Source: Pseudomonadota bacterium | GTDB taxonomy: Bacteria > Pseudomonadota > Gammaproteobacteria > Pseudomonadales > Cellvibrionaceae | Direction of reading: 5' to 3' | Assembly: GCA_040385335.1 (NCBI GenBank) | Contig: JAZKHP010000021.1 | Coordinates: 68,516-132,515 of the forward strand | Length of the DNA stretch: 64,000 nt | Shown here: piece by piece, positions 1-64,000 of the stretch | Numbering within the stretch: position 1 is the first letter of the stretch | Layout of the letters: every line of letters begins with the position of its first letter | Notes under the pieces: model-generated | The model's database searches: none | What the model was told of the DNA's origin: nothing | Seen by the model: the letters and a program-made list of their open reading frames with translations, nothing else | Program-made: the position numbers and the translations under genes

Positions 1-2
1 GG

Positions 3-512
3 TTTTTAAATGACAGCAATGAGAAAGCTTTTGCTGAAGTTGTGAATCGTTATGAACGCGTTTTAAAAAAATACGCAACGCGTTTATGTAATGGCGATTG
101 GCAGTTAGCTGAGGATGTCGTGCAAGAAACATTTTTGCGTGCATTTATTTCTCTGGCGACCTTTCGCGAAGAGTCGAAGCTTTCTACCTGGTTACACAGC
201 ATTGCATTTAATTGTGCTATGGCCCTTTTTCGGAAAAACAAAATGCAAGTGTGTTGTTTAGATGAAATGCTGGAGTTAGTGGATGTTAGGCAAGATATTG
301 AAAAAGTTGATGCCTCCTACGATTTGGAGCATGCAATAAATTCCATTGCTGCACCGCAACAAAATGTTTTCTATATCTGCGTTGTAGATGGCTATTCCCA
401 TGAACAGGCTGCCGCTATCACAGGAATACCACTGGGTACTGTAAAAACCAATGTTCGTCGCACCAAACATAAATTGAAAGAATATTTACGTGCTTGGGGT
501 GAGGCAGCTTGA
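3..512 (+). CDS. ECF sigma-70 factor, 5' end outside the window
   Basis: Frame is open from base 3 (FLNDSNEKAFAEVVNRYER...). Region 2 motif 'AEDVVQETFLRAF...FREESKLSTWLHSIAFN' and region 4 HTH 'GYSHEQAAAITGIPLGTVKTNVRR'. Confidence 0.9.
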   Translation, partial: FLNDSNEKAFAEVVNRYERVLKKYATRLCNGDWQLAEDVVQETFLRAFISLATFREESKLSTWLHSIAFNCAMALFRKNKMQVCCLDEMLELVDVRQDIEKVDASYDLEHAINSIAAPQQNVFYICVVDGYSHEQAAAITGIPLGTVKTNVRRTKHKLKEYLRAWGEAA

Positions 513-555
513 TGACGCGATCGCCGGTAAATATCATTCAACAAAAGAAGGTTCT

Positions 556-927
556 ATGAATACACTCTGGAACGAAGATCAGCCTATCTATCGGCAACTG
601 CGCGAGCGCATAGTGGGCTTGATGCTAATGGGAACATTTAGAGAAGGTGATGCGCTGCCCTCAGTGCGGCAGGTCGCCAGTGATTATCAAATTAATCATT
701 TAACTGTGAGCAAAGCTTATCAGGAGCTAGTGGATATGCAATTAATAGAAGCGCGGCGCGGTATGGGGATGTACGTAATGGCTGGAGCGCAAGAAAAGTT
801 GCACGCTATTGAAAAGGAAAAATTCTTAACCACGGAGCTGCCTGCTTTACTTGCGCGTATTAAAAATTTAGGGCTTAGCGTAGAAGAACTCTGCACCGCC
901 ATTAAAAACACCCAGGAGGGACTATAA
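556..927 (+). CDS. GntR-family transcriptional regulator, YtrA subfamily
   Basis: 'PIYRQL...GDALPSVRQVASDYQINHLTVSKAYQEL...RRGMGMYV' winged HTH with a short C-terminus. ATG at 556 preferred over the ORF-track start at 490, which overlaps the sigma gene. Confidence 0.9.
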   Translation: MNTLWNEDQPIYRQLRERIVGLMLMGTFREGDALPSVRQVASDYQINHLTVSKAYQELVDMQLIEARRGMGMYVMAGAQEKLHAIEKEKFLTTELPALLARIKNLGLSVEELCTAIKNTQEGL

Positions 928-1794
928 ATGGAAGCCATCATTCACGCGCAAGGAATTCGTAAATCCTACGGTAAAAAAATTGCACTCAATAATATCAATT
1001 TGACTATTCCTGCCGGCCGCATTGTCGGCTTAATCGGTCCTAATGGTGCAGGAAAAACTACCTTGTTAAAAGGCATTCTCGGTTTGGCGCAAGTTGAAGG
1101 CGACTTGCATGTACTTGGTTTGAATCCTTTTTCTGATCGCGTAAAACTATTGGAAGATGTTTCTTTTATTGCGGACACCGCCATTTTACCGCGTTGGATA
1201 AAAGTCAGTGAAGCCGTGGATTATGTGGCGGGCGTTCACCCAAAGTTCAGTCGCGAAAAAGCCATGGGTTTTCTCGCCAAAACAAATATTACGCTTAATA
1301 ATAAAGTCGCAGATTTATCCAAGGGCATGGTCACACAATTACATCTTGCGCTTATTATGGCGATTGACAGCAAATTATTAGTGCTTGATGAGCCTACTCT
1401 AGGATTAGATATTATTTACCGCAAGCAATTTTATGAGGCTCTGTTAAATGACTATTACGATGCGCAAAAAACAATTGTCATTACCACTCATCAGGTGGAA
1501 GAAATAGAAGGCATATTGACAGATTTAATATTTATCAATAACGGAGAGATATTGTTGGAGACCTCCATGGAAGATATCGCCAGAAGTTTTTTTGAGTTGC
1601 AAGTAGATGCGGCTAATAAAGAAGCTGCACTGGCGTTAAAGCCTATTCACATTCGCTCGGTATTGGGTGGCTACAATATGGTTTTTGAGAATAGTGATAT
1701 TGACCTATTAAGCGCACTGGGCAAAGTCACGACACCAAGTGTGGCCGATTTATTTGTTGCAAAAATGCAACCAGCAACCAGTATTAAAGGGTGA
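928..1794 (+). CDS. ABC transporter ATP-binding subunit (YtrB-like)
   Basis: Walker [10 protein letters not shown], degenerate signature LSKGM, Walker B LLVLDEP, H-loop TTH. Starts immediately after the GntR stop. Confidence 0.92.
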   Translation: MEAIIHAQGIRKSYGKKIALNNINLTIPAGRIVGLIGPNGAGKTTLLKGILGLAQVEGDLHVLGLNPFSDRVKLLEDVSFIADTAILPRWIKVSEAVDYVAGVHPKFSREKAMGFLAKTNITLNNKVADLSKGMVTQLHLALIMAIDSKLLVLDEPTLGLDIIYRKQFYEALLNDYYDAQKTIVITTHQVEEIEGILTDLIFINNGEILLETSMEDIARSFFELQVDAANKEAALALKPIHIRSVLGGYNMVFENSDIDLLSALGKVTTPSVADLFVAKMQPATSIKG

Positions 1795-1799
1795 TAAAA

Positions 1800-2780
1800 A
1801 TGAATACTAAAAAAATTATTACTCAATTCAAAAGAGAGCTATGGGAAAACAAAAGCGGCTTTATTTATACCCCGCTTATAATAACGGGATTGTACTTGCT
1901 CATTGCTATTGGCTTTTTTATCTATTTCGGTGTAACCAATAATGTCAGCATGGCCCATGAACAGACCATGAGTTCCCAATGCAACGGTGATTTTTTTTGC
2001 TACCGCAATAATAGCGATGAAATTGACAGTGCTGCAGAACAGAAGCCTGTTAGTCTGGTCGCCAATATATTAAAGGACCCGACGGCGTTTAATGGCATGG
2101 TGCTGCAAGCTATGTATGCTAATTGCGCGTTGCTTACAGTAATATTTTCCTTTGTATTGTCGACTTACGTTTTGCGTTGCTTATTTGAGGACAGAAAAAA
2201 TAGAGAAATTTTATTTTGGCGCTCTATGCCAGTCAGCGAAACAACCAATGTACTGGTAAAAGTGGCCATTATATTGTTGGCGGCACCGCTAGCGTTATTG
2301 TTAATAAATGAACTGGTGACATTTATATTTGTTGTTATAGGTGTGGTTATTTTTTCTCTAAATGGTGCTTCGGTGACTTATTTAATGGCTTCTATTGTTA
2401 ACGGAAATGCCTTGTTTATTCCACTGCAAATTTTTTATGAGAACATTTTTGGTCTATTTATGCTGATGCCTGTTATCGGGTATTTATTGTTCGCATCCGC
2501 TTTTGCAAAAAAGTCCCCGTTTTTAACGAGCGTGTTAATTCCTATTGTTTTGATTGTTATGGATGTAATGCTAAATAAAGTGTTAGGAATAAACCTGGGC
2601 ATTATCGATGTGCTTGGATTATATGCAGGTGCTATTGCTCAGGTTAAGTCGGCGTATTTGCTCCAAAGTAGTCTCCTTCTTGATAGTTCTATATTGCTGC
2701 CTTTTATTGTCAGTGTACTCATTGGAGCTCTATTAGTGAGCGGCGCTATTTGGCTGCGCAATAACCGTTATGAAATTTAA
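1800..2780 (+). CDS. ABC-2 type permease
   Basis: Multiple hydrophobic segments and 'LFEDRKNREILFWRSMPVSET' motif typical of permeases in GntR-ABC operons. ATG at 1800 (ORF-track GTG at 1791 also possible). Confidence 0.85.
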   Translation: MNTKKIITQFKRELWENKSGFIYTPLIITGLYLLIAIGFFIYFGVTNNVSMAHEQTMSSQCNGDFFCYRNNSDEIDSAAEQKPVSLVANILKDPTAFNGMVLQAMYANCALLTVIFSFVLSTYVLRCLFEDRKNREILFWRSMPVSETTNVLVKVAIILLAAPLALLLINELVTFIFVVIGVVIFSLNGASVTYLMASIVNGNALFIPLQIFYENIFGLFMLMPVIGYLLFASAFAKKSPFLTSVLIPIVLIVMDVMLNKVLGINLGIIDVLGLYAGAIAQVKSAYLLQSSLLLDSSILLPFIVSVLIGALLVSGAIWLRNNRYEI

Positions 2781-2808
2781 CTTTGATTATTTTCTGGTGG
2801 AGTAAGCG

Positions 2809-3051
2809 ATGAACGAAGCACGTCAGTTTCGCGATTTAAAAAAATCAGCAACCGATAAGAAAATTGCCGGTGTCTGTGGTGGCTTTGGCGAATATACGCC
2901 CTTGCCATCCTGGATGTGGCGAGTTATTTTTGTCCTATCCATATTTTGCGGTTTTGGTATTCTTGTTTATATTGTCCTTTGGCTATGCATGCCGTCCGCT
3001 GAGACCCTAAAACCTGAAGAGCGAGTGATAAATCACCATTCGCAGGATTAA
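2809..3051 (+). CDS. PspC domain protein
   Basis: 'KKSATDKKIAGVCGGFGEY...RVIFVL...GILVYIVLWLCMP' matches the PspC pattern. Confidence 0.85.
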   Translation: MNEARQFRDLKKSATDKKIAGVCGGFGEYTPLPSWMWRVIFVLSIFCGFGILVYIVLWLCMPSAETLKPEERVINHHSQD

Positions 3052-3345
3052 TAGTTTCAGCGCATGCAAGCATATGTCAAGAAAATTGTATTTGGGGTGG
3101 CTTGTGGGTAATTTGGCTGACAGTGGCGAGCTTGGTTGTTTGTAGGTTGTTGTGTAAGTAGCCGTTATGCGCTATTTAAATAATGTGATGGGTTGTTAAT
3201 ATCCAAGCTCGCTTTCATTAAGGATCATCCGAATAAAATTTCCATTGCATGCAGTATTTAATATTTATTGCATGTCTGATGGGGACACTATAAATTCAAC
3301 GCTACATTTTAATAGTGAACACCCTTCCAAGACCCAAAGGAAAGT

Positions 3346-6207
3346 TTGATGAAAATGAATAAATTTCTTGCGTTAATCGCGATAGCATTATCAGGCTTAT
3401 TCATATCCTCTTGTCAGGATCATATTGCCAGGCCCGCAATGGCTGTTGTTAATCCAGCACCCACAGTGACTGGCGCTGTTATACAAAAAAGTCCCAATGA
3501 TGACCGTACCTATGGCGCAGTTACGTTGCCAAACCAATTGCAAGTTGTGCTCGTATCTGACCCCAGCCTGGAAAACGCAGCGGCTTCTTTGGCTGTAGGT
3601 GTGGGCAGCGCGCAGGACCCGGATTCACAGCCCGGCCTGGCACATTATTTGGAGCACATGCTTTTTTTGGGTACGCAAAAATACCCAATTCCTGATAGTT
3701 TTTTTGAGTTTGTTCAAGCCAATGCCGGGATGAGTAATGCGTTTACCGCATTTGATAAAACGAATTATCATTTTCAGGTTAACGCCGGGAAGTTTGACGA
3801 AGCACTGGATCGTTTTAGCGATTATTTTAAGGCTCCGACACTCGACCCGCTTTATGCAGACAAAGAACGCAATGCCGTGAACAGCGAGTGGTCAATGAAT
3901 CGCAGTCAGGATAACTGGATTCTGCATATTTTAGACGGGGTAACCGCTAATAGCAGCAACCCGCAGGCTCGTTTCAACATAGGTAATTTAGAAACCCTGG
4001 CAGACAAAAAGGATTCAGTCTTACAGGACGAAGTGAAAGCTTTTTATAATCGTTATTACTCTGCCAATAATATGCGCTTGACATTAGTGGGAAGCCAATC
4101 GATTGCGGAATTAACGACGCTGGCAGAAAAATATTTTTCACCGATTCGCAATAAAAATATCATGCCTCCGAAAGTTAGCGTGCCGGGTTTAACACCTGCT
4201 GAAATGGGAAAAAATATTTATTATCAATCGCTGAAAGATATTAAAAAATTATATGTGGATTTCCCAATAAAAAATAATAAAGATCAATGGCGAGTTAAGC
4301 CCAATGAATTTGTTAATAATTTAATTACCTCGGAGGAGGAAGGCACCTTGTGTGAGCAATTACGGACACAAGGTTTTGCCAATAGTGTTACTGCTTATGT
4401 GAATCCTGATGAATACGGTGCTGATGGATATTTGCGTATTGAGGCCGATTTGACGGGTGTTGGTTTAAAAAATCCTGATCGCGTTATTGCCTCGGTATTT
4501 GCTTATGTAGATTTGATTAAGAAGCAAGGGGCTAATGAGCTATACTTTCGCGAACTTAAGGCGATGAAAGCAAAAGATTTTGAAAGTGTTTCGAAGCCAG
4601 ACCCATTAAAGCAGGCTATTGGTTTAACAATGGACCAATTTGATTTGCCAATAGAAAATTTGTTAAATGCTGATTTTGTCTATGAAGTTTTTAATGTTGA
4701 AGCAATTAATAAAGTGCTCGAGCAATTACGGCCTGCTAACGCGAGAATCTGGTACATCAGCAATGACCAGGTGGCCGACAAAACCATTCCTTATTTTGAA
4801 GGAAAATATGCAATTCGTGATATCACTGCTGAAGAACAACTACGCTGGTCAGCCTTAGCGAGTAAATTGACGTTTAATTTGCCACCCCAAAATACACTTT
4901 TTACCGATAAGCCGGCGGATATTGTTGAAAATAAATATTTAAAGCCGAAGCAAGTGATAAGTCAAAAAGGAGTTGAAGCATTTTTGGCCCATCCGGAATT
5001 TTATCGCGAAGATAAAGGCGTATTAACGGTAGAGCTCAATGTTAATTTTGCAAAAAAATCTGCTAAAAATGTTGTGCTATCGAATGTGTTAAGTGACATC
5101 TTTAAAAATAAAAACATGACCATTACTGATCGTGCCGAACGTGCGTCCCTAGGTATAGCCATTGCGCCAAGTGCAAGCAATTCCCAGGCATTCACGATTA
5201 CGGGTTATACCACTAAGCATGAAGAACTGCTGAGTCAGTTGCTAGATGGCTTTGTCGATTTGAAAGTCACTGAGAAAGATTTTGTCGAGGCCTTGGATAG
5301 GTTTAAGCAGGCAAAAGAAAACAGTAGAAAATTGCCTCCCTTCAAGCAAGCGTTTGGTCACACCATGCGCTTGCTGGGTGATGCACTCTGGACGGAAGAG
5401 GAGTTACTCGTTGCTGCGAAAAAAGTAAGCCTGCGCGATCTGTTTGAATATCATCGCGCCGTAAAAGCGGATGTATTTATTCGACTATTTGCGTTTGGCA
5501 ATTACGATGAGGCAAAAGTACAGCATATAGCCAATACAGCCTATAAAAAATTGCCGGGTAAACGCTTACCCGAGCAGCGAACTATCGCAAAATTCATTAC
5601 ACCAAAACTCACTAAAAATATCATGTTTAAAGATTCCGTGGAGCAAACTGACAGTGCCTTGGTAGATGTTTATTTGGGTGATAAGAGATCGGACAATGAA
5701 AAAGCGGCGCTGGTGGTATTGAATTCGATTTATCAAAATATATTTTTCAGTCAGTTACGAACCAATGAGCAATTAGGTTATGTGGTAGGCAGCTCCGCAA
5801 TTCCAGTTGATGATTATCCGGGCTTTGTGATGTACGTTCAAAGCACTAACACCGATTTGGTCGGTATAAAAACACGTATGGATAAATTCCGCACTGAATT
5901 TATGGGGCAGTTAAAATCCATAGATCCTGCGCAAATCGAGCAATTTAAAAGAGCTGAAGTGGCGAGTGTGTTGCAAAAGCCCACGGACTTTTATGCTGAA
6001 GCCAAACGTTACCCTGCCGACTTTTGGGCGGCGCATTATAATTTCGATGCGCGCTGGCGCTATCTGGCAGCGCTGGAAAAGGTAGATAGGGAGAGCTTGA
6101 TTGCACTCTACCAAAAAATGTTGCTGGATAAGAAAAGTATGAATATGTTGATACAACTCAGGGGTACAGTTCATGCGGATAAGCCATTTGTAGCCGTTGC
6201 ACCTTAA
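3346..6207 (+). CDS. M16A (pitrilysin/insulinase) zinc metallopeptidase, probable lipoprotein
   Basis: Inverted zinc motif 'GLAHYLEHMLFLGT', 'NAFT', 'ERNAVNSE', C-terminal 'QLRTNEQLGYVV'. Signal peptide with lipobox-like 'FISSC'. Confidence 0.9.
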   Translation: MMKMNKFLALIAIALSGLFISSCQDHIARPAMAVVNPAPTVTGAVIQKSPNDDRTYGAVTLPNQLQVVLVSDPSLENAAASLAVGVGSAQDPDSQPGLAHYLEHMLFLGTQKYPIPDSFFEFVQANAGMSNAFTAFDKTNYHFQVNAGKFDEALDRFSDYFKAPTLDPLYADKERNAVNSEWSMNRSQDNWILHILDGVTANSSNPQARFNIGNLETLADKKDSVLQDEVKAFYNRYYSANNMRLTLVGSQSIAELTTLAEKYFSPIRNKNIMPPKVSVPGLTPAEMGKNIYYQSLKDIKKLYVDFPIKNNKDQWRVKPNEFVNNLITSEEEGTLCEQLRTQGFANSVTAYVNPDEYGADGYLRIEADLTGVGLKNPDRVIASVFAYVDLIKKQGANELYFRELKAMKAKDFESVSKPDPLKQAIGLTMDQFDLPIENLLNADFVYEVFNVEAINKVLEQLRPANARIWYISNDQVADKTIPYFEGKYAIRDITAEEQLRWSALASKLTFNLPPQNTLFTDKPADIVENKYLKPKQVISQKGVEAFLAHPEFYREDKGVLTVELNVNFAKKSAKNVVLSNVLSDIFKNKNMTITDRAERASLGIAIAPSASNSQAFTITGYTTKHEELLSQLLDGFVDLKVTEKDFVEALDRFKQAKENSRKLPPFKQAFGHTMRLLGDALWTEEELLVAAKKVSLRDLFEYHRAVKADVFIRLFAFGNYDEAKVQHIANTAYKKLPGKRLPEQRTIAKFITPKLTKNIMFKDSVEQTDSALVDVYLGDKRSDNEKAALVVLNSIYQNIFFSQLRTNEQLGYVVGSSAIPVDDYPGFVMYVQSTNTDLVGIKTRMDKFRTEFMGQLKSIDPAQIEQFKRAEVASVLQKPTDFYAEAKRYPADFWAAHYNFDARWRYLAALEKVDRESLIALYQKMLLDKKSMNMLIQLRGTVHADKPFVAVAP

Positions 6208-6359
6208 TGCATCTGCGGTTAGGGAATGAGAGCAAAATGTCAGTGATTAAAGTGATTTAATGGCTGCCTGCTTTATTCCCAAGTCTATCAAGCGTAAAAT
6301 AAGCTTCAATAAAAGCGTTCTTTAACCAGAACGCTTTTTTCGTTTTTACAGCAAGTGGG

Positions 6360-6677
6360 ATGATACTAACTATGACCAATGAAGATGAAAAATTGTTTTG
6401 GGATCTGGCGGATGCTTTTATCCAAAAGGCCAACGACTCTTGCGAAGATGCTGATCCTGGCATCGTCAGCGCGGCCTTACTAAACGCTGCTGCTCGCTTT
6501 AATGCATTTGTAGTGGCGACATCATCGATTGATCGCAAAGAGTATCAGGATGAGATAGAAAGTTCAGAGAAATATTTAACCAATCGTTATCGTGAAATTT
6601 TGCGCGAAAATCTTGAAGACTATCGCGAAAATTATAAGGTGTATGTTCGTCCTGATGAGCCAGATGCAGAACACTAA
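6360..6677 (+). CDS. DUF3144-like small protein
   Basis: 'FWDLADAFIQKAN...VSAALLNAAARFNAF' resembles DUF3144 proteins. Start could be a few codons downstream. Confidence 0.65.
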   Translation: MILTMTNEDEKLFWDLADAFIQKANDSCEDADPGIVSAALLNAAARFNAFVVATSSIDRKEYQDEIESSEKYLTNRYREILRENLEDYRENYKVYVRPDEPDAEH

Positions 6678-7971
6678 GCCACACCATAAAAAAGTTGTTG
6701 TTATCGGTGGTGGTCCTGCCGGGTTAATGGCTGCAGAAGTTATCGCGCAAGCAGGCTACGATGTCAGCATTTATGATGCTATGCCCTCGCTCGGGAGAAA
6801 ATTTTTGTTGGCCGGAGTAGGGGGTATGAATATCACTCACTCTGAACTGCACGAAAAATTGCTAGGGCGTTATGCACAAGCTTCATCGCATTTAAAGCCT
6901 TGCCTTGATGCTTTTTGTGCAAATAAATTATGTGAATGGATTCATGGATTAGGTATAGAAACTTTTATTGGTTCTTCGGGGCGAATATTTCCTTCCGATA
7001 TGAAAGCAGCACCCTTGTTGCGTGCATGGTTGCATCGATTGCGTGAATTGCGGGTAAAGATTTATCCGCGGCATCGCTGGCTGGGCTGGGTAGATTCTGC
7101 TTCTGCGTTAGACACTGCGCAATATGCTATTGCGAATAGTGCCTTGCGATTTAATGGTGTTGTAGATGGCAAAGAAATCGCGATAAATGTTTATGCGAAT
7201 GCTGTTGTTTTAGCGCTTGGCGGTGCCAGTTGGCAGCGCTTAGGTTCCGATGGCACCTGGGTAAATTTACTGCGCAATAAAGATATTAAGGTTGCGGATT
7301 TGTTGCCAAGTAATTGTGGGTTTGAGGTTCAATGGAGTGAACTATTGCAAAGTCAGTTTTCTGGTCAACCTCTACTCACGGTAAATTTAAGTGTTACTAC
7401 TTTAGCGAATGAGTTGCGGTCTATACGCGGCGAGGCCGTCATCACCAAGACGGGTATAGAAGGTACTAGTATTTATGCGCTTTCAGCCAGCATTCGCGAA
7501 TTAATTCTTGCTCGCAATGAGGCCAACTTGCACATTGATTTATTACCTGATACCGACATCGATAAAATTATTGCACAATTAAATAAGCCACGCGGTAAAA
7601 ACTCCATGACAAATTTTTTGCGTAAGCAATTAAATTTATCGCCAGTTAAACTTGCACTTTTACGTGAATTAACGCCAGCTTCCATTTGGCAAGATACACT
7701 TGCGCTAGCTCAAGCGATTAAATCCCTACGATTAACACTCAACGGATTTCGTCCAATAGATGAAGCGATTAGTACGGCAGGTGGTGTTAAATTTAATGAA
7801 TTAAGCTCGCATCTAATGTTAAATAATTTGCCAGGGATTTTTTGTGCGGGCGAAATGCTGGATTGGGAGGCGCCAACCGGTGGCTATTTATTAACAGCCT
7901 GCTTTGCTACGGGACGTGCCGCAGGTTTAGGTGTGGTCGAATACCTGAAAGATGAAATGTTAGTTTTGTAA
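6664..7971 (+). CDS. HI0933/BaiN-family flavoprotein (TIGR03862-like)
   Basis: FAD motif 'VIGGGPAGLMAA', 'GRKFLLAGVGGMNITHS', 'EAISTAGGV', 'GEMLDWEAPTGGYLLTACFATG'. ATG at 6664 chosen over 6592. Confidence 0.88.
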   Translation: MQNTKPHHKKVVVIGGGPAGLMAAEVIAQAGYDVSIYDAMPSLGRKFLLAGVGGMNITHSELHEKLLGRYAQASSHLKPCLDAFCANKLCEWIHGLGIETFIGSSGRIFPSDMKAAPLLRAWLHRLRELRVKIYPRHRWLGWVDSASALDTAQYAIANSALRFNGVVDGKEIAINVYANAVVLALGGASWQRLGSDGTWVNLLRNKDIKVADLLPSNCGFEVQWSELLQSQFSGQPLLTVNLSVTTLANELRSIRGEAVITKTGIEGTSIYALSASIRELILARNEANLHIDLLPDTDIDKIIAQLNKPRGKNSMTNFLRKQLNLSPVKLALLRELTPASIWQDTLALAQAIKSLRLTLNGFRPIDEAISTAGGVKFNELSSHLMLNNLPGIFCAGEMLDWEAPTGGYLLTACFATGRAAGLGVVEYLKDEMLVL

Positions 7972-8001
7972 CTGTGTTCCCTTCATGAAAAACTTATCTC
8001 T

Positions 8002-9285
8002 ATGAAAAAACTACTCATTATTGGCTATGTGTGGCCTGAGCCGAAATCTTCTGCGGCAGGTAGCCGTATGCTGGAGTTAATAGAATTATTTTTCGCCAAT
8101 ACTTATCAAATTATATTTGCGTCTGCAGCTGCATTATCAGAACATCGTGCCGATTTATTAAGTTTAGGTGTGCAAGAAAAATCAATTGAACTTAACAGCC
8201 CCAGCTTTAACGATTTTTTGGCAGAGCTTAAACCGAGTGTGGTGTTATATGATCGGTTTTTTACGGAAGAACAATTTGGCTGGCGTGTTGAGCAAGTGTG
8301 TCCCTATGCATTACGGCTGTTGGATACAGAAGATTTACATAGCCTACGCTATGCTCGCCAGCAATTATTGAAGCAAGCACAAAAGCAAATGGCGAATGAG
8401 GCTGAGCGTCAGAGTGTAAATCCGGTATTAGCGACGCAGGTGGAGCTCTACGCACAAATGGCTGAAGATGATATGGCACAGCGCGAAATTGCGGCTATTT
8501 ATCGCTGTGATTTAACCTTGATGATTTCACAGATCGAAATCGATTTCCTCGGTGCGTTTTTTTCTGTGCCTGAACAGTTATTACATTATTGCCCGTTTTT
8601 AACTATCACCATTCCCGACCAAATTGCATTCCCCTTATTTTCTGAACGGCAACATTTTATTTCCATCGGAAATTTTCGCCATGAGCCGAATTGGGATGCG
8701 GTGCTGTATTTAAAACATGCCATTTGGCCCTTAATTCGTGAACAGCTTCCCCAGGTTGAACTGCATATTTATGGCTCTTATCCTCCCCCCAAGGCCACAC
8801 AGTTGCATAATACGAAACAAGGCTTTTTAGTAAAAGGCTGGACCGAAGATGCCTTATTAGCTATGCAGCATGCGCGAGTATGTTTGGCGCCTTTGCGTTT
8901 CGGTGCAGGTATAAAAGGCAAATTAATGGATGCAATGCGAACTGCCACTCCAAGTGTAACTACCGACATTGGTGCAGAGGCTATGAATGGTGGTTTTCCG
9001 TGGGGCGGAGCCGTTGAAAACTCAGCAATTGATATTGCAGCTGCAGCAGTGAACATTTACAGGGACGAAAACATTTGGAAAAAAATGCAACATCAGGGGA
9101 TAGATATTTTAACCAAGCATTTTGCGCAAAAAAACTACGCAAATTCGCTGTTAGAGAGAATGGATAGTTTAAAAAATAATCTTGATTACGAACGGCAGAA
9201 AAATTTTACTGGCGCTATGTTGCGGCATCATCTTCATAAAAGCACTCAGTATATGTCGCAGTGGATTGAAGCTAAGAATAAATAA
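8002..9285 (+). CDS. GT-B fold glycosyltransferase (GT4-like), standalone
   Basis: C-terminal 'FISIGNFRHEPNWDAV' and 'LAPLRFGAGIKGKLMDAMRTATPSVTT'. Confidence 0.8.
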   Translation: MKKLLIIGYVWPEPKSSAAGSRMLELIELFFANTYQIIFASAAALSEHRADLLSLGVQEKSIELNSPSFNDFLAELKPSVVLYDRFFTEEQFGWRVEQVCPYALRLLDTEDLHSLRYARQQLLKQAQKQMANEAERQSVNPVLATQVELYAQMAEDDMAQREIAAIYRCDLTLMISQIEIDFLGAFFSVPEQLLHYCPFLTITIPDQIAFPLFSERQHFISIGNFRHEPNWDAVLYLKHAIWPLIREQLPQVELHIYGSYPPPKATQLHNTKQGFLVKGWTEDALLAMQHARVCLAPLRFGAGIKGKLMDAMRTATPSVTTDIGAEAMNGGFPWGGAVENSAIDIAAAAVNIYRDENIWKKMQHQGIDILTKHFAQKNYANSLLERMDSLKNNLDYERQKNFTGAMLRHHLHKSTQYMSQWIEAKNK

Positions 9286-9346
9286 TTTTCTGTGCTTAAG
9301 AGTATTTATGTAAGGTGCTGCTTTTTTTACGCCATCTATAAAGCAA

Positions 9347-10330
9347 CTAGTCTTCAGTGTTGCTAGTAGTGGTTAAGTTAAATATGCGACGTGATGAGTT
9401 GTGCATTTCGTCAAACCCCTTTTTAAAACCGGGTATGCTAAAGAAAAGTTGGTCGAAGCTGCCATCCTTTATTGCTAGCAATAAACCACGTTCAATTCTA
9501 TCGGCGAGCGCCTTGTTATTTTTGTTTACGAAAAAATAAATGGGCGCATGATAGTGAAGCATAATTGATGACTCAATACTAAAATTTTTATCCGCATGGA
9601 TTTGTTGTTCATTCCAAATTTCATAAAGTCCCCGTGGGAAATAATCGAAGCGTTTAGCGGCAAGCATGGTAAAAAGTAATTCATAGTGGGCGGCAGTGAC
9701 TACCGGCAGACCATTACTTTCCAGAATTGGAGTATCTGGCCAGTTAATGCTTGATCCTGCGCTAAGTTTGCTGAGTTCCTGAAATGTAGTGACTGAACTA
9801 AAAATATGCTGGTCTTCTTTTCTAATTAAAAAAATACGATAGCTGTTTAAGCCGCGCAGGAGTGATACCTTTATCGGCAGTAGCTCTTGTTCGCGTCTTT
9901 TGTCATTCATGGTCCAAATAATATCTATCGCACCGTCTTCCCGTGCTAGCTCTGCTAAAAAACGTTTGTGGGAAAGGTTTTTACTGTGTTGCTCAATAAT
10001 AAAGGGACCATCGGTTGCGACATTTTTTTCCAATGCAAGCCTTAGCAACTGTAAGTAATAAACTTCGTGAGTCTTGGCAGATCTTTCAAATGGCGGGGTA
10101 ACTATATGCAGTTGTGTTGTGGGCAACCCATCTGTAGGTAGTCTATGTGTGGGCGGTCTATCGGTCGCGAAACTATCTGCAGGGATTGTAATAGGTTGAA
10201 TCCTTTCTGCGGTAATAGATTCTGATCTTATCTCCAGGCTATCTTTAGCTTTTGCGTCCTGCATGCCAAACCACAACCACAACAGGGCAAATGCAAACAA
10301 AAGGATTTTTTTCCGGCGAGCATCATTCAT
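9347..10330 (-). CDS. Periplasmic substrate-binding-protein-like (family 3 type)
   Basis: Signal peptide, then 'LLPIKVSLLRGLNSYRIFLI', 'WPDTPILESNGL', 'RFDYFPRGLYEI', 'LHYHAPIYFFV'. Confidence 0.7.
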   Translation of the reverse strand: MNDARRKKILLFAFALLWLWFGMQDAKAKDSLEIRSESITAERIQPITIPADSFATDRPPTHRLPTDGLPTTQLHIVTPPFERSAKTHEVYYLQLLRLALEKNVATDGPFIIEQHSKNLSHKRFLAELAREDGAIDIIWTMNDKRREQELLPIKVSLLRGLNSYRIFLIRKEDQHIFSSVTTFQELSKLSAGSSINWPDTPILESNGLPVVTAAHYELLFTMLAAKRFDYFPRGLYEIWNEQQIHADKNFSIESSIMLHYHAPIYFFVNKNNKALADRIERGLLLAIKDGSFDQLFFSIPGFKKGFDEMHNSSRRIFNLTTTSNTED

Positions 10331-10527
10331 AAAAAGTCATCTAGAGAGGACCTGCGGTACAAGTCCGCCCCAGCATCGATTTCCTGTTATTTTTGCGGCA
10401 ATAATTCTAGTTAAGCATAATTCTGTATTGTTGGTATATGGAGTTTTAGATTATTAGTCTTCTAACGGTGGGTAATTGTCATCAGATCCAGTAGAATGCG
10501 CGCTTTTTAAACTGATTAGGTAATCCT

Positions 10528-12114
10528 GTGATTTCTACTGCTAATATCACCATGCAATTTGGCGCCAAGCCACTGTTCGAAAACGTCTCAGTAAAGTTTA
10601 ACAACGGTAATCGTTATGGGTTGATCGGTGCCAATGGGTGTGGCAAATCCACCTTTATGAAGATTCTGGGCGGCGATTTGGAGCAATCCGCAGGTCAAGT
10701 GATGCTTGAGCCTAATGTGCGCTTGGGAAAGCTGAAGCAAGATCAGTTTGCCTACGAGAATTTTACCGTGCTGGACACGGTGATCATGGGGCATACCGAA
10801 CTCTGGAGTGTTAAAGAAGAGCGTGACCGGATTTATAACTTGCCCGATATGAGCGAGGCGGATGGCATGGCCGTGGCAGAGCTGGAAGTCCATTTTGCGG
10901 AAATGGACGGTTATACCGCTGAGTCCCGCGCGGGTGAGTTGCTGTTGGGACTGGATATTCCCATAGAGCAGCATAACGGGTTAATGAGTGCAATTGCTCC
11001 AGGCTTTAAACTGCGTGTATTACTCGCTCAAGCGCTCTTTTCAGACCCTGAAGTTTTATTGCTCGACGAACCTACTAACAACCTCGACATCAATACCATC
11101 CGCTGGCTTGAAGGCGTGCTCACTGCGCGTAGCAGCACTATTATTATCATTTCGCATGATCGCCATTTTCTAAACAGTGTATGTACGCACATGGCAGATT
11201 TGGATTATTGTGAGTTACGCGTTTACCCTGGCAATTATGATGATTACATGATGGCGTCGACCCAGGTCCGTGAAAAGCTATTGTCTGAAAATGCAAAAAA
11301 GAAGGCACAAATCACCGAGCTGCAAAGTTTCGTTAGCCGTTTTTCTGCTAACGCATCCAAAGCTAAACAGGCAACGTCACGGGCGAAGCAAATCGATAAA
11401 ATTCAATTGGATGATGTTAAACCCTCTAGCCGAGTTAGCCCTTATATTCGCTTTAATCAAAACAAAAAATTGCATCGCCAGGCAGTCACCCTGGAAGGTG
11501 TAACTAAGGGTTATGACCGCACTCTATTTAGCACTTTTAATATGCAAGTCGATGCTGGCGAACGTATTGCAATTATCGGCCCCAATGGTGCCGGTAAAAC
11601 CACCTTGTTGCGTTGTTTGTATGGCGATGTAACTCCCGATGCCGGCACCATTAAATGGGCAGAGCAAGCAGAGATAGGATATTTCGGCCAGGATCACGCT
11701 GATGATTTTGCCGATGACAGTAATTTGTTCGACTGGATGAAGCAGTGGACTAAAGGTGATGAGCAACTGGTTCGCGGTGCACTTGGACGCATGTTGTTTT
11801 CCAACGACGAAGTAAAAAAATCCGTAAAAGTTATTTCCGGCGGTGAGCAAGGCCGCATGTTGTTTGGTAAATTAAGTTTGATTAATCCTAACGTATTATT
11901 AATGGATGAACCAACGAATCACCTGGATATGGAATCTATAGAGGCGCTTAACCTGGCGCTTGAAAATTACCCGGGCACGTTAATTTTTGTGAGCCATGAT
12001 CGTGAGTTTGTATCATCACTTGCCACGCGTATTATTGATATGCAGCCAAATGGTTTGGTAGATTTCAGTGGCAGTTATGAAGACTATTTACATTCGCAGG
12101 GAATCGAGGCTTAA
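10528..12114 (+). CDS. ybiT: ABC-F family ATPase YbiT
   Basis: N-terminus '[45 protein letters not shown]' is recognisably YbiT. Two NBDs, no TM segments. Confidence 0.92.
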
Positions 12115-12122
12115 CTATAAGG

Positions 12123-12161
12123 TTTTCAGGTTGAGCGTTGTTGTTACGCTCAACCTGAAAA
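12123..12161. terminator. Probable bidirectional intrinsic terminator between convergent ybiT and the sensor kinase
   Basis: Perfect 16-bp inverted repeat TTTTCAGGTTGAGCGT / ACGCTCAACCTGAAAA with a 7-nt loop. Confidence 0.75.
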
Positions 12162-12163
12162 TG

Positions 12164-15100
12164 TCAGGTATTCGTTTTGGACATTAGCTCCTTTAGCGTT
12201 GCGTGTAAAAAATTTTTATTAATGGGTTTAAGTTGAATACTTGAGTTACCTATTTTTTCATTCGCTTGAAGCTCTTTGTCGGTAATATTTGCCGTTAAAA
12301 AAAGTATTGGAAGTTTCTGTAACCTGCTATCGCCGCGAATTTTTTCTGCCACTTCAAAACCATTCATCTTCGGCATATTTACGTCCAAAACGATGATGGC
12401 GATGTCGGTATTTTGTTCTAATGCATCCAAAGCCATAGCGCCGTCATAAGCGGTAATAACAGCATAGCCACCGAGTTTCATTAGCTGCTGTAGGATCATG
12501 CAATTAACAGGATCGTCGTCAGCGATCAACGCTTGAATGAGTTCCGTCTCTTCTGTGTTAGCTTCTATTGCAGTGTTATCAGGTGAGGCTGCAGTAACAA
12601 CCTTGCTTGCGGTAAATGACGTTTGCTCTGCTATTTCTTCGCTCTCATCTTCTTGTAAGCTTTCGATATTAACTTGAGAAAGTTGCACTCTGGTTTCTGC
12701 ATAGGGAAAGGATAAAACAAAGCGCGACCCCATTCCTATGGCTGAGGTAACGCGGATATCGCCGTGGTGGCGTTCAATAAGATGACGGGTTACAGTCAGG
12801 CCAAGACCTGTCCCACCCGCGCGGCGATTGGCCGACGACTCCAGTTGGCTAAATGGATTAAATAAACGCGCCAGATCGACTTCATCCATGCCAATCCCGC
12901 TGTCCTGTACTATTAAAATAAAATGATCATCAAGTATTTCGCTGCTAATAATGACTTGGCCGTTATCGGAATATTTTATGGCATTGCTTACCAAATTAAT
13001 TAAAATTTGTTCCATGCGATTGGCGTCTGCATATAAGAACTTAGCCGAGCTGCTGATATTGTTAATTAATTCCAAGTTTTTATTTTTTTTCAAGATAGCG
13101 GTGATTTCAAAAATTTGTTTCACCATGCGATTAATATCGACAAGGCTTTTATACAGCTCAATGTGTTGGTCTGCCATTTTTGAATAATCTAAAATATCAT
13201 TGATCAAGCTACTCAAGCGTTTTCCACTGGAGATAATCAATTGAATTTTTTCACGCTGGCTTTTTGATGCTCCGCTACTTTCGCGTGCTAAAGCTTCTGC
13301 CATACCAACCATGCCGTGAATAGGGGTACGCAACTCATGGGATGTGTTGGCTAGAAAAGCATCTTTAATTTCGCTTAATTTCAGTAATTCATTATTCAGT
13401 TCCTTGTTTTTTTCATGCTCTATTTTTTCAATTTTATACCTATAAAAAAATGTTATCACAAACGCTGCGAGTAGCGCGTAGAGTGCATAAGCCCAGAGTG
13501 TTCGCCATAGGGGGGGGAGGATGTGAATATTTACGCTTGCTGTTTTCTCGCTCCATAAACCTTCAGCGTTAGTCGCCTTAACACGAAAAACGTAATCCCC
13601 TGGTGGTATGTTAGTAAAGGTTGCACTGTGACTGGAACCTATTTCATTCCAGTTCTTATCAAACCCTTCCAGTAAGTATGCATAGCGATTCCAATTGGGC
13701 AAATGATAACTTAATGCCGCAAAATCAAATGCAAACATGTTGTCTTGATGTTGCAGTTCTATCGTCTGAGTTTGTGAGATATCGTCTTTTAGAATTTTGT
13801 TATCGTGATCAGCATGGATGGCTTTATTGGAGACTTTTAATCGTGTGATATAAATGGGGAAATCATGTTGCTTATAATCCAGGGTTTCGGGTTTGAATAG
13901 GCTAAAACCTTCTGTTCCGCCGCTATAAAAAAAACCATCGCGAGATAGCATATTAGCACCACGATTAATTGTTGTTGCTAATATGCCTTGGCTCTGATTA
14001 AACTTTTTAATCGCAAATGTCTCGCCATCAATAAGCGCTAAACCTAACAGCGTCCCGGCCCAAATGTTACCCATCGCATCTTCTGTCAATGCAGTAACAT
14101 GCGCGCTGGGTAAGCCTTGCTTTACTGTTAACTGCATAAATTCTTCCGTAACCGGGTCGCGAACGAATACACCTTCGTCTATTGTAGATACCCAGAGCCG
14201 CTGCTTTTTATCTAACAATAATGCCCACAGGCGTTGTGATGGAATAGTTTTGCGGTTACCTTTTTGTCCGCTGTAATGTTTGACCTCCCCAGTTTTTGGT
14301 TGGTAATAATCCAAACCGTCCGCACCGGACAACCAGTAATTTTGTGATTGGTCTTGCAGCATGTCGTAAAAATGTGTACTGGAAACACTTCTGGCAGGAT
14401 CATCGGTTGGCATGAGGGCGGTAAATTGTTCGGTGCTAAAATCAAAATAATTCATACCTCCATTTTGTGTCGCTATCCACAACCCTTTATCGCCATCTAA
14501 AATAAAATTCCAAATAATGTTTGTATTTAATTTGCCTTTTTCTCGAGAAGCTAAAAAGTGTTTACTTTCTTGCGTGGCAAAATTTACTCGATAAATGCCA
14601 TGGTTCCAGGTCCCGATCCAATAATAACCGGAAGCGTCTTTGGTGATTGCGGTTATGGGTTGTATTGGCAATGAAAAGGTAGAATTATTATCTGAAAGGT
14701 TTGTAATTTGTTGCGTTTTCGGGTTGAAACGATTTAACCCTTTTTCTGTCCCCACTAACACAGTGCCATCATCCTCCTCAAAAAAACTTAGGATTCCGTT
14801 GTCGTTGAGTTGATTGCTAGAATATTTGAACGACTTACGATAATTTTGTACTGCTTTATTTTTATGATGATAAAAATGAATACCTGAGGGGTAAGTGGTC
14901 ACCCATAAATTTTTTTGGCGATCTTCAAAAACTGTTATAGCTTTGTCACTACTGAGGCTGTAAGGATTAGAATCTTCGTAGTATTGGTATTCAAATTTTC
15001 CCGTGTCGCGGTTGTACTGAGCTAAGCCGCCCTTGTCACCGTTATCTATACCAAACCACAGGTTATCGTGACTGTCGCGGAGAATATTCCAAACCGTAGC

Positions 15101-15925
15101 TGTACCTATTCCTGTTTTATCGTCGACAAAATGTTCGCGCGCTCCAGTTTCTATATTATATCGCTCAACACCTTGTCCGAAATAACCGATCCAGAGTTGT
15201 CCATCGACATCTTCAACGATGCTTTGGGCGTTACGAGCTTCAGCAACGCCGCTAACATTCATGGAGTTTATATGGCCGAATTGCGCTTGTTTAATATCAA
15301 ACTTTACTACACCCAAATTGCGAGTCCCTAACCAAACTCTATGTTTACTATCAACAAGAATGGTTTGAATCTCGGTGTCGGATGAGTCAAAGCTCGCCTG
15401 CGCGGGTAAGGGATAATAAATTGCTGATGAGCGATTAGCATTTAAAATGAATAAACCACCTTTGCCACCGATCAACAGATTGTGATTGGCATCTTCAGCG
15501 AGTGCCGTGAAGTTTGGATGTATTGGTTCATTGTTATCGGCTAGCGGGAGGCTATATATTTCAAAGTAATTTTTTTGGGCATTGTAACGACAAAGTACCA
15601 TATCAGTCGCTACCCAGAGATCATTTCGTGAATCGAGAAAAATGTCGTTATTATATTGTGCACAGTAACCGTGAGTATCGCCGGGGCTATCGCCATAATA
15701 TTGGAATCCGGTACCCTCATAGCGTGCCAATCTTTCGTGACTTGCAACCCAAATAAATCCGCGACTATCCTCCGCCATATTTTCTACGGCACCTAAGGGT
15801 ACCTCGTTATGATTAATAGTGGCGATGCGTTCAAATGGCATCATCAGAGCGAAGGTGGGTATAGGTAGGAGGGCGAGCAACAGTACGCAGTAGGTTATCG
15901 CGGGCTTGGTAATTCTTTTTTGCAT
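12164..15925 (-). CDS. Hybrid sensor histidine kinase: signal peptide, beta-propeller repeats, Y_Y_Y domain, TM, HisKA, HATPase, receiver
   Basis: Repeated 'D..G.LW(V/I)GT..G' blades; Y_Y_Y 'FTNIPPGDYVFRVKATN'; H-box 'FLANTSHELRTP'; G-boxes 'DSGIGM', 'GGTGLGL'; REC 'ADDDPVN...LDVNMPKMNG...KP'. ATG at 15925 (MQKRITK) precedes a signal peptide. Confidence 0.9.
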   Translation of the reverse strand: MQKRITKPAITYCVLLLALLPIPTFALMMPFERIATINHNEVPLGAVENMAEDSRGFIWVASHERLARYEGTGFQYYGDSPGDTHGYCAQYNNDIFLDSRNDLWVATDMVLCRYNAQKNYFEIYSLPLADNNEPIHPNFTALAEDANHNLLIGGKGGLFILNANRSSAIYYPLPAQASFDSSDTEIQTILVDSKHRVWLGTRNLGVVKFDIKQAQFGHINSMNVSGVAEARNAQSIVEDVDGQLWIGYFGQGVERYNIETGAREHFVDDKTGIGTATVWNILRDSHDNLWFGIDNGDKGGLAQYNRDTGKFEYQYYEDSNPYSLSSDKAITVFEDRQKNLWVTTYPSGIHFYHHKNKAVQNYRKSFKYSSNQLNDNGILSFFEEDDGTVLVGTEKGLNRFNPKTQQITNLSDNNSTFSLPIQPITAITKDASGYYWIGTWNHGIYRVNFATQESKHFLASREKGKLNTNIIWNFILDGDKGLWIATQNGGMNYFDFSTEQFTALMPTDDPARSVSSTHFYDMLQDQSQNYWLSGADGLDYYQPKTGEVKHYSGQKGNRKTIPSQRLWALLLDKKQRLWVSTIDEGVFVRDPVTEEFMQLTVKQGLPSAHVTALTEDAMGNIWAGTLLGLALIDGETFAIKKFNQSQGILATTINRGANMLSRDGFFYSGGTEGFSLFKPETLDYKQHDFPIYITRLKVSNKAIHADHDNKILKDDISQTQTIELQHQDNMFAFDFAALSYHLPNWNRYAYLLEGFDKNWNEIGSSHSATFTNIPPGDYVFRVKATNAEGLWSEKTASVNIHILPPLWRTLWAYALYALLAAFVITFFYRYKIEKIEHEKNKELNNELLKLSEIKDAFLANTSHELRTPIHGMVGMAEALARESSGASKSQREKIQLIISSGKRLSSLINDILDYSKMADQHIELYKSLVDINRMVKQIFEITAILKKNKNLELINNISSSAKFLYADANRMEQILINLVSNAIKYSDNGQVIISSEILDDHFILIVQDSGIGMDEVDLARLFNPFSQLESSANRRAGGTGLGLTVTRHLIERHHGDIRVTSAIGMGSRFVLSFPYAETRVQLSQVNIESLQEDESEEIAEQTSFTASKVVTAASPDNTAIEANTEETELIQALIADDDPVNCMILQQLMKLGGYAVITAYDGAMALDALEQNTDIAIIVLDVNMPKMNGFEVAEKIRGDSRLQKLPILFLTANITDKELQANEKIGNSSIQLKPINKNFLHATLKELMSKTNT

Positions 15926-16178
15926 ATTGCTAAAATAAACTGTAAAAATTTTTCTTATACTCGATTGTGAATTACTTGCTATTGTTAAATAAGAAAGCTG
16001 CAATTTATATGGATGTGTGAATCCTGGATGGAGGTTATGCACCCTCGCTGCAGCAGTCAATTTCGTCAGTAGAAGTATAGGTGCACTCTCTAAAAACGTA
16101 TTTTTTTCGTCAAAAAACTCTGCCAGGTCAGCTAGTTTATCTCCTGGTGTTTAAAATCGGCCATATTCTTTTGCTCTG

Positions 16179-16279
16179 TTGAACAAGAAGCCAGCTTCCC
16201 CCAATTGATTTGCATCAACATTTCAGCGATTCCTTTTTTTAGCCCGGATTTATGCTTGAAATGAGCCTTCCTGCCCCAA
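16179..16279 (+). promoter_or_regulatory. Two tandem candidate sigma-32 promoters for clpB
   Basis: TTGAA(16179)-N15-CCCCAA(16199) and CTTGAA(16255)-N13-CCCCAA(16274) resemble the RpoH consensus CTTGAA-N13-17-CCCCAT, upstream of a heat-shock gene. Confidence 0.5.
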
Positions 16280-16317
16280 CGTCTGTGTCAGCCGTTAATA
16301 CTTACATAGAGGTTACA

Positions 16318-18975
16318 ATGCGTATCGATCGTTTAACCAATCAATTGCAACTTGCGTTGTCGGATGCCCAGTCCCTCGCCTTGGGGCGCGACCATAGTCA
16401 GCTTGAATCAATTCATTTGCTTATGGCGTTACTTGAGCAAAAAGGTGCCGCCAGTGTACGTTTATTATTAACCAAGGCGGGATTTGATGTTGCCGGGCTG
16501 CGGGTTGCGGTGGAGCAACACTTGGAAAATCTACCACGTATAAAAAATCCCACAGGCGAAATTGGAATGGCGCAAGAGCTGGCGCGTCTATTAAATTTAG
16601 CGGATAGGCGCGCACAAAAAATTGGCGATAAATTTGTCTCCAGCGATTTGGTTTTACTTACGGCGGTGAGCGACACTGAAAATACCGTGGGCGAGTTATT
16701 GAAAAAGTTTGGTAATGTGCAGCGCCTGGAGCAAGCTATTACCAAAGTGCGTGATGGTGAAACCGTTGATGACGCCGATGCCGAAGGCAATCGTCAGGCA
16801 TTGGAAAAATATACGATAGATTTAACTGCGCGGGCTGAGGCCGGTAAGCTTGACCCGGTGATAGGTCGCGACGATGAAATTCGCCGGACTATTCAAGTCT
16901 TGCAACGCCGCACTAAAAATAATCCGGTCCTCATTGGTGAGCCAGGTGTAGGTAAAACCGCCATAGTTGAAGGTTTGGCACAACGTATTATTAATGGTGA
17001 AGTGCCTGAAGGTCTAAAAAACAAACGCTTGTTATCGCTGGATTTAGGCGCTTTACTCGCCGGTGCAAAATTTCGTGGTGATTTTGAAGAGCGCTTGAAA
17101 GCAGTCATCAACGAATTGGGCAAACAAGAAGGCCGCATCATTTTATTTATCGACGAAATCCACACTATGGTGGGCGCCGGCAAAGCCGAGGGTGCGCTGG
17201 ATGCAGGCAATATGCTCAAGCCCGCATTGGCACGCGGTGACTTGCATTGTGTCGGCGCTACTACTCTGGATGAATATCGAAAATATATTGAAAAAGATGC
17301 AGCGCTGGAACGGCGTTTTCAAAAAGTGCAAGTCGATGAACCTAATGAGTCAGACACCATTGCAATTTTACGTGGCCTGAAAGAACGTTACGAAGTTCAT
17401 CACGGAGTCGATATCACTGACTCCGCCATTATTGCTGCCGCAAAATTATCCCAGCGCTATATTACTGACCGCCAATTGCCAGACAAGGCAATCGATTTGA
17501 TTGACGAAGCTGCCAGTCGCATTCGGATGGAAATAGATTCCAAGCCCGAAGAAATGGATCGCCTTGAACGGCGTTTAATTCAATTGAAGATTGAACGTGA
17601 AGCAGTGAAAAAAGATGAAGACGAAGCAAGTAAAAAGCGTCTCGCTAAAATTAATTTGGATATCGAAAAATTCGAGCGTGAATATGGCGATCTCGAAGAA
17701 ATTTGGCGCACCGAAAAAGCCGCATTACAAGGCTCACAGGAAATTAAAAGCCAGTTAGAGCAGGCGCGCCTAGAATTGGAAGAGAAGCGCCGTAAGGGCG
17801 ATTTGGCGCGGATGTCGGAATTGCAATATGGAATTATTCCGCAGTTAGAAAAACAGTTGGATATGGCTGGCCAGGCCGAAATGATGGATATGAAACTGCT
17901 GCGCAATAAAGTCACTGAAGAAGAAATCGCTGAAGTGGTTTCCAAGTGGACCGGTATTCCGGTGTCAAAAATGCTGGAAGGCGAACGTGATAAATTATTG
18001 CGTATGGAAGATGCATTGCATAAGCGCGTCATCGGCCAGCACGAAGCCGTGGTTGCAGTTGCCAATGCCGTGCGTCGTTCACGTGCAGGTTTATCTGATC
18101 CGCATCGTCCGAATGGTTCTTTTTTGTTTTTAGGCCCAACGGGTGTGGGTAAAACAGAATTATGTAAATCGCTCGCTGAATTTCTCTTTGATTCTGCAGA
18201 CGCTATGGTGCGCATCGATATGTCGGAGTTTATGGAGAAGCATTCGGTCGCTCGTTTAATTGGTGCCCCACCAGGATATGTTGGGTATGAAGAGGGTGGA
18301 TATTTAACGGAAGCCGTACGCCGTAAACCCTATGCCGTGTTATTGCTGGATGAAATTGAAAAAGCGCATCCCGACGTATTCAATATTTTATTGCAAGTGT
18401 TAGATGATGGGCGTCTAACAGATGGCCATGGTCGCACCGTGGATTTTCGCAATACAGTCATAGTAATGACATCTAATTTAGGTTCTGATCGCATTCAGGA
18501 ATTAGCGGAAGATAAATCTTTTGACACCGTCAGTTTTGATAATTTTGTTTCAGGCGACATGAATAATTCGCTCAATAATGAGAATCGCTACAACGCTATG
18601 AAAGAGGCAGTCATGGAGGTCGTCAGCGGGCATTTCCGTCCTGAATTCCTCAATCGTATTGATGAAGTCGTGGTGTTTCACCCACTTGCACGCGAACAAA
18701 TTCGTGGCATTGCTGATATCCAATTGGACTTATTACGCAAGCGTTTGGCTGAGCGCGATTTAAGTTTGGATTTAAGTGAAGCAGCGATGAATAAATTATC
18801 GATCGCTGGGTTTGATCCGGTGTATGGCGCAAGGCCATTGAAGCGTGCTATTCAGCAACAAATAGAAAATCCGCTAGCGCAAGATATTCTTTCAGGTAAA
18901 TTTTTACCGGGAACGATTATTTATGGTGAAGTCCTGGGCGATAAATTGGTTTTTGCTGCGAAAAAATTACAGTAA
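16318..18975 (+). CDS. clpB: ATP-dependent chaperone ClpB
   Basis: '[21 protein letters not shown]' start with GAGG RBS; two AAA+ modules ([16 protein letters not shown]), coiled-coil middle domain, 'GARPLKR'. Confidence 0.97.
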
Positions 18976-19039
18976 AAACTAAAATTAATATTGTAACTAT
19001 TTCAGGTTTTTAGCTTTCCAGATAGGGCAGTGGTAAATA

Positions 19040-19069
19040 AAAAAGGCCGTCATACTAGACGGCCTTTTT
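19040..19069. terminator. Bidirectional intrinsic terminator downstream of clpB
   Basis: AAAAAGGCCGTC-atacta-GACGGCCTTTTT, with A and T tracts on both sides. Confidence 0.8.
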
Positions 19070-19088
19070 GTGTCGATTAAATATTTAA

Positions 19089-19499
19089 TTAGTTACAGCT
19101 CTCTTCAATCGCTTTATTTGCCTCGCCGATTTTTTGTTTTTGTTCGTCCGGCGTTAAATAACGAAATTCGCCATTTTCTTCTTTCACTTTAATGCGAGCA
19201 AAGGTTTTCAAAGTGTCCAGATTTTTGCGAGCATTGGCACAGCGCTCGGGATCTTTTAATGAGGCCTTGGCAGCAGCAGAGGAATTGGTATTGGCTGTAG
19301 AGGCGGACGCAGTGGGAGTTACCGGGTCGCTATGTCCTGTTTTCGGTATGATCACTTCATTTTTAACATTCGCAGCCGGATGCTGGCTGTAATGAGTCAC
19401 TCCTTTAGCATCCGTCCATTTATAAAGTTTATCTGCCATTGCTTGATTGAATGCCAGAGCAAAGCAGAAGCTGATTACAAAAGGAATGGTGGATTTCAT
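19089..19499 (-). CDS. DUF4124-family secreted protein
   Basis: Signal peptide followed by 'LYKWTDAKGVTHYSQHP'. Confidence 0.8.
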   Translation of the reverse strand: MKSTIPFVISFCFALAFNQAMADKLYKWTDAKGVTHYSQHPAANVKNEVIIPKTGHSDPVTPTASASTANTNSSAAAKASLKDPERCANARKNLDTLKTFARIKVKEENGEFRYLTPDEQKQKIGEANKAIEESCN

Positions 19500-20195
19500 A
19501 GTAAGAACTCGTAGATACAAAGTGTTTAGTGAGCAGGTGATGAGAGAACTATAGCGCTAATAAGCCCTTAGCGAAACCTGGGTGTTATAAAGTGAGTGGT
19601 TATTCTCATTGCTTCCTCAGACGCCTTGTTGTTTAAGTTTTGGCCATTAAGGGGTTTGTGTTCAAGAGTCTAGCCTCCTTTAGTAAAATAATTTGACCGC
19701 TACAATAATGAGTGTGTTATGAATTCTCCATTTCAATATCATCGCTCCTTTTGTTATTTCCTATTTTGAAATTATTAGTAGGTTACACCTAAGTGGAATT
19801 GGCGTTAGACAAGTTTTACTACTAGACTGGATTCTGTAACTTAGCGCCACTTTTGGCTTCGAGCGAATTGGTGCGATCACCTCCCATTTCAGGGGGGCTA
19901 TTAATGTTGTTTTATCATTATCGAAGAAGGCCGGAAAGTCGCAGATATATGAAGCTCATTGTTTAATTGCCTACATTTTGTGCATTCGTTTAATGCTGTA
20001 GATAATTTTGGTGGTTTATATGCGATTTAACGTTTCTTTACAAATTGTCGCGTTGACCCTCATGACGATGCAGCTATAGCATTGACGAGCTTTTTGCGGA
20101 GGAAACTTTGCAGCTGGCGGGTTAGCACGCAACTCATGCTACTTTTGGCAAATATTCGATAATAATTAAAATTAATTCACGCAACGGGGTTAGCT

Positions 20196-23100
20196 ATGGT
20201 TTTTCCAAGAAATAATCAGAATGAAACACACACACGCATAAAATTTAAAAAATCAATGCTGGCAATGTGCATTATGGCTGTAGGTGCGCCTTCATTTGCA
20301 CAGGCTCCAGCGGCGGCGCCCAGTGAAAATATTGAAGAGATTGTAATTACTGGTCAGCGTGCAAATCTTCAAAGTGCACAAGAAATCAAAAAGAACGCAA
20401 GTACCTTCGTAGACTCCATTTCATCGGAAGACATAGGATCTTTACCTGATCGTAGCGTGCTTGAGGCTATGTCTCGCATCCCTGGTGTATCTATCGAGCG
20501 TTTTGCTGCTGCAAACGACCCGGATCACTTTGGCGTTGAGGGTTCAGGTGCCGTTATCCGCGGTATGAGTGCTACTCGTTCAGAGTTTAATGGTCGTGAT
20601 TCGTTTACGGCAAATTCTGGTCGTGGCTTAAGTTTCCAGGATGTACCACCAGAATTGATGGCTGGTGTGGATGTTTACAAAAATCAATCTGCTGACATGA
20701 TTGAGGGCGGTATTGGTGGTACGGTGAGTTTGCGTACTCGTAAGCCTTTTGATTCGCCAGAAAGGCTCATAGCATTTAACTTGGACTATTCATACGGCGA
20801 TTTGGCAGAAGCCTGGACGCCAACTGTTTCAGGTTTATTTAGTGATCGCTGGGAAACGTCGGCAGGTGAATTTGGGGTGTTGGTTAATGCTTCAAGTTCA
20901 AAATTAGAAGGTTCTTCAAACGGCTTGCAGAGCGATGCTTATGTTCAATATCTTGATGATTACACTGCTTTTCCTCGAAGATTAGACACCTCAAACACTG
21001 CGGCCGCCAACCACGCTGGTCCAAATGATATCAAGGGTGCAGAACGATTTGCAGAAGCTGGCCAAGGTGTCTGGTTGCCAGGCGGTTCCAATGCTTCAAT
21101 GAAAAATGACGAGCGTGATCGTAAAGGTTTCGCTGCTGCCCTTCAGTGGGAAGACACTGATAAGACTTTCTTAAGCACAACGCAATTTATGCGTTCTGAT
21201 GCACGTTTGAGCTGGACAGAAAATACCATTGGTTACCAATCAGGTTATGACAGACGTCGTAGCATACCGCTTCCTGGTACAGAGTATACCTTTGATGATA
21301 AGGGCTTGTTCCAATCAGGTACTATTACAAATGATGCCGGTTTTGGGTCAAACGGTTGGCGTTCTCGTGATAACGAAAGTACTGATGGTATTCGTATTCC
21401 AACCTATGCGGATTGGGCTAATCCCAATTTGCGTGTTTTCGGTAGCCAATATCAAACAGCAACTCGTGTTAAAGACACTCATACTATAATTGACGATTTT
21501 GCTACTAACTTTAAATGGACTCCTAGTGATACCTGGGAGTTCAGCGTTGACTTGCAATATATTAAAGCAAAAACTGATGACGATGACGCCGGCGCCATGT
21601 TGGCGATGAATGCTATTCAAGCCTATGACACTCGTGGTGACCTTCCAGAACTGGAATTCATTGAGCCTTGGCACGGTGTTCGTGACAACAACATGAAGAT
21701 TGATTGCGGCCTTAAGGGCGGGGAAGTTTGCGCGGATTCTCAAGGTCAAGGCTTATTTGGTGCCGCAGGTGCTGGCGTAAAAGTAGGCGACAACAATTTG
21801 CCAGGTTTCTCTGACGATCCTGCAGGTGATAGCAATTACTTCCAGGACAAAAATTCCTATAACTGGCAGTCTGCAATCGACCACTACGAGCGCTCGGAGG
21901 GCGATTCAAAAGCTGCTCGATTTGACGTTGCATACAATATGGATGGTTTATTCACTCAGGTGAAAGCGGGCATTCGCTACGCTGTCCGCGAACAAACTGT
22001 GCGCTCGACGACTTACAACTGGGGTGCGTTGTTTCCAGTATTCGCAACATCTCCAAAAGGTTTAGGTTGGGTAGATACACCTACCGTTGGTGATTTGAAT
22101 GGTGAGTGGGAATATGTCGACTGGAGTAATTTCCAACGCGGCGAATCCATGACTGTACCTGGTGATGGTTTTTTACATCCGAAGGTATCTTTGCTGAAAG
22201 ATGTCATCAACGGTCGTGAACTACCTGCAGCGTCTGAATACCTCGACAATCCATGGGAGAAAATGGAGAACCGAGTCGGTACTGGCGGTAGTTTATTCCT
22301 TCCCTCTGAAGTTTATATTACAGAAGAAAAGAATAAAGCTGCCTATGTTCGTTTTGATTTTGAAACGGATATTGCCGAGCATACAGTGAAAGGTAACATT
22401 GGTTTACGTTACGTAGAGCTCGATCGTGAGGCACAAGGCGCTACTCAATATCCAAATCTTGTTTCTACAACTCCACCACCAGCTGATGCACCTCCGGTAA
22501 CTGATATTGCGGCTTCTGATGCATATGAGCAGGCTAGAAGAGCCGAAATTGAGGCAATATACGATGCTATGCCTGGAAAGGGGCCTTATACCCCGATTAC
22601 TGATCCTAATTACACTCCTACATCGGTAGAGCGCGCTAGGGCTACAGCACGAGAAAAGGCGGTTAATGAGGGCTTCAAGAACGGCACCACACAAGTTGTT
22701 GGTTTGAATTCTGTTATGACTTATAGAAATACTGCATTTAATTTCTTAAATGAAACTGATGCAGGCTTTGGTAATAATGTCGCTGCGTTGCAAGACGAAT
22801 CTAATACCTATGATGCCTTACTGCCAAGTTTTAACCTGGCTATTAATGTTACTGATGAATTGATAGCACGTTTCGCTGCATCTAAAGCAATAGCGCAGCC
22901 TGATATGGAAGACGTGCGATACACCACGAACTTAAGGGTGTTGAATAATGAAGTGATGAAGACAACCCGAATTACCCCAAACCCGCAGCCGTTTTTACAG
23001 CCCAGAACTGCAACAATTGCTGCTGAAGTACCAGGTTGGGCGGGTGACGCAGGTAATCCAAGTCTCGATCCGATGGAATCAACACAAGTTGACGCATCGT

Positions 23101-23789
23101 TGGAATGGTATTTTGCTCAAGCAGGTTCTGTAACATTCACTTTGTTTCAGAAAGATCTTTCCAAGTTCTTCATTAACGGAAGTTTTGAGCGCACCTACAC
23201 TAACCCAGTTAGCAACGTGACACAGACGGCGGAGGTAACGGGAACCATCAATAATGGCGAAGGTAAGTTAAAAGGCTTTGAATTTGCTTATCAACAGTTC
23301 TATGACTTCTTGCCTGCTCCATTTGATGGTCTAGGTTTGCAAGCCAACTTTAGCTATATTGATTCTGAATCGGTACCTAATACTGGTAGTTTAGCGCAGG
23401 ACGATAGCGGCTCAACCGATACGGGCGCTCGTGTAGACCTCGCTGGTTTGCCTCTAAAAGGCCAATCCAAGCGCACCTACAATATCGGGCTTATGTATGA
23501 GAAAAATGATTGGTCTGCGCGCCTTGCTTACAACTGGCGTTCACGCTATTTGTTGACAACTCGCGATGTGATCAGCCGCTTCCCATTATGGAACGATGAT
23601 TATGGTACGGTTGATGCGTCCTTGACATATAAAATCAACGACAACTTCAGCACTGGTATTCAGTTCACTAACCTGACTAACGCTACCACCAAAACCATCA
23701 TGATTCTTGATGGCCAGGATTTGGAAGCGGGCCGTTCATGGTTCGTAAATGACCGTCGTGTATCTCTGCAGTTAAAAGGCAGTTTTTAA
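20196..23789 (+). CDS. TonB-dependent receptor (1197 aa)
   Basis: Signal peptide, TonB-box-like 'IEEIVITG', plug 'DSISSEDIGSLPDRSVLEAMSRIPGV', 'VDVYKNQSADMIEGGIGGTVSLRTRKP', terminal aromatic residue (GSF). Confidence 0.95.
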   Translation: MVFPRNNQNETHTRIKFKKSMLAMCIMAVGAPSFAQAPAAAPSENIEEIVITGQRANLQSAQEIKKNASTFVDSISSEDIGSLPDRSVLEAMSRIPGVSIERFAAANDPDHFGVEGSGAVIRGMSATRSEFNGRDSFTANSGRGLSFQDVPPELMAGVDVYKNQSADMIEGGIGGTVSLRTRKPFDSPERLIAFNLDYSYGDLAEAWTPTVSGLFSDRWETSAGEFGVLVNASSSKLEGSSNGLQSDAYVQYLDDYTAFPRRLDTSNTAAANHAGPNDIKGAERFAEAGQGVWLPGGSNASMKNDERDRKGFAAALQWEDTDKTFLSTTQFMRSDARLSWTENTIGYQSGYDRRRSIPLPGTEYTFDDKGLFQSGTITNDAGFGSNGWRSRDNESTDGIRIPTYADWANPNLRVFGSQYQTATRVKDTHTIIDDFATNFKWTPSDTWEFSVDLQYIKAKTDDDDAGAMLAMNAIQAYDTRGDLPELEFIEPWHGVRDNNMKIDCGLKGGEVCADSQGQGLFGAAGAGVKVGDNNLPGFSDDPAGDSNYFQDKNSYNWQSAIDHYERSEGDSKAARFDVAYNMDGLFTQVKAGIRYAVREQTVRSTTYNWGALFPVFATSPKGLGWVDTPTVGDLNGEWEYVDWSNFQRGESMTVPGDGFLHPKVSLLKDVINGRELPAASEYLDNPWEKMENRVGTGGSLFLPSEVYITEEKNKAAYVRFDFETDIAEHTVKGNIGLRYVELDREAQGATQYPNLVSTTPPPADAPPVTDIAASDAYEQARRAEIEAIYDAMPGKGPYTPITDPNYTPTSVERARATAREKAVNEGFKNGTTQVVGLNSVMTYRNTAFNFLNETDAGFGNNVAALQDESNTYDALLPSFNLAINVTDELIARFAASKAIAQPDMEDVRYTTNLRVLNNEVMKTTRITPNPQPFLQPRTATIAAEVPGWAGDAGNPSLDPMESTQVDASLEWYFAQAGSVTFTLFQKDLSKFFINGSFERTYTNPVSNVTQTAEVTGTINNGEGKLKGFEFAYQQFYDFLPAPFDGLGLQANFSYIDSESVPNTGSLAQDDSGSTDTGARVDLAGLPLKGQSKRTYNIGLMYEKNDWSARLAYNWRSRYLLTTRDVISRFPLWNDDYGTVDASLTYKINDNFSTGIQFTNLTNATTKTIMILDGQDLEAGRSWFVNDRRVSLQLKGSF

Positions 23790-23814
23790 TTCTTAGTTGC
23801 TTTGTTTAACGATT

Positions 23815-23845
23815 AACGCGCTACGTAAGTGGCGCGTTTTTTTTT
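23815..23845 (+). terminator. Intrinsic terminator/attenuator between the TonB receptor and the halogenase-like genes
   Basis: AACGCGCTAC-gtaa-GTGGCGCGTT stem followed by a long T tract. Confidence 0.7.
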
Positions 23846-23927
23846 GTGGTCAGATAATTAATTTCATTACAGTTAACTTTAGTTTCATATATGCTTAAAA
23901 AATAAAATGTAGAGCTAAGTAGAATTT

Positions 23928-25481
23928 ATGCAGCAAAGTAACATGAACAGTAATGTAAAAAAAATAACTATTGTGGGTGGCGGGACTGCAGGATGGATGG
24001 CTGCTGCGGCATTCGTACGCTTTTTTCCTAAAGAGAATTACACCGTTCAACTAATTGAGTCAGATGCAATAGGTACAGTGGGTGTCGGTGAGGCCACCGT
24101 TCCTCATTTACGTTATTTTAATAACATGCTAGGCATCGACGAAAATGAATTTATTGCCGCAACTCAAGCTACTTATAAATTAGGTATTCAATTTGAAAAT
24201 TGGGGAGAGATTGGGGAATCTTATATCCATCCTTTTGGAAGTCACGGTTATGCCATTAACCAAATTGCGTTTCATCATTATTGGATTAAATTGTGGAATG
24301 AGAAAAAAGTCGTTCCATTTGATCAGTTTTCGATGGCAGTCGCTGCAGCTCAACAGGGCAAATTTGCTTATCCGTCAGATGATATCAACTCTCCTCTATC
24401 GACCTACACCTATGCTTTCCATATTAACGCGAGTTCCTACGCGCAATACCTGCGTCAGTATGCGGAGTCGCGTGGGCTGCAGCGCATTGAAGGTAAAATT
24501 AATTCAGTGGTCGTGAATGATAGTGGAAATATTAATCATGTCACTCTTGAGTCTGGCGCAACCATTGACGGTGATTTATTTATAGATTGTTCCGGGTTTA
24601 GAGCTTTATTGATTGAAGATACATTAAAAACGGGCTATGAGAATTGGAGTCAGTGGTTATTGTGTGACAGCGCTGTTGCCATGCCCAGCGAATCACAACC
24701 ACAGATTCCTCTGTATACCAGAGCTATAGCACGCGAATTTGGTTGGCAGTGGCAAATTCCATTGCAACATCGAACAGGTAATGGGTATGTATACTCCAGT
24801 CAGTTTATTACTGATGAGGTTGCCTATGAGACTTTGCAGCAAAATCTTGATGGCAATCCTACCGGCAATCCGAATTTTCTAAAATTTACACCTGGGCGAC
24901 GCTTACAAAGCTGGAATAAAAATTGTGTAGCTATGGGCCTAGCTAGCGGATTTTTGGAGCCATTGGAGTCAACGAGTATTTATTTGATCCAGGTTGCGAT
25001 TTTAAAATTGCTTGAGTTTTTTCCTACAGAGACTGATTCCACGATTAGGCGCAACGAATTTAACCGTCAAATTAAAAGTGAGTATGAAAAAATAAGAGAT
25101 TTTATTATCTTGCATTACCATCTTAATCGGCGGACAGATTCAGAGTTGTGGAAATACTCTGCGCAAATGATCTTGCCTGATAGTTTATTACGAAAGAAAA
25201 ATTTGTTTTATGAATCCAGCCATGTTGAAACTTATCAACATGGATTATTTATGGAGCCTAGTTGGCTTGCTGTATATTTAGGTCAAGCCAAACCCCCTAT
25301 ACATTATGATAAGCGGGCTGACTCGTCTGATTCTAAACTTTCAATGCATCTAAACAAAATAGTATCGGAACTTAATAACATCACAGCCCATATGCCACCA
25401 GCAAGTCTCGCTATGTATAAGCTACAAAAATCGTCATCATATTCTGTGGCAAGTATGAGTTTGTATGGTAGGAATTTATGA
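23928..25481 (+). CDS. Flavin-dependent (tryptophan-halogenase family) halogenase, catalytic motifs intact (copy 1)
   Basis: GGGTAGW, GVGEAT, catalytic Lys in ATYKLGI, WQWQIP, GFLEPLESTSI. Confidence 0.9.
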   Translation: MQQSNMNSNVKKITIVGGGTAGWMAAAAFVRFFPKENYTVQLIESDAIGTVGVGEATVPHLRYFNNMLGIDENEFIAATQATYKLGIQFENWGEIGESYIHPFGSHGYAINQIAFHHYWIKLWNEKKVVPFDQFSMAVAAAQQGKFAYPSDDINSPLSTYTYAFHINASSYAQYLRQYAESRGLQRIEGKINSVVVNDSGNINHVTLESGATIDGDLFIDCSGFRALLIEDTLKTGYENWSQWLLCDSAVAMPSESQPQIPLYTRAIAREFGWQWQIPLQHRTGNGYVYSSQFITDEVAYETLQQNLDGNPTGNPNFLKFTPGRRLQSWNKNCVAMGLASGFLEPLESTSIYLIQVAILKLLEFFPTETDSTIRRNEFNRQIKSEYEKIRDFIILHYHLNRRTDSELWKYSAQMILPDSLLRKKNLFYESSHVETYQHGLFMEPSWLAVYLGQAKPPIHYDKRADSSDSKLSMHLNKIVSELNNITAHMPPASLAMYKLQKSSSYSVASMSLYGRNL

Positions 25482-26926
25482 GCATTCCTATTAGGCATAT
25501 ATTGGTTGCTGGGGGCGGAATTATTGGCTGGTGGGCTGCTGTCTTTTTAAAAAAGGCTATGCCTGATATTAATGTCAGTATTTTGAATAGTCCTGTCGAT
25601 GACAGTTACGCGGTCACTACCGAGCCAATGTTTGCTGAGTATTTGCGTCTTATCGGAATAACAGAACAGCAATTGATTAAATATGCTGATGGTAATTTCT
25701 GTTTTGCTCAGGCGTACTTTAATTGGCCTGCTGAGCGTAATCAATATTTTCACACGGCAGACAAATTGAATTTTAACTGCGACGCAGTAGAATTTAATCA
25801 GTGGCTATTAAAGCTCAAGCAAGCGGGGCATTCGCTTCATTTGGATGATTATTCATTATCGGCTGTCGCTGCTAGGTCAGGCAGGGCTCCGATTTTATCA
25901 TCAAATAAAACATTACCAAGCTTAAGCTTTGACGCTCGTTATTTTAATAAAATACTACAATCCTATGCGCTGGAGCTCGGTGTGACGGTAATAGATGATG
26001 AGATTAAAGACACCGCTGTTGATGCAGAAGGTGAGATTGATTTTATTGTAAGCTCAAAAAATGGCACCTTTAAAAGTGATTTTTATATTGATGCTACCGG
26101 GCAGGGCGACTTAATTGGCAAGGCTATGGGAGTGCACTATGAAAGCTGGGCAGTTTGTCTTCCTTTCCATAAAAAGAAAACATTGGTAGTGCCACCGCAA
26201 GATGGGCGTTTAATTCCATTTACCTCTGTACACTTGTCGGAACAGGGTTGGGTAAAAAGTACACCGCTTAAAAATATAGTCATATGTGAGTATACCTACA
26301 CTGACTCCATTGCTACGGAAAATAAAAAAGATCCAATAAATGATTTTTTTTCAACAGCTACAGCTACTCATTTTCAACCGGGTATGCGCAAAAAAAGCTG
26401 GCATAAAAACTGTTTGGCGTTAGGTTCAGCAGCTGCGATTCTAGATGGCTTTAGTCATTCTTCTTTTTATTTGGCGGCGTCATCCTTAAAACGATTTATA
26501 AATTATTGGCCTCACCACCCACAATATGATGCAATTGAAAATGAATTTAACCGTTTAATGCGTATGGATTATGAAGCTGTGAGGGATTTGCATGCAGTAC
26601 ACTATGCTGCAATTAAAATGCAGGTTAAATTACCTCATTCTTTTTGGTCCCAAGTTGAACTGCCTGAATCATTGCAATATAGGCTAAATCTTTTTATGGA
26701 CTGTGGGCGTGCTTTGCCTGATGAAAATAACCTATTAGACCCAACGCAGTGGCTACATTTATTGATAGGTTTGGGTTGTTGGCCACGGGGTTATGATTGC
26801 ATTGCTAATCATCATGGTAATGATATTTATTGGCAATATTCACAGCAGATAATGAAGAATGTTCAAGGCGTAGCAAAAACATTGCCTGATTACAATTCTT
26901 ATATGAAAACATTTGTTGAACACTAA
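25478..26926 (+). CDS. Halogenase-fold protein with degenerate catalytic motifs (copy 2)
   Basis: Keeps GGGIIGW and is collinear with copy 1, but has GNFCFAQ at the Lys site, WVKSTP for WxWxIP and ILDGFSHS for FLEPLES. ATGA overlap with the copy 1 stop. Confidence 0.8.
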   Translation: MSIPIRHILVAGGGIIGWWAAVFLKKAMPDINVSILNSPVDDSYAVTTEPMFAEYLRLIGITEQQLIKYADGNFCFAQAYFNWPAERNQYFHTADKLNFNCDAVEFNQWLLKLKQAGHSLHLDDYSLSAVAARSGRAPILSSNKTLPSLSFDARYFNKILQSYALELGVTVIDDEIKDTAVDAEGEIDFIVSSKNGTFKSDFYIDATGQGDLIGKAMGVHYESWAVCLPFHKKKTLVVPPQDGRLIPFTSVHLSEQGWVKSTPLKNIVICEYTYTDSIATENKKDPINDFFSTATATHFQPGMRKKSWHKNCLALGSAAAILDGFSHSSFYLAASSLKRFINYWPHHPQYDAIENEFNRLMRMDYEAVRDLHAVHYAAIKMQVKLPHSFWSQVELPESLQYRLNLFMDCGRALPDENNLLDPTQWLHLLIGLGCWPRGYDCIANHHGNDIYWQYSQQIMKNVQGVAKTLPDYNSYMKTFVEH

Positions 26927-26959
26927 AAATTACGGGAAAATATCTTCCTGGAAATATCT

Positions 26960-28462
26960 ATGATTCAAAACCCTATAAAAAAAATAGTTATCGTTGGCGG
27001 TGGAACTGCTGGTTGGATGACTGCTGCAGCTTGTGCTAAAAAATATCCTGCCACAACTATGTCTATTACACTTATCGAGAGTGAATCTATTGGCACTATT
27101 GGCGTAGGCGAATCAACAATTCCACATATCAGGCACTTTAATCAGTTCTTAGGTATTGATGAGAGTGTATTTGTCGCTGAAACCAAAGCCACATTTAAAA
27201 TGGGCATTGCATTTAAAGACTGGGGAAGTCTTGGCAGTGAATATATTCATCCATTCGGACCGCTCGGTCATGATATAAACGGCGTAGAGTTTCATCATTA
27301 CTGGCTGCGCTCGCGTCTCAGTGGAAGCCCTTATCCTATTGATAATTATTCGCTCGCCGCTGTAGCGGCAAGAGCTGGTAAATTTCAGCATCCTTGTGAT
27401 GATCAATCATCGTTGTTATCCACCTATAGTTATGCGTTCCACTTTGATGCTTCGTTATACGCTAAATATTTGCGGAATTATTCTGAAAAAAGACAAGTAT
27501 GTAGAAAGGAAGGCATAGTTTCCGAAACAATTTTAAATCCGCAAACAGGTTTTATTGAATCGATTCGGTTGAATTCTGGTGAGATAATTAATGGCGATTT
27601 GTTTATTGATTGCACCGGTTTTCGTGGCATTCTAATTGAAGATGTTTTGCATTCCGGCTTTGATGATTGGAGCCATTGGTTAGCCTGCGACAAAGCTGTT
27701 GCAGTGCCTTGCGAGCGAAATAGTGAACAGTTAAATCCTTACACCCTATCTATTGCGCACAAAGCAGGGTGGCAATGGCGTATCCCTTTGCAGCATCGGA
27801 CCGGCAACGGTCATGTTTACGCCAGTGATTATATGAGTGATGATGAGGCCACTTCATTGTTACTTAATAATCTTAATGGCGCGCCCCTGGCGGAGCCCAG
27901 GATTCTAAAGTTTAAAGCTGGGCAACGAAAAAAAAACTGGTTAAAAAATTGTGTGGCCATCGGCTTATCAGGTGGATTTCTTGAGCCATTGGAATCAACC
28001 AGCATTTATTTAATTCAAGTCGGCATACAAAAGCTACTGGAGTTTTTTCCTGACTTGCATTTTTTTGAAGAAAACATAAAAGAGTTTAATGATCAATTGG
28101 ATGCAGAATATGTTCGCATCCGCGATTTTATTATTATGCACTATAAGCAATCCTCCAGAGATGACTCTGAGTTTTGGATGAGATGCAAGAATATGATTGT
28201 GCCGGAGGCTTTAGCAAATCGGCAAAAAATATTCGCAGCCTGCGGCCATGTGGATCATCAACAATATGGCGTATATGCGGCAGTTTGTATTGGGCAGGGA
28301 CTTATACCAAAGTCTTACGATTTCAAAATAAATGCATTGCCAATGGATGCTATTGAAAAATACATGGAAAAAATACGCCTTGAAATAGAATTGGCAACGC
28401 AGTCAATGACTAATGCAGAAATGTATATCAAGAAAATTATTGGTAATGGTGGTAGTGCTTGA
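26960..28462 (+). CDS. Flavin-dependent halogenase, motifs intact (copy 3)
   Basis: GGGTAGW, GVGEST, ATFKMGI, WQWRIP, GFLEPLESTSI. Confidence 0.9.
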   Translation: MIQNPIKKIVIVGGGTAGWMTAAACAKKYPATTMSITLIESESIGTIGVGESTIPHIRHFNQFLGIDESVFVAETKATFKMGIAFKDWGSLGSEYIHPFGPLGHDINGVEFHHYWLRSRLSGSPYPIDNYSLAAVAARAGKFQHPCDDQSSLLSTYSYAFHFDASLYAKYLRNYSEKRQVCRKEGIVSETILNPQTGFIESIRLNSGEIINGDLFIDCTGFRGILIEDVLHSGFDDWSHWLACDKAVAVPCERNSEQLNPYTLSIAHKAGWQWRIPLQHRTGNGHVYASDYMSDDEATSLLLNNLNGAPLAEPRILKFKAGQRKKNWLKNCVAIGLSGGFLEPLESTSIYLIQVGIQKLLEFFPDLHFFEENIKEFNDQLDAEYVRIRDFIIMHYKQSSRDDSEFWMRCKNMIVPEALANRQKIFAACGHVDHQQYGVYAAVCIGQGLIPKSYDFKINALPMDAIEKYMEKIRLEIELATQSMTNAEMYIKKIIGNGGSA

Positions 28463-29931
28463 ATCCAAAAAAAATAATCATCGTAGGTGGAGGTATAGAA
28501 GGGTGGACGGTTGCGTCCCTTTTGGGCCGGCACTTGCCGCCAACAGTAGCGGAAGTTTTTGTTATAGAACATCCTGTGCCCAATGTTATTATTGCTGAGT
28601 CTGCGGGCTCTAGTATCAATAGCTTTCATCAGCTTCTTGGCATTAAGGAGAAGACATTATTAGCTGCATCCAATACAACTTATCGCATGGGGATTCGCTA
28701 TGACGGTTGGTCTTCGTCTTCGCAGCGGTATGTGCTTTCCGAAGGGCGTTATGGGGATACTTTTCGCGGAATAGATTTTCATCAACTTTATGCAAAAAGT
28801 TTGCAACTGGGGGTAAGAAATTCGTTTGATGAATATTCGATTAATTCTGTTTCGGTCAAGCTCAATCGATGCGCCAGCCCGGTGTCGAATCAGCAGTCTA
28901 TTTATTCTTGTCTAGTGCATGGACTTAATTTACAAGCTGATTCTTATGCGAAAGTTTTAAAAGAAAATGCAATAGATGCTAGCGTTACAACCATTAAGGG
29001 GGCTGTTAACAGAGTCGGCCTGGATTCTGAAACGGGTCATATTTCAGTTGTTCACTTGGATAATGGAGAAGCTATTGCTGCAGATTTTTTTATTGATTGT
29101 AGCGGCAAGGAAGGTGTGTTAATCGCCGGAGGGCTTAGCGTTTCCTTAATTAGCCAGGATTGCGTATTTAACCGCGTAGCCGTCGGTAGCAGTACGTCAG
29201 AAGAGATAGGAAGCCCGGCAGCAAATTTAAGTATGCACAACGATGGATTTTTAAAACAAGTTTTATTAAAAGATAAAAGTATCTGTAGCTATAATTTTTC
29301 CAGTCTTAATTTGAATGATGAGGGGGCGAAGCAGTATCTGAATAAGCTGGGTATTATTGATATTAGCTTTCAGGATAAGCATTGTGAAAGAAGGTCCAGC
29401 TTCTGGCATAAAAACTGTGTAGCGATTGGTTCGGCAGCAGCTAGTCACTACGATATTTATTATTCACCATTACAATCTGTTAGAAACTCTGCGGTTCGCC
29501 TATTGGATTTATTGATGGGGTTTGATGACTTTGAGTCAGTTAGTTCGGAGTATAATCGGCAATCGTTTGTAGAGTATGATGGCATTGAAGAGTTAAATCA
29601 GTTGCATCTATATTTCGCAAGATCGCAGTCAGCTATTTTGCGTGAGTATTTTGAATCACATTACTTAACCGAATATGCATTGCATAGACTGAACCTGTTT
29701 TCGTTAACCGGAAAACTCACCTATTCCAATGAAGATATTCTTACGAAGTCTGAGTGGATAGCCTTTTTTATGGGGAATAACGTCTTCCCCGAAACCTATA
29801 ATAACGATGTTGATTTTGTAGAGAACAGCAACCTTCTTAAGTTTATTGAAAAAATCAGAGTGGAAATATATAAAGCCGCAGAAAAAGTGCCCCGGCATGT
29901 GGACTTTATTGCCAATGTTTTGAATGGTTAA
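28459..29931 (+). CDS. Halogenase-fold protein with degenerate catalytic motifs (copy 4)
   Basis: GGGIEGW kept; TTYRMGI (Lys to Arg); FLKQVL for WxWxIP; HYDIYYSP for FLEPLES. TTG start overlaps the copy 3 stop (TTGA). Confidence 0.8.
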   Translation: MNPKKIIIVGGGIEGWTVASLLGRHLPPTVAEVFVIEHPVPNVIIAESAGSSINSFHQLLGIKEKTLLAASNTTYRMGIRYDGWSSSSQRYVLSEGRYGDTFRGIDFHQLYAKSLQLGVRNSFDEYSINSVSVKLNRCASPVSNQQSIYSCLVHGLNLQADSYAKVLKENAIDASVTTIKGAVNRVGLDSETGHISVVHLDNGEAIAADFFIDCSGKEGVLIAGGLSVSLISQDCVFNRVAVGSSTSEEIGSPAANLSMHNDGFLKQVLLKDKSICSYNFSSLNLNDEGAKQYLNKLGIIDISFQDKHCERRSSFWHKNCVAIGSAAASHYDIYYSPLQSVRNSAVRLLDLLMGFDDFESVSSEYNRQSFVEYDGIEELNQLHLYFARSQSAILREYFESHYLTEYALHRLNLFSLTGKLTYSNEDILTKSEWIAFFMGNNVFPETYNNDVDFVENSNLLKFIEKIRVEIYKAAEKVPRHVDFIANVLNG

Positions 29932-29945
29932 TCAGGTAAAAAAAA

Positions 29946-31460
29946 ATGACTGAAGATAAATGTATAAAAAATGTTGTTATTGTTGGTGGCGGGACTTCCG
30001 GGTGGATGGTTGCTGCAGCCATGGCAAAGATAATAAAGAATAATTATTGCAATATTCGGTTAATTGAATCGGAAGAGATTGGTACAGTGGGGGTTGGTGA
30101 AGCCACCATTCCAATAATTCAATTTTTTAATAAATTATTGGATTTAGATGAAGATGAATTTGTGCGCAAGACACAAGGTACCTTTAAGCTGGGTATACAG
30201 TTTGTCAACTGGAAAAAAATTGGCCATAGATATATTCATGCTTTTGGCGATGTTGGTAAAGATATTGACTCTATACAGTTTTATCATTATTGGTTAAAGA
30301 TGTCGCAATTAGGCCAAGCAGAAGAGTTAGAGCAATACTCTATAAGCGGCGTAGCCTCTGATAAAGCAAAGTTTATGCGTCCTTTTGATGCAGGTAATTC
30401 ACCGCTATCCAACATCACTTATGCCTTTCATTTTGATGCAGGATTATATGCAAAATTTTTGCGTGAGTATTCAGAGGAGCGCGGAATTATCAGAACAGAA
30501 GGCAAAGTTGTTAATACCCAATTAAATATTAATAATGGTTTTATTGACGCGGTTGTTCTCGAAAGTGGTGAGCGAATTGAAGGCGATTTATTTATTGACT
30601 GCTCGGGCTTTAGAGGGTTACTTATTGAGCAAGCACTGCACACTGGATATGAAGACTGGACGCATTGGTTACCATGTGATCGAGCCTTGGCGGTGCCTTG
30701 TGAGAGTGCGAGTGTTCTCACGCCTTATACCAGGTCAACTGCTCACAGCGCTGGCTGGCAGTGGAGAATCCCATTGCAAAATCGTATCGGCAATGGTCAC
30801 GTGTTTTGTAGCAAGTATATGAGCGATGATGAAGCTGCATCTATTCTTTTGAAAAACCTGGATGGCGCCCCTCTGGCCGAGCCGCGGTTGCTAAAATTTA
30901 CCACAGGTAAGCGTAAACAATTCTGGAATAAGAATTGTGTTGCGATCGGTCTAGCAAGTGGTTTTATGGAGCCTCTGGAATCAACAAGCATTCACTTAGT
31001 ACAATCAAGCATTGCGCGACTATTAAACTTTTTTCCGAATAAAAATTTTGATCAAGAGGATATTGATGAGTTTAATCGTCAGTCACATTTCGAAGTGGAT
31101 AAAATTCGGGATTTTCTTATTTTGCATTATAAAGTTACAGAGCGTGATGACTCGGAATTTTGGCGCTATTGTAAAAGTATGTCCATTCCCGATGCGCTTA
31201 CGCAAAAAATAGAACAGTTTAAGAAAAACGGGAGAATTTTCCGAAATAGTAACGAAATGTTTAGTGAGTTAAGTTGGCTTGAGGTAATGCATGGTCAAGG
31301 TCTTCGGCCCCGTGCTTATCATCCGTTGGTTGATATTATGCCTAAAGATGAAATTGCAAAGCGCTTAATGGGAGTTAAGAGTGTAATAGATAAGTCAGTA
31401 GACTATATGCCATCACACGCTCAATTCATTGCCGAACATTGCGCAGCCAAAAAAATGTAA
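29946..31460 (+). CDS. Flavin-dependent halogenase, motifs intact (copy 5)
   Basis: GGGTSGW, GVGEAT, GTFKLGI, WQWRIP, GFMEPLESTSI. Confidence 0.9.
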   Translation: MTEDKCIKNVVIVGGGTSGWMVAAAMAKIIKNNYCNIRLIESEEIGTVGVGEATIPIIQFFNKLLDLDEDEFVRKTQGTFKLGIQFVNWKKIGHRYIHAFGDVGKDIDSIQFYHYWLKMSQLGQAEELEQYSISGVASDKAKFMRPFDAGNSPLSNITYAFHFDAGLYAKFLREYSEERGIIRTEGKVVNTQLNINNGFIDAVVLESGERIEGDLFIDCSGFRGLLIEQALHTGYEDWTHWLPCDRALAVPCESASVLTPYTRSTAHSAGWQWRIPLQNRIGNGHVFCSKYMSDDEAASILLKNLDGAPLAEPRLLKFTTGKRKQFWNKNCVAIGLASGFMEPLESTSIHLVQSSIARLLNFFPNKNFDQEDIDEFNRQSHFEVDKIRDFLILHYKVTERDDSEFWRYCKSMSIPDALTQKIEQFKKNGRIFRNSNEMFSELSWLEVMHGQGLRPRAYHPLVDIMPKDEIAKRLMGVKSVIDKSVDYMPSHAQFIAEHCAAKKM

Positions 31461-31461
31461 G

Positions 31462-32112
31462 TCATTTTTCTGCACAGCTTGCATCACCCTCTTGAAGTTT
31501 TTCTAAATGAATACTGGTGATGGACAGTTTCATTTTCCCTTCGGTGGAAATGGTTATTGGGCCATTGATTTTTTTCAGATCGAGGCCTGCTTTGGTTAAG
31601 CAGTTGAGGGGGATGGGTAATGACTGCCATTTATCTTTTTCAAGTTTTTTGAGCGGTTTACCCATACTGACCAAGCCTTCGCATGGGTAGGTGCAGCCCA
31701 TGCCAATACTGACTTCTTTGTTAGGGCTTATTTCTACTTTCATATCGATTACGAGTGCAGCAGTGTTTTCAGCTGTGCTCAAATCTATATCCGCACCATA
31801 AATTGCAAACGTGCCTTTTTCGTCGCTACGTGAAGCCCAGGTTATTGTTATCGCATCGTTTTTGGTTTTGAAATCGCTGGGCTCAACAGCCACTTTGCCG
31901 GAGGCAGATTTACCCTTGCGGTCGATAACAGGGGTTGACCAATTTGCGGGGTCGCCCAGACTCAAGGACCATCCATCAACAATTTTACCCTCATGAATAT
32001 AATAAAACTTAGAGTTTAGCTTTGGCTTATCTGCAGTCTGTGCTGATATTGTATTAACGCAAAGTAGAAGGGTTCCAAGCATTAAGGCTTTGAAGGACAG
32101 AAAAGATAACAT
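31462..32112 (-). CDS. Secreted galactose-binding-like protein resembling the C-terminal domain of GH3 exo-glucanases (ExoP_C-like)
   Basis: Signal peptide; 'GMGCTYPCEG...KWQSLPIPLNCLTKAGLDLKKINGPITIST.G' pattern recalled from ExoP-type C-terminal domains; no catalytic domain. Confidence 0.6.
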   Translation of the reverse strand: MLSFLSFKALMLGTLLLCVNTISAQTADKPKLNSKFYYIHEGKIVDGWSLSLGDPANWSTPVIDRKGKSASGKVAVEPSDFKTKNDAITITWASRSDEKGTFAIYGADIDLSTAENTAALVIDMKVEISPNKEVSIGMGCTYPCEGLVSMGKPLKKLEKDKWQSLPIPLNCLTKAGLDLKKINGPITISTEGKMKLSITSIHLEKLQEGDASCAEK

Positions 32113-32176
32113 GATATTTCACCTTGTTGTAATTGAGCTTTTATTGTAGTTTATCCGCCAATAAAATCATCGCCCA

Positions 32177-32204
32177 ACCTCATAAAATTTCCATTTTATG
32201 AGGT
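32177..32204. terminator. Perfect 12-bp hairpin downstream of the NrtR-family gene, possible terminator
   Basis: ACCTCATAAAAT-ttcc-ATTTTATGAGGT; no clear U tract. Confidence 0.4.
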
Positions 32205-32371
32205 GTGAGCTTAGCGATTCGCAGATTGCTCAGGTAGGTGTTACCTAATTACACTTCACTTAACTTATTTTGTGAACATCTCCGCCAGTCTCTATAAGAT
32301 ATAGTTATTATGCATCCTGATTTTGTCTGGTTACTTGCAATAAATAAAATGTTTTATATGCATTAATAATT

Positions 32372-33106
32372 TTATATCTCAAACGAAAAACCACTTTCAC
32401 TTAATTTTTTGTAAATCTCCGGATCAAAGTGATAGAGGTTTGCAGCGCGGTGCGGTACGCCTTGTTGTTTTTCATCGCAAGATGTTAATAAATTCATTTT
32501 CATTATTTTGCGACGAAAGTTGGGCTTGTCTAGCTTTGTATTAAGAATTGCTTCGTAAAGCGCTTGTAGTTGTAATAGGGTAAATTTCTCTGGTAGTAAA
32601 TTAAACCCTATAGGTTGATGCCGGATCTGATGACGCAAAAACTTAAGCCCGTAGGCAATAATGTCAGCGTGATCGTACACCAGGGCAGGTAATTCGTTAG
32701 CGTTAAACCAGCTTACATCGGCAGCAGTTTGGCCGGCGACTAACAAGTAGTTTTCAGCACTGACTAACGCATAATAGGCAACAGTCACAACCCGATCGTT
32801 GGGAAATCGATTTACTCGCCCAAACGTTTTAAGTTGCTCGAGATAGAGTTGCTTAACACCTGTTAAATCTTCTAGCAGGCGATAAGCTGCATCACGCAAA
32901 TTTTCATCGTAACGAATCCACCCGCCGGGTAATGCCCATTTTCCTTCGTGCATTGGATCGGTTTGGCGGACAAGTAAAATCTTCAATTGGTTTTGATCAA
33001 GACCAAAGATCAGGTTGTCGATAGATAGCGCTTTTATTAAATCTTGTGATAAGTCGAGACGTTTTTCTTGAAGGTAAGTCGTTGGGATGTTGGTGGACAC
33101 AATCAA
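32372..33106 (-). CDS. NrtR-family regulator (Nudix domain plus winged HTH), probably controlling xylose genes
   Basis: 'WALPGGWIRYDENLRDAAYRLLEDLTG' (Nudix box lacking the usual REE), 'EKFTLLQLQALYE', 'LDKPNFRRKI', 'HRAANLYHF'. Divergent from xylB. Confidence 0.88.
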   Translation of the reverse strand: MIVSTNIPTTYLQEKRLDLSQDLIKALSIDNLIFGLDQNQLKILLVRQTDPMHEGKWALPGGWIRYDENLRDAAYRLLEDLTGVKQLYLEQLKTFGRVNRFPNDRVVTVAYYALVSAENYLLVAGQTAADVSWFNANELPALVYDHADIIAYGLKFLRHQIRHQPIGFNLLPEKFTLLQLQALYEAILNTKLDKPNFRRKIMKMNLLTSCDEKQQGVPHRAANLYHFDPEIYKKLSESGFSFEI

Positions 33107-33240
33107 AATCCTGAGTTGTTTTAAAAAGGTGCGCCATTGTCTGGAGTTGAATAAAAAGTGAAGCTGTGAAATTAGCGCCCCATCATTTTACGTGCTAGAT
33201 GTTTTGACAACTTGGCCTATAGTGAATAGCAGACTTTGCA

Positions 33241-33316
33241 TTGTAGCGCTGACCTCTAGGTGTCTACAATGATCGCTTTACTTTCTAAATAATAATGTTA
33301 ATGTTAACGTTAACTT
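33241..33316. promoter_or_regulatory. Candidate operators in the regulator-xylB divergent region
   Basis: TTGTAGCGCTGACC (33241-33254) and the perfect palindrome GTTAACGTTAAC (33303-33314). TTAATGTTAAC occurs at 33298 and again upstream of xylA at 35175. Confidence 0.45.
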
Positions 33317-33585
33317 TTCAGAAAGGCAACACCATATCTACTAAATCCGGCTTGTTTTTAAAAAACCGCGATGTAAATCTAATTTGAGCTTTTTGTAGCG
33401 AGGCGATTGGAGGCATTGTTAAATAAGGATTTCAAGATAATGTGAAGAAACGGCAGTAAATTTACATTGCCTTTACAAGAAAGCGTCTTGTAGTCAAGTG
33501 GACAATAAGATATGATGATAATTCCAGATAATTTTTTTCTGCGTGTTAGTTGATTTTTGATCGCAATAAACAGTTGAGGCTTGTT

Positions 33586-35082
33586 ATGTTATTTTTGGGT
33601 ATAGATGTTGGCAGTTCGTCCGTCAAACTCACGGTGCTTGATGGTGATTCAGGTAAATGTCTGGCTGCTATTTCCTATCCAGAAACTGAGCTGGCTATTG
33701 AAAGTCCATTAGCCGGTTTTGCAGAGCAAGATCCTGAGGTATGGTGGGATTGCATTAAACAGGGTGCTGCCAAGTTATTTTCGTCTGGCAAGTTTGATTC
33801 CAAGCGTATTGAAGCTATCGGCATTTCTTATCAAATGCATGGTTTGGTATTAGTAGATGATGCCCAGCAAGTGCTGCGACCCGCTATTATTTGGTGTGAT
33901 AGTAGAGCGGTGTCGTTAGGAGATGCTGCTTTAACTGAATTAGGGCACGAATATTGTTTCAAGCATTTATTAAACTCGCCAGGCAATTTTACTGCTGCTA
34001 AATTGCGCTGGGTGCAAAAAAATCAACCAGAGATTTTTAGTCGTATTCACAAAATGATGTTGCCTGGCGACTATATTGCGATGAAATTAAGCGGCGAAAT
34101 TACAACTACCGCTGCAGGTTTATCCGAGGGTATTTTGTGGGATTTTAAAGAGCAACACGTTGCTACCAGGCTTTTGGATCATTGGGAAATTGATTCTTCG
34201 CTAATACCTAGGATCGTTCCTGGTTTTGGTGTGCAAGGTAGTGTGAGCCAAAAAGTTGCGGCTGAGTTAGGTTTGCGTGCAGGAGTAAAGATTTGTTACC
34301 GTGCTGGTGATCAACCTAATAACGCATTTAGTTTAAATGTATTGTCCCCCGGAGAAGTTGCAGCTACAGCGGGCACTTCAGGGGTTATTTACGGTGTAAC
34401 AGATAAGCCAGCCGCTGATGTGGATTCTCGTGTAAATACATTTTTACATGTTACCAGTACACCTGAAAAAAATCGTAACGGTGTGCTCCTTTGTGTTAAT
34501 GGTTGTGGGCGCCTGTATTCCTGGTTGCGCCAAACATTGAGCGCAACAGGCGCAACACCGACTTATCCCTTATTAAATAGTTTTGCAGAAAATATTCCGA
34601 TCGGTAGCGAAGGTTTAATATTTCATCCTTTTGGCAATGGTACTGAGCGAATTTTTAAAAATAAAAATCTTGGTGCAGGGTTGCGCAATCTGGATTTTAA
34701 TCGACACAACCTTGGTCATATAGTACGGTCAGCGCAGGAAGGTATTGTGTTTTCGCTCAACCAGGGTTTCGATGTTTTGAAGTCGATGGGGGGGAGTTGT
34801 GATGTTGTGCGTGCAGGTAAAAGTAATATGTTTTTAAGTGATGTATTTACTCAAGCTTTTGCAAATACTACGCAAGCGGTTGTTGAATTATTTGCAACTG
34901 ATGGTGCCGAAGGTGCTGCGCGAGGGGCGGCCTTGGGATACGGCTTTTATACATCACCCGCCGAGGCATTTGCTGGCTTGACGCGTTTAGGTGTGGTTGA
35001 GCCGCGGCAAGAATTATATGCGCAATATGCCGATGCCTATCAAGCATGGGTAGCGCTATTGCCAACTGAGCTCGATATCTAG
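33586..35082 (+). CDS. xylB: Xylulokinase (FGGY family)
   Basis: 'LGIDVGSSSVK', 'AEQDPEVWW', 'SYQMHGLV', 'IIWCDSRA', 'AGTSGV'; directly upstream of xylose isomerase. Confidence 0.88.
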   Translation: MLFLGIDVGSSSVKLTVLDGDSGKCLAAISYPETELAIESPLAGFAEQDPEVWWDCIKQGAAKLFSSGKFDSKRIEAIGISYQMHGLVLVDDAQQVLRPAIIWCDSRAVSLGDAALTELGHEYCFKHLLNSPGNFTAAKLRWVQKNQPEIFSRIHKMMLPGDYIAMKLSGEITTTAAGLSEGILWDFKEQHVATRLLDHWEIDSSLIPRIVPGFGVQGSVSQKVAAELGLRAGVKICYRAGDQPNNAFSLNVLSPGEVAATAGTSGVIYGVTDKPAADVDSRVNTFLHVTSTPEKNRNGVLLCVNGCGRLYSWLRQTLSATGATPTYPLLNSFAENIPIGSEGLIFHPFGNGTERIFKNKNLGAGLRNLDFNRHNLGHIVRSAQEGIVFSLNQGFDVLKSMGGSCDVVRAGKSNMFLSDVFTQAFANTTQAVVELFATDGAEGAARGAALGYGFYTSPAEAFAGLTRLGVVEPRQELYAQYADAYQAWVALLPTELDI

Positions 35083-35203
35083 CATAGAAAAAATGAATCT
35101 AATAAAAATAAGTAACTGAAGAAGGCCTGAAAATTGGATTTTATTCGACGCTAAAAGCGCCGCAATATTTAAAATTAATGTTAACAATTACGAGGTAAGT
35201 AAT

Positions 35204-36535
35204 ATGAGTATCCTACTTGGCAACAAAGAATATTTCCCGGGCATTAAAAAAATTGCCTTTGAAGGCGCGGATTCAGATAATCCCTTAGCCTTTAAATATT
35301 ATGACGAAAACCGCGTGGTAGCGGGCAAGTCGATGAAAGAGCATTTCAAGTTTGCAGTGTGTTATTGGCATAGCTTTTGTGGCGCGGGGCATGATCCGTT
35401 TGGACCTGGTACTAAAGTTTTCCCTTGGTCGGCCACAACCGATGTTGATAAGCGCGCGCGTGAAAAGATGGATGCAGCATTTGAATTTATTACAAAAGTC
35501 GGTGCCCCCTATTATTGCTTTCACGATATAGATTTGGTTGATGAAGGCGGTAGTCGTGCAGAAACTAAAAAGCGCTTACAGACAATTGTTGAATATGCTA
35601 AAGAAAAACAACAGGCATCCGGTGTGAAGTTACTCTGGGGCACAGCGAATCTTTTTTCTAACCCGCGTTATATGAATGGCGCTTCTACTAATCCAGATTT
35701 CTCTGTAGTGGCATATGCTGGTGCGCAATTGAAAGATGCGTTAGACGCAACTATCGCATTGGATGGTGAAAACTATGTGTTCTGGGGCGGTCGTGAAGGT
35801 TACATGAGTTTGTTAAACACTGATATGAAGCGTGAGCAAGAAAATATGGCGCGCTTTTTGACGATGGCGCGGGACTATGCGCGCGGCCAAGGTTTCAAAG
35901 GTACATTTTTCATCGAGCCGAAACCAATGGAGCCGTCTAAACATCAATACGATTTTGATGCGGCAACCGTTATTGGTTTCTTAAGAGCACATGGTTTAGA
36001 AAAAGATTTTAAACTAAATCTTGAAACAAATCATGCAACACTTGCCGGGCACACTATGTGTCACGATATGCAGGTTGCCGCCAACGCTGGCATGCTGGGC
36101 AGTTTGGATGCAAACCGCGGCGATTACCAAAATGCATGGGATACCGACCAATTCCCTTACAACATTAACGAAACCGTTGAAATGATGTTGGTGTTGTTGC
36201 GCAGCGGTGGGTTGCAAGGCGGCGGTGTAAATTTTGATGCTAAAGCGCGCCGTAACTCACCTGATTTTGTTGACTTATTTTATGGTCACATTGGCGGTAT
36301 GGATGTGTTTGCAAGAGCCTTATTGATTGCCGATGATTTAATTAGAAAATCACCCTTGGAGTCTATGCGTAGTGATCGTTATGCTTCATTCAATGCTGGC
36401 AATGGAGCGCTTTATGAGCAGGGTAAGTTAACCCTCGAGCAATTAGCTGCGTTGGGCAATGTGAATGGTGAAGTTCAGTTAAATAGTGGCCGACAAGAAT
36501 TGTACGAAAATATCATCAATCGCTACATTCGCTAG
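35204..36535 (+). CDS. xylA: Xylose isomerase (class II)
   Basis: '[21 protein letters not shown]', 'YWHSF', 'CFHDIDL', 'LWGTANLF', 'VFWGGREGY', '[14 protein letters not shown]', 'NLETNHA', 'WDTDQF'. Confidence 0.97.
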
Positions 36536-36546
36536 TTGCTACAATA

Positions 36547-36590
36547 TTTAACTATCCCAACCTCACATTTGCGAGGTTGGGATAGTTAAA
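36547..36590. terminator. Long hairpin after xylA (terminator or mRNA-stabilising stem)
   Basis: Perfect 18-bp inverted repeat TTTAACTATCCCAACCTC / GAGGTTGGGATAGTTAAA. Confidence 0.7.
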
Positions 36591-36756
36591 CTAAGCTAAA
36601 TGGAGTTGCTGCAGGCAAGTAATAGAAAAAATTATACCTCGATACACCCTCCAGTCTATAAGCATGTAACTATTTTATCCCTTGCATTTGCACAGATCAA
36701 AGTACAGAAATTGTATTGAATAAATTTAATAATTTTTATTCTTCAAGGCGCAATTT

Positions 36757-39213
36757 ATGAATAATGGAAAAATAATAAAATTAGCGAAATTTCTATTTGG
36801 ATTAGCCACAGCAAGTTTAACTGCATCAGTAAATGCCGAAACAATTGTTTATAAAGATGTCAAGCAGCCTCTTGATGTGCGCGTCAATGATTTGCTTGCA
36901 CGCATGACGCTTGAAGAAAAAGTTATGCAATTGCAAAGCATTTGGGAAAAGCGCCAACTTCTTGAAACTGATACTGCAGCATTTACTAGCGTGCATGCCC
37001 AAGAAATTTTGGGCGGAGGTGTTGGTCAGATAGCGCGACCATCAGAAAATAAATTACCAATAACTCCTAATAAAACACCTTTGCAAACTGCAAAATTTAC
37101 CAATGCAATTCAAAAATGGGTGCTGGAAAATACGCGCTTGGGTATCCCCGTATTATTTCACGAAGAAGCATTACATGGTCATGCCGGACGCTACGCCACT
37201 AGCTTTCCTCAGGCCATTGGCTTGGCTAGCACATGGGACCCGGAGTTATTAACAGAAATTTATTCTACAGTAGCAAAGGAAGTTCGTGTGCGCGGTGCAC
37301 ATCAAGTCTTGGCCCCCATTCTTGATGTCGCACGAGACCCGCGCTGGGGTCGTATTGAAGAGACCATGGGTGAAGACCCCTATTTAATTGCTAGCTTGGG
37401 TATTGCTAGCGTGAAAGGTTTTCAAGGTAACAACAGCGTTACTAAAAATTATGTTATGACGACGCTAAAACATATGGCTGGACATGGCGAGCCAGTAGGC
37501 GGCTTAAATACGGCGCCTGCGCCAATTGGTGAACACACTTTGCGGGAAATATTTTTATTCCCATTTGAAGCCGTGGTAAAACTTACCCGGCCACGTAGTG
37601 TAATGGCATCTTACAATGAAATTGACGGTGTTCCATCGCACGCAAACGGCAAAATGATAAATGGAATTTTGCGTACGGAATGGGGCTTCGATGGTTTGCT
37701 GGTAAGTGACTACTATGCGATTAGCGAATTCATTGCACGTCATCATATTGCTGACAATAAAAAAGATGCTGCTTTAATTGCATTTAATGCCGGGGTGGAT
37801 CTAGAGACACCTGATGGTGACTCTTATAAAAATCTTACACAGCTAGTGAAAGACGGGGCCATTACAGTAACGCAGCTGGATGTCGCTGTCGCTCGTGTAC
37901 TGCAGGAAAAATTCAGATTGGGTTTGTTTGAAAACCCTTACGTTTCAACCGAAGGTGTTGACGCATTTGTGGGTAATGCAAAACATCGTGCACTCGCGCT
38001 GCGTGCGGCTGAAGAAGCTATAGTGTTGTTAAAAAATGAAGGAAATTTATTGCCGCTTGATGCCAAAAAAATTAAATCTATTGCGGTAATTGGTCCCCAC
38101 GTGCATGAAACATTATTGGGTGGTTATAGTGATGTGCCAAAACAAACGGTCAGTATTTTACAAGGTATTAAAGAGTATCTTGGCGCAAAAGTACAAGTGA
38201 ATTATGCACAAGGCACTTTAATAACAATTGATAATTGGGTGCCTGCGGTGGATTCAATTTCAGCTAATACGCGCTCAAAAGAACGCTGGAATACCGATAA
38301 AATTGTATTGGCAACACCGGAGGATACCAAGGGGATGATCGAAGCCGCAGTTGCTGCTGCAGAAAAAAGTGATGTGGCCTTGGTTGTTGTTGGCGATAAC
38401 GAAGCGACCTCGCGCGAAGCCTGGGCGGACGCTCATTTGGGCGATAGAACAGATTTAAATTTGCTTGGCCAGCAGCAAGAGTTGGTGGATGCTGTATTAG
38501 CAACGGGTAAGCCAACCATTGTTCTGTTAAATAATGGTCGCCCACTAGCAATTACCAAAATTGCAAAAACAGTTCCTGCGATTCTGGAAGCTTGGTATTT
38601 GGGGCAAGAAACCGGTAGCGCAGTGGCGCGGGTAATTTTTGGTGATGTAAACCCTGGCGGAAAATTGCCGGTCAGCATCGCTCGTTCTGTCGGTCAACTG
38701 CCCGTGTATTACAACCATAAGCCTTCGGCAAAGCGCGGTTATGCATTTGCAGAAACCAGCGCGCTTTATCCATTTGGTTTCGGTTTAAGTTATACGCAAT
38801 TTGCTTACTCAGATTTTAGCATCGATAAAGTGTCGGCGCAGGCAGGGGATGTGATTGATGTAAGCATAAAAATCACTAATACCGGTGATCGTGCCGGTGA
38901 TGAGATTGTGCAGCTATACACCCACGATCTTGTTGCCAGTATGACGCGCCCTGTAAAAGAGTTGAAAGGATTTAAACGTTTACATTTGCAAGCCAAAGAA
39001 TCCCGTGTAATTACTTTTAGCTTGTCCATTAATCAATTAGGCTTCTATAGCAGTGATTTAAAGTATGTGGTGGAGCCTGGTGTAATTGATGTAATGATTG
39101 GCAGCTCTTCTGCAGATATTCACGCTCAGGGTAGTTTTTCTATTGCAGGCGCAATCGCCGATGTAGGCCAACAAAAAGTGTTTTTGAGTAAGGTGAAGCT
39201 TGGGCAAAAATAA
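36757..39213 (+). CDS. GH3 beta-xylosidase/beta-glucosidase, secreted
   Basis: Signal peptide; 'RLGIPVLFHEEALHG', 'DPRWGRIEETMGEDP', 'LKHMAGH', nucleophile 'VSDY'; C-terminal Fn3-like 'GDEIVQLY...RPVKELKGF'. Confidence 0.93.
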   Translation: MNNGKIIKLAKFLFGLATASLTASVNAETIVYKDVKQPLDVRVNDLLARMTLEEKVMQLQSIWEKRQLLETDTAAFTSVHAQEILGGGVGQIARPSENKLPITPNKTPLQTAKFTNAIQKWVLENTRLGIPVLFHEEALHGHAGRYATSFPQAIGLASTWDPELLTEIYSTVAKEVRVRGAHQVLAPILDVARDPRWGRIEETMGEDPYLIASLGIASVKGFQGNNSVTKNYVMTTLKHMAGHGEPVGGLNTAPAPIGEHTLREIFLFPFEAVVKLTRPRSVMASYNEIDGVPSHANGKMINGILRTEWGFDGLLVSDYYAISEFIARHHIADNKKDAALIAFNAGVDLETPDGDSYKNLTQLVKDGAITVTQLDVAVARVLQEKFRLGLFENPYVSTEGVDAFVGNAKHRALALRAAEEAIVLLKNEGNLLPLDAKKIKSIAVIGPHVHETLLGGYSDVPKQTVSILQGIKEYLGAKVQVNYAQGTLITIDNWVPAVDSISANTRSKERWNTDKIVLATPEDTKGMIEAAVAAAEKSDVALVVVGDNEATSREAWADAHLGDRTDLNLLGQQQELVDAVLATGKPTIVLLNNGRPLAITKIAKTVPAILEAWYLGQETGSAVARVIFGDVNPGGKLPVSIARSVGQLPVYYNHKPSAKRGYAFAETSALYPFGFGLSYTQFAYSDFSIDKVSAQAGDVIDVSIKITNTGDRAGDEIVQLYTHDLVASMTRPVKELKGFKRLHLQAKESRVITFSLSINQLGFYSSDLKYVVEPGVIDVMIGSSSADIHAQGSFSIAGAIADVGQQKVFLSKVKLGQK

Positions 39214-39408
39214 ATACCGGGGGCATTATTCAGATTATCCATTAATGATAATAGCCTTAAACCTTAAGGTGATCCGCGGCGTTTAAGGTGTTAACTTTGG
39301 GTTGCAAGCCTCATTAATGGTGTTTGCTAAAGGATTGTGATAGTTTTAGTTGCGCTATTCAATCGCGCATTTGTGTCATACACCTCTTCAGAACCTAGGG
39401 ATCATATT

Positions 39409-40995
39409 GTGAAATTATTTCTTATACGCGCCGCGCTGCTATTTTCTCAACCACGCAATTTGCTTTCGGCCTATCGGTCGTTCCTACTATTTTTAATTGC
39501 TATAGCGGTGAGTGGTTGCGGTGGGGGTGGAGGGGGTTCGTCTGACATAGGACCAGCACGGATCACGAATACATCTTGGCAAGCCGGTGTTTTTAAAGAC
39601 TCTAACAACTTCGACAATAAATGCGCCGTACCGCGAACCGGCATAGATAAAAGAACCAATGCCGCTTTTCCAGATGTTAAAGGTACTGTATTGGATGAAA
39701 ATAATTTTTTGCGTTCCTGGAGTAATGAGACTTACCTCTGGTATAACGAAATTGTAGATGTGAATCCTGCTAGTGATTCGGTGCCTACTGTTTACTTTCA
39801 AAAATTAAAAACAAATGCCAAAACTGCATCAGGAAAATATAAAGATAATTTTCATTTTGATTATCCAACAGAGGTTTGGGATGGTTTAATAAATGAAGGT
39901 ATCGATACCGGGTATGGCGTTGAGTGGGCCTGGATACAAGATTCACCTCCGCGCAATGTAATAGTTGCTTACACCGAGGGCGGCTCTCCTGCTGCAAATG
40001 GAAACTTATTGCGTGGTGCAAAAATAATATCAATTGATGGTGTTGATTTTATCTATGGTAATGCTGACCCATTGAACGCAGGCTTATTTCCAAGTAAAAA
40101 TGGTGAAACACATATATTTGAAATGCAAGATTATGGCTCAAATACCACACACTTCGTAACACTGGTTTCTGCTGAGGTTACTAAGACGCCAGTACAAAAC
40201 GTAAAAATAATTGATACACCCATCGGTAAGGTAGGTTATTTTCTATTTAACGACCATCTTAGGACTGCTGAACAAGGCTTAGTGAATGCCGTCACGCAAC
40301 TGCAAGGTGTAGATGATTTAGTGCTGGATGTTCGTTATAACGGCGGCGGCTATTTATTCATCGCCAGTCAGCTTGCTTATATGATTGCCGGCGATAGCGC
40401 CACCGCAAACAAAACTTTTGAAAAAACCCTATATAACGATAAAACTCCACCTGGGGATCCTTGGGGCTTTTTAAATACTACATTGGAAAATATTAAGCTG
40501 CCTGCATTAAATTTAGGGCGAGTATTCGTTATTACCTCTGCCGATACTTGCTCTGCTAGTGAAGCGGTTATAAATGGTTTGCGCGGCATCGATGTCGAGG
40601 TTATCCAAATTGGTGGTAAAACCTGCGGTAAACCTTACGGCTTTAATGCTCGTGATAATTGCAGCACTACCTACTTTACTATTCAATTTAAAGGTGTGAA
40701 TAATAAAAGTTTTGGCGAGTATCCTGATGGCTTTATGCCAGGTGCTGTTGACAACGGTCTGGATGTTGTAAAAGGGTGTATGCGTGGCGATGACTACACG
40801 CACTCGTTAGGTGATGCGGCGGAATTAAATTTAGCGACAGCGTTAAATTATCGTGAAACGGGATCTTGTAACTTGCCGGCGTCTAGTGTCGCTGAAGAAA
40901 GTTTTAAAAGGCAAAAACTTTCTGCTGAAGATTACTCTGATGTTAATGCAACTATTAACAAAGCTCCCGGACTTACCAACCGGATTATTAAGTAG
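39409..40995 (+). CDS. S41-family peptidase with PDZ domain, probable lipoprotein
   Basis: Lipobox 'AVSGC' plus Gly linker; 'LVLDVRYNGGG', catalytic 'TCSASE', 'KTCGKPYG'. GTG at 39409 has an AGGGA RBS. Confidence 0.85.
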   Translation: MKLFLIRAALLFSQPRNLLSAYRSFLLFLIAIAVSGCGGGGGGSSDIGPARITNTSWQAGVFKDSNNFDNKCAVPRTGIDKRTNAAFPDVKGTVLDENNFLRSWSNETYLWYNEIVDVNPASDSVPTVYFQKLKTNAKTASGKYKDNFHFDYPTEVWDGLINEGIDTGYGVEWAWIQDSPPRNVIVAYTEGGSPAANGNLLRGAKIISIDGVDFIYGNADPLNAGLFPSKNGETHIFEMQDYGSNTTHFVTLVSAEVTKTPVQNVKIIDTPIGKVGYFLFNDHLRTAEQGLVNAVTQLQGVDDLVLDVRYNGGGYLFIASQLAYMIAGDSATANKTFEKTLYNDKTPPGDPWGFLNTTLENIKLPALNLGRVFVITSADTCSASEAVINGLRGIDVEVIQIGGKTCGKPYGFNARDNCSTTYFTIQFKGVNNKSFGEYPDGFMPGAVDNGLDVVKGCMRGDDYTHSLGDAAELNLATALNYRETGSCNLPASSVAEESFKRQKLSAEDYSDVNATINKAPGLTNRIIK

Positions 40996-41031
40996 TAATC
41001 TAAAATACATTTAAACGTTATTTTTATCTGG

Positions 41032-41060
41032 AAGCCTCGCTAATGCAGTGAGGCTTTTTT
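41032..41060 (+). terminator. Intrinsic terminator after the S41 peptidase gene
   Basis: AAGCCTCGC-taatgca-GTGAGGCTT followed by a T tract. Confidence 0.7.
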
Positions 41061-41098
41061 ATTGAATTTAATAAATGCTTATGATGCGGTGAACAATA

Positions 41099-41878
41099 AT
41101 GCATGCTGAAAACTTTATACTAAGAGATTACTTCGCTCGTATTGACTATCAAGATGTGCCTTCCGTAAATATTAAAACGCTGGCAGCGTTAATGCGTTGT
41201 CAATTGTTTTCTGTTGCTTTCGAAAACCTGGATGTTCAGGCCGGTAAAATTGTTTCCATGGTTCCAGAAGACATTGTTGAAAAAATTATAACCAGAAAAC
41301 GCGGTGGCTATTGCTATGAAGTTAATGGGTTGTTTGCAATGGCTCTGGCGGCGCTCGGTTTTGAATATACTTTAATTGGTGCGCGCCCAATGTTTTATCC
41401 CGTTCGGCGCCCTAAAACTCACATGGTGCTTGTCGTAAAAGCAGAAAATCAATTGTGGTTATGTGATTTGGGTTTCGGTAGTTTTGGTATCCGGGCGCCA
41501 TTGGCATTGGAAAAGCTGAACGTGGCGATTCGGCAAGATGATGATTTTTTCAAACTAATAAAAACCGAGGCAGGTGAGTTTATCATGCAAGCTTTGGTGG
41601 ATGGCCAATGGACGAATCAATATGGTTTTGATTTGTATCCCCACGAATGGATAGATTTTTACCCTGCGAACTTTTTAAATTCAAAACATCCAGATGCCAT
41701 TTTTGTGCAGAAGCTATTAATAGTAAAGCATAACCCCAAGGGGCGAAAAATTTTATTGGGAAATCGTTTAAAGATAATGGAAAATGGTATCGTGGAATTT
41801 AAAGATTTGTCAGATGAGGAGGTCCATAAAATATTGCAGGCTGAGTTCGGGTTATGTGTCGAGCAAGTTAGCAGTTAA
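41099..41878 (+). CDS. Arylamine N-acetyltransferase family protein
   Basis: 'AFENLD', 'RKRGGYCYEVN' (Cys), 'THMVL' (His), 'LCDLGFG' (Asp). Confidence 0.9.
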   Translation: MHAENFILRDYFARIDYQDVPSVNIKTLAALMRCQLFSVAFENLDVQAGKIVSMVPEDIVEKIITRKRGGYCYEVNGLFAMALAALGFEYTLIGARPMFYPVRRPKTHMVLVVKAENQLWLCDLGFGSFGIRAPLALEKLNVAIRQDDDFFKLIKTEAGEFIMQALVDGQWTNQYGFDLYPHEWIDFYPANFLNSKHPDAIFVQKLLIVKHNPKGRKILLGNRLKIMENGIVEFKDLSDEEVHKILQAEFGLCVEQVSS

Positions 41879-41982
41879 AAATATTAGTTGTTATTTCCCC
41901 TGCTGCATTGAAATGATGATTACAAATGAAAAACTCTTTTAACGAAAGAGCTTTTCTGCGTATAAAAATATGGTGGTAAGGC

Positions 41983-42525
41983 ATGAAAAATTTTATCGAG
42001 GTGGATCCGTTCAAGTCCGAATTGGTCGCTGCACGCAAGCGTGCAAAGTTACTTTGTCAGCAACTTAATGCCCTTCGCGCCGATCAACACAAGGCGCGTA
42101 AGCCTATCTATCAAGCCCTATTTGGTAAGGTTTCGACAGCTTATATAGAACCAAATTTTTTTTGCGATTACGGCAGCAATATTTTTTTGGGCGAAGATTT
42201 TTATGCAAACCATAATTGCGTCATTTTGGATGCAGGTGAAGTGCATATTGGCGATAGGGTGCTGTTGGCCCCCAATGTGCAAATTTATGCTACAACTCAT
42301 CCTCAGGATCCGTCTGAGCGTGCTACGGGTAAAGAATTTTGTGCCCCCATTATTATTGGAAATGATTGTTGGATTGGCGGTGGTGCCATTATTTTAGCGG
42401 GCGTTGTCATTGGCAACGGCTCGATAATTGGTGCTGGCAGCGTCGTCACTAAGAATATTCCCGCAGGTGTTGTGGCTGCAGGGAATCCGTGTCGGATAAT
42501 TAAAAGTGTCAATAAAAGCAGTTAA
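41983..42525 (+). CDS. Sugar O-acetyltransferase (Maa/LacA hexapeptide-repeat family)
   Basis: 'IEPNFFCDYGSNI', 'ANHNCVILD', 'IIIGNDCWIGGGAIILAGV.IG', 'GAGSVVTKNIP...AGNPCR'. Confidence 0.92.
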   Translation: MKNFIEVDPFKSELVAARKRAKLLCQQLNALRADQHKARKPIYQALFGKVSTAYIEPNFFCDYGSNIFLGEDFYANHNCVILDAGEVHIGDRVLLAPNVQIYATTHPQDPSERATGKEFCAPIIIGNDCWIGGGAIILAGVVIGNGSIIGAGSVVTKNIPAGVVAAGNPCRIIKSVNKSS

Positions 42526-42558
42526 AATTTACTGATACTTTACGATTTTTTAACTGAA

Positions 42559-43518
42559 TTATTTCAAATAGAGTTGTGCTAACAGTAAGCTGAAAGCGGG
42601 CGCCTGCTCTGGTGCAGTTGGAAGTATGACGCCTTCTTCTTGTAAAACCCTTATGAGTTTTACTGGCACCACTTGCTTGTCACCAACAATTTCTACATGT
42701 CCCGCATTCACTACCAGGCGATTGATTCGTGGATCAGTTTCAACTTTCTCGTTGCGTTGTTCTGCCAGGGAGAATACTTCGTCGTCTTCCAGGCAGCGCC
42801 CATTCTCTTCGCGCCGACAAGTATTGCGCTCGTCAGTATCAATCTTAAGGTAATTAGTAACCTGCGAAGCCAATGTGCCAGGAGCGCGAATGAAGCGCGA
42901 AGAATAAGTGATATCTGTCCATTTTGCCCCAGTTGCGACATAACAACTTAATGGCAGTAACCCTAAGGTCAAAGGGTATAGCCAGGTTATGCCGCAAGTG
43001 TGGGCCGACTCAATGCCTGCAAACGGGCCAGAAATAGTTACCAATCGCACATTAACCGGTTGATTAGGGGAGATGCCGAGTAGCGATTCGGTCACTGATT
43101 TGCGGGCAATTAATGCCCCCTGGCTATGACCAATGACGGTAATCAATGGCACCTGGGATTGTTCGGCTAGTTGTTTGACTGCATATTGCAACTCCTTGGC
43201 GCTGTCAGCAAGCTTGTCGCGATAATTGTAGGTAAAGCAAGCTGATTGTTGACCATGAAACGCGAGTACCTGGGCCAACGCACGGAATTGGCCAGATGAG
43301 CCATAACAGCCGTGTACTAGGACATTGATGGGTTGCGAAGCATCAAAGCTTAAGTTGCGATCTGGACTGTCGGTGCAGGGGCCGAGGCCGGGAATATTAA
43401 CCGTTACAGTGGGTGCTGGTAAGCGACCAGGTTCAAGATTAGTAATGTTGATTGGATCACGCGAAGCGCAGCTGCTCAGAACACTAAAAATTGTTATGAA
43501 AATCGCGATACGGTTCAT
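42559..43518 (-). CDS. Alpha/beta-hydrolase-fold lipoprotein
   Basis: Lipobox 'VLSSC', oxyanion-like 'LVHGC', nucleophile elbow 'IGHSQG'. Confidence 0.75.
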   Translation of the reverse strand: MNRIAIFITIFSVLSSCASRDPINITNLEPGRLPAPTVTVNIPGLGPCTDSPDRNLSFDASQPINVLVHGCYGSSGQFRALAQVLAFHGQQSACFTYNYRDKLADSAKELQYAVKQLAEQSQVPLITVIGHSQGALIARKSVTESLLGISPNQPVNVRLVTISGPFAGIESAHTCGITWLYPLTLGLLPLSCYVATGAKWTDITYSSRFIRAPGTLASQVTNYLKIDTDERNTCRREENGRCLEDDEVFSLAEQRNEKVETDPRINRLVVNAGHVEIVGDKQVVPVKLIRVLQEEGVILPTAPEQAPAFSLLLAQLYLK

Positions 43519-43564
43519 ATCTCCTCCCGAGTAAAATTAATCATTTCAGTCTGCAATGCAATAT

Positions 43565-45064
43565 TCATTTTGCAGGTAATGTCGAAAAATGTGGATCTAC
43601 AGATTGATAACTTATTAACATTTCATAATGCCACTTGCACACGTCATAAAGAGAGTCTTCCGAGTTAAATCCAATATATTCGAACAGTGCACGATTATTG
43701 CTCGATGCAACATTAGATGATTTTTTTGATAGGTAATCCATATTCATTTTCCATACCTCAATTGAAAATGCCATAGGGTTTTCAATTGAACAACGAATGA
43801 AAGGATCTACATACGGAAATACATAGGGTGCGCAAAAGGATTTGTTACAAGTCAAGCGAATTGTCAAGCCTGTAGATACTTCGCTGATAAAGAAATCACT
43901 GGCATCCAGTATTTCACACTTGTTGTTATTGATAAATGCTTTAGCGCCAAGAATGCGATAACCTCTATTTTGTAAAAAATCACGCACGAAATGAATGGTT
44001 CCTCCTGTGTGTATATCGCTATCGAATAGTGTGTATTCGCCTTTAGGGATTTGGGTGCATTGGTCGTCCAGTGAAATGTTTCCTGCGCGGGTTTTGTACT
44101 CCAATCCACCAATTCCAAAGATGTCAAATTCGCGTGAAATATGTAAATTAAACTGCGCGTGCGTATTGGCGTCCAGGCTGATAATAGATTTAATATTTTC
44201 TTCAACAAAAGTGCGTTTCTGTTGCCTGATATTCGCTTCGTTAATTGAAGCGAAATATGGTGCCAGTATTTCTGTAAGTTTTTTTTCCAGCGGATGGTTG
44301 TTAGTGCGTAAATGCAGATCTTTTTGTAGTAGGTTAACGGGGTTGGAGTTACTCCTAATCGCAGATGATGATGCATTATTGTCACCAGCAATAAATAGAA
44401 TTCGTTCATTGCTTAATGACTTATAGCGGGTAAATTCACTTTCATAACCTGGCCTGTTTACAACGACACAATGGCCGTGAATTTCAAAGCTGGCCGCAAA
44501 ACGGGCGTTGTCAGATCCACAAATATAAAATACCGGTATGTTTTGTCGCAAGTGCAGTGCAAGATAGGCTTTTAAGCGAGTTATGACATCGGTAAAGTTT
44601 ATTGCAACCTGGTTAAAAACTCCTTCCCAAGGATCGATACTCAGCCACGGAATATCTGCAATCGCTTTCTGAATGTATAAGATTCTATGGGTTATAGGAA
44701 TAAATGATTCCTTACACTTTCCGCTAACATATTCATCATGCCCCGGTGAGAGATAACCACCCAAAACATTCCACCCCTGATTCTCCAATGTATGTTTTGC
44801 TTTATCCATAATCTCAATGTGCCCGTCATGAATTGGACAGAAGGAGCCTGTTGTTAGTAATACACAGTCTTTTTGCGATTCTCTCTGGGGATTATTAAAC
44901 CCTAATGGTGTGCATAGAACATTTAATGTGTCATCCAAATTTATGAGCTGAGCATGGGTGTCAAAGAAAAAACCAATTTCTTGAATATAGGCTAGTCCGT
45001 AGCGTTCAAATAAGTCAGCATAAAAAGCATCTCGTGTTATTTTCCAGTCAAGTTCTATAGTCAT
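43565..45064 (-). CDS. NMN/NaMN adenylyltransferase-like nucleotidyltransferase fused to a C-terminal type I PRTase-like domain
   Basis: 'TTGSFCPIHDGH' (HxGH), 'YLSPGHDEYV', 'WLSIDPWE', 'YICGSD', 'VNRPG', 'SSSAIR'; C-terminal 'YTLFDSDIHTGGTI' resembles the PRPP-binding loop. Confidence 0.7.
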   Translation of the reverse strand: MTIELDWKITRDAFYADLFERYGLAYIQEIGFFFDTHAQLINLDDTLNVLCTPLGFNNPQRESQKDCVLLTTGSFCPIHDGHIEIMDKAKHTLENQGWNVLGGYLSPGHDEYVSGKCKESFIPITHRILYIQKAIADIPWLSIDPWEGVFNQVAINFTDVITRLKAYLALHLRQNIPVFYICGSDNARFAASFEIHGHCVVVNRPGYESEFTRYKSLSNERILFIAGDNNASSSAIRSNSNPVNLLQKDLHLRTNNHPLEKKLTEILAPYFASINEANIRQQKRTFVEENIKSIISLDANTHAQFNLHISREFDIFGIGGLEYKTRAGNISLDDQCTQIPKGEYTLFDSDIHTGGTIHFVRDFLQNRGYRILGAKAFINNNKCEILDASDFFISEVSTGLTIRLTCNKSFCAPYVFPYVDPFIRCSIENPMAFSIEVWKMNMDYLSKKSSNVASSNNRALFEYIGFNSEDSLYDVCKWHYEMLISYQSVDPHFSTLPAK

Positions 45065-45078
45065 TTGGTGATACTTTC

Positions 45079-45855
45079 TTAAATAGCATTGGCTTCAAAA
45101 ATAATATCGGTACGGATAATTATTCTCGGTTCCTTATCTGCATGAGTTTGCACATCATGGCAGATCTTGTGATCAAAAATTAAAGCGTTGCCGGCAATTG
45201 CGCGCGCCTGACAAATAACTTCGTCAGCTCTTGCTTCCCTGAACCAATCGTCATGATTGCGACTCCAAATAGGTAAATTTTGTTGATCGTCGGAAATCAT
45301 TCGCGTCTCACCACCTATCCGCGAAGATGTTAAATAAATGACCACCGATTGCAGTGTTCGCAGTGAATCATCACTATAAATAAAAGCGTTATCGTAGTGG
45401 GGTAAATGTTTTCCTTCGCACTCATACTTCATAAAACGAAAAATAGGAGAGCACATGACGGGTTGCCATTGCCTGCGTTCTTTATCACCTTGCCACCAAT
45501 CTGTAGCGGACTTTTCATCCATCTTGCGTTCGCTTACATAAGGCTTAATTTTTTCCCAAATCTGTTTGGCGAGTTCAACCGACCAAAGCGTAGCTCTTGT
45601 TGAGCCGACAACTTCATTATCCATGATAGGTTTGCCCTGAACACCCACGGGGAAAAATTGCGGTGCCCTCGCGAATAATGCGATAAGTTGCTCGCATTCA
45701 TGAATGGAAAATAAATGCTCAACAATAGTCATAAGAGGACTAATGTGTGACGCCGCATGTTTGGCCTTGTCTAATTTTGGCACTTCGCGTGGCTCCCACC
45801 CGCCTGGCAATTGCGACATAATCGGTTTGCTTGTGAGTATGAGTGAATTCATCAA
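45079..45855 (-). CDS. 2-oxoglutarate/Fe(II)-dependent oxygenase (P4H-like)
   Basis: 'FRFMKY...PHYD' (HxD), 'SVVIYL', 'GGET', 'GNALIFDHKICH' (distal His), 'IIRTD' (2OG-binding Arg). Confidence 0.85.
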   Translation of the reverse strand: MMNSLILTSKPIMSQLPGGWEPREVPKLDKAKHAASHISPLMTIVEHLFSIHECEQLIALFARAPQFFPVGVQGKPIMDNEVVGSTRATLWSVELAKQIWEKIKPYVSERKMDEKSATDWWQGDKERRQWQPVMCSPIFRFMKYECEGKHLPHYDNAFIYSDDSLRTLQSVVIYLTSSRIGGETRMISDDQQNLPIWSRNHDDWFREARADEVICQARAIAGNALIFDHKICHDVQTHADKEPRIIIRTDIIFEANAI

Positions 45856-45894
45856 CTGTTCTCAGTGAAGTACTTTTTAATGTGAAGCGCCTAT

Positions 45895-46791
45895 TTAATT
45901 CCAGCCTTGAGGAGTAATTCGCTGCTGTACATCAATAAAATGAGCGGGATTTCCTACCTGATATTTATGTGCATTTTTTTTGTGACATGCTTCAATAGCT
46001 GCCGCATAGAGTTTAAATAAGTGGCGATCCTGTTCTTTTAAGCTTTCATCAATACTAATATTAAAGTCTTTCATTAGTTGATACATTTCCACAAACCAAT
46101 AGGGCGCACCTATCATTTCTTCATCTACCCTTCCATCCCATACATCTCCAGCGGGAATTGCGGCAATTATTTCTTCGGGAACATCTAATTTTTTTGCAAT
46201 TTGTATTATTTCTGATTTGTGCGCATCGGCAATCGGTTGCAGGTCTACCATTGCATCGGAAGCCTTGCCAAAAAAACCAATGTAAGCACCTTCGTCACGA
46301 TTAGTGGTACCAACGACAATCGATTTAAATCCTTGTTGCTGAAGCAAGGCTGCATGAAAATATAAATTGGGAGTGCGGACAATGCTAGCTAGCTGGCCTA
46401 ACGACCATGAATTTGGCAAAAAATCTTTGGTGAGCGTTGCGCAGTACTGGTCCAGTGTTGATGATAAATCATGAACATAGTAAGTAGAGGTAGCGGATAG
46501 CTCTACAACTTTTAATCCTCGTTCTGTTGCTATGGTTTGATTAGTGGTTCCGTTGCTGTAAATTGGCATCAACAAGCCCAGAATTTTTTTTAAGGGTGAG
46601 TTGGGTTCCTTTGCAGCAGCCAATAACAGCTTATAGGTAACTGCCGAATCAATACCGCCAGAAATTCCAATCACGCAACTATCCAGGTTATGCTGCGAAA
46701 AAAATAAATTTATTTTCTGAATTTTTTCTGCGATGTATTTATCGACTTCAAAGTTACGTTTTAGCTTGGTTAACAGAATTATTGCTTTCAT
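45895..46791 (-). CDS. nadE: NH3-dependent NAD+ synthetase-like protein (no glutaminase domain)
   Basis: PP-loop 'VIGISGGIDSAV', 'VGTTNRDE..YIGFFGKASD..VDLQPIAD.HKSEI', 'P.GDVWDGRVDEEMIG..Y', 'KNAHK'. Confidence 0.82.
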   Translation of the reverse strand: MKAIILLTKLKRNFEVDKYIAEKIQKINLFFSQHNLDSCVIGISGGIDSAVTYKLLLAAAKEPNSPLKKILGLLMPIYSNGTTNQTIATERGLKVVELSATSTYYVHDLSSTLDQYCATLTKDFLPNSWSLGQLASIVRTPNLYFHAALLQQQGFKSIVVGTTNRDEGAYIGFFGKASDAMVDLQPIADAHKSEIIQIAKKLDVPEEIIAAIPAGDVWDGRVDEEMIGAPYWFVEMYQLMKDFNISIDESLKEQDRHLFKLYAAAIEACHKKNAHKYQVGNPAHFIDVQQRITPQGWN

Positions 46792-47468
46792 TATTTGGCC
46801 TTAACATCAGGGCTGCGTTTACTTACTGTAACCTCTGAGAGCTAAAGACTTTGCCTCGTGCAGAGCTGTATCTATTGGGCCAGATTAGCAGATAAAAATA
46901 AATAGCGTCAATTTGCCAATAAGTTTTATGGATGTATAGTGTCATTTAGCCACCATCTGTGCAAGAATATGATTAATTCTTAGTCGTAGCTGAAGGTAGG
47001 TTGGTGCTGATGGGGCATGTATTGATGTAAGTAGTCAGCACTGATCCTGCGTGCGGTCTGGTATCCAAGAGCCGTAACCACTTTAGCTAAAATCTGTCAC
47101 ACCATTATTGCCCTTGATTTATAGAAAACGGTTGATAACCTTCGTGGGTTAGTCTTCAATCTCCGCGACTTTGGCGCTCGCGGCGCAAGTTCTGAAGCGA
47201 CCACTGCTATTGGCGGTGTAGCTCACCTGATAAATTTTATGGGACTGATAACTTTTCTGCTATTGTTGTCGCGCGGTGTCAAGACACGGTGGAGGTGGTT
47301 GGATTTTCAATTCCGGCCACATTCGTTACGGTATTTAAAATGGATGAGTTGTTGACAGAATATACTTTTGCAGAAGTGCGCAACCAGGCAGCTGTAGGAT
47401 AGTTTAACTAGGATCTTTAATTGAAATTGCCTTTCAGTGCAATCATCTTTGCAAGGAGTTATCAGCAG

Positions 47469-48272
47469 GTGAAAGAACGAAAATTAGCATTTGAAATAAG
47501 CGATGGCCGTATCCATACGCGCTCATTGGAAGTTCATATAGTTGATCATTGTAATTTAAGGTGCGCAGAGTGCTGTTCGCTTTCGCCATTGCTTCCCGAG
47601 CGCTATGTAAAGCCGGAAGATATGCAGAAAGACTTGGCGCTTGCTACAGCAGTCTTAGCTCCAGATTATATAAAGCTGGTGGGTGGTGAGCCCTTGCTGC
47701 ACCCGGATATTCTTGAATGCTTACGCGTAGCCAAGCCTATGGCGAAGACATTATCGGTGACCACTAACGCCATCTTGCTTGAACGCATGAGCGACGAATT
47801 TTGGCAATTGGTGGATGCTTTAACGATATCGATCTATCCTTCCCTTAAGCTCGATAAGGTGATGCAACATGTTTATCGTAAAGCTGAGGCGTTCAATGTA
47901 ATACTCAATATTAAAAAGCAAGATACCTTTGTCAAAATGACGCACTGGGATGCAGTTACAGATGAACAGGAAACAAAAGCAATATTTTCCAGCTGTTGGT
48001 TAAGGGAGCGTTGTCATATTGTTGATCGGGGACGCTTTTATTTATGTACTCGACCACCACACTTCCACACATTTTATGATGGCAAAAAAGCCTTTCTTCA
48101 GGACGGAGTGGAGCTACACAATAAGCCTTCGTTATTACATGAAATTTATCAATACTTAACTCGCACCAAACCACTCGATAGTTGCTCTCGCTGTACCGGG
48201 GGTACTGGTGAAGAGCAGCCTCATATAATGATGACTAAAAATGAAATCATTCAAAGGTTGGAGCTGAAATAA
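47469..48272 (+). CDS. Radical SAM enzyme with a Cys-rich C-terminal (twitch/SPASM-like) extension
   Basis: 'CNLRCAEC' (CxxxCxxC), 'LVGGEPLLHP', 'VTTNA'; C-terminal 'SCW..RCH...YLC...SCSRC'. GTG at 47469 follows an AGGAG RBS. Confidence 0.88.
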   Translation: MKERKLAFEISDGRIHTRSLEVHIVDHCNLRCAECCSLSPLLPERYVKPEDMQKDLALATAVLAPDYIKLVGGEPLLHPDILECLRVAKPMAKTLSVTTNAILLERMSDEFWQLVDALTISIYPSLKLDKVMQHVYRKAEAFNVILNIKKQDTFVKMTHWDAVTDEQETKAIFSSCWLRERCHIVDRGRFYLCTRPPHFHTFYDGKKAFLQDGVELHNKPSLLHEIYQYLTRTKPLDSCSRCTGGTGEEQPHIMMTKNEIIQRLELK

Positions 48273-49316
48273 ATGCAACTGATTGCGAGGGGTGATCCAT
48301 TTTCTGTATTCCCCTATTACTATATTTCGGGTAGTGTTGGCCACGGAAGTACCATTTCTTCCATTGTGACTGCCCATGGTTGCGAGCAACTCGATGCTCT
48401 GGGGATAAAGCAATATTTAAATAAAAATCCCGATGATATAAGAACCTGTTTTCAGGAAATAAAAAAACTCCCCCCTAATTGTGATCTGCTGTTGGAAAAC
48501 GGTGAATTAACCCTTAGATCACAAGAGCCAATAATATCTGACAATGACAATCTTTTTGCGTTACTCGTTCAAGCATTGCGCAGAGATACAGCTAAATACT
48601 CGCGTTGTGCTCTTGCGCTGAGCGGGGGAATTGATTCCGCAATGATTCTCGCTTTAATTAAAGAAGCCGCAATAAATAATGTTGAAATCTATACGCTTGC
48701 CACGGGTATACAAGAGTATTGTGAGCTGGAAGTGACGAAACGAACTGCACGCTATTATGGTGTTAAGCTCAACGTAGTTCAGGCAAGCCAAGCAGATTTT
48801 GTTAATGCCTTACCCGATGCAATAAGCAGTTGTGAAACGCCACTGTATAATCTGCATCCTGTTTCAAAATTATTGCTGGCGCGCGCCATGAAAAATAATG
48901 GAGTCGATTGTATTATTACTGGCGATGCCGCAGATCAAGCATTCAGTGGCTCGGTTGCCAATAATTATTTGCCTATTGTGGGATCAATCATGCGCGGTGA
49001 AGGAATGGGTTTTGCATCCCCATTTTTTGATAAGCAGGTTGTTGCTTTTGGTTTATCGGTGATGGATTCTGATAAGTCTGCGCTGCGAAAATTGGGTCTA
49101 TCACTGCTGCCCGAGTTTTTACAGCACCAAAAAAAACAACCGCGTCTCGCGCCTGCGATGAATGTTAATAATTACTGGAATCAAAAATGTATTGATCAAA
49201 TTGCAAAGCAATTAAACCTGCAGCCAGATCTGCATAACGATGCATTAAAAATGCTTTGGACCACACTGGGAATGTTGGTGCACACTATCTGCGAAAAAAA
49301 ATCATGTGCGGCATAG
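48273..49316 (+). CDS. AsnB-like ATP-dependent amide ligase lacking an intact glutaminase domain
   Basis: PP-loop 'LALSGGIDSAMI', 'ITGDAAD', 'SPFFD'. N-terminus keeps only remnants ('RGDPFSVFPYYY', 'IKKLPP'); no Cys at position 2. Confidence 0.75.
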   Translation: MQLIARGDPFSVFPYYYISGSVGHGSTISSIVTAHGCEQLDALGIKQYLNKNPDDIRTCFQEIKKLPPNCDLLLENGELTLRSQEPIISDNDNLFALLVQALRRDTAKYSRCALALSGGIDSAMILALIKEAAINNVEIYTLATGIQEYCELEVTKRTARYYGVKLNVVQASQADFVNALPDAISSCETPLYNLHPVSKLLLARAMKNNGVDCIITGDAADQAFSGSVANNYLPIVGSIMRGEGMGFASPFFDKQVVAFGLSVMDSDKSALRKLGLSLLPEFLQHQKKQPRLAPAMNVNNYWNQKCIDQIAKQLNLQPDLHNDALKMLWTTLGMLVHTICEKKSCAA

Positions 49317-51079
49317 CTGGTATTGTCAACTATCGTGCACTGGATGTAGATCTTGAGCCAAGAGCCAGGATCATGTGCGATAAGCTTTACCATAGAGGTC
49401 CGGACGAACAAAATATTATTGCTTTCCCGAACATTATTATGGTTCATACGCGCCTTGCGTTGCTTGATTTAGCGCGTGGACAACAGCCATATGTCTCCAC
49501 AGATCAGCGCTATGTTATTAGCTACAATGGTGAAGTATATAATTACAGAGAGCTTCGCGCGCAATTAGAAAAATATTGGTTATTTAATACTGATTCAGAT
49601 ACTGAAGTGATACTCGCTGCTTACGTATATTGGGGTGAGTCTTGCTTAAATTATTTTAATGGTATGTTTGCATTTTTTATTTGGGACTCATTTAAAAATG
49701 AAGGTTTTGCTGCAAGGGATTTGTTAGGAATAAAGCCGTTTGTTTACCAATATAAATCTGGAGAATTTATATTTGCCTCTGAAGCAAAAGCTATAGTGGC
49801 GATACAGCCTGCTTCCCCCATGGTGAATCACAGTGCGATTATCGAATATATAGCAGCGCCTTATTTTTCTGGCGTAGAGACTTCCTTATTCGAAGGGCTT
49901 GAATATTTGCAGGCGGGGCATAGCTTAAAAATATCGAAGCAAGGTATCTATTCAAAACAATGGGGCGATTATGAGTTGTCTGCTTCATTAACTGAGAATA
50001 AAAGCACCACCGAAGAAATGTCCGAATTGCTGCTTAACGCAGTACAGCAAGCTATGATTTCTGATGCTCCGGTTGGGGCATATTTGAGTGGGGGATTTGA
50101 CTCAACGTTAATTACGGCAATTGCCAATAAACATGCGGAAAAAAAGCTTGGCGTTTTTACTATTAAATTTACCGATCAAGATAAGTTCGATTACAATAAC
50201 TCACTCATTGTTACTTCAGACGATACTCCCTACGCAATTCGCGCTGCAAAACAAATCGGCGTTAAGCAGCGCATTATCTGCGTGAATAGATCGGAGGTCA
50301 TGGATACCATTAAGAAAATTTCTTGTACTAATGATGCACTACCCGTTTGGGAGCAAGAAATTGCCCAGCATCATTTGGCTCGTATTGCTGCACTGGATTA
50401 CAAAGCTATTTTAACTGGTGATGCTGCGGATGAAACTCACTACGGCTATCCATTTTTATTGGATGCGCAGGTAACTGCATCTCCTGCAGCTATTTTGCAG
50501 CGCTTTTCTGTACCGCCATTGAAGCCGGAATTGAAAAATAATTTATTAGCTTTTTTTGATGATAAATATAAAACCCTAACCAAGGCAGCAGGGCATAGTT
50601 GGACAACGCCCTTGGATAGACATTTGGCAACGACTTATCTTATTGTTAAGCGCTGGCTACCGCGCTTACTGCATAACGGCGATGTGCATGCTATGCAACA
50701 TTCGCTTGAAGCCCGCGTTCCCTTTGCGGATATTCATCTTCTCAATATGGCAAAGAAAGTTCATCCTGCCAGCGGCTATTGCAATGGTACCGAGAAATGG
50801 CTGCTGCGCCAAAGTGCCAGGGGTTTACTTCCTGAAAGTTCGCGACTAAGAAAAAAATCCGCTCTACCAAAAGATCAGGGAACAGGAAAATTATACAAAG
50901 AAGCTGCAATAGCTTTGTTTAACTCGCATAAGGTTTTTCTTGAGAGTTTTTTTGACATGAAGCAAATGCAGGCGTTGTGTCGCTCCGATACTCTATTGAG
51001 TGAACAGCAACGTGCATTATTATTTCGTACAATATCTTTGTGTCATTGGTGTGATTACTATGGGGTTAATATTCGTTGA
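49304..51079 (+). CDS. Asparagine synthetase B-like glutamine amidotransferase
   Basis: 'MCGIAGI' (Ntn Cys), 'HRGPD', 'YNGEVYN', 'SDTEVIL', 'ARDLLGIKP', 'YLSGGFDST', 'TGDAADE', 'LEARVPFAD'. Confidence 0.9.
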   Translation: MCGIAGIVNYRALDVDLEPRARIMCDKLYHRGPDEQNIIAFPNIIMVHTRLALLDLARGQQPYVSTDQRYVISYNGEVYNYRELRAQLEKYWLFNTDSDTEVILAAYVYWGESCLNYFNGMFAFFIWDSFKNEGFAARDLLGIKPFVYQYKSGEFIFASEAKAIVAIQPASPMVNHSAIIEYIAAPYFSGVETSLFEGLEYLQAGHSLKISKQGIYSKQWGDYELSASLTENKSTTEEMSELLLNAVQQAMISDAPVGAYLSGGFDSTLITAIANKHAEKKLGVFTIKFTDQDKFDYNNSLIVTSDDTPYAIRAAKQIGVKQRIICVNRSEVMDTIKKISCTNDALPVWEQEIAQHHLARIAALDYKAILTGDAADETHYGYPFLLDAQVTASPAAILQRFSVPPLKPELKNNLLAFFDDKYKTLTKAAGHSWTTPLDRHLATTYLIVKRWLPRLLHNGDVHAMQHSLEARVPFADIHLLNMAKKVHPASGYCNGTEKWLLRQSARGLLPESSRLRKKSALPKDQGTGKLYKEAAIALFNSHKVFLESFFDMKQMQALCRSDTLLSEQQRALLFRTISLCHWCDYYGVNIR

Positions 51080-52272
51080 AGAAAATTTTATTTATTGTTA
51101 TTCCAGAAAATGGACATATAAACCCTTACATAGGCGTTGCTAAACATCTGCAAGAAAAAGGTTTTAATGTTGGGTTTTACTCGATGCACGATATATCTAC
51201 ACAATTGCTTGCTGCAGATCTCAATTGCTTTGTTGGAGAATTCATTGCCCCGCCACAGTATAGTAAAAATCATGGCAAACAATTTGCCGCAAACGTTAAG
51301 GATGCGCAATGGTTGAGATCCTGGATAAAGGAGCTATTGATTGATGGTGCAGAAGGTGGAATTGCAAACATTAAAAAAGTGTTAGACAGTTTTAACCCTG
51401 ATCTTGTCATTACCGATCCAATGATTTATTCGGCTGCAATAGCAGCAACGCTTAAGAAAGTAAAATGGGTAGCCATTTCAAATTCGCTTAATCCTGTTAT
51501 CCATGCCGAGATAAAAAGTGAGTTGTTAAATACGGTGCAGTGGCTTGATCCCTTTCGCAAAAAATTATTTCAGGATTATGGAATGGATATTCAGTGCAGC
51601 GGCTGCGATATGCTTTCTCCGTATTTAAATATTGCCTTTGTTACAGAGGAGCTTGTTGGTTGCGGCCACACAAAAGTTAATCTCGTTGGTCCCTCAATAC
51701 CGCAAGGTCGACGCGGTGATGAACAACCATTTGACTGGAAGCCGCTGGCAACTGAAGTGCCTATTATCTATATGTCCTTTGGTAGCCAAATTTACTATCA
51801 ACCTGAAATGTTCAAAATAGTATTTGCAGCAGTTCGCAATCAGCCCATTCAGCTCATTGCCGTTGTCAATGAGCTTATGCTTTCTGATGAGCTGGGCAGC
51901 ATACCTGTGAATGTTATTCTTACCCATTACGCACCACAGTTGCAGTTACTACCTAAAGCGTCCGTGATGATTACTCACGGCGGTGCCAACTCTGTTATGG
52001 AAGCCATTTATTATGGTATTCCCATGTTGATTAGTCCTATTTGCAATGATCAATTTCATCAAGGCTTTTTCATCGAGCGCAATAATATTGGCGTGCAGCT
52101 TGATTTAAATAATGCAACAGTCGAACAATGCCGGAATGTTTTAAATAGACTTTTGCGCAGTGCGGTAATTCACAATAATATGGCTCGCATTTCTCAATCT
52201 TACCAAAAAGATGGAGCATTAAATGCGGCAAATATTATCGCGGATTTTATTGCCAGGGATGAGCAGCATTGA
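51076..52272 (+). CDS. GT1 (MGT/UDP-glycosyltransferase family) glycosyltransferase
   Basis: 'GHINPYIGVAKHL', 'IYMSFGS', PSPG-like 'APQLQLLPKASVMITHGGANSVMEAIYYGIPML..PICNDQ'. TTGA overlap with the upstream gene. Confidence 0.9.
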   Translation: MKKILFIVIPENGHINPYIGVAKHLQEKGFNVGFYSMHDISTQLLAADLNCFVGEFIAPPQYSKNHGKQFAANVKDAQWLRSWIKELLIDGAEGGIANIKKVLDSFNPDLVITDPMIYSAAIAATLKKVKWVAISNSLNPVIHAEIKSELLNTVQWLDPFRKKLFQDYGMDIQCSGCDMLSPYLNIAFVTEELVGCGHTKVNLVGPSIPQGRRGDEQPFDWKPLATEVPIIYMSFGSQIYYQPEMFKIVFAAVRNQPIQLIAVVNELMLSDELGSIPVNVILTHYAPQLQLLPKASVMITHGGANSVMEAIYYGIPMLISPICNDQFHQGFFIERNNIGVQLDLNNATVEQCRNVLNRLLRSAVIHNNMARISQSYQKDGALNAANIIADFIARDEQH

Positions 52273-53234
52273 TTCCTTTAGTGATTACTGCAAAAAATGA
52301 AGAAAAGGGTATTGCGCAATGCCTTTACTCAATTTTAAGTTCGGTTGCGCTTATTGAGAATTCACATAATATATATTTCGATGTGATAGCCGTGCTTGAT
52401 GATTGCACCGATAACACCGAATCCATAGTGCGAACATTTTCGCGAATTAAAATATTAAAATCCTCTGGTGGAATTGTAACTGCACAGCGAAAATTTTACG
52501 AAGCAACCAATGCGGATTTTATTATTTTTTCTGATGCTGATATTTATGTAGAAGCACAAGCTCTGTTAGCAATTGCAGAGGTAATGCTAAAAAATGCCGA
52601 CCTTCGTATTGCGTATCCTTTAAAGCATCCCTTAAAAACATTAAAAAATAGTATTCTTGCTAAAGCGTTGTACGTATATAACAAGCACAACGGCTTTCAA
52701 ACAAAGCGGCATTACTTTAACGGCAGGCTGTTTGCCATTAGGAATTGGTTTATTCCTTCTGTTGACGAACTTCGAGAATCGATACAAAAGTTGCCGGTAT
52801 GCAAATTTTATTGCTATGAAGAGGGAATTAGAACCGATGATATTTTTCTATCGCGATTTATTTTAAACACTTTTGGTAGAGATTCTATTAAGGAAGTATC
52901 TTCGGGAGCCATATATTATCGTCCGCCTGAAACATACCCTGGTATGTATCGTACCTATAGGCGCATGCGAATGGAGATAGAGCGATTAAATAATTTGTTG
53001 CCAGAAACCGTTCCTGCGCATCAGCAAAGCGGCATCAGACAGTACGATTGCCAAGCTATAAAAAATGCAAACTTTATGGATGTATTTTATTGGTATATAT
53101 TTCGCTGTGCTTTGCAAATATGCAAGGTGCATTATGTTATTGAACGGTTTTGGTTTCAGAATTTTGCAACGAGGAGATGCCCCGCGTGGGAAACAGTAGA
53201 AGAAAGCAAGTTGCCAATACACATAGAGTTGTAA
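52269..53234 (+). CDS. GT2 (GT-A fold) glycosyltransferase
   Basis: 'LVITAKNEE', 'LDDCTDNT', DxD in 'IIFSDAD', 'RTDD'. TTGA overlap with the upstream gene. Confidence 0.82.
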   Translation: MIPLVITAKNEEKGIAQCLYSILSSVALIENSHNIYFDVIAVLDDCTDNTESIVRTFSRIKILKSSGGIVTAQRKFYEATNADFIIFSDADIYVEAQALLAIAEVMLKNADLRIAYPLKHPLKTLKNSILAKALYVYNKHNGFQTKRHYFNGRLFAIRNWFIPSVDELRESIQKLPVCKFYCYEEGIRTDDIFLSRFILNTFGRDSIKEVSSGAIYYRPPETYPGMYRTYRRMRMEIERLNNLLPETVPAHQQSGIRQYDCQAIKNANFMDVFYWYIFRCALQICKVHYVIERFWFQNFATRRCPAWETVEESKLPIHIEL

Positions 53235-54028
53235 TTCCGGAAATTACGCCACTCGAAATATGGGACTCTATAACGCCGCAAGGTATTTTATGGGATTCAA
53301 TGTATAAGCAGGATTTTCCTGAAACCCTTAAAAATGTTATTCAACAAATTCACGCTGGCTTGGCGGTGACGGCATCGAAACTGGAAATCAATCCCATTTC
53401 AAGGGCTTTCGATGCATTGTATGTTGCGGGTGGCGGCGCTCTCGATCCTCGCATTATTAATGCCCTTAAGCAGTTATCTGTTCCAATAATCGTTGCTCCG
53501 GATCCTGTTTTTTCTGGGGTTCCTGGCGGGAATAAAATTCTTGCCAATCATGGGCTGGAAGGGATTGTGATTGATCTTGGACAAACTCAAATTAAAATAG
53601 CTAACGCTGGCGAATTGCATACTTTTAAAAGGGATTTTGCTGCAATCCCCATTCGCAGTGAAACAGAAAGCGAGCAAGATGCTGTCCAGCTCCAATCATT
53701 TGTACGCTATGTTAGTAGCAGTATTGCGGAGACTATAAAAAATACAGTAAAGCCAAAAGGAATAGTGTTGGCGTTACCTTGTGATATAGATAATGACGGA
53801 GTTCTGGGTGGAAGTTCATACGCAGGCATGAAAGGGAATGCGGATTTGGTTGACTCAATTATCCATCATGCAAATTTAGAAGATGTACAGGTGTTGCTGC
53901 TGAATGATGCCGAGCTTACTGCTGCCAGTGCTCTTCACGATAAAAATGTTATTAAGTTTAATAAAATTCTTGTTATCACGCTTGGCTTTGCGGTTGGTGC
54001 AACAATATTGGAGCCAAAATGCAATTAA
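53186..54028 (+). CDS. ROK/sugar-kinase-like (actin-fold) protein with unusual motif order
   Basis: 'IVIDLGQTQIK', 'LPCDIDNDG', 'LLNDAELTAA', 'ITLGFAVGA' correspond to ROK motifs. In-frame GTG at 53186 lies 9 nt after GAGGAG. Confidence 0.72.
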   Translation: MGNSRRKQVANTHRVVIPEITPLEIWDSITPQGILWDSMYKQDFPETLKNVIQQIHAGLAVTASKLEINPISRAFDALYVAGGGALDPRIINALKQLSVPIIVAPDPVFSGVPGGNKILANHGLEGIVIDLGQTQIKIANAGELHTFKRDFAAIPIRSETESEQDAVQLQSFVRYVSSSIAETIKNTVKPKGIVLALPCDIDNDGVLGGSSYAGMKGNADLVDSIIHHANLEDVQVLLLNDAELTAASALHDKNVIKFNKILVITLGFAVGATILEPKCN

Positions 54029-54912
54029 CGAAACTCTATATTTCACCTCACTTTGACGATGTAGTTTTTTCCTGCGCGGGTAAAATTATTGCTGATGTTA
54101 AAAATGGTTTTAGGGTTGTTGTAGTAACCGTCTTTACAAAAAGTAATACGCAAGATTTGGCAATCTATGAAGCACGAAACGCAGAAAATGACGAGGCACT
54201 TTTAATTCTGGGTGCTGAGGGGATTAATTTAGATTTTTTAGACGCACCCTACCGCCATCCATTTTATAATTCATTTCGCACGCTGCTACTTGAAAGGCAT
54301 CCTTTAGATGATGTGGAGTATGTTTCGAGCATTGGAGTTGCTTTGAATGATTTATGCAATGTTATATCGCCGATGGAAGTTTATGCTCCTTTAGCTGTTG
54401 GGAGTCATATTGATCATCGCCTTTGTTTTGAAGCTACAGTTAATCATCTATCTTATCCAATCACTTTCTATGAAGATCGCCCCTATTCCTTTGCCGCTTT
54501 TGCGGTTGAAAGCAGATTAAAATCCTTGGGTGTGAGATTAGCTACAGGCCAAGAGTTATGGGAAGTTATGACACCGGAAAATATAACTAGACATCTATCA
54601 AGCCTTAGCCAATTGGTGTTTGTTGATAAATACTTGCCACCTGGAGAAACAAGAAATGAGTGCTTCGATTTAATAGCTAAAAATCTATCGGTTTTACCGA
54701 GTTTACGGTATCAAGGAGTAAAAAATATTTTCACTTACTCAATGGCTGAAGCAGAAACTATTAGTCAGGCCGTAAATGCTTACCAATCACAACTTGCGGA
54801 TTTTTGCGGAAGCTCACAGCAATTTCTATTGCAGACAGAAAATTATTCTAGTCAGATAGCGGGTAGTTCGCAGTACTCGGAACGATTTTGGAGTTTTAAG
54901 AAACTAAATTAA
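54019..54912 (+). CDS. PIG-L/LmbE-family N-deacetylase
   Basis: 'ISPHFDDVVFSCAG' (HxDD), 'LDFLDAPYR', 'GSHIDH', 'FYEDRPY', 'YQSQ'. Confidence 0.88.
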   Translation: MQLTKLYISPHFDDVVFSCAGKIIADVKNGFRVVVVTVFTKSNTQDLAIYEARNAENDEALLILGAEGINLDFLDAPYRHPFYNSFRTLLLERHPLDDVEYVSSIGVALNDLCNVISPMEVYAPLAVGSHIDHRLCFEATVNHLSYPITFYEDRPYSFAAFAVESRLKSLGVRLATGQELWEVMTPENITRHLSSLSQLVFVDKYLPPGETRNECFDLIAKNLSVLPSLRYQGVKNIFTYSMAEAETISQAVNAYQSQLADFCGSSQQFLLQTENYSSQIAGSSQYSERFWSFKKLN

Positions 54913-54955
54913 TTTTTTATGATGCATATCTAATAATAATCAAAAACTCTAGCAA

Positions 54956-54986
54956 GTAGGTGTAACGCACATTGGGCGCTTACACC
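54956..54986 (+). repeat. Single REP-like hairpin
   Basis: GTAG foot followed by an imperfect stem GTGTAAcgc...gcgcTTACAC; only one copy noticed. Confidence 0.3.
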
Positions 54987-55255
54987 CGTGTAGTTGACTG
55001 CGGTGATAAGAGAATATTTTAAATATTCTATATCGTGATGGCGACAGGGCTTTCAGAAGATTCTCGGGTAATGCTGGGAATGATGCGGCAAAATCTAACT
55101 GCGGCAAGGGGGTATTCTAACGACACGATGTAGCTTACAATCAGTCGGAAACAATGTACCAGTGGCGGTACGCATAGCTATTTCAAAAGCTTCATGCGTT
55201 ATCGTTTTCAAAAATTTGAACTTCATTTGCAGTTGATTAAAAGAGCCTTTTTTAT

Positions 55256-58200
55256 ATGGATATACCATTTCTTGATCATGACCTCTACTCCGAACACTAC
55301 AACGAATTACAAAGCCTATATCAGCAGGACTTGTTTCGTGATTTATGGGATAAGGCAACGCGCTGGTGGGGGCATGATCCTTGGCCCACGGCGACGCTGG
55401 AGTTATTGCGCGCACGCACGCTGAGTAACTTGGGTAATGATCGCCCGTCTGATGCATTGCTCTGGCGACTCTGGCGTAAACATCCGCAGCTACCTGGGCT
55501 TGCCCCGCTGGTGGCTGGGCTCTACCGCCGTCGCAGTCCCTTGGTTGCCTTGCGTATGCTGCCAGTTATTAAATCGCGCGCTCAACCCAATGCTAAAGAT
55601 CAAGCCTCTTTGCAGCGAGAAAAAGCAGAAATACTCATGCGCTTTCGTGATTTTGCTGCTGCAGAAGAGTGCTTGTCTGACTTGGAGGCATGTGGTGGCG
55701 ATTGGCATTGGGTGTCACTAGCTGGAGTTAAGTATGCGCAAGACGATTACCCGCAAGCGTTAATTATCCTCAACAAAACCCTCGAGCGTAATCCGCGCTA
55801 TCGTCCCGCGCTCTTGTTTAAAGCCAATATTTTGCAGTTACAACAGGATTTGACTCAGGCTATTGCTGTACTTGCTGATTTCTGGCTCATTAGTCAGTCA
55901 TTTTGGACCGGGCAATTGTTGTGCGGTTTTTATATCGAGAATCAGCAATATGCACTTGCCTATCAATGCCTGGAACGGTTAAAAACCTTGCCTGCTGTTT
56001 CCAGCAGGGATTCGGAGCGTTATTTACGTGCACTGCAAGCAGATCTGTTGTGCGCCGAGCAGCGTTACGACGAAGCGCTTAACTATATCGAGCAAAAAAG
56101 TTTTTTTGGCAAGTCGATTGTCGATTCTATTAAGCGATCAGTGAGTAGTAAAACGCGCAAGGTGCTTGATGTACCTTTCGTGCGTCAGGCTAATATGACC
56201 TGTGCCCCTGCGAGTATCACTGCAGTTGCTGCTTATTGGAAAGTAAATGTCACTCAGGCCGATGTGATTGAAGCTATTTGTTATGGTGGCACCCAAGCGG
56301 TAGATGAGCGCCGTTGGTTGGAAGAAAACGGTTGGTACGCACAGGAGTTCCAACTGAATTGCGCTACCGCTAAAAGCCTTATCGATTTGGATGTGCCAGT
56401 TTTGCTGGCCACTGTCGAGCCGGGTAGCGCCCATTTACAGGTATTAGTGGGTTACGATGAGGCCCTGGGCACCTACTTATTGCGTGACCCTTATTATCGC
56501 CGCTTGCAGGAAATGCTGATCGAATCCAGCCATGAATATTATGCTGCCTCCGGGCCGCGGGCTATGGTCATGGCGCCACTTAGTTATAGCGACAAAATCA
56601 AGTCATTAAATCTTCCTTCCGCCGCACTTTATGATTGCCTTTATCAATTAAATCGCGCCCTGAATGTTAATCAGCGCGAACAGGCTGTTGCTCAATTGCA
56701 GCAGGCCTGCCATTTGGATTCGCATCATCGTTTAACGATTACCTGTGAGCGTGCGCTGGCATTTTACGATGGCGACGAAACACGAATCCTGGCAGCTACT
56801 GAAAAGTTGCTAGCGCTTTTCCCCAAGGATGTGAACTTGCAATTGAGCAAAGCCAGCAGCCTTTATGCGCTAGGTTCTAGTAAACAAATGCTGGATTATT
56901 TACAGCCTATAGTAGAGCAAACTAATAGTCATTTTTTGGTGAAAAGCCGGCTTGCCGATCATTTGCGTCGTGATCACCGCCAACTGGTGCGCATTGAATC
57001 GCTTTACAAAAATTTGTTGAGGGCCAATCCGACTTACACCGAAAATCTCTATGCCTATGCTGGTGTTTTGTGGGACAAAGGTAATTACGCAGAAAGTTAT
57101 CAACTGTATCGCTTTGCTGCGTGTCTTGAAGATACTAACGAGCGTTATACCGAAAGTTTTTTCAAGGCTGCTCGGTATCATAATGATACGGAAAAAGGTT
57201 TAAATTTTCTGCGCGATAGATTTAAGCGTTTTGGCAATAAGTCCTCTGGTCCTGCGATATCGTTGTTTAATGCCTTGGACAGTCTGGAATTAATCAACGA
57301 AGGGCTTGCGATACTCGATCAAGCCATAGCCTTGCGCCCGGATGATGGTTGGATAAAGGTGTTTGCTGCGCGCAAATTGCTTAGCCAACAACAGACTAAT
57401 CGGGCTTTGCAATTGGCGGAGCTTGCTAAGCCGTTGGTTAGCGAAGTCCGTTACAACGAATTGGCAGCTGAAATTTTTGAATGCCAGTTAAATCCCGTTG
57501 CCGCTATTCAATGCTTTGAAAAAATTCTTCAACTGGAACCGCTGAATACCAAAGTTAACCGCAGCATGATGCGCGTGTTAATTGAGTCTGGCGAGCGCGT
57601 CAACGCTGATGTATTTATAGCGCAACAACTCGCTCGTTTTCCCGATAACTCTATGCTGCTTGAGCTTTATATTGATTGGCTCGATAAAGGAGATTATCAG
57701 GCTCGGGCCAGTGCTTATCAGCAATTTATTCAGTACCACCCCATGGATGCATGGGGCTTTCGCGGGTTAGCTGAGGCATTGTGCGATCTGGATTTATACG
57801 ATGCTGCTCTTAAAGCCGCAGAGGAAGCAATTGCGGTGGCCAATAACAGTAGTGCCAGCCATTGTCAGCATGGCAAAGTGTTGCTGGCCAAACAGCAACG
57901 CGAGGCTGCTCGTCAAAGTTTTCGCAAAGCCATTGAGTTGTCTTGCGATTACACTTATGCCTATCCATTGTTGATGCAATGTGGTTTCAATCACACAGCC
58001 CAACAGGAAGATTTACGTTTTATTTATGAACAACTAATGGCTCAGGTGAGTTATGGCGATGGCCTGCTCGAATACCAAAAAGTGGCCTGGCAACTTTTGT
58101 CTGCTGCAGAAATAGTTCGGTTTCTCGAGCATGCATTAGAGGTGCGGCCAGACCTGTGGCACTCCTGGGTCGCGCTTACTCTGGCTTATCGCACTCACGG

Positions 58201-60226
58201 GGACAACTTGAGAGCCCTACAGATTATTGAGCAGGCAGCGCAACGCTTCCCCTTGCTGCCGAGAATGTTTCTGGAACTGGCCGAAAGCCATACCTTGTTA
58301 AATCAATTGGATTCTGCAGAGCAGTATTATCGTCATGCGTTGCAACTATCGCCTGGCTGGACTACACCAGCAAATAATCTCTGCGATTTATTAGAACGGC
58401 AGGGACGTTATGAAGAGGCTATAGACATTCAGAAAGCCAGTATTGCACGCAGCCCCCTGTCTTCTACGCCTTATGGTTATCTCGCCGATTTGTTAATACG
58501 TGAGCAGCGCATTGATGAGGCAATTGCGGCATTGGAGCGCGCGCTGGAAGTAGACCCTCACTATTTATGGGGTTGGCACACTCTGTATAAATTGCAAAAT
58601 GAACGCGCGAGCGGGCAACCAGTGCTTAACAAATTGATATTGGTTTGCAAGACATTTCCCAACGATGGTGCTTTGGTACTCGCACATGTCAAGTTACTTG
58701 AAGATGATGTCAAGGCGAGCACAATACTCGCCACTTTTTTAGAAAAAAATCCGCATCATATTGATGTATGCATTCAGTACGTAAGATACCAAGTAGGCCT
58801 TGGACATATTGACCATGCGCTGCAATTTACCAGTGAAGCCTATTGGAATAATAATCGCCCGCTCACTATTTTGGCGGCTGAAGCGCAAATCTATGCTGAG
58901 AAACGCGAGATGGCTCAAGCAATAAAAAGCATGGAAGAAGTGGTACACATTAATTCAAATTTTTATGATGGCTGGCGTTATTTGGCGCGCTGGTATTGCG
59001 ATATAAATGCAATAGAGCAGGCTCAGTCCGCGATTGATCACTGTGTTAGGCTATATCCTAATGATCCCGGAGTGCTCTGTTATGCTGCCGAGCGGTTGCA
59101 GACGATTGACGGTGATAAGGATCGAGTTGGCAATTTATTGCAGCGTGCGTTCGAGCTTAACCCTATCAATCAGTATAACGGCTTGACCTATATTGATTAT
59201 ATTCTTGAGCGCGAAGAAATTGATCGTGCCGCAGAAGCATTAGCATTATTGGAGCGTCACCAAAGTAATATTTACACCCGCTACCGAGCGCTCTTGATTC
59301 ATATTGCGCGGGAAGAGTCTGCCGCTGCGCTCGATATATATCGTAGTATTTTACAAGATAAAAATAACTCCGATTGGCTCGTACAAAATGCTTGGGAAAA
59401 GCTGGGTAAGGTGAAGCAAGGGACAAGTGCTGCTTCCATTGTGCGTGAACTGCGCGCGAGTGATCAGCTGCAGGGAAGTGGTGCTGGATATTCTCTTGCG
59501 GAGTTTGAATTGCAGCAACTGGGATTCAAAAAATTCGAACAAGAATTATTGAAAAAAGTATTGAAGGATGGTTTTGACAAGCGTTATTTGGAAGCCTACA
59601 TCCGAAAATTAATCGACACTGAAGCACAATTGCCGTGGAAAATTATTGAAAAGTATCAATCGTTGTTGAGCGATGATTTGAAAAATTGGGGTTTGGTAGG
59701 CTATCTGCATGTAGTCCAAGGTCGCTGGGGTGAAGCCGTCAGCTGGTTTAAGCGCGGTTCACTGCTAACACAAGCCGAGGCCGGGTCGCTCTATTTTTAT
59801 TCGATAGCGCTGCGTGAAACTGGTCAATGGGAGAGGGCCGCAAGTGTAATGAGCGATGCGTTTAAGCGTGAGCCGGATGCTTATCGTGAGGATATTGTTG
59901 TTTGGTATGCGCTGGACCAATTGCTTGAGTTGCGCACAGCCCCGCTGGGAGAGCTGGATTATATTCGTGCAGACCAGCTTGCTAGTCTTAGCGCCTATCC
60001 TTTTAAGCTTGTCCAGCTTCTCGCCAAAACAAAAGCAAAATCTTTTGATCAGACACATATGGAATTCGCCGGTGATTATCTGGAGTGCAAGCAGACATTC
60101 CGCAAAGTCAATTCCTTATCCTGGCGGCATGCGCGAAAATTAGCTCGACGTTTGTTTGTGAGTGGTTTACAACAGCAAGGGTTTGCGCGTTGGCGTTGGT
60201 TGTTAAAAATTGCCAGTCGAATTTAA
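55256..60226 (+). CDS. 1656-aa TPR-repeat protein with an embedded C39-like cysteine peptidase domain
   Basis: 'VPFVRQANMTCAPASI' (Gln and Cys316), 'AHLQVLVGYD' (His393), 'LRDP' (Asp411), flanked by many TPR-like helical repeats; no signal peptide. Confidence 0.8.
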   Translation: MDIPFLDHDLYSEHYNELQSLYQQDLFRDLWDKATRWWGHDPWPTATLELLRARTLSNLGNDRPSDALLWRLWRKHPQLPGLAPLVAGLYRRRSPLVALRMLPVIKSRAQPNAKDQASLQREKAEILMRFRDFAAAEECLSDLEACGGDWHWVSLAGVKYAQDDYPQALIILNKTLERNPRYRPALLFKANILQLQQDLTQAIAVLADFWLISQSFWTGQLLCGFYIENQQYALAYQCLERLKTLPAVSSRDSERYLRALQADLLCAEQRYDEALNYIEQKSFFGKSIVDSIKRSVSSKTRKVLDVPFVRQANMTCAPASITAVAAYWKVNVTQADVIEAICYGGTQAVDERRWLEENGWYAQEFQLNCATAKSLIDLDVPVLLATVEPGSAHLQVLVGYDEALGTYLLRDPYYRRLQEMLIESSHEYYAASGPRAMVMAPLSYSDKIKSLNLPSAALYDCLYQLNRALNVNQREQAVAQLQQACHLDSHHRLTITCERALAFYDGDETRILAATEKLLALFPKDVNLQLSKASSLYALGSSKQMLDYLQPIVEQTNSHFLVKSRLADHLRRDHRQLVRIESLYKNLLRANPTYTENLYAYAGVLWDKGNYAESYQLYRFAACLEDTNERYTESFFKAARYHNDTEKGLNFLRDRFKRFGNKSSGPAISLFNALDSLELINEGLAILDQAIALRPDDGWIKVFAARKLLSQQQTNRALQLAELAKPLVSEVRYNELAAEIFECQLNPVAAIQCFEKILQLEPLNTKVNRSMMRVLIESGERVNADVFIAQQLARFPDNSMLLELYIDWLDKGDYQARASAYQQFIQYHPMDAWGFRGLAEALCDLDLYDAALKAAEEAIAVANNSSASHCQHGKVLLAKQQREAARQSFRKAIELSCDYTYAYPLLMQCGFNHTAQQEDLRFIYEQLMAQVSYGDGLLEYQKVAWQLLSAAEIVRFLEHALEVRPDLWHSWVALTLAYRTHGDNLRALQIIEQAAQRFPLLPRMFLELAESHTLLNQLDSAEQYYRHALQLSPGWTTPANNLCDLLERQGRYEEAIDIQKASIARSPLSSTPYGYLADLLIREQRIDEAIAALERALEVDPHYLWGWHTLYKLQNERASGQPVLNKLILVCKTFPNDGALVLAHVKLLEDDVKASTILATFLEKNPHHIDVCIQYVRYQVGLGHIDHALQFTSEAYWNNNRPLTILAAEAQIYAEKREMAQAIKSMEEVVHINSNFYDGWRYLARWYCDINAIEQAQSAIDHCVRLYPNDPGVLCYAAERLQTIDGDKDRVGNLLQRAFELNPINQYNGLTYIDYILEREEIDRAAEALALLERHQSNIYTRYRALLIHIAREESAAALDIYRSILQDKNNSDWLVQNAWEKLGKVKQGTSAASIVRELRASDQLQGSGAGYSLAEFELQQLGFKKFEQELLKKVLKDGFDKRYLEAYIRKLIDTEAQLPWKIIEKYQSLLSDDLKNWGLVGYLHVVQGRWGEAVSWFKRGSLLTQAEAGSLYFYSIALRETGQWERAASVMSDAFKREPDAYREDIVVWYALDQLLELRTAPLGELDYIRADQLASLSAYPFKLVQLLAKTKAKSFDQTHMEFAGDYLECKQTFRKVNSLSWRHARKLARRLFVSGLQQQGFARWRWLLKIASRI

Positions 60227-60440
60227 GTATTATATTTGGCAAATATTATTTCCAGGAATAGAGCGCTTTTCCTGAGCAATGTTGGAAATTTAAAGCTTCT
60301 TAATACCTGTGTGGTGCCTGGTCGACTTTTTACTATTTATATGGTGAGGTGTAATTTCATCAGATGAATTAAATTCATTCGCCTCACTACTGCGGTGAAG
60401 CTTTGGTATGAGAGACGCACATGAAAATAAGCGATAAATA

Positions 60441-60517
60441 TGGTGGGCCCAGCTGGACTTGAACCAGCGACCTGCCGATTATGAGTCGGATGCTCTAACC
60501 AACTGAGCTATAGGCCC
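60441..60517 (-). tRNA. ileX: tRNA with CAT anticodon, most likely tRNA-Ile2 (lysidine-modified)
   Basis: Reverse complement GGGCCTATAGCTCAGTTGGTTAGAGCATCCGACTCATAATCGGCAGGTCGCTGGTTCAAGTCCAGCTGGGCCCACCA folds as a cloverleaf with encoded CCA. The position downstream of rpoD matches ileX in E. coli. Confidence 0.9.
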
Positions 60518-60570
60518 TTATTAATGCAAGGAAACGTAATGCGGGGCAAAGCCGGTGAGCTTTGCGAGTT

Positions 60571-60603
60571 GCGCATTATAGAGACTTGTTTAGGGTGTGG
60601 CTA
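60571..60603 (-). promoter_or_regulatory. Sigma-70 promoter for the tRNA with a GC-rich discriminator
   Basis: Minus strand TAGCCA-N17-TATAAT-GCGC. Confidence 0.6.
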
Positions 60604-60631
60604 TAGCTTGTAACTTGTTGATGCGTATAAA

Positions 60632-60663
60632 AAAACAAAGCCCGCGATTGCGGGCTTTGTTTT
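60632..60663. terminator. Intrinsic terminator of rpoD
   Basis: AAAACAAAGCCCGC-gatt-GCGGGCTTTGTTTT. Confidence 0.8.
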
Positions 60664-60711
60664 GTTGATTAATTGTTCAATTAATCTTTTGATGCATTTA
60701 CTTGTTAGCTA

Positions 60712-62559
60712 TTAATCATCAAGGAAGCTGCGCAAATGATCAGAACGTGACGGGTGACGTAATTTGCGTAATGCTTTGGCTTCAATTTGACGAATACGCT
60801 CACGAGTTACATCGAATTGTTTGCCGACTTCTTCGAGGGTGTGATCGGTGTTCATATCGATACCGAAACGCATGCGCAATACTTTAGCTTCGCGGGCGGT
60901 GAGGCCGGCGAGAACTTCGCGCGTGGCTTCCATCAAGCCTTCAGCGGTAGCTGAATCTACCGGCGAAACAATAGTGTTATCTTCAATAAAATCGCCCAAA
61001 TGCGAATCTTCATCGTCACCAATAGGGGTTTCCATGGAGATAGGTTCTTTGGCGATTTTAAGGACTTTACGCACCTTGTCTTCTGGCATATCCATACGTT
61101 CACCGAGTTCTTCCGGTGTTGGCTCGCGCCCCATTTCTTGCAGCATTTGCCGCGATACACGATTGAGTTTGTTAATGGTTTCAATCATGTGCACGGGAAT
61201 GCGGATGGTGCGCGCCTGGTCCGCAATCGAGCGCGTAATAGCCTGGCGAATCCACCAGGTTGCGTAAGTCGAAAATTTGTAACCGCGACGATATTCAAAT
61301 TTATCCACCGCTTTCATCAAGCCAATGTTGCCTTCTTGAATTAAATCGAGGAATTGCAGGCCACGATTGGTGTATTTTTTGGCAATAGAAATCACGAGAC
61401 GAAGGTTGGCCTCTACCATTTCTTTTTTAGCGCGACGCGCACGCGCTTCGCCAATTGACATGCGGCGGTTGATGTCTTTAATGCTGGTGAGGCTTAAGCC
61501 GCTATCGCCTTCAATTTGAATAAGTTGTTGCTGGCCCAGTAAAACTTCAGGCATAACGCCGCGTAATTTTTCGGCGTTTTCCGTATTGGCTTTTATTAAT
61601 TCAAGCAACCATTCTTCGTTAATCTCGTTGCCTGGGAATTCTTTAATAAACGTTTTGCGTTGCATTGAAGCCCTGCGGGTACACAAGTCCATAATAATGC
61701 GTTCTTGTTTGCGGACATTTTCAAGGGTTTCGCGAGCAAGCTTGTAAATAGGTTCAAATTGACGCACGGGCAATTTAAAGTATTTAAATAATTCGCCGAG
61801 CTCAAATAATTCCTTTTCAGCTTGTTTGCTGCCATAGCCATATTTTGCTAAAGCTTTATTGGCTTTTTCGTGTTGCTTTTGCAATTCTTCGAAGCGCACT
61901 CGGGCTTCTTCCGGGTCAACACCGGAAACAACTTCATCTTCTTCTTCGCTGGGAGATTCATCATCATCATCACCAACTTTAACTTCAGCGACTACAACCA
62001 CTTCCTCGATTTCTTCAAGAACAACCGGTGGAAGTGCCTCGACAGGGTTTAACCAGCCGATAACGACATCTGCAAGGCGTCGCTCTTCTTTAGCAACCAG
62101 CGCATATTCATCAATAATTTTTTGTACTGTACCTGGCCAATAGGCGAGGGCGTGCATGAGCTCGCGAATACCTTCTTCGATGCGCTTGGCAATTACAATT
62201 TCGCCTTCGCGAGTCAGTAGTTCGACTGTGCCCATTTCACGCATATACATGCGCACTGGGTCGGTGGTGCGGCCTGCCTCGGTTTCTACGGCAGCCAATG
62301 CGGCAGCAGCTTCGGCAGCAGCGATTTCGTCGGCGCCTGTGTCACCATCGGCCATTAATGTATCGGCATCGGGTGCGGTTTCATAAACCCGAATTCCCAT
62401 GTCGTTAATCATCTGAATGATATCTTCGACCTGATCGGGATCGGAAATATCTTCAGGTAAATGGTCGTTTACTTCAGCATAAGTGAGATAGCCCTGCTCT
62501 TTACCGCGGGCGATTAGCTCTTTTATGCGTGAATGTTTTTGTTGAGCGTCATCAGACAT
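60712..62559 (-). CDS. rpoD: RNA polymerase primary sigma factor
   Basis: '[15 protein letters not shown]', '[37 protein letters not shown]', '[21 protein letters not shown]'. Confidence 0.98.
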
Positions 62560-62697
62560 TAATTGACCCTGTCAAGCGTGAGTGAGTGAAATGCAAAGCG
62601 CGGGATTATAACGTATGTGTCAGGTTTTATTCTAGGTTGGAGCTGGCTTGTGTTCGGAAGTTGCGCAAATAAATGACAGATTGAATAATTTATGGGG

Positions 62698-64000
62698 TTA
62701 GGGTGATGATTTGCTGTCTAGGCTGGGCGAAATTTTGACCATTGCATCGAGTATCAATTGATCTCGTTCGGTTTTACTAAGTTGAGTCAGGTCGATATTT
62801 TTAAGTTTCCTCAAGGCTTGCGAGCTTTTTTTGGTGCCTTGCTGGCGGCGTAGGGTTTCAATGCAATCACTAAACGCGGTTTGGGTGTCGTAATCTGCTT
62901 TTGCCGGTTTGTCGTTGCGCGTTAGGGTAAGGGCATTAGCGGCTTGCAGTAAATCACTACCGGCAATTTTCGCTAAGCGTTCAGTGTCATGGCTGCCGTA
63001 GATGCCACGCCAGTAACCGATTAAATGCGATAAATTGTAGTGAGGGCGTTCGTGCAATACTTTTAAAAGACGGCCAAGCATCTGTAGGTATGTGTCAGCT
63101 TCTGCGTGCTCTTCTTCAGAAAGCCAAAAGTCGTGATCCGGTTCCAGTGTTGCAAGGTTTGGGCAGCTTAGTAATAGTGCAAGCGCTTTCTGCGCGGGTG
63201 GCATGAGATAGCGGCTATTGGGAGTCGCTTGTAAATCTTGTTGATGCGGTTGGGCGCGCGTGGGGCGACTGCTGTAATACTCTTCGTAGTTTGGGGGAGG
63301 GGCTTCCTGGTCATAAAAGTCGGAAGCGCTTATATCCGCGACGAAATAATCTTTTGATTTATACGGTTGAGCATCCCTGGCTAGATCGGATGTGTTCTCA
63401 TCTGCTCCAGGTTTTGGTGTTGTGGGCGACTGAATAGGAGCTTCGGCAAAAGTGACCGGTTCGCTTACCAGGTCTTGCAATATGCTACGACTAAGACCGG
63501 TACGGGTAGCGAGATTTTCGAACATCAATTCACGGAAGACGCTTTTTGGCAACTTTTCCAGCAAGGGTGCAGCGCGCTTGCTAAAAGTGGCGCGGCCCTC
63601 CATGGTGCGAATATTCAAGCCTTCAGCTACTGCGTCAAATAAAAAGTCCTCCAGTGGTACGGCCAGATCAATCATGCGTTCAAATTTTTCTGAGCCTATC
63701 TGACGTATCAGTGTGTCCGGGTCTTCCCCTTCAGGCAAAAACAAAAATTTTACGGTGCGACCGTCGGCCATGGTGGTAAGCGAGGCTTCTAAAGCGCGGT
63801 GGGCAGCATTGCGCCCGGCCTTGTCGCCATCAAAACAAAACACGACTTCATTGGTATATTTAAATGCGCGATTCAGGTGGTCTTCGCTACAGGCTGTTCC
63901 CAATGTGGCTACACCATACCGGATACCAAATTGCGCGAGGCTCACTACGTCCATATAGCCTTCAACCACCAATAAGCGCGGCAATTCACGGTACGCGAGT
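62698..64000 (-). CDS. dnaG: DNA primase, 5' part outside the window
   Basis: TOPRIM 'LVVEGYMDVVSLAQ', 'ATLGTA', 'FCFDGDKAG', 'LPEGEDPD'. Frame is open to the window edge; lies upstream of rpoD. Confidence 0.96.
   Translation of the reverse strand, partial: LAYRELPRLLVVEGYMDVVSLAQFGIRYGVATLGTACSEDHLNRAFKYTNEVVFCFDGDKAGRNAAHRALEASLTTMADGRTVKFLFLPEGEDPDTLIRQIGSEKFERMIDLAVPLEDFLFDAVAEGLNIRTMEGRATFSKRAAPLLEKLPKSVFRELMFENLATRTGLSRSILQDLVSEPVTFAEAPIQSPTTPKPGADENTSDLARDAQPYKSKDYFVADISASDFYDQEAPPPNYEEYYSSRPTRAQPHQQDLQATPNSRYLMPPAQKALALLLSCPNLATLEPDHDFWLSEEEHAEADTYLQMLGRLLKVLHERPHYNLSHLIGYWRGIYGSHDTERLAKIAGSDLLQAANALTLTRNDKPAKADYDTQTAFSDCIETLRRQQGTKKSSQALRKLKNIDLTQLSKTERDQLILDAMVKISPSLDSKSSP

What the first reader, a model, noticed from the sequence alone, without database searches (positions are those of the whole stretch)
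23928..31460. Five halogenase-like genes alternating active / pseudo / active / pseudo / active, with each pseudo-enzyme coupled to the preceding active one
Seen: copies 1, 3 and 5 keep the catalytic Lys (YK/FK), WxWxIP and F(L/M)EPLES. Copies 2 and 4 keep the GxGxxG fold motif and full length (482 and 490 aa) but lose all three (Lys to Cys and Arg). Copies 2 and 4 each start inside the upstream stop (ATGA, TTGA), whereas 2-3 and 4-5 are separated by 33 and 14 bp. Established: the PrnA/RebH Lys and Glu are needed for halogenation; 4-nt overlaps often mark translational coupling of partner subunits. Inference: obligate enzyme/pseudo-enzyme heterodimers (1+2, 3+4) plus a free copy 5, with the pseudo-subunits setting specificity, scaffolding or handling flavin. 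No flavin reductase gene is adjacent.
Basis: partly seen in the sequence, partly recalled or inferred. Interest (0 to 1): 0.75.

Follow-up and report, generated by a model that had tools for sequence, protein, structure and literature searches.

The report
Halogenase array with two dead partners
Five halogenase-type genes sit behind a sugar-uptake receptor in a xylan-degrading locus; two are ancient, conserved, catalytically dead copies, each tightly coupled to the working copy before it, which suggests that these long-puzzling "orphan" halogenases work as enzyme/dead-partner complexes.

Summary
Five full-length PF04820 genes follow a TonB-dependent receptor. Copies 1, 3 and 5 keep every catalytic motif. 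Copies 2 and 4 lose the Lys, the Glu, WxWxIP and the FAD loop, and each starts 4 nt inside the preceding stop codon.

This is not a natural-product cluster. It is the known but unexplained receptor-linked "orphan" halogenase module (BrvH/Xcc4156 type), here in a Cellvibrio-like xylan/xylose locus.

The dead copies are not decaying:
- The array receptor-A-d-A-d-A (A active, d dead) recurs in at least 11 other genomes or metagenome contigs.
- dN/dS is 0.17-0.25.
- The copy 2 model keeps the full halogenase fold (pLDDT 92, TM 0.91 to Xcc4156).
- Dead copies form a large, old, nearly monophyletic lineage that has mostly lost its flavin motifs.

An active gene abuts or overlaps the following dead gene at 25 of 26 junctions, in seven of eight dead-copy lineages. 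Distance matrices pair copy 2 with copy 1 and copy 4 with copy 3. Natural dead-active fusion proteins exist, but there the dead half is fused to the downstream active gene.

A physical complex, the exact pairing and the substrate remain untested. I rate this a new variant of a known kind; interest about 0.6.

The parts
20196..23789 (+). TonB-dependent receptor, 1197 aa, of the oligosaccharide type (TonB-Xanth-Caul subfamily); first gene of the conserved module
   Evidence: Pfam Plug plus TonB_dep_Rec_b-barrel. NCBIfam TIGR01782 scores 632 bits against a cut-off of 310. An ortholog precedes the array in every related locus whose contig reaches that far.
23815..23848 (+). Terminator-like hairpin (10-bp stem, GTAA loop) followed by a T-run, between the receptor gene and halogenase gene 1
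   Evidence: An equivalent hairpin plus T-run is present in 8 of 9 related loci, with stem changes on both sides that keep the pairing.
23928..25481 (+). Copy 1: intact BrvH/Xcc4156-type flavin-dependent halogenase with a C-terminal tail ...MSLYGRNL; its stop codon overlaps the start of copy 2
   Evidence: It forms an ortholog clade with L069_A1 and P0183, which also lie upstream of dead copies. Tail.
25478..26926 (+). Copy 2: catalytically dead halogenase paralog (Lys to Cys; no Glu, no WxWxIP, no FAD loop; GxGxxG kept); ATGA overlap with copy 1
   Evidence: dN/dS 0.22-0.25. AlphaFold2 pLDDT 92 and pTM 0.91. TM 0.91 to 6y1w. Its family has family-specific conserved motifs.
26960..28462 (+). 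Copy 3: intact halogenase; its stop codon overlaps the start of copy 4. It lies in the same reading frame as copy 2, separated only by a TAA stop and 33 nt
28459..29931 (+). Copy 4: catalytically dead halogenase paralog (Lys to Arg; no Glu, no WxWxIP, no FAD loop); TTG start inside the TGA stop of copy 3
   Evidence: dN/dS 0.17. Orthologs lie at the same position in all related arrays. It falls in a different dead subclade from copy 2.
29946..31460 (+). Copy 5: intact halogenase of the 'terminal' type and the most conserved of the five (dN/dS 0.04-0.05)
   Evidence: It forms a clade with the last halogenase gene of the arrays L069, L070, L072 and L073. Nearest solved structures: 9luq 543 bits, 6y1w 542, 6frl 506.
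31462..32112 (-). Convergent gene for a secreted 216-aa protein that consists only of an Exop_C galactose-binding-like domain; conserved neighbour of the array
   Evidence: Pfam PF18559. Signal-peptide-like N-terminus. The same gene follows the array in relatives.
32372..33106 (-). Nudix/NrtR-family winged-helix regulator (context: pentose regulon)
   Evidence: The same kind of regulator sits beside the receptor in the independent trio locus L069.
33550..39213 (+). xylB (xylulokinase), xylA (xylose isomerase) and a GH3 beta-xylosidase-like gene: the xylose/xylo-oligosaccharide catabolic context
   Evidence: In relatives GH43, GH115, GH10 and ManD-like genes take this place.

Best explanation
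This is a conserved accessory module of a xylan/xylose utilisation locus in a Cellvibrio-like gammaproteobacterium. An oligosaccharide-type TonB-dependent receptor is followed, across a terminator-like hairpin, by five cytoplasmic paralogs of the BrvH/Xcc4156 'group C' flavin-dependent halogenases.

Three of them (copies 1, 3 and 5) are intact enzymes. They should use reduced FAD, oxygen and halide to make a Lys-bound hypohalite.

Copies 2 and 4 belong to an old, diversified lineage of pseudo-halogenases. These keep the whole fold but have lost catalysis and, in most members, flavin binding. Each is made in step with the active gene before it, through overlapping stop and start codons.

The dead copies most likely act as non-catalytic partner subunits, taking the place of the second protomer of the usual halogenase dimer. 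That gives pairs 1+2 and 3+4, with copy 5 as a separate terminal enzyme.

Shown here: the motif states, conservation, purifying selection, the tight gene junctions, the retained fold, the correlated distance matrices and the existence of natural dead-active fusions. Inferred: the physical complex, which copy binds which, and what the partner contributes (substrate recognition, activation or stability). The substrate and the link to glycan uptake remain unknown.
For: - Motifs and overlaps.
- Locus context: the receptor is TIGR01782; xylB, xylA and GH3 lie in the window; GH43, GH115, GH10 and ManD-like genes flank the same module in relatives.
- The array A-d-A-d-A recurs: ten further loci carry all five genes in order (L035-L038, L040, L067, L068 and the P0017 contig) or the part their contig holds (L039, P0173 contig). 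The receptor precedes the array wherever the contig reaches that far.
- dN/dS, window against its 83%-identical relative: 0.09-0.11, 0.22-0.25, 0.13, 0.17 and 0.04-0.05 for copies 1 to 5.
- Active-to-dead junctions: 19 overlap by 4 nt, 4 overlap by 1 nt, 2 have gaps of 1-2 nt and 1 has a gap of 14 nt, out of 26. This holds in seven of eight dead-copy lineages. Dead-to-active junctions are mostly gaps of 9-44 nt.
- Dead copies are nearly one clade: the trees need 2 changes, against 22-28 in shuffles.
- Flavin motifs in the dead lineage: the FAD loop is kept in 1 of 88 representatives and GxGxxG in 42 of 88.
- The copy 2 model has pLDDT 92 and TM 0.91 to Xcc4156.
- Distance-matrix correlation: copy 2 with copy 1 r = 0.94, against 0.82 with copy 3 and 0.58 with copy 5. 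Copy 4 with copy 3 r = 0.91, against 0.84 with copy 1 and 0.68 with copy 5. The order is the same in all 8 leave-one-out runs.
- Natural dead-active fusion proteins: 8 clusters of 984-989 aa, plus P0203.
- Trp-halogenase-type crystal dimers, also seen for Xcc4156, are documented in PMC7336383.
Against:
- In the natural fusions the dead half is joined to the downstream active half, not the upstream one. The partner assignment is therefore open.
- The fusion model gave only pTM 0.67, so a confident interface was not obtained.
- Four-nt overlaps also occur between two active copies (L045, L071, L073). Overlap alone does not prove a complex.
- The distance-matrix result rests on 8 related taxa.
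- Copies 2 and 4 keep GxGxxG, so some nucleotide binding or a new activity cannot be excluded.
Confidence: 0.5

Rival explanations
1. The dead copies are partner subunits, but the partner differs from what the first reader proposed. Each dead copy binds the downstream active copy (2+3, 4+5), or all five form one larger hetero-oligomer. In that case the upstream overlap serves only to set stoichiometry.
For: Two independent fusion lineages join the dead domain to the downstream active domain, while the upstream active gene merely overlaps the fusion gene by 1 or 4 nt (L072, L073). In the window, copies 2 and 3 are in frame and separated by a single TAA. Some relatives have dead-to-active junctions of -1 or +2 nt.
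Against: Distance matrices correlate better with the upstream gene in all leave-one-out runs. The dead-to-active spacers are usually 9-44 nt, whereas the active-to-dead junctions are nearly always overlaps. The fused active halves belong to a different active clade from copies 1, 3 and 5.
Confidence: 0.2
2. The dead copies are free-standing proteins with a new function on the halogenase scaffold. They could be a ligand-binding or sensor protein, or an enzyme with a different chemistry. On this view they do not form a stable complex with the active copies.
For: Each dead family has its own strongly conserved motifs where the catalytic ones used to be, for example aDGn...aqayf.W and D.FsHS in the copy 2 family. 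The fold, including the substrate 'pyramid', is retained. GxGxxG is kept in the window's two copies.
Against: A dead copy directly followed an active one in every context examined. Fusions to active domains exist. The flavin motifs are eroded unevenly across the lineage, which argues against a shared redox chemistry.
Confidence: 0.17
3. The receptor plus halogenases make and re-import a halogenated siderophore-like secondary metabolite. This was proposed in 2010 for the TonB receptor / halogenase / SapC / JmjC neighbourhoods.
For: Iyer et al. 2010 (PMC2938197) describe this neighbourhood and make this prediction. The active copies keep all residues needed for halogenation.
Against: No peptide-synthetase, polyketide, SapC or JmjC gene lies in or beside this array. 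The receptor belongs to the oligosaccharide-type TIGR01782 subfamily. The module always sits among xylan-degrading genes in relatives.
Confidence: 0.08
4. Copies 2 and 4 are decaying duplicates with no function.
For: They have lost every catalytic motif, and their amino-acid distances between relatives are 2.4 to 5.4 times those of the active copies.
Against: dN/dS is 0.17-0.25. The frames are intact and full-length in all relatives, down to 31-38% identity and with saturated synonymous sites. About 16% of positions are at least 90% conserved within each dead family. The model is confident.
Confidence: 0.02

Closest known systems
BrvH (PDB 6frl), Xcc4156 (PDB 6y1w) and the Pseudoalteromonas sp. 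L11 halogenase (PDB 9luq): 'group C' flavin-dependent halogenases
   Same: Copies 1, 3 and 5 are close sequence relatives (506-543 bits for copy 5) and have all the catalytic motifs. The dead copies hit the same three structures best, by sequence and, for copy 2, by fold (TM 0.89-0.91). The native substrate of these enzymes is unknown. They brominate indole derivatives but not tryptophan, and Xcc4156 is hard to load with FAD (PMC7336383 and PMC8269204).
   Different: The studied enzymes were characterised alone. No dead partner has been reported for them in the papers I could search. Here two of the five paralogs are catalytically dead and coupled to active ones.
Conserved TonB receptor / tryptophan halogenase (1-3 copies) / SapC / JmjC gene neighbourhood of alpha- and gammaproteobacteria (Iyer, Aravind and co-workers 2010, PMC2938197)
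   Same: A TonB-dependent receptor sits directly beside tandem halogenase paralogs. Other halogenase loci of this same genome do carry SapC next to the halogenase gene.
   Different: This array has five halogenase genes, no SapC and no JmjC or cupin gene. It lies in a xylan/xylose locus. The 2010 paper treated the halogenases as intact and did not mention dead copies.
Enzyme/dead-paralog heteromers, such as the ketosynthase/chain-length-factor pairs of type II polyketide synthases and trypanosome AdoMetDC/prozyme (PMC5201418)
   Same: A catalytically dead paralog is encoded next to the active one, kept under selection, and sometimes fused to it.
   Different: For halogenases no such complex has been shown. 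The resemblance is one of gene logic only.

Membership tests
Flavin-dependent halogenase (Pfam PF04820, PrnA/RebH type) | Full-length match to the family profile, and the two-part 'box plus pyramid' fold | tested here: met
   All five copies match positions 1-2 to 455-457 of the 458-position profile. The copy 2 model has TM 0.91 and rmsd 2.5 A to 6y1w.
Flavin-dependent halogenase (Pfam PF04820, PrnA/RebH type) | GxGxxG dinucleotide-binding motif and the FAD loop GxGE(A/S)T | tested here: met
   Copies 1, 3 and 5 have both. Copies 2 and 4 keep GxGxxG but have lost the FAD loop, so for those two the feature is only half met.
Flavin-dependent halogenase (Pfam PF04820, PrnA/RebH type) | Catalytic Lys, catalytic Glu (EPLES) and WxWxIP | tested here: met
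   Met by copies 1, 3 and 5. Not met by copies 2 and 4 (Cys or Arg for Lys; no Glu; GWVKSTPL and GFLKQVLL in place of WxWxIP). Copies 2 and 4 are therefore family members by descent and fold, not by catalytic equipment.
Flavin-dependent halogenase (Pfam PF04820, PrnA/RebH type) | Halogenating activity with reduced FAD, oxygen and halide | not testable with these tools
   Needs enzyme assays.
'Group C' indole-type halogenases (BrvH, Xcc4156) | Closest sequence and structure relatives are BrvH, Xcc4156 and 9luq rather than the tryptophan halogenases | tested here: met
   506-543 bits against about 316 bits for PrnA. The same ranking holds for the dead copies.
'Group C' indole-type halogenases (BrvH, Xcc4156) | Absence of the tryptophan-binding 'Trp4' motif; preference for bromide; indole but not tryptophan as substrate | not tested
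   These features are described in PMC8269204. I did not align that motif, and activity cannot be tested here.
TonB receptor / halogenase / SapC / JmjC neighbourhood (Iyer et al. 2010) | TonB-dependent receptor adjacent to tandem halogenase genes | tested here: met
   The receptor lies at 20196-23789, 138 nt upstream of copy 1.
TonB receptor / halogenase / SapC / JmjC neighbourhood (Iyer et al. 2010) | SapC gene and/or JmjC/cupin hydroxylase gene in the same cluster | tested here: not met
   Neither is among the flanking genes. The genome's five SapC matches lie elsewhere, for example at C21:193447-194115 beside another halogenase gene.
Enzyme/pseudo-enzyme heteromer | Dead paralog conserved under purifying selection next to an active paralog | tested here: met
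   dN/dS 0.17-0.25. The same arrangement is found in at least 11 further loci.
Enzyme/pseudo-enzyme heteromer | Co-production (translational coupling) and covalent fusions in some lineages | tested here: met
   25 of 26 active-to-dead junctions overlap or abut within 2 nt. Fusion families are P0013/P0191-P0197 and P0203. Coupling is inferred from gene spacing and was not measured.
Enzyme/pseudo-enzyme heteromer | Stable physical complex in which the dead subunit changes activity, stability or specificity | tested here: inconclusive
   Only indirect tests were possible. Distance-matrix correlation favours 1+2 and 3+4. The model of a natural fusion gave pTM 0.67, with both halves folded and the linker disordered. 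No multimer prediction or experiment was available.

The most novel reading that the evidence does not exclude
The receptor-linked 'orphan' halogenases of aquatic and plant-associated proteobacteria (BrvH/Xcc4156 type) would be, in the cell, obligate hetero-oligomers with a dedicated family of pseudo-halogenase subunits that no longer bind flavin. The dead subunit would supply substrate recognition or switch the active subunit on. This would explain why the enzymes studied alone are sluggish, hard to load with FAD and have no known substrate. The window would then encode two such specialised pairs plus a terminal enzyme, acting in sequence on one still unknown aromatic compound linked to glycan uptake.
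Probability: 0.3. Interest if true: 0.8.

Novelty: new variant of a known kind. Interest (0 to 1): 0.6.

Why it matters
Halogenase genes beside sugar-uptake receptors are very common in marine, freshwater and plant-associated bacteria. They were first noted in 2010, and three crystal structures exist. Even so, their substrate and their purpose remain unknown, and the purified enzymes work poorly.

A conserved, selected, dead partner that is co-produced with a specific active copy, and is sometimes fused to an active domain, gives a concrete and cheap experiment: co-express the pairs. That could unlock the real activity of this whole enzyme group. It would also add halogenases to the list of enzyme families that use pseudo-enzyme subunits.

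This window is a good test case because it carries two distinct pairs and an unpaired copy in one operon.

Tried and rejected
- Natural-product cluster reading: rejected. No biosynthetic genes were found, and the array sits among sugar-catabolic genes.
- Shared regulator site: I looked for an operator common to the receptor promoter and the xylAB promoters. A palindrome, GTTAACGTTAAC, lies at 33303-33314, with a related site upstream of xylA. No convincing copy lies upstream of the receptor, so co-regulation with xylAB is not shown.
- Structural test of a dead-active pair: copies 2 and 3 can be read through as one 994-aa chain. MAFFT would not build a usable block alignment for it, so I dropped it. 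I modelled a natural fusion instead, and the result was inconclusive.
- A class-wide genome search scored only three candidates per genome and was uninformative.
- A profile search of the indexed protein collection returned mostly active copies.
- Literature searches for a described dead halogenase partner found none in the library available. Many subscription papers are not covered.

Full report
**1. What is in the window**

Five same-strand ORFs occupy 23928-31460. All five match the tryptophan-halogenase profile PF04820 from end to end. Copies 1, 3 and 5 score 582-670 bits. Copies 2 and 4 score only 229 and 241 bits.

- Copies 1, 3 and 5 keep GGGT(A/S)GW, the FAD loop GVGE(A/S)TxP, the Lys in T(Y/F)K(L/M)G, GWQWxIPL and GF(L/M)EPLEST.
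- Copy 2 has Cys for the Lys and copy 4 has Arg.
- Both dead copies lack the Glu, WxWxIP and the FAD loop, and both keep GxGxxG.

The ATGA and TTGA overlaps and the 33-nt and 14-nt spacers are as stated. None of the five has a signal peptide; the Rossmann strand begins within the first 10-15 residues.

**2. Context**

The gene just upstream (20196-23789) is a 1197-aa TonB-dependent receptor of the TIGR01782 'TonB-Xanth-Caul' subfamily, the type associated with oligosaccharide uptake. A strong terminator-like hairpin with a T-run lies between it and copy 1. An equivalent hairpin, with stem changes that keep the pairing, occurs in 8 of 9 related loci. The halogenase genes are therefore probably expressed at a lower level than the receptor, or from their own promoter.

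Downstream lie:
- a secreted protein made only of an Exop_C domain;
- a Nudix/NrtR-type regulator;
- xylulokinase, xylose isomerase and a GH3 beta-xylosidase-like enzyme.

In relatives the same module is flanked by GH43, GH115, GH10 and a ManD-like dehydratase, which is a glucuronoxylan set. Record titles of relatives name Cellvibrio and Cellvibrionaceae. This is a sugar-utilisation locus, not a biosynthetic cluster.

The genome holds about 13 halogenase-family genes. Only copies 2 and 4 are dead. SapC genes accompany other halogenase loci in this genome but not this one.

**3. Conservation**

Orthologs of both dead copies occur together in 5 of the 37 genomes of the genus, counting the window's own, and in no other family sampled. 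Public genomes and metagenomes added more.

In every case the order is clpB, (DUF4124), receptor, active, dead, active, dead, active, Exop_C. On a tree, each of the five positions forms its own ortholog clade.

Against the closest relative, where synonymous sites are not saturated, dN/dS is:

| Gene | dN/dS |
|---|---|
| Copy 1 | 0.09-0.11 |
| Copy 2 | 0.22-0.25 |
| Copy 3 | 0.13 |
| Copy 4 | 0.17 |
| Copy 5 | 0.04-0.05 |
| Receptor | 0.14-0.15 |

The dead copies diverge faster. Mean protein distance is 0.90 and 1.14, against 0.21-0.37 for the active copies. They nevertheless stay open and full-length down to 31-38% identity. About 16% of positions are at least 90% conserved within each dead family, including new family-specific motifs at the former active site. 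They are not pseudogenes.

**4. The junction rule**

I collected 26 junctions where an active gene is followed by a dead one.
- 19 overlap by 4 nt.
- 4 overlap by 1 nt.
- 2 have gaps of 1-2 nt.
- 1 has a gap of 14 nt.

The junctions come from eight separate dead-copy lineages, of which seven show the tight junction: the copy 2 type, the copy 4 type, L069, L070, L071, L072 and L073. L060 is the exception. In contrast, dead-to-active junctions are mostly gaps of 9-44 nt.

Many of these junctions are orthologous, so the independent count is about eight. Overlaps also occur between some pairs of active genes (L045, L071, L073). The rule is therefore strong but not exclusive.

**5. The dead copies are an old family**

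I built a profile from the ten dead orthologs and searched 1.84 billion cluster representatives. It found 6342 family members at E <= 0.001. Of the 148 best single-domain hits, 88 lack the Lys or the Glu. Among those 88:
- 1 keeps the FAD loop;
- 42 keep GxGxxG;
- 4 keep WxWxIP.

On trees the dead sequences form nearly one group. Two changes of state are needed, against 22-28 in shuffles. Copies 2 and 4 fall in different dead subclades, so they are not a recent tandem duplicate of each other.

Among the active genes:
- copy 5 groups with the last gene of other arrays (L069, L070, L072, L073);
- copy 1 groups with genes that precede dead copies elsewhere (L069_A1, P0183).

The simpler unit active-dead-active occurs in another xylan locus with the same kind of regulator (L069). 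The window looks like that trio with the active-dead pair present twice.

**6. Fold**

AlphaFold2 on copy 2, with 60 aligned sequences, gave pLDDT 92 and pTM 0.91. The best structural matches are 9luq, Xcc4156 (TM 0.91, rmsd 2.5 A) and BrvH. The whole halogenase fold is kept.

**7. Evidence on partnership**

(a) Natural fusions. A family of 984-989-aa proteins joins a strongly degenerate halogenase domain to an intact one. It comprises 8 clusters at 69-80% identity, from several sources. A second, unrelated fusion (P0203) does the same. In their loci an active gene overlaps the fusion gene by 1 or 4 nt, and another active gene follows. Dead and active domains are therefore sometimes one polypeptide, but the fused active half is the downstream one. 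Active-active fusions also exist (P0199, P0201, P0202).

(b) Correlated evolution across eight complete arrays.

| Dead copy | r with copy 1 | r with copy 3 | r with copy 5 |
|---|---|---|---|
| Copy 2 | 0.94 | 0.82 | 0.58 |
| Copy 4 | 0.84 | 0.91 | 0.68 |

The ranking holds in all eight leave-one-out runs. Copy 2 lies between copies 1 and 3, so simple linkage does not explain its preference for copy 1. This favours 1+2 and 3+4, but it rests on few, related taxa.

(c) A model of a natural fusion folded both halves, with a disordered linker. Its pTM was only 0.67, which is inconclusive.

Trp-halogenase-type crystal dimers, also seen for Xcc4156, give a ready-made interface for a heterodimer (PMC7336383).

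**8. Comparison with what is known**

The active copies belong with BrvH, Xcc4156 and 9luq. The native substrates of these 'group C' halogenases are unknown. They brominate indoles but not tryptophan, and Xcc4156 resisted FAD loading (PMC7336383 and PMC8269204).

The receptor-halogenase neighbourhood was described in 2010 and predicted to make a halogenated siderophore (PMC2938197). The carbohydrate context here argues against that prediction.

I found no paper that describes dead halogenase partners, within a library that lacks many subscription journals. Earlier notes of this scan report similar active-plus-dead modules in other genomes. I treated them as leads and tested the coupling, selection and phylogeny independently here.

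**9. Verdict**

The dead copies are functional, ancient and specifically coupled to the preceding active genes. A heteromer is the most economical explanation (about 0.5 for pairs 1+2 and 3+4, and about 0.7 for some kind of dead-active complex).

Three points remain unsettled or unlikely.
- Binding is untested.
- The fusions point to a possible downstream partner.
- A flavin-handling role is unlikely.

The chemistry and the biological purpose of the module remain unknown.

Noticed in passing
window 25440-25481; also L035-L038, L040, L067-L070: The active copy that precedes a dead copy of the copy 2, L069 or L070 type carries a conserved extra C-terminal tail, (M/L)SLYG(G/R)xx, just before the overlapping stop codon. 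In L069 it reads FNFYGRVR. Copy 3, copy 5 and the upstream active genes of L071, L072 and L060 lack it. It might be a contact element for the dead partner.
   Followed up: partly
window 26924-26962: Copies 2 and 3 are in the same reading frame, separated by one TAA and 11 sense codons. Read-through would give a 994-aa dead-active fusion of the kind that exists naturally elsewhere. Three of the five relatives checked also keep the two genes in frame, but with two stop codons between them.
   Followed up: partly
window 23815-23848 and the equivalent sites in L035, L036, L038, L040, L067-L069: A conserved terminator-like hairpin lies directly after the TonB receptor gene, with stem changes on both sides that keep the pairing. 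It probably sets a high receptor-to-halogenase expression ratio.
   Followed up: partly
window 33297-33314 and 35174-35186: The palindrome GTTAACGTTAAC lies between the Nudix/NrtR-type regulator gene and xylB, with a related site, ATTAATGTTAACA, upstream of xylA. This is a candidate operator of the pentose regulator. No clear copy lies upstream of the receptor gene.
   Followed up: partly
window 31462-32112 (-): A free-standing, signal-peptide-bearing protein made only of an Exop_C (galactose-binding-like) domain is a fixed convergent neighbour of the halogenase array in most relatives. It may be a periplasmic or surface glycan-binding protein of the uptake system.
   Followed up: partly
proteins P0223, P0241, P0258, P0244, P0261-P0307: Other single-chain fusions of an intact halogenase exist. 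One type is fused to a Cupin_8 (JmjC-like) domain (838-886 aa). Another is fused to DUF6445, PF20043 (about 745 aa), in Roseateles and Pelomonas. These link the halogenases physically to the hydroxylases noted in 2010.
   Followed up: no
L039 (= G010:C131) 1440-2971: The ortholog of copy 3 in this metagenome-assembled genome is split into two overlapping ORFs. This is either a frameshift or an assembly error. The two dead copies and copy 5 beside it are intact.
   Followed up: no
own genome C21:193447-195905, C13:37178-40436, C67:42-4347: Other halogenase loci of the same genome pair an intact halogenase with a SapC gene, which is the classical 2010 neighbourhood. Two of these halogenases are of a distinct GVGEGTWP / GWxWDIGL subtype.
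   Followed up: no

Follow-up and report, generated by a model that had tools for sequence, protein, structure and literature searches.

The window analysed here, a 64,000-nucleotide stretch of DNA, carries three neighbouring genes on the minus strand that we refer to as the triad. They are listed below with the parts of the third gene, by position in the window.

45895..46791, minus strand: first triad gene, NadE-like NH3-type NAD synthetase, 298 aa (Pfam NAD_synthase, E 5.5e-27)
45079..45855, minus strand: second triad gene, P4H-like Fe(II)/2-oxoglutarate (2OG) oxygenase, 258 aa (weak Pfam matches to 2OG-FeII_Oxy_3 and PhyH)
43565..45064, minus strand: third triad gene, 499-aa fusion of an NMNAT and a PRPP-loop domain (ORF call; AF2 model)
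44885..45064, minus strand: residues 1-60, conserved N-terminal extension, WKIxRDxFY...GFFxD...LCTPL (alignment)
44339..44884, minus strand: residues 61-242, NMNAT domain of eukaryotic type (profile, fold, tree)
44819-44848, minus strand: GSFCPIHDGH, residues 73-82, NMNAT part
44726-44761, minus strand: GGYLSPGHDEYV, residues 102-113, NMNAT part
44624-44647, minus strand: WLSIDPWE, residues 140-147, NMNAT part
44510-44524, minus strand: ICGSD, residues 181-185, NMNAT part
44354-44371, minus strand: SSSAIR, residues 232-237, NMNAT part
43568..44338, minus strand: residues 243-499, C-terminal PRPP-loop domain, new family (AF2 pLDDT 91.8)
43997-44029, minus strand: PRPP-loop motif LFDSDIHTGGT, residues 346-356, aligning with VVVDDLLATGGT of human APRT

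The preliminary description of this DNA had reported a single 499-aa ORF with a set of NMNAT motifs followed by a C-terminal region carrying LFDSDIHTGGT, and our motif check recovered all of the quoted motifs in that ORF and in the same order. These motifs are not a product of chance: the protein has a Pfam match (CTP_transf_like, residues 70-238, E 2.5e-8), its full-length homologues, 480-530 aa in size, number more than 249, and the residues of the motifs show little or no variation in an alignment of 46 sequences. Both halves of the fusion are, moreover, under purifying selection when compared with the nearest relative, dN/dS being 0.08 in the NMNAT part, 0.17 in the C-terminal domain and 0.15 in the N-terminal extension. 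The AF2 model of the whole fusion has a pLDDT of 91.4 and a pTM of 0.91, the latter indicating a fixed mutual arrangement of the two domains in the predicted structure. The N-terminal extension is helical in the model, and K8, Y15, G31, F33, D35, T52 and P53 within it vary hardly or not at all across the 46 aligned sequences.

The NadE-like protein scores 93.5 bits with TIGR00552, over the cut-off of 63.65. For the oxygenase, a profile of its family has prolyl 4-hydroxylases as the best PDB matches (E 3.5e-5), and both the HxD...H iron triad and the RxxxR motif are invariant (H153, D155, H233, R244, R248). In 20 of 21 related loci the oxygenase gene and the fusion gene adjoin each other, the oxygenase being the most faithful, near-constant partner of the fusion; the NadE-like gene lies upstream of the oxygenase gene in 17 of the 21. 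The same gene order is found in Gammaproteobacteria, Bacteroidota, Myxococcota, Leptospira and Actinomycetota. The conserved triad of NadE-like protein, P4H-like oxygenase and NMNAT/PRPP-loop fusion is thus spread over scattered bacteria of five phyla, and its parts are often fused. NadE and oxygenase are fused in six loci, and in one locus (L021) all parts are a single protein; such all-in-one proteins have 1,050-1,200 aa, and four-domain examples are P0169, P0188 and P0198. In Acinetobacter phage ME3 and locus L042 the NMNAT is missing, and the C-terminal domain is encoded beside NadE and oxygenase by a stand-alone or a split gene.

The triad occurs in jumbo phages as well. In Xanthomonas phage BUDD the fusion, the oxygenase and NadE adjoin NadM-Nudix and NAMPT; the fusion is encoded on 13 IMG/VR contigs, with NadE, an NAD-dependent ligase, an ADP-ribosylglycohydrolase (ARH) and NADAR nearby; and phage ME3 carries the triad in part. 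These phage homologues surfaced solely through structure, profiles or the oxygenase search, and tblastn with either the C-terminal or the NMNAT domain gave no match in 50,697 phage records. The family NMNAT was not found anywhere in phage ME3; ME3_297 was considered as the missing protein and rejected (hhalign probability 0.1%). The preliminary description had mentioned neither NadE and a 2OG oxygenase as near-constant partners nor the occurrence in phages.

The neighbours of the triad are NAD salvage and ADP-ribose genes. In bacteria, across 20 loci, we found NAMPT in 4, Nudix/NrtR in 4, PnuC in 2 and an extra NMNAT in 3. The host genomes retain canonical NadA, NadD and NadE, and the triad is therefore accessory. 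Half of the cassette genomes searched (10 of 20, both Leptospira included) have no PF04095 protein of the PncB/NadV type, and the only one in the window's own genome is encoded by a NadV-like gene. An Rfam scan of the 42-48 kb region detected no NAD riboswitch, only one chance snoRNA match, and a promoter/terminator scan was uninformative. A known defence system was discarded as the identity of the triad, PADLOC having returned just a match to a generic 2OG model.

The N-terminal enzymatic domain had been described as an NMNAT of eukaryotic type rather than a bacterial NadD, and profile, fold and phylogeny agree on this assignment. The HIGH-superfamily motif (H/T)xGH is present as PIHDGH (residues 77-82; P77, H79, G81 and H82 invariant) and ISSTxxR as SSSAIR (S233 and R237 invariant). 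Both are common to eukaryotic NMNATs (human NMNAT1/3, A. thaliana NaMNAT; 1kku, 1nup, 9rpk), and so are SPxxDxY and WxxxDxWE, the motifs of eukaryote-type NMNATs, which are both present here. The family profile matches eukaryotic NMNATs with E-values of 9e-22 to 6e-15, whereas the best bacterial NadD reaches only 1.8e-5. In Foldseek the best matches are plant, mouse and human NMNATs, and the solved NMNAT/NadD structures 9rpk, 5z9r, 1kku, 5deo and 6kh2 are matched with E 6e-11 to 1e-5 and TM(target) 0.56-0.70. In a maximum-likelihood tree with three eukaryotic sequences, two of them partial, and NadM as the outgroup, the domain groups with the eukaryotic NMNATs (support 95/94), and the canonical NadD proteins of the same genomes stand apart (99/98). 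The fusion scores 53.6 bits with the TIGR00482 equivalog model, below the cut-off of 112.45, while the real NadD of the same genome scores 165.6. By profile, fold and tree, residues ~61-242 thus constitute an NMNAT that belongs with the eukaryotic enzymes and not with the ordinary NadD of its own genomes. Unlike the eukaryotic enzymes, the fusion is encoded by bacteria or phages, does not have the long insert after the CGAD motif, and has two parts that are absent from every eukaryotic NMNAT, the conserved N-terminal extension of 60 aa and the C-terminal domain of 257 aa. When only the NMNAT piece served as the query of a word-based search, it gave truncated family members only and no stand-alone relatives. 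NadM-Nudix and NadR (NMNAT-RNK) are likewise NMNATs fused to a second NAD-pathway domain, and both they and the triad sit in salvage neighbourhoods under NrtR; however, both the NMNAT clade and the partner domain of the fusion are different. The sister position to eukaryotic NMNATs in the three-sequence tree may bear on how the eukaryotic NMNAT arose.

The C-terminal domain has no family match in Pfam, NCBIfam or PHROG and, although its AF2 model is confident, no significant Foldseek match in the PDB (best E 0.04, TM 0.17-0.31); PRTases and Prs predominate among the non-significant matches. Its PDB profile matches are all weak (best E 0.013) and comprise nothing but type I PRTases and PRPP synthetases, aligned across the loop. 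PF00156 neither scores the fusion protein of the window nor finds the fusion in a genome-wide scan, and it gives weak matches (E of at least 0.004) in 4 of 46 family relatives. When the domain was compared by hhalign with the PRTs of its own genome, the same loop was picked in 6 of 7, with probabilities of only 0.4-6% against the single PRTs, which is no formal support. Because the domain has no Pfam, NCBIfam or PHROG match and no significant PDB match, and is similar in the loop region only, we assign it to a previously undescribed family that is PRTase-like in a loose sense, the likeness being confined to the PRPP-loop region. Thus, of the PRTase-like region proposed earlier, the conserved PRPP-loop motif and the weak matches, all to PRTases or Prs, hold up, but a PRTase fold is not demonstrated, as there is no significant PDB match and PF00156 is silent.

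The family has 1,047 representatives in a library at 50% identity. With type I PRTases and PRPP synthetase (APRT, OPRT, HGPRT, Prs; PF00156) it has in common an arrangement of strand, acidic residues, xxx-TGxT loop and helix. It differs from them in that the likeness spans just ~35-55 residues with no significant global fold match, in its acidic pattern D-x-D, the middle residue of which is free, and in ~100 additional, mostly helical C-terminal residues. About 20 Asp, Arg and Glu residues are invariant in the alignment of the domain, and they point to catalysis as a candidate role. A stand-alone phage homologue, ME3_299 (Foldseek E 5.5e-9), does not have the TGxT phosphate loop and has DHDIVNGIG instead. 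NAD metabolism is among the best-charted areas of biochemistry, yet here a family of ~1,000 representatives at 50% identity, fused to the central NAD enzyme, is without a Pfam, NCBIfam or PHROG model.

What the triad does can be approached through known pathways. Like the Preiss-Handler pathway (PncB - NadD - NadE), it combines an adenylyltransferase and an NAD synthetase, a pairing that implies deamido-NAD as the intermediate, and, like the pncB-nadD-nadE clusters reported from 'NAD-jumbo phages' (PMC11662467), it is carried by jumbo phages. Unlike these, it has no type II PRTase (PF04095) and instead a PRPP-loop domain of a new family fused to the adenylyltransferase; the latter is not of the NadD type, and a 2OG oxygenase is a near-constant extra component. 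We give about an even chance to the reading that the fusion is one subunit of a mobile, accessory three-gene module that builds NAD+, most likely by a self-contained route of the nicotinate type. Its phosphoribosyl transfer, the base used, the sequence of steps and any role of the oxygenase are inferred as follows. The PRPP-loop domain would couple a pyridine carboxylate, most simply nicotinate, with PRPP to give the mononucleotide, and would thus be a non-orthologous stand-in for PncB. The fused eukaryote-type NMNAT domain would then adenylylate the mononucleotide to deamido-NAD, and the NadE partner would amidate deamido-NAD to NAD+. The oxygenase might add a further step, with the base or the nucleotide as its substrate or in the service of NadE. 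Bacteria would hold the module as an extra salvage route, and jumbo phages would carry it so that NAD+ is kept available during infection.

Supporting this reading are the identity of the NMNAT, the PRPP-loop likeness, the conservation of the triad and its fusions, the NAD-related neighbourhoods, the phage versions and the absence of PncB/NadV in half of the genomes searched. Against it stand the silence of PF00156 and the want of a significant PRTase fold match, the Ser at the second acidic position, and ME3 without TGxT. In addition, the 2OG oxygenase, the most faithful partner, does not fit into a simple Preiss-Handler scheme, and the selective advantage is unexplained in genomes that already have NadA, NadD and NadE. 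If the C-terminal domain is a nicotinate or nicotinamide PRTase, it would replace the known type II enzymes without being orthologous to them. The near-constant oxygenase points to a chemical step missing from current maps of the NAD pathway.

Three phage systems of NAD+ reconstitution have been described: NARP1 (Adps+Namat), NARP2 (Nampt+Nmnat/Nudix) and NARP3 (PnuC+NadR-like; PMC13464706). The triad resembles them in being phage-borne and NAD-related, and it lies near ADP-ribose-processing genes, at times beside the NARP2 pair (BUDD). It differs in that the triad of the window includes no defining NARP protein, NAMPT, Nudix and PnuC being just occasional neighbours, and in that it includes NadE and an oxygenase, which the NARP descriptions do not mention. 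NARP3 was rejected as the identity of the triad, consisting as it does of PnuC and a NadR-like protein. We found no described module of NadE, 2OG oxygenase and NMNAT in the literature. A bolder version of the NAD+-building reading, which we regard as possible but doubtful, is that the triad represents a fourth, undescribed route by which bacteria and jumbo phages rebuild NAD+, with a new PRPP-loop family replacing PncB, an oxygenase step unprecedented in NAD biosynthesis, and an NMNAT nearer to the eukaryotic lineage than any other from prokaryotes or viruses. Its presence in jumbo phages beside NAD-consuming and ADP-ribose genes makes the triad a candidate for one more means of countering bacterial immunity that depletes NAD.

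For the oxygenase, several tasks can be envisaged: it could unmask a pyridine that is blocked by N-methylation, as in trigonelline, or in another way, supply ammonia to the fused NadE, or make an NAD analogue resistant to NADases. A trigonelline demethylase has not been identified (PMC10963276), and our literature search found no bacterial 2OG enzyme of this kind. Trigonelline, a speculative option, is a poor fit for bacteria and a worse one for phages, because a phage needs an intracellular substrate. The last of these tasks would change the product of the whole module from NAD+ to an analogue with a modification such as hydroxylation, or to some other pyridine dinucleotide. The substrate of the oxygenase would then be the base, the mononucleotide or the dinucleotide, and in phages the altered product might evade defence NADases. 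We consider this unlikely, even though the oxygenase is a near-constant and often fused partner with an intact catalytic triad, several further invariant Arg residues in it could bind an anionic nucleotide, and the module is redundant with canonical NAD genes. Yet the module has ordinary NAD salvage genes and the NrtR regulator for neighbours, phage copies lie beside an NAD-dependent ligase, which requires authentic NAD+, and we know of no such modified NAD analogue.

The C-terminal domain might also be a pyrophosphokinase similar to PRPP synthetase that activates ribose-5-phosphate, or ADP-ribose like Adps in NARP1, instead of a base-transferring PRTase. PRPP synthetases are indeed among its best fold and profile matches (1dkr and 8dbn, TMq 0.23-0.26; 1u9y, E 0.027), the DDxxxTGxT ribose-phosphate loop is common to them, and phage copies lie near ADP-ribose-processing genes. 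However, Prs enzymes require two PRT-like lobes and an ATP site, and the modelled domain has one lobe only. Moreover, NAMPT is a neighbour in just 4 of 20 loci, with no consistent NAMPT/Namat partner, and in genomes without PncB and NadV this role would leave NMNAT and NadE without a source of mononucleotide; we therefore hold it to be quite improbable. Slightly more improbable is a non-catalytic PRPP- or nucleotide-binding domain that regulates the NMNAT, like the PRT-fold regulators PyrR and PurR. The highly divergent core, the variable second acidic position and the degenerate phosphate loop of the ME3 homologue would fit such a regulator, but the invariant charged residues are unusually dense over ~200 residues, dN/dS is 0.17, and the domain occurs stand-alone or split beside NadE and oxygenase with no NMNAT to regulate.

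Returning to phosphoribosyl transfer as the proposed activity, the preliminary description had taken DS in place of DD as a sign of altered or lost PRTase chemistry. The loop consensus of the family is D-D-D (LFDDDIHTGGT), which agrees with the type I PRTase pattern of a hydrophobic strand, a pair of adjoining acidic residues and xxxTGxT, and the copy in the window, LFDSDIHTGGT, has Ser349 where the canonical acidic pair has its second Asp. A loss of chemistry on this account is highly improbable, since S, T, F or V takes the middle position in ~10% of the family, a whole subclade, D348, D350, G354 and T356 are all invariant in the 46-sequence alignment, and two orthologues that both have DSD are under purifying selection. 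Among 217 members, the middle position is D in 196, T in 13 and S in 6.

The fusion gene is the last of three closely packed minus-strand genes, with intergenic gaps of 39 and 14 bp:

45895-46791, minus strand: NadE-like gene (Pfam E 5.5e-27; TIGR00552 above cut-off)
45079-45855, minus strand: 2OG oxygenase gene, the second, between the other two
43565-45064, minus strand: fusion gene, a single ORF of 499 aa

All six motifs listed in the preliminary description are found in the fusion protein (residues 73-82, 102-113, 140-147, 181-185, 232-237 and 346-356), and their residues are invariant or nearly so across a 46-sequence alignment of the family. Pfam CTP_transf_like covers residues 70-238 (E 2.5e-8), the C-terminal half has no Pfam match, and the NCBIfam model for NMN/NaMN adenylyltransferase (TIGR00482) gives 53.6 bits, well below its 112-bit cut-off. 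AF2 models the whole protein with confidence (pLDDT 91.4, pTM 0.91), and metagenomes and genomes contain more than 249 homologues of full length (480-530 aa). A sub-threshold Rfam match to snoRNA J33 over the 3' end of the gene (43556-43640, minus strand; 24 bits against a gathering threshold of 45, E 0.15) is taken to be chance.

The N-terminal domain had been described as an NMNAT of eukaryotic type, and sequence, profile, fold and tree results all favour eukaryotic NMNATs over NadD. In a PDB sequence search, eukaryotic NMNATs come first (A. thaliana 9rpk, E 1.6e-12; human NMNAT1/3, E 1e-7 to 1e-6), and the best bacterial NadD reaches only E 0.56. The gap is larger with the family profile, which matches seven eukaryotic NMNAT sequences at E 9e-22 to 6e-15, the best NadD at 1.8e-5 and NadR at 0.42; NadM is absent from its matches. 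In the PDB, the AF2 model is closest in fold to NMNATs of plant, mouse and human (E 6e-11 to 2e-7), with NadD behind (6e-7 to 9e-6). In the maximum-likelihood tree, the canonical NadD of the same genomes form one separate clade (support 99/98), and the fusion-family domains group (95/94) with eukaryotic NMNATs as their sister group (98/94), the latter represented by three sequences in all, two of them partial, drawn from HMMER alignments.

Modelled alone, the C-domain (residues 243-499; pLDDT 91.8) has an alpha/beta core followed by helices. Its profile finds only type I PRTases and PRPP synthetases in the PDB (APRT, Prs, HPRT, ComF, PyrR), with marginal E-values of 0.013 and above; the alignment spans the flexible-loop, strand and PRPP-loop region and places the Asp-Asp pair of APRT opposite D348-S349. 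PF00156 is weakly matched by 4 of 46 relatives. Aligned by hhalign with seven PRTs from its own genome, the domain pairs with this loop in six cases, though the probabilities are just 0.4-6%. The PRTase-like domain proposed earlier is partly supported: the PRPP-loop likeness to type I PRTases and Prs is seen, and a PRTase fold is at most putative, since a Foldseek search of the PDB gave nothing significant (best E 0.04, TM 0.17-0.31), although APRT, OPRT, Prs and ComF dominate the non-significant list. Because the profile matches centre on the loop and the fold match is not significant, we describe the C-domain as a new PRPP-loop domain family, related to type I PRTs locally and not globally. 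An exhaustive HMMER scan yielded 1,047 representatives at 50% identity (420 with E <= 1e-30); in almost all of them the domain follows an NMNAT domain, at positions ~240-500. Some members are extended further at the C-terminus: P0187 (705 aa) has a GNAT acetyltransferase domain beyond the PRPP-loop domain, and P0185 (825 aa) has about 215 additional residues without assignment.

The family consensus of the loop is FDDDIHTGxT, in which D348, D350, G354 and T356 are invariant across the 46 sequences. The middle acidic position is variable (D in 196 of 217 homologues, T in 13, S in 6, F and V in one each), and the window protein lies within a subclade where it is free. Comparison with a 79%-identical orthologue, likewise DSD, gives dN/dS values of 0.17 (C-domain) and 0.08 (NMNAT domain). 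The altered or lost chemistry earlier read into DS in place of DD, and with it loss of C-domain function, is not supported by these comparisons.

Across 21 loci (Gammaproteobacteria, Cytophagales, Cellvibrio, Saprospiraceae, Myxococcota, Leptospira and Iamiaceae), the oxygenase lies upstream of the fusion gene in 20 and NadE upstream of both in 17. NadE and oxygenase share one stop-free reading frame in six loci (L013, L015, L017, L018, L019, L020), and in L021 all three genes form one 1,208-aa frame. Pfam likewise finds NAD_synthase, 2OG-FeII_Oxy_3 and CTP_transf_like in single proteins of 1,048-1,208 aa, and bears out one oxygenase-NMNAT-C-domain protein. The HxD...H triad and RxxxR of the oxygenase are invariant, and its nearest solved structures are prolyl 4-hydroxylases (E 3.5e-5). 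In a Cellvibrio locus, NadV and the triad are separated by another P4H-like 2OG oxygenase, shorter than the first at 217 aa (L005:4443-5093). A proteobacterial MAG (G018, locus L019) has two NMNAT matches ~130 kb apart on contig C8 (~724.9 and ~855.9 kb; frames of 483 and 497 aa), and, since they score as fusion-family members usually do, these may be paralogous copies.

We propose that the C-domain would convert a base and PRPP to a mononucleotide, the NMNAT domain would join this with ATP to deamido-NAD, and NadE would form NAD+ with NH3/ATP. This scheme is the simplest that uses every conserved part save the oxygenase, which might prepare the base, modify the nucleotide or serve NadE, often its fusion partner; with NadE in the module, a carboxylate base is favoured. 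The first two steps could equally run in reverse, PRPP being adenylylated first and the base transferred second. A Prs-like kinase and a regulatory domain are less likely alternatives for the C-domain.

Besides the module, the genome of the window, 5.7 Mb in size and 98% complete, encodes canonical NadD (165.6 bits), NadA, a NadV-like gene adjoining a NadM-like gene, and a 549-aa open frame (249 bits to NAD_synthase) taken from its length to be the glutamine-dependent form. NadD is above cut-off in at least 15 of 20 cassette genomes. Since the hosts already hold canonical NAD genes, the module is accessory. A search of the same 20 genomes found a PF04095 protein (PncB or NadV) in only 10 and in neither Leptospira isolate; the module could supply the PRT step missing from many of them. 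Bacterial neighbours beyond the triad are not conserved, yet are enriched in NAD salvage genes: NAMPT (4 loci), Nudix (4, two with an NrtR DNA-binding domain), extra NMNAT (3), PnuC (2), NadR-type kinase (2) and ARH (1).

Phages carry related genes. In BFVD, the C-domain model strongly matches a single protein, the 212-aa ME3_299 of Acinetobacter phage vB_AbaM_ME3 (E 5.5e-9, TM 0.71; profile E 5.6e-19, hhalign 98%), with the loop DHDIVNGIG. It adjoins ME3_298, annotated as NAD synthetase, and lies close to a macrodomain gene and 1.3 kb from the 2OG oxygenase ME3_305, likened by the depositors to a Leptospira weilii protein; no NMNAT of the fusion family was found in this phage. About 6 kb from the NadE/C-domain genes (record 209-213 kb, L035) is a Ter-type stress cluster, already noted (PMC7824862), with a StiP-like protein annotated as phosphoribosyl transferase, HAD, PRTase_2, TerD and vWA; this region of the phage thus has a second PRTase system, unrelated to the first. 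Xanthomonas phage BUDD encodes a 372-aa NMNAT + C-domain protein (hhalign 92.7%), then oxygenase and NadE, with NadM-Nudix and NAMPT a few genes beyond. In IMG/VR, full-length fusions occur on 13 contigs of 75-482 kb, with NadE nearby in 8 and the oxygenase in 8; other neighbours include NAD-dependent DNA ligase (3), ARH (2), NADAR, thymidylate synthase and homing endonucleases. On a 391-kb IMG/VR contig (L042) the fusion-matching region is split into open frames 5974-6750 and 6820-7518 (about 259 and 233 aa), which from their positions would correspond to the NMNAT part and to the C-domain; if so, fusion is not obligatory.

The literature searched contains no description of the module, of the C-domain family or of the oxygenase link. 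NARP1/2 (bioRxiv 2024.02.11.579819), whose preprint mentions neither NadE nor any oxygenase, and NARP3 (PMC13464706) involve proteins other than those of the triad. Surveys of viral NAD systems from the Aravind lab do not mention the module, neither the fusion nor the C-domain has a PHROGs family, and the 'NAD-jumbo phage' (PMC11662467) and phage X1 (PMC13384950) papers give phage nadD and nadE genes at annotation level only.

Divergent from the triad, a plus-strand cluster (47421-54912) encodes a radical SAM protein, a truncated Asn-synthase-like protein (347 aa) and full AsnB (607 aa), these three syntenic with locus L001, then two glycosyltransferases, a 292-aa protein of no known kind and a PIG-L deacetylase; its possible product is a glycolipid or a modified sugar. 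Also on the plus strand are a 1,656-aa protein (55256-60226) with a peptidase C39-like/C70 papain-like domain near residues 304-420 and a long TPR array, and a clear arylamine N-acetyltransferase (41099-41878, Pfam E 3.7e-60); after the latter come a hexapeptide protein resembling maltose O-acetyltransferase and an alpha/beta hydrolase lipoprotein, immediately downstream of the fusion gene.

Follow-up and report, generated by a model that had tools for sequence, protein, structure and literature searches.

The window, a 64,000-nucleotide stretch of DNA, contains on its forward strand a gene (53186..54028) that encodes a protein of 280 amino acids, with a GTG start and a TAA stop, and in which ROK-like ASKHA motifs stand in a permuted order. 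A GGAG sequence lies 11 nt upstream of the GTG at 53186. An alignment of homologues bears out this start: the homologues begin with MGNxRRKQ at the same position, and the motif order is colinear across them.

The gene lies in a colinear cassette of seven genes, the usual arrangement at related loci. All are on the forward strand in the window: a radical SAM gene (47421-48272), a gene for an AsnB-like synthetase domain without glutaminase (48273-49316), a full AsnB-type amidotransferase gene (49256-51079), a GT1 glycosyltransferase gene of MGT/UDPGT type (51076..52272), a GT2 glycosyltransferase gene (52269..53234), the permuted gene and a PIG-L family de-N-acetylase gene (54019..54912), its usual downstream partner. 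The permuted gene shares 49 nt with the GT2 gene before it and 10 nt with the PIG-L gene after it. Wherever the upstream sequence of a locus could be read, GT2 precedes the permuted gene, excluding a short cassette variant that lacks GT2, in which it follows GT1; Verrucomicrobiota have a second, different context, and there GT2 still precedes it. Two natural fusions involve these same partners: P0107 joins a GT2 (38% identical to the GT2 of the window) to the permuted protein, and P0190 does the same with a GT1 (42% identical to the GT1 of the window). The best PDB relatives of the PIG-L protein are the deacetylases Dbv21 (3dfi) and Orf2* (2x9l), which belong to teicoplanin-type glycopeptides.

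The cassette is without a characterised relative and is horizontally mobile. A comparison of the window and 18 loci showed no conserved small ORF (RiPP precursor) ahead of the radical SAM gene, only the radical SAM start being conserved. Defence-system models returned nothing for the permuted protein, and for the radical SAM core they gave a generic similarity to prokaryotic viperins only. A literature search on the cassette and on PDB entries 7wzv and 7x0b found nothing.

A family of rotated proteins

A word search recovered 54 homologues of the permuted protein. An exhaustive HMMER search recovered 292 representative clusters (50% identity) at E <= 0.001, 188 of them at E <= 1e-10. The 150 listed matches are all colinear with the rotated order, and almost all are 240-300 amino acids in length. 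The family is spread over at least six bacterial phyla, with intact reading frames and a conserved operon position. These homologues exclude the possibility, named in the earlier note as fatal to its own reading, that the gene is a frameshifted piece of an ordinary ROK gene. Nothing other than the unusual motif order speaks for such a fragment, a pseudogene or an assembly artefact: the same architecture, with conserved catalytic residues, recurs across the homologues and the 292 clusters, and the genome that carries the permuted gene also has a separate canonical ROK gene. This explanation was rejected, and we give it a negligible probability.

None of the approximately 292 clusters, with lengths around 250-290 amino acids, has a Pfam or NCBIfam match, and the permuted protein itself matches nothing in Pfam, NCBIfam or PADLOC, so hundreds of these genes are labelled 'hypothetical'. 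No family model, solved structure or paper describing the family was found. The permuted order shows why profile libraries miss these proteins; a family model in the rotated order would annotate the genes at once.

The canonical ROK chain runs from domain I into domain II and returns to domain I with a final helix, an order that is rotated in all family members. Translation of 53186-54028 yields, in sequence, HAGLAVTASKL (residues 56-66), FDALYVAGGG (75-84), VPIIVAPDPVFSGVPGG (99-115), IVIDLGQT (127-134), PCDID (198-202), NDAELTAA (240-247) and TLGFAVG (265-271), with the stop codon nine residues on. This is exactly the rotated order of ASKHA/ROK motifs read in the earlier note. As elements, E-x-W-D, A-G-G-G and G-G-N-K-I-L come first, then IDLGQTQIK, LNDAELTAA, TLGFAVGA and the stop.

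The N-terminal half (residues 1-123; 53186..53554) corresponds to ASKHA domain II minus its first third: the region of strand 3' and helices are followed by strand 4', which carries the adenosine motif, and then by strand 5' and the final helix. The ADENOSINE motif, A81-G82-G83-G84 (53426..53437), aligns with IVLGGG of ROK proteins and LTGGGA of MreB; in the 154-member family alignment used for all conservation counts, G82 is invariant (154/154) and G83 is found in 152. GVPGGNKILAN (53516..53548; helix 112-121 in the AF2 model) aligns with the last helix of both ROK and MreB and is the counterpart of the canonical C-terminal helix AGxxGAAxL. Between this helix and strand 126-131 of the model lies HGLEG (53549..53563), a putative five-residue linker that would join the old C-terminal helix to the old first strand, and hence the old C-terminus to the old N-terminus.

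The C-terminal half begins with the PHOSPHATE 1 hairpin, IVIDLGQTQIK (53564..53596), which aligns with IDLGGTK of ROK proteins and carries DxGQT as a variant of DxGGT. Here D130 (153 members), G132 (154), Q133 (152) and K137 (154) are conserved, as is R149 (153). We take the D...K(+7) spacing of IDLGQTQIK to resemble that of the IDIGGSGIK motif of polyphosphate glucokinases. LALPC...GGSSY (53768..53821) aligns with the ROK G.PG.v loop and represents strand 4 and the loop covering the sugar site in ROK kinases; P198 (151/154) and Y212 (150/154) are conserved, and C199, S211 and Y212 are specific to the family. NDAELTAA (53903..53926) corresponds to the ROK 'NDANAAA' motif in HMMER alignments to 1woq, 2qm1 and 6jdc, and includes a predicted catalytic base, D241 (154/154), and a predicted sugar-binding residue, N240 (148/154). 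Lastly, LVITLGFAVGA (53969..54001), the PHOSPHATE 2 hairpin (strands 1' and 2' of domain II), aligns with TLGTGIG of 1woq and 2qm1, with GFG where ROK proteins have GTG; T265 is conserved in 146 of the 154 members, G267 in 153, F268 in 118 and G271 in 150. D130-L-G-Q-T, N240-D241-A-E-L-T-A-A and T265-L-G-F-A-V-G271 stand in their ROK relative order, with Gln133 and Phe268 as variants. All three ASKHA features (PHOSPHATE 1, PHOSPHATE 2 and ADENOSINE) are therefore present and near-invariant, each aligned to a ROK or MreB counterpart.

The earlier note had described the sugar-binding GExGH/Zn module as missing. This stands for the zinc site: the cysteine pattern CxCGxxGC(x)E occurs neither in the 280 amino acids nor in the family consensus. 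It is not supported for the glutamate motif, as a near-invariant P-L-E24-x-W26-D27 lies at the position predicted by the rotated order. E24-I-W26-D27 (53255..53266) is, from its conservation and from hhalign, a candidate for the ROK sugar-binding glutamate motif, either the Glu of ExGH or that of GCxE: its spacing is the E-x-x-H spacing of ExGH, and in the global hhalign alignment E24 stands opposite the Glu of the ROK C..C.E (GCxE) motif. E24 is conserved in 134 of the 154 members, W26 in 141 and D27 in 125, position 27 being Asn in 12 and His in 4.

Predicted fold and crossed homology

The AF2 model of the 280-residue protein has a pLDDT of 93.8 and a pTM of 0.91, and the order of its secondary structure elements agrees with an ASKHA fold whose chain has been opened between the second and third strands of domain II. 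The best Foldseek matches are ROK kinases (in the PDB, 1woq at rank 1, 3r8e and 3htv) and other ASKHA proteins, with a TM of approximately 0.4 and only about 170 aligned columns; these values are low because a sequential aligner meets a permuted protein. Modelled alone, the N-terminal half has a pLDDT of 92 and a single probable Foldseek match, the ASKHA activase 7yyl_E (probability 0.98, rmsd 1.5 over 47 columns), with MreB found at low probability, a result that we would call supportive but weak. The predicted spatial equivalence of the N-terminal half with domain II rests on profiles, secondary structure order and these partial Foldseek matches.

The two halves were compared separately by local hhalign, using the 154-member family profile and 43 canonical ROK proteins from related genomes of one order, and each matched the opposite half of the ROK proteins. 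The C-terminal half scored 62.5 against the ROK N-terminal half (P 3.3e-10, probability 96.7%; ROK residues 6-143), and the N-terminal half scored 24.5 against the ROK C-terminal half (P 9.4e-4), with a maximum of 16.3 in 40 column shuffles. Scores for the uncrossed pairs were 13.4 (P 0.11) and 17.0 (P 0.04), and a reversed control scored 10.5. When the profile was rotated (C+N), positions 1-278 aligned with ROK 3-302 (probability 97.8%, E 6.4e-12), whereas in native order only 122-280 aligned, with ROK 1-148. The crossed matches are thus significant both ways, in agreement with the permuted order proposed earlier: the last ROK elements (the long helix, IVxGGG, the final strand and the AGxxGAA helix) lie at the N-terminus, while DxGxT, NDA and the GxGxG hairpin, which start the canonical chain, lie at the C-terminus. 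A permuted ASKHA/ROK-like fold is, in our judgement, very probable.

The native protein has no Pfam ROK match at E <= 1. Its artificially rotated sequence scored 11.7 bits against PF00480 (E 0.19), short of the gathering threshold of 22.9 bits; among 25 rotated family members, 12 matched Pfam ROK at E <= 1 (best 7.9e-5), at model positions 4-139 only. Against the PDB, rotating the HMMER profile brought no real gain (1woq, E 0.0065 compared with 0.012 in native order). Profile-profile comparison is needed, since HMMER local alignment fails to bridge the divergent middle. A profile word search for relatives in canonical order or intermediate form returned the family itself only, with no tandem-duplicated or un-permuted sister form.

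By sequence, the likeness of the N-terminal half to ROK proteins themselves is weak (P ~1e-3), and it is stronger to MreB. BLASTP gave an E value of 6e-5 with MreB (32% identity over 79 amino acids), and hhalign a probability of 90% (E 1.7e-6) at the C-terminal positions 329-417 of a 426-residue frame. The half also matches PDB MreB chains (246-330 of 348), MreB-sized frames in five related genomes, AnmK (273-320 of 382) and the BcrAD-type activase 7yyl (186-241 of 243). What it has in common with MreB, BcrAD/HgdC-type activases (7yyl) and AnmK is their C-terminal ADENOSINE segment (YVAGGGALDPRIINALKQLSVPIIVAPDPVFSGVPGGNKIL in the permuted protein), which ends the chain in those proteins and starts it in the permuted protein, the remainder of which is ROK-like and not MreB-like.

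The better match to MreB (E 1.7e-6) than to ROK C-terminal halves (P 9e-4) would suit a chimera, in which an N-terminal half from another, MreB- or BcrAD-like ASKHA lineage was fused before the N-terminal half of a ROK gene, so that the protein had no single ROK ancestor. We consider this unlikely. The ADENOSINE region is the segment most conserved across ASKHA families, so the MreB match is weak evidence of origin, and the panel of 43 ROK proteins from one order is narrow. Moreover, the chain is cut within domain II, beyond the PHOSPHATE 2 hairpin, and not at a domain boundary, as expected from duplication followed by truncation but awkward for a fusion of independent pieces; and the profile, once rotated, keeps the ROK order through 260 columns.

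A further reading involves no permutation: a truncated half-ROK would be preceded, in its N-terminal 120 amino acids, by an alpha/beta domain of unrelated origin (Rossmann-, SIR2- or DRTGG-like). Residues 47-108 do match the SIR2-like 8j4u (E 0.04), and residues 87-117 match DRTGG (E 0.09), but both matches are weaker than the ASKHA ones and absent from the fold search, where the sole probable match of the N-terminal model was an ASKHA activase. The MreB, AnmK, activase and ROK matches all fall on one C-terminal ADENOSINE segment, and a half-ROK with an unpaired terminal two-strand hairpin would not give a compact model with a pTM of 0.91. We rate this reading as highly improbable.

Predicted activity and comparison with known systems

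The nearest relatives of the permuted protein are ROK-type sugar kinases, the zinc-less ones in particular. The best match, both by profile and by Foldseek, is 1woq, the Arthrobacter inorganic polyphosphate/ATP-glucomannokinase, which we take to be among the accepted ROK-type kinases without CxCGxxGC. Like 1woq and the 226-residue putative kinase 3lm2, the permuted protein lacks CxCGxxGC, is small (about 230-280 amino acids) and has NDA followed by a T-L-G-x-G-x-G hairpin. It differs from these two in its rotated chain, with termini inside domain II, in having DxGQT and not DxGG(T/S), GFG and not GTG, and ExWD and not ExGH, and in falling below the Pfam ROK threshold. Canonical ROK kinases (PF00480), such as the glucokinases 2qm1, 3vgk and 3vov, the N-acetylmannosamine kinases 6jdc and 6q26, the allose kinase 3htv and MurK 8zo3, are homologous to it in domain I and the PHOSPHATE 2 hairpin (hhalign probability 96-97%), and share the catalytic Asp, the ATP motifs and a sugar-metabolism context. 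Unlike them, the permuted protein has a rotated chain and no zinc site, is about 20-40 amino acids shorter, and is encoded in a biosynthetic cassette as opposed to a catabolic sugar operon.

From the conserved catalytic Asp and ATP motifs we infer a kinase activity, and we propose residue roles and a substrate class as well. The earlier note expected a substrate other than a hexose, probably; the observation that bears on the substrate is the operon context. The protein is probably an active phosphotransferase, and with similar confidence we favour the overall reading of a permuted ROK-like kinase that uses ATP and acts on a sugar intermediate in the cassette pathway; taken separately, the assignment of its substrate to the sugar intermediates of the cassette is somewhat less firm, at slightly better than even. 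The new chain ends would lie in domain II, immediately following the PHOSPHATE 2 hairpin (strands 1'-2'), and the folded protein would still be a two-lobed kinase. ATP-Mg would be held by D130 (PHOSPHATE 1), the T265-G271 hairpin (PHOSPHATE 2) and G82-G83 (ADENOSINE), D241 would act as the catalytic base, and a hydroxyl-bearing sugar substrate would be held by N240, E24 and D27. The kinase may partner with the neighbouring glycosyltransferases, GT2 above all, and would most likely phosphorylate a sugar or amino sugar, be it the glycoside product or a precursor on the acceptor or donor side.

Phosphotransfer is not assured, since the active site is remodelled, with DxGQT for DxGGT and GFG for the phosphate-binding GTG. 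The permuted ASKHA fold might instead belong to a non-kinase, such as an ATPase, a partner protein that binds nucleotides or sugars, or a scaffold by which GT2 (and GT1) would be activated or gated; we hold this to be considerably less probable than a kinase. Such a role would accommodate the Gln for Gly in PHOSPHATE 1 (152/154), the Phe for the phosphate-binding Thr in PHOSPHATE 2 (118/154), the obligate GT2 adjacency and the GT2 or GT1 fusions of some relatives, and it has precedents in activases, TsaB and ROK repressors. However, the catalytic-base Asp of NDA (154/154), the Asp of PHOSPHATE 1 and the glycines of the ADENOSINE motif are invariant, the protein carries no extra domain, for DNA binding or otherwise, and the nearest relatives by sequence and fold are active kinases.

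In GlcNAc-conjugate pathways a glycosyltransferase acts alongside a PIG-L deacetylase and a ligase that depends on ATP (MshA/MshB/MshC for mycothiol; BshA/BshB/BshC for bacillithiol). The cassette resembles these pathways in its glycosyltransferases, its PIG-L deacetylase and its carboxylate-activating enzymes, which are AsnB-like. It differs in having GT1 and GT2 in place of GT4, and in adding the radical SAM protein and the permuted kinase. More speculatively, and with little confidence, the permutation could be adaptive: with its chain ends at the entrance to the active-site cleft, the kinase could dock onto GT2 and GT1 or, in some lineages, fuse with them. The resulting channelled unit of kinase and glycosyltransferase would form the centre of a seven-gene pathway that spreads horizontally, is present in at least six phyla and leads to a phosphorylated or amidated amino-glycoside metabolite.

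Few folds have been studied as much as the actin-like ATPase fold (hexokinase, Hsp70, actin, MreB), and no natural circular permutation of it was found in the literature. A conserved permuted family would constitute a natural experiment on the folding and closing of a two-lobed hinge enzyme, and would also open a way into a glycoside-type cassette that is widespread and unstudied.

Cultured strains with the cassette include Nannocystis exedens DSM 71 and Brevifollis gellanilyticus NBRC 108608.

Gene start, motif order and family

The gene for the predicted permuted kinase lies at 53186-54028 on the + strand of the window and encodes 280 amino acids (aa) followed by a TAA stop. The longest possible start in this frame is at 53150; the start adopted in the earlier note, a GTG codon at 53186, is borne out by the homologue alignment, as it is the exact point at which the homologues begin (MGNxRRKQ), and GGAG is found 11 nt upstream. 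It runs into both of its neighbours, sharing 49 nt with the upstream GT2 gene and 10 nt with the PIG-L gene that follows. The first of these overlaps wholly contains the coding sequence for the basic tail MGNSRRKQ (residues 1-12, window 53186-53221), which is kept in gamma-proteobacterial and some other members, is missing from a GT2 fusion relative (P0107, described below) and is disordered in the AlphaFold2 model (pLDDT < 50).

The motif order previously read from the DNA is exact in the translated + strand product: E24-I-W-D27, A81-G-G-G84, G111-VPGGNKILAN, I127-VIDLGQTQIK137, L195-ALPC, N240-DAELTAA and L262-VITLGFAVGA272, with the stop after 8 further residues. A word-indexed search identified 54 homologues down to 28% identity, nearly all of 240-300 aa; no Pfam domain was precomputed for any of them. 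When 1.84 billion representatives were scanned exhaustively with HMMER, 292 clusters were recovered at E <= 0.001 (188 at E <= 1e-10), and all 150 among the HMMER matches listed are colinear with the permuted kinase. The permuted order marks a family and is no accident. Searches of Pfam, NCBIfam and PADLOC with the permuted kinase gave no match except two sub-threshold ones, in both of which residues 54-111 pair with the C-terminal portion of anhydro-MurNAc kinase models. Together these proteins make up a family, several hundred clusters in size, that lacks annotation. A canonical ROK gene is also present, separately, in the same genome.

In a 154-member alignment, the ASKHA nucleotide-site and ROK catalytic-site residues are essentially invariant: G82, G132, K137 and D241 occur in 154/154 members, D130, R149 and G267 in 153, G83 and Q133 in 152, G271 in 150, N240 in 148 and T265 in 146, with W26 in 141 and E24 in 134.

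Sequence and structural comparisons

Profiles were compared by hhalign with a panel of 43 canonical ROK proteins, drawn from the genome of the window and from related ones. The native C-half (127-275) aligns with ROK residues 6-143 of 302 (score 62.5, P 3.3e-10, probability 96.7%) and the native N-half (residues 1-123) with the ROK C-terminal half (score 24.5, P 9.4e-4). Uncrossed comparisons scored 13.4 for the two N-halves (P 0.11) and 17.0 for the two C-halves (P 0.04), while the reversed N-half control scored 10.5 and 40 column shuffles scored 6.6-16.3. In the crossed N-half alignment, helix 44-57 pairs with the long helix preceding IVLGGG, FDxVxLxGG pairs with P..IVLGGG, and the last strand and helix pair with ..iv.a..g..sgv.GAa.L. 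When the halves were swapped in silico, the profile (1-278) became colinear with ROK 3-302 over 260 columns (probability 97.8%, E 6.4e-12); in the unswapped native profile, merely 122-280 aligns, to ROK 1-148. The crossed matches and the colinear swapped profile uphold the earlier proposal that the last ROK elements have moved to the N-terminus.

The likeness of the N-half to the C-terminal ADENOSINE segment of MreB is visible by eye, the window protein reading YVAGGGALDPRIINALKQLSVPIIVAPDPVFSGVPGGNKIL, and is detected by BLASTP (E 6e-5) and by profile-sequence hhalign (probability 90%, E 1.7e-6). Every PDB or genome search places the N-half on the same region of its matches: 246-330 of 348 in MreB, 186-241 of 243 in the activase 7yyl and 273-320 of 382 in AnmK; MreB-sized frames in five related genomes were also matched.

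The AlphaFold2 model, built from a 32-sequence alignment, has a mean pLDDT of 93.8 and a pTM of 0.91. Along the chain, its N-terminal part comprises strands 12-14, 20-23 and 28-30, helices 35-38 and 44-57, strand 77-81 (AGGG), helices 83-94, strand 101-103 and helix 112-121. The middle part continues with strands 126-131, 135-140 and 143-148, helix 164-184, strand 192-197, helix 221-228, strand 235-240 and helix 241-249, and the final part consists of strands 261-266 and 270-275. As modelled, the chain end supplies the second domain's first two strands and the N-terminal 121 residues supply the rest, which places the cut between strands 2' and 3' of domain II; H122-GLEG126 is predicted to join the old termini. 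In a Foldseek search of the PDB, ROK kinases came out at the top (1woq, 3r8e, 3htv), and Lmo0178, MurK and Ppx/GppA were also returned. The ROK matches cover just ~170 columns with a TM of ~0.4, as expected from a sequential aligner on a permuted protein. Folded alone, the N-half retained the same elements (pLDDT 92.2), and its single high-probability Foldseek match was the ASKHA activase 7yyl_E (probability 0.98, rmsd 1.5, 47 columns), followed by MreB entries at low probability.

Full-text literature searches for circular permutation among ASKHA or ROK proteins, actin-like ATPases, sugar kinases or the actin fold yielded no account of a permuted member. The predicted permuted kinase would pair a known fold and chemistry with a topology that these searches did not find described for that fold.

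Sugar-binding element and active site

The GExGH/Zn module had been thought to be missing. The zinc-cysteine cluster of ROK is absent, but the sugar-binding glutamate element probably survives as the near-invariant P-L-E24-x-W26-D27, directly after the new N-terminal strands, the place predicted by the rotated order. The spacing of E24-x-W26-D27 is the same as that of E-x-x-H in ROK ExGH, and four members of the 154-member alignment have His at position 27; in a global profile alignment, by contrast, E24 falls opposite the Glu of the ROK C..C.E motif. E24 is thus a candidate replacement for one of these two ROK glutamates. Across the family, the active site departs from ROK at two points: DxGQT carries Gln133, and Phe268 stands where ROK GTG has its Thr. 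Because of these changes, our prediction that the protein is an active kinase is made with moderate confidence.

Genomic context and predicted role

When one genome per species was scanned, the permuted-kinase gene turned up at 47 loci, spanning Gammaproteobacteria, Verrucomicrobiota (including Brevifollis gellanilyticus NBRC 108608), Myxococcota (Nannocystis exedens DSM 71, N. bainbridge, Byssovorax and Polyangia), Planctomycetota, Acidobacteriota and Bdellovibrio. Approximately 25 loci from six phyla carry seven genes in the window's order: radical SAM, AsnB-like synthetase domain, full AsnB amidotransferase, GT1, GT2, permuted kinase and PIG-L deacetylase. In the window, these seven genes (47421-54912) are translationally coupled. 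A shorter variant is without AsnB and GT2. A second arrangement, in Verrucomicrobiota (L054 164-8909, also L064 and L067), comprises a STAND-type AAA+WD40 protein (1122 aa), a small ORF, GT9, two unknown proteins, GT2 and then the permuted kinase, without radical SAM, AsnB or PIG-L genes. The constant neighbour, the shorter variant excepted, is GT2 directly upstream. Two metagenomic proteins are fusions to a permuted kinase: P0107 (549 aa) carries the orthologous GT2 (38% identity from end to end) and P0190 (797 aa) the orthologous GT1 (42% identity), with ~125 residues between the GT1 and kinase parts of P0190 that lack any match. Only 2/25 species of the window's genus have the gene and cassette, a distribution that points to an accessory and probably mobile cassette.

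The radical SAM protein (47421-48272) has 7wzv/7wzx/7x0b as its best PDB relatives (E 1.3e-33), named by their depositors just as "4Fe-4S cluster-binding domain-containing protein" with function unstated; a literature search found no paper on these entries. More distant relatives are BlsE and MoaA, whose substrates are nucleotide-linked. The nearest relatives of the PIG-L deacetylase are glycopeptide pseudoaglycone deacetylases, and no conserved precursor-peptide ORF was found upstream of the cassette in the loci compared. Given the GT2 adjacency, the GT2 and GT1 fusions and the relatives of the cassette partners, the best-supported prediction is that the permuted kinase would phosphorylate a sugar or amino-sugar intermediate in a small-molecule glycoside pathway, working closely together with GT2. 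In one myxobacterial locus (L001 1-287), a gene for a HAD-family hydrolase, possibly a phosphatase, immediately precedes the cassette's radical SAM gene, which would be in keeping with a phosphorylated intermediate.

The next gene downstream of the cassette, at 55256-60226, encodes a 1656-aa protein in which a Peptidase_C39_2/AvrRpt2-like cysteine protease domain (residues 304-422) sits within long TPR arrays; this protein is not kept beside the cassette in other loci. A divergent trio on the minus strand (43565-46791) encodes a NadE-like NAD synthase, a 2OG-Fe(II) oxygenase and an NMNAT-like adenylyltransferase fusion. Beside the cassette, NadE recurs in the closest relative, L048, and is lacking in distant loci.
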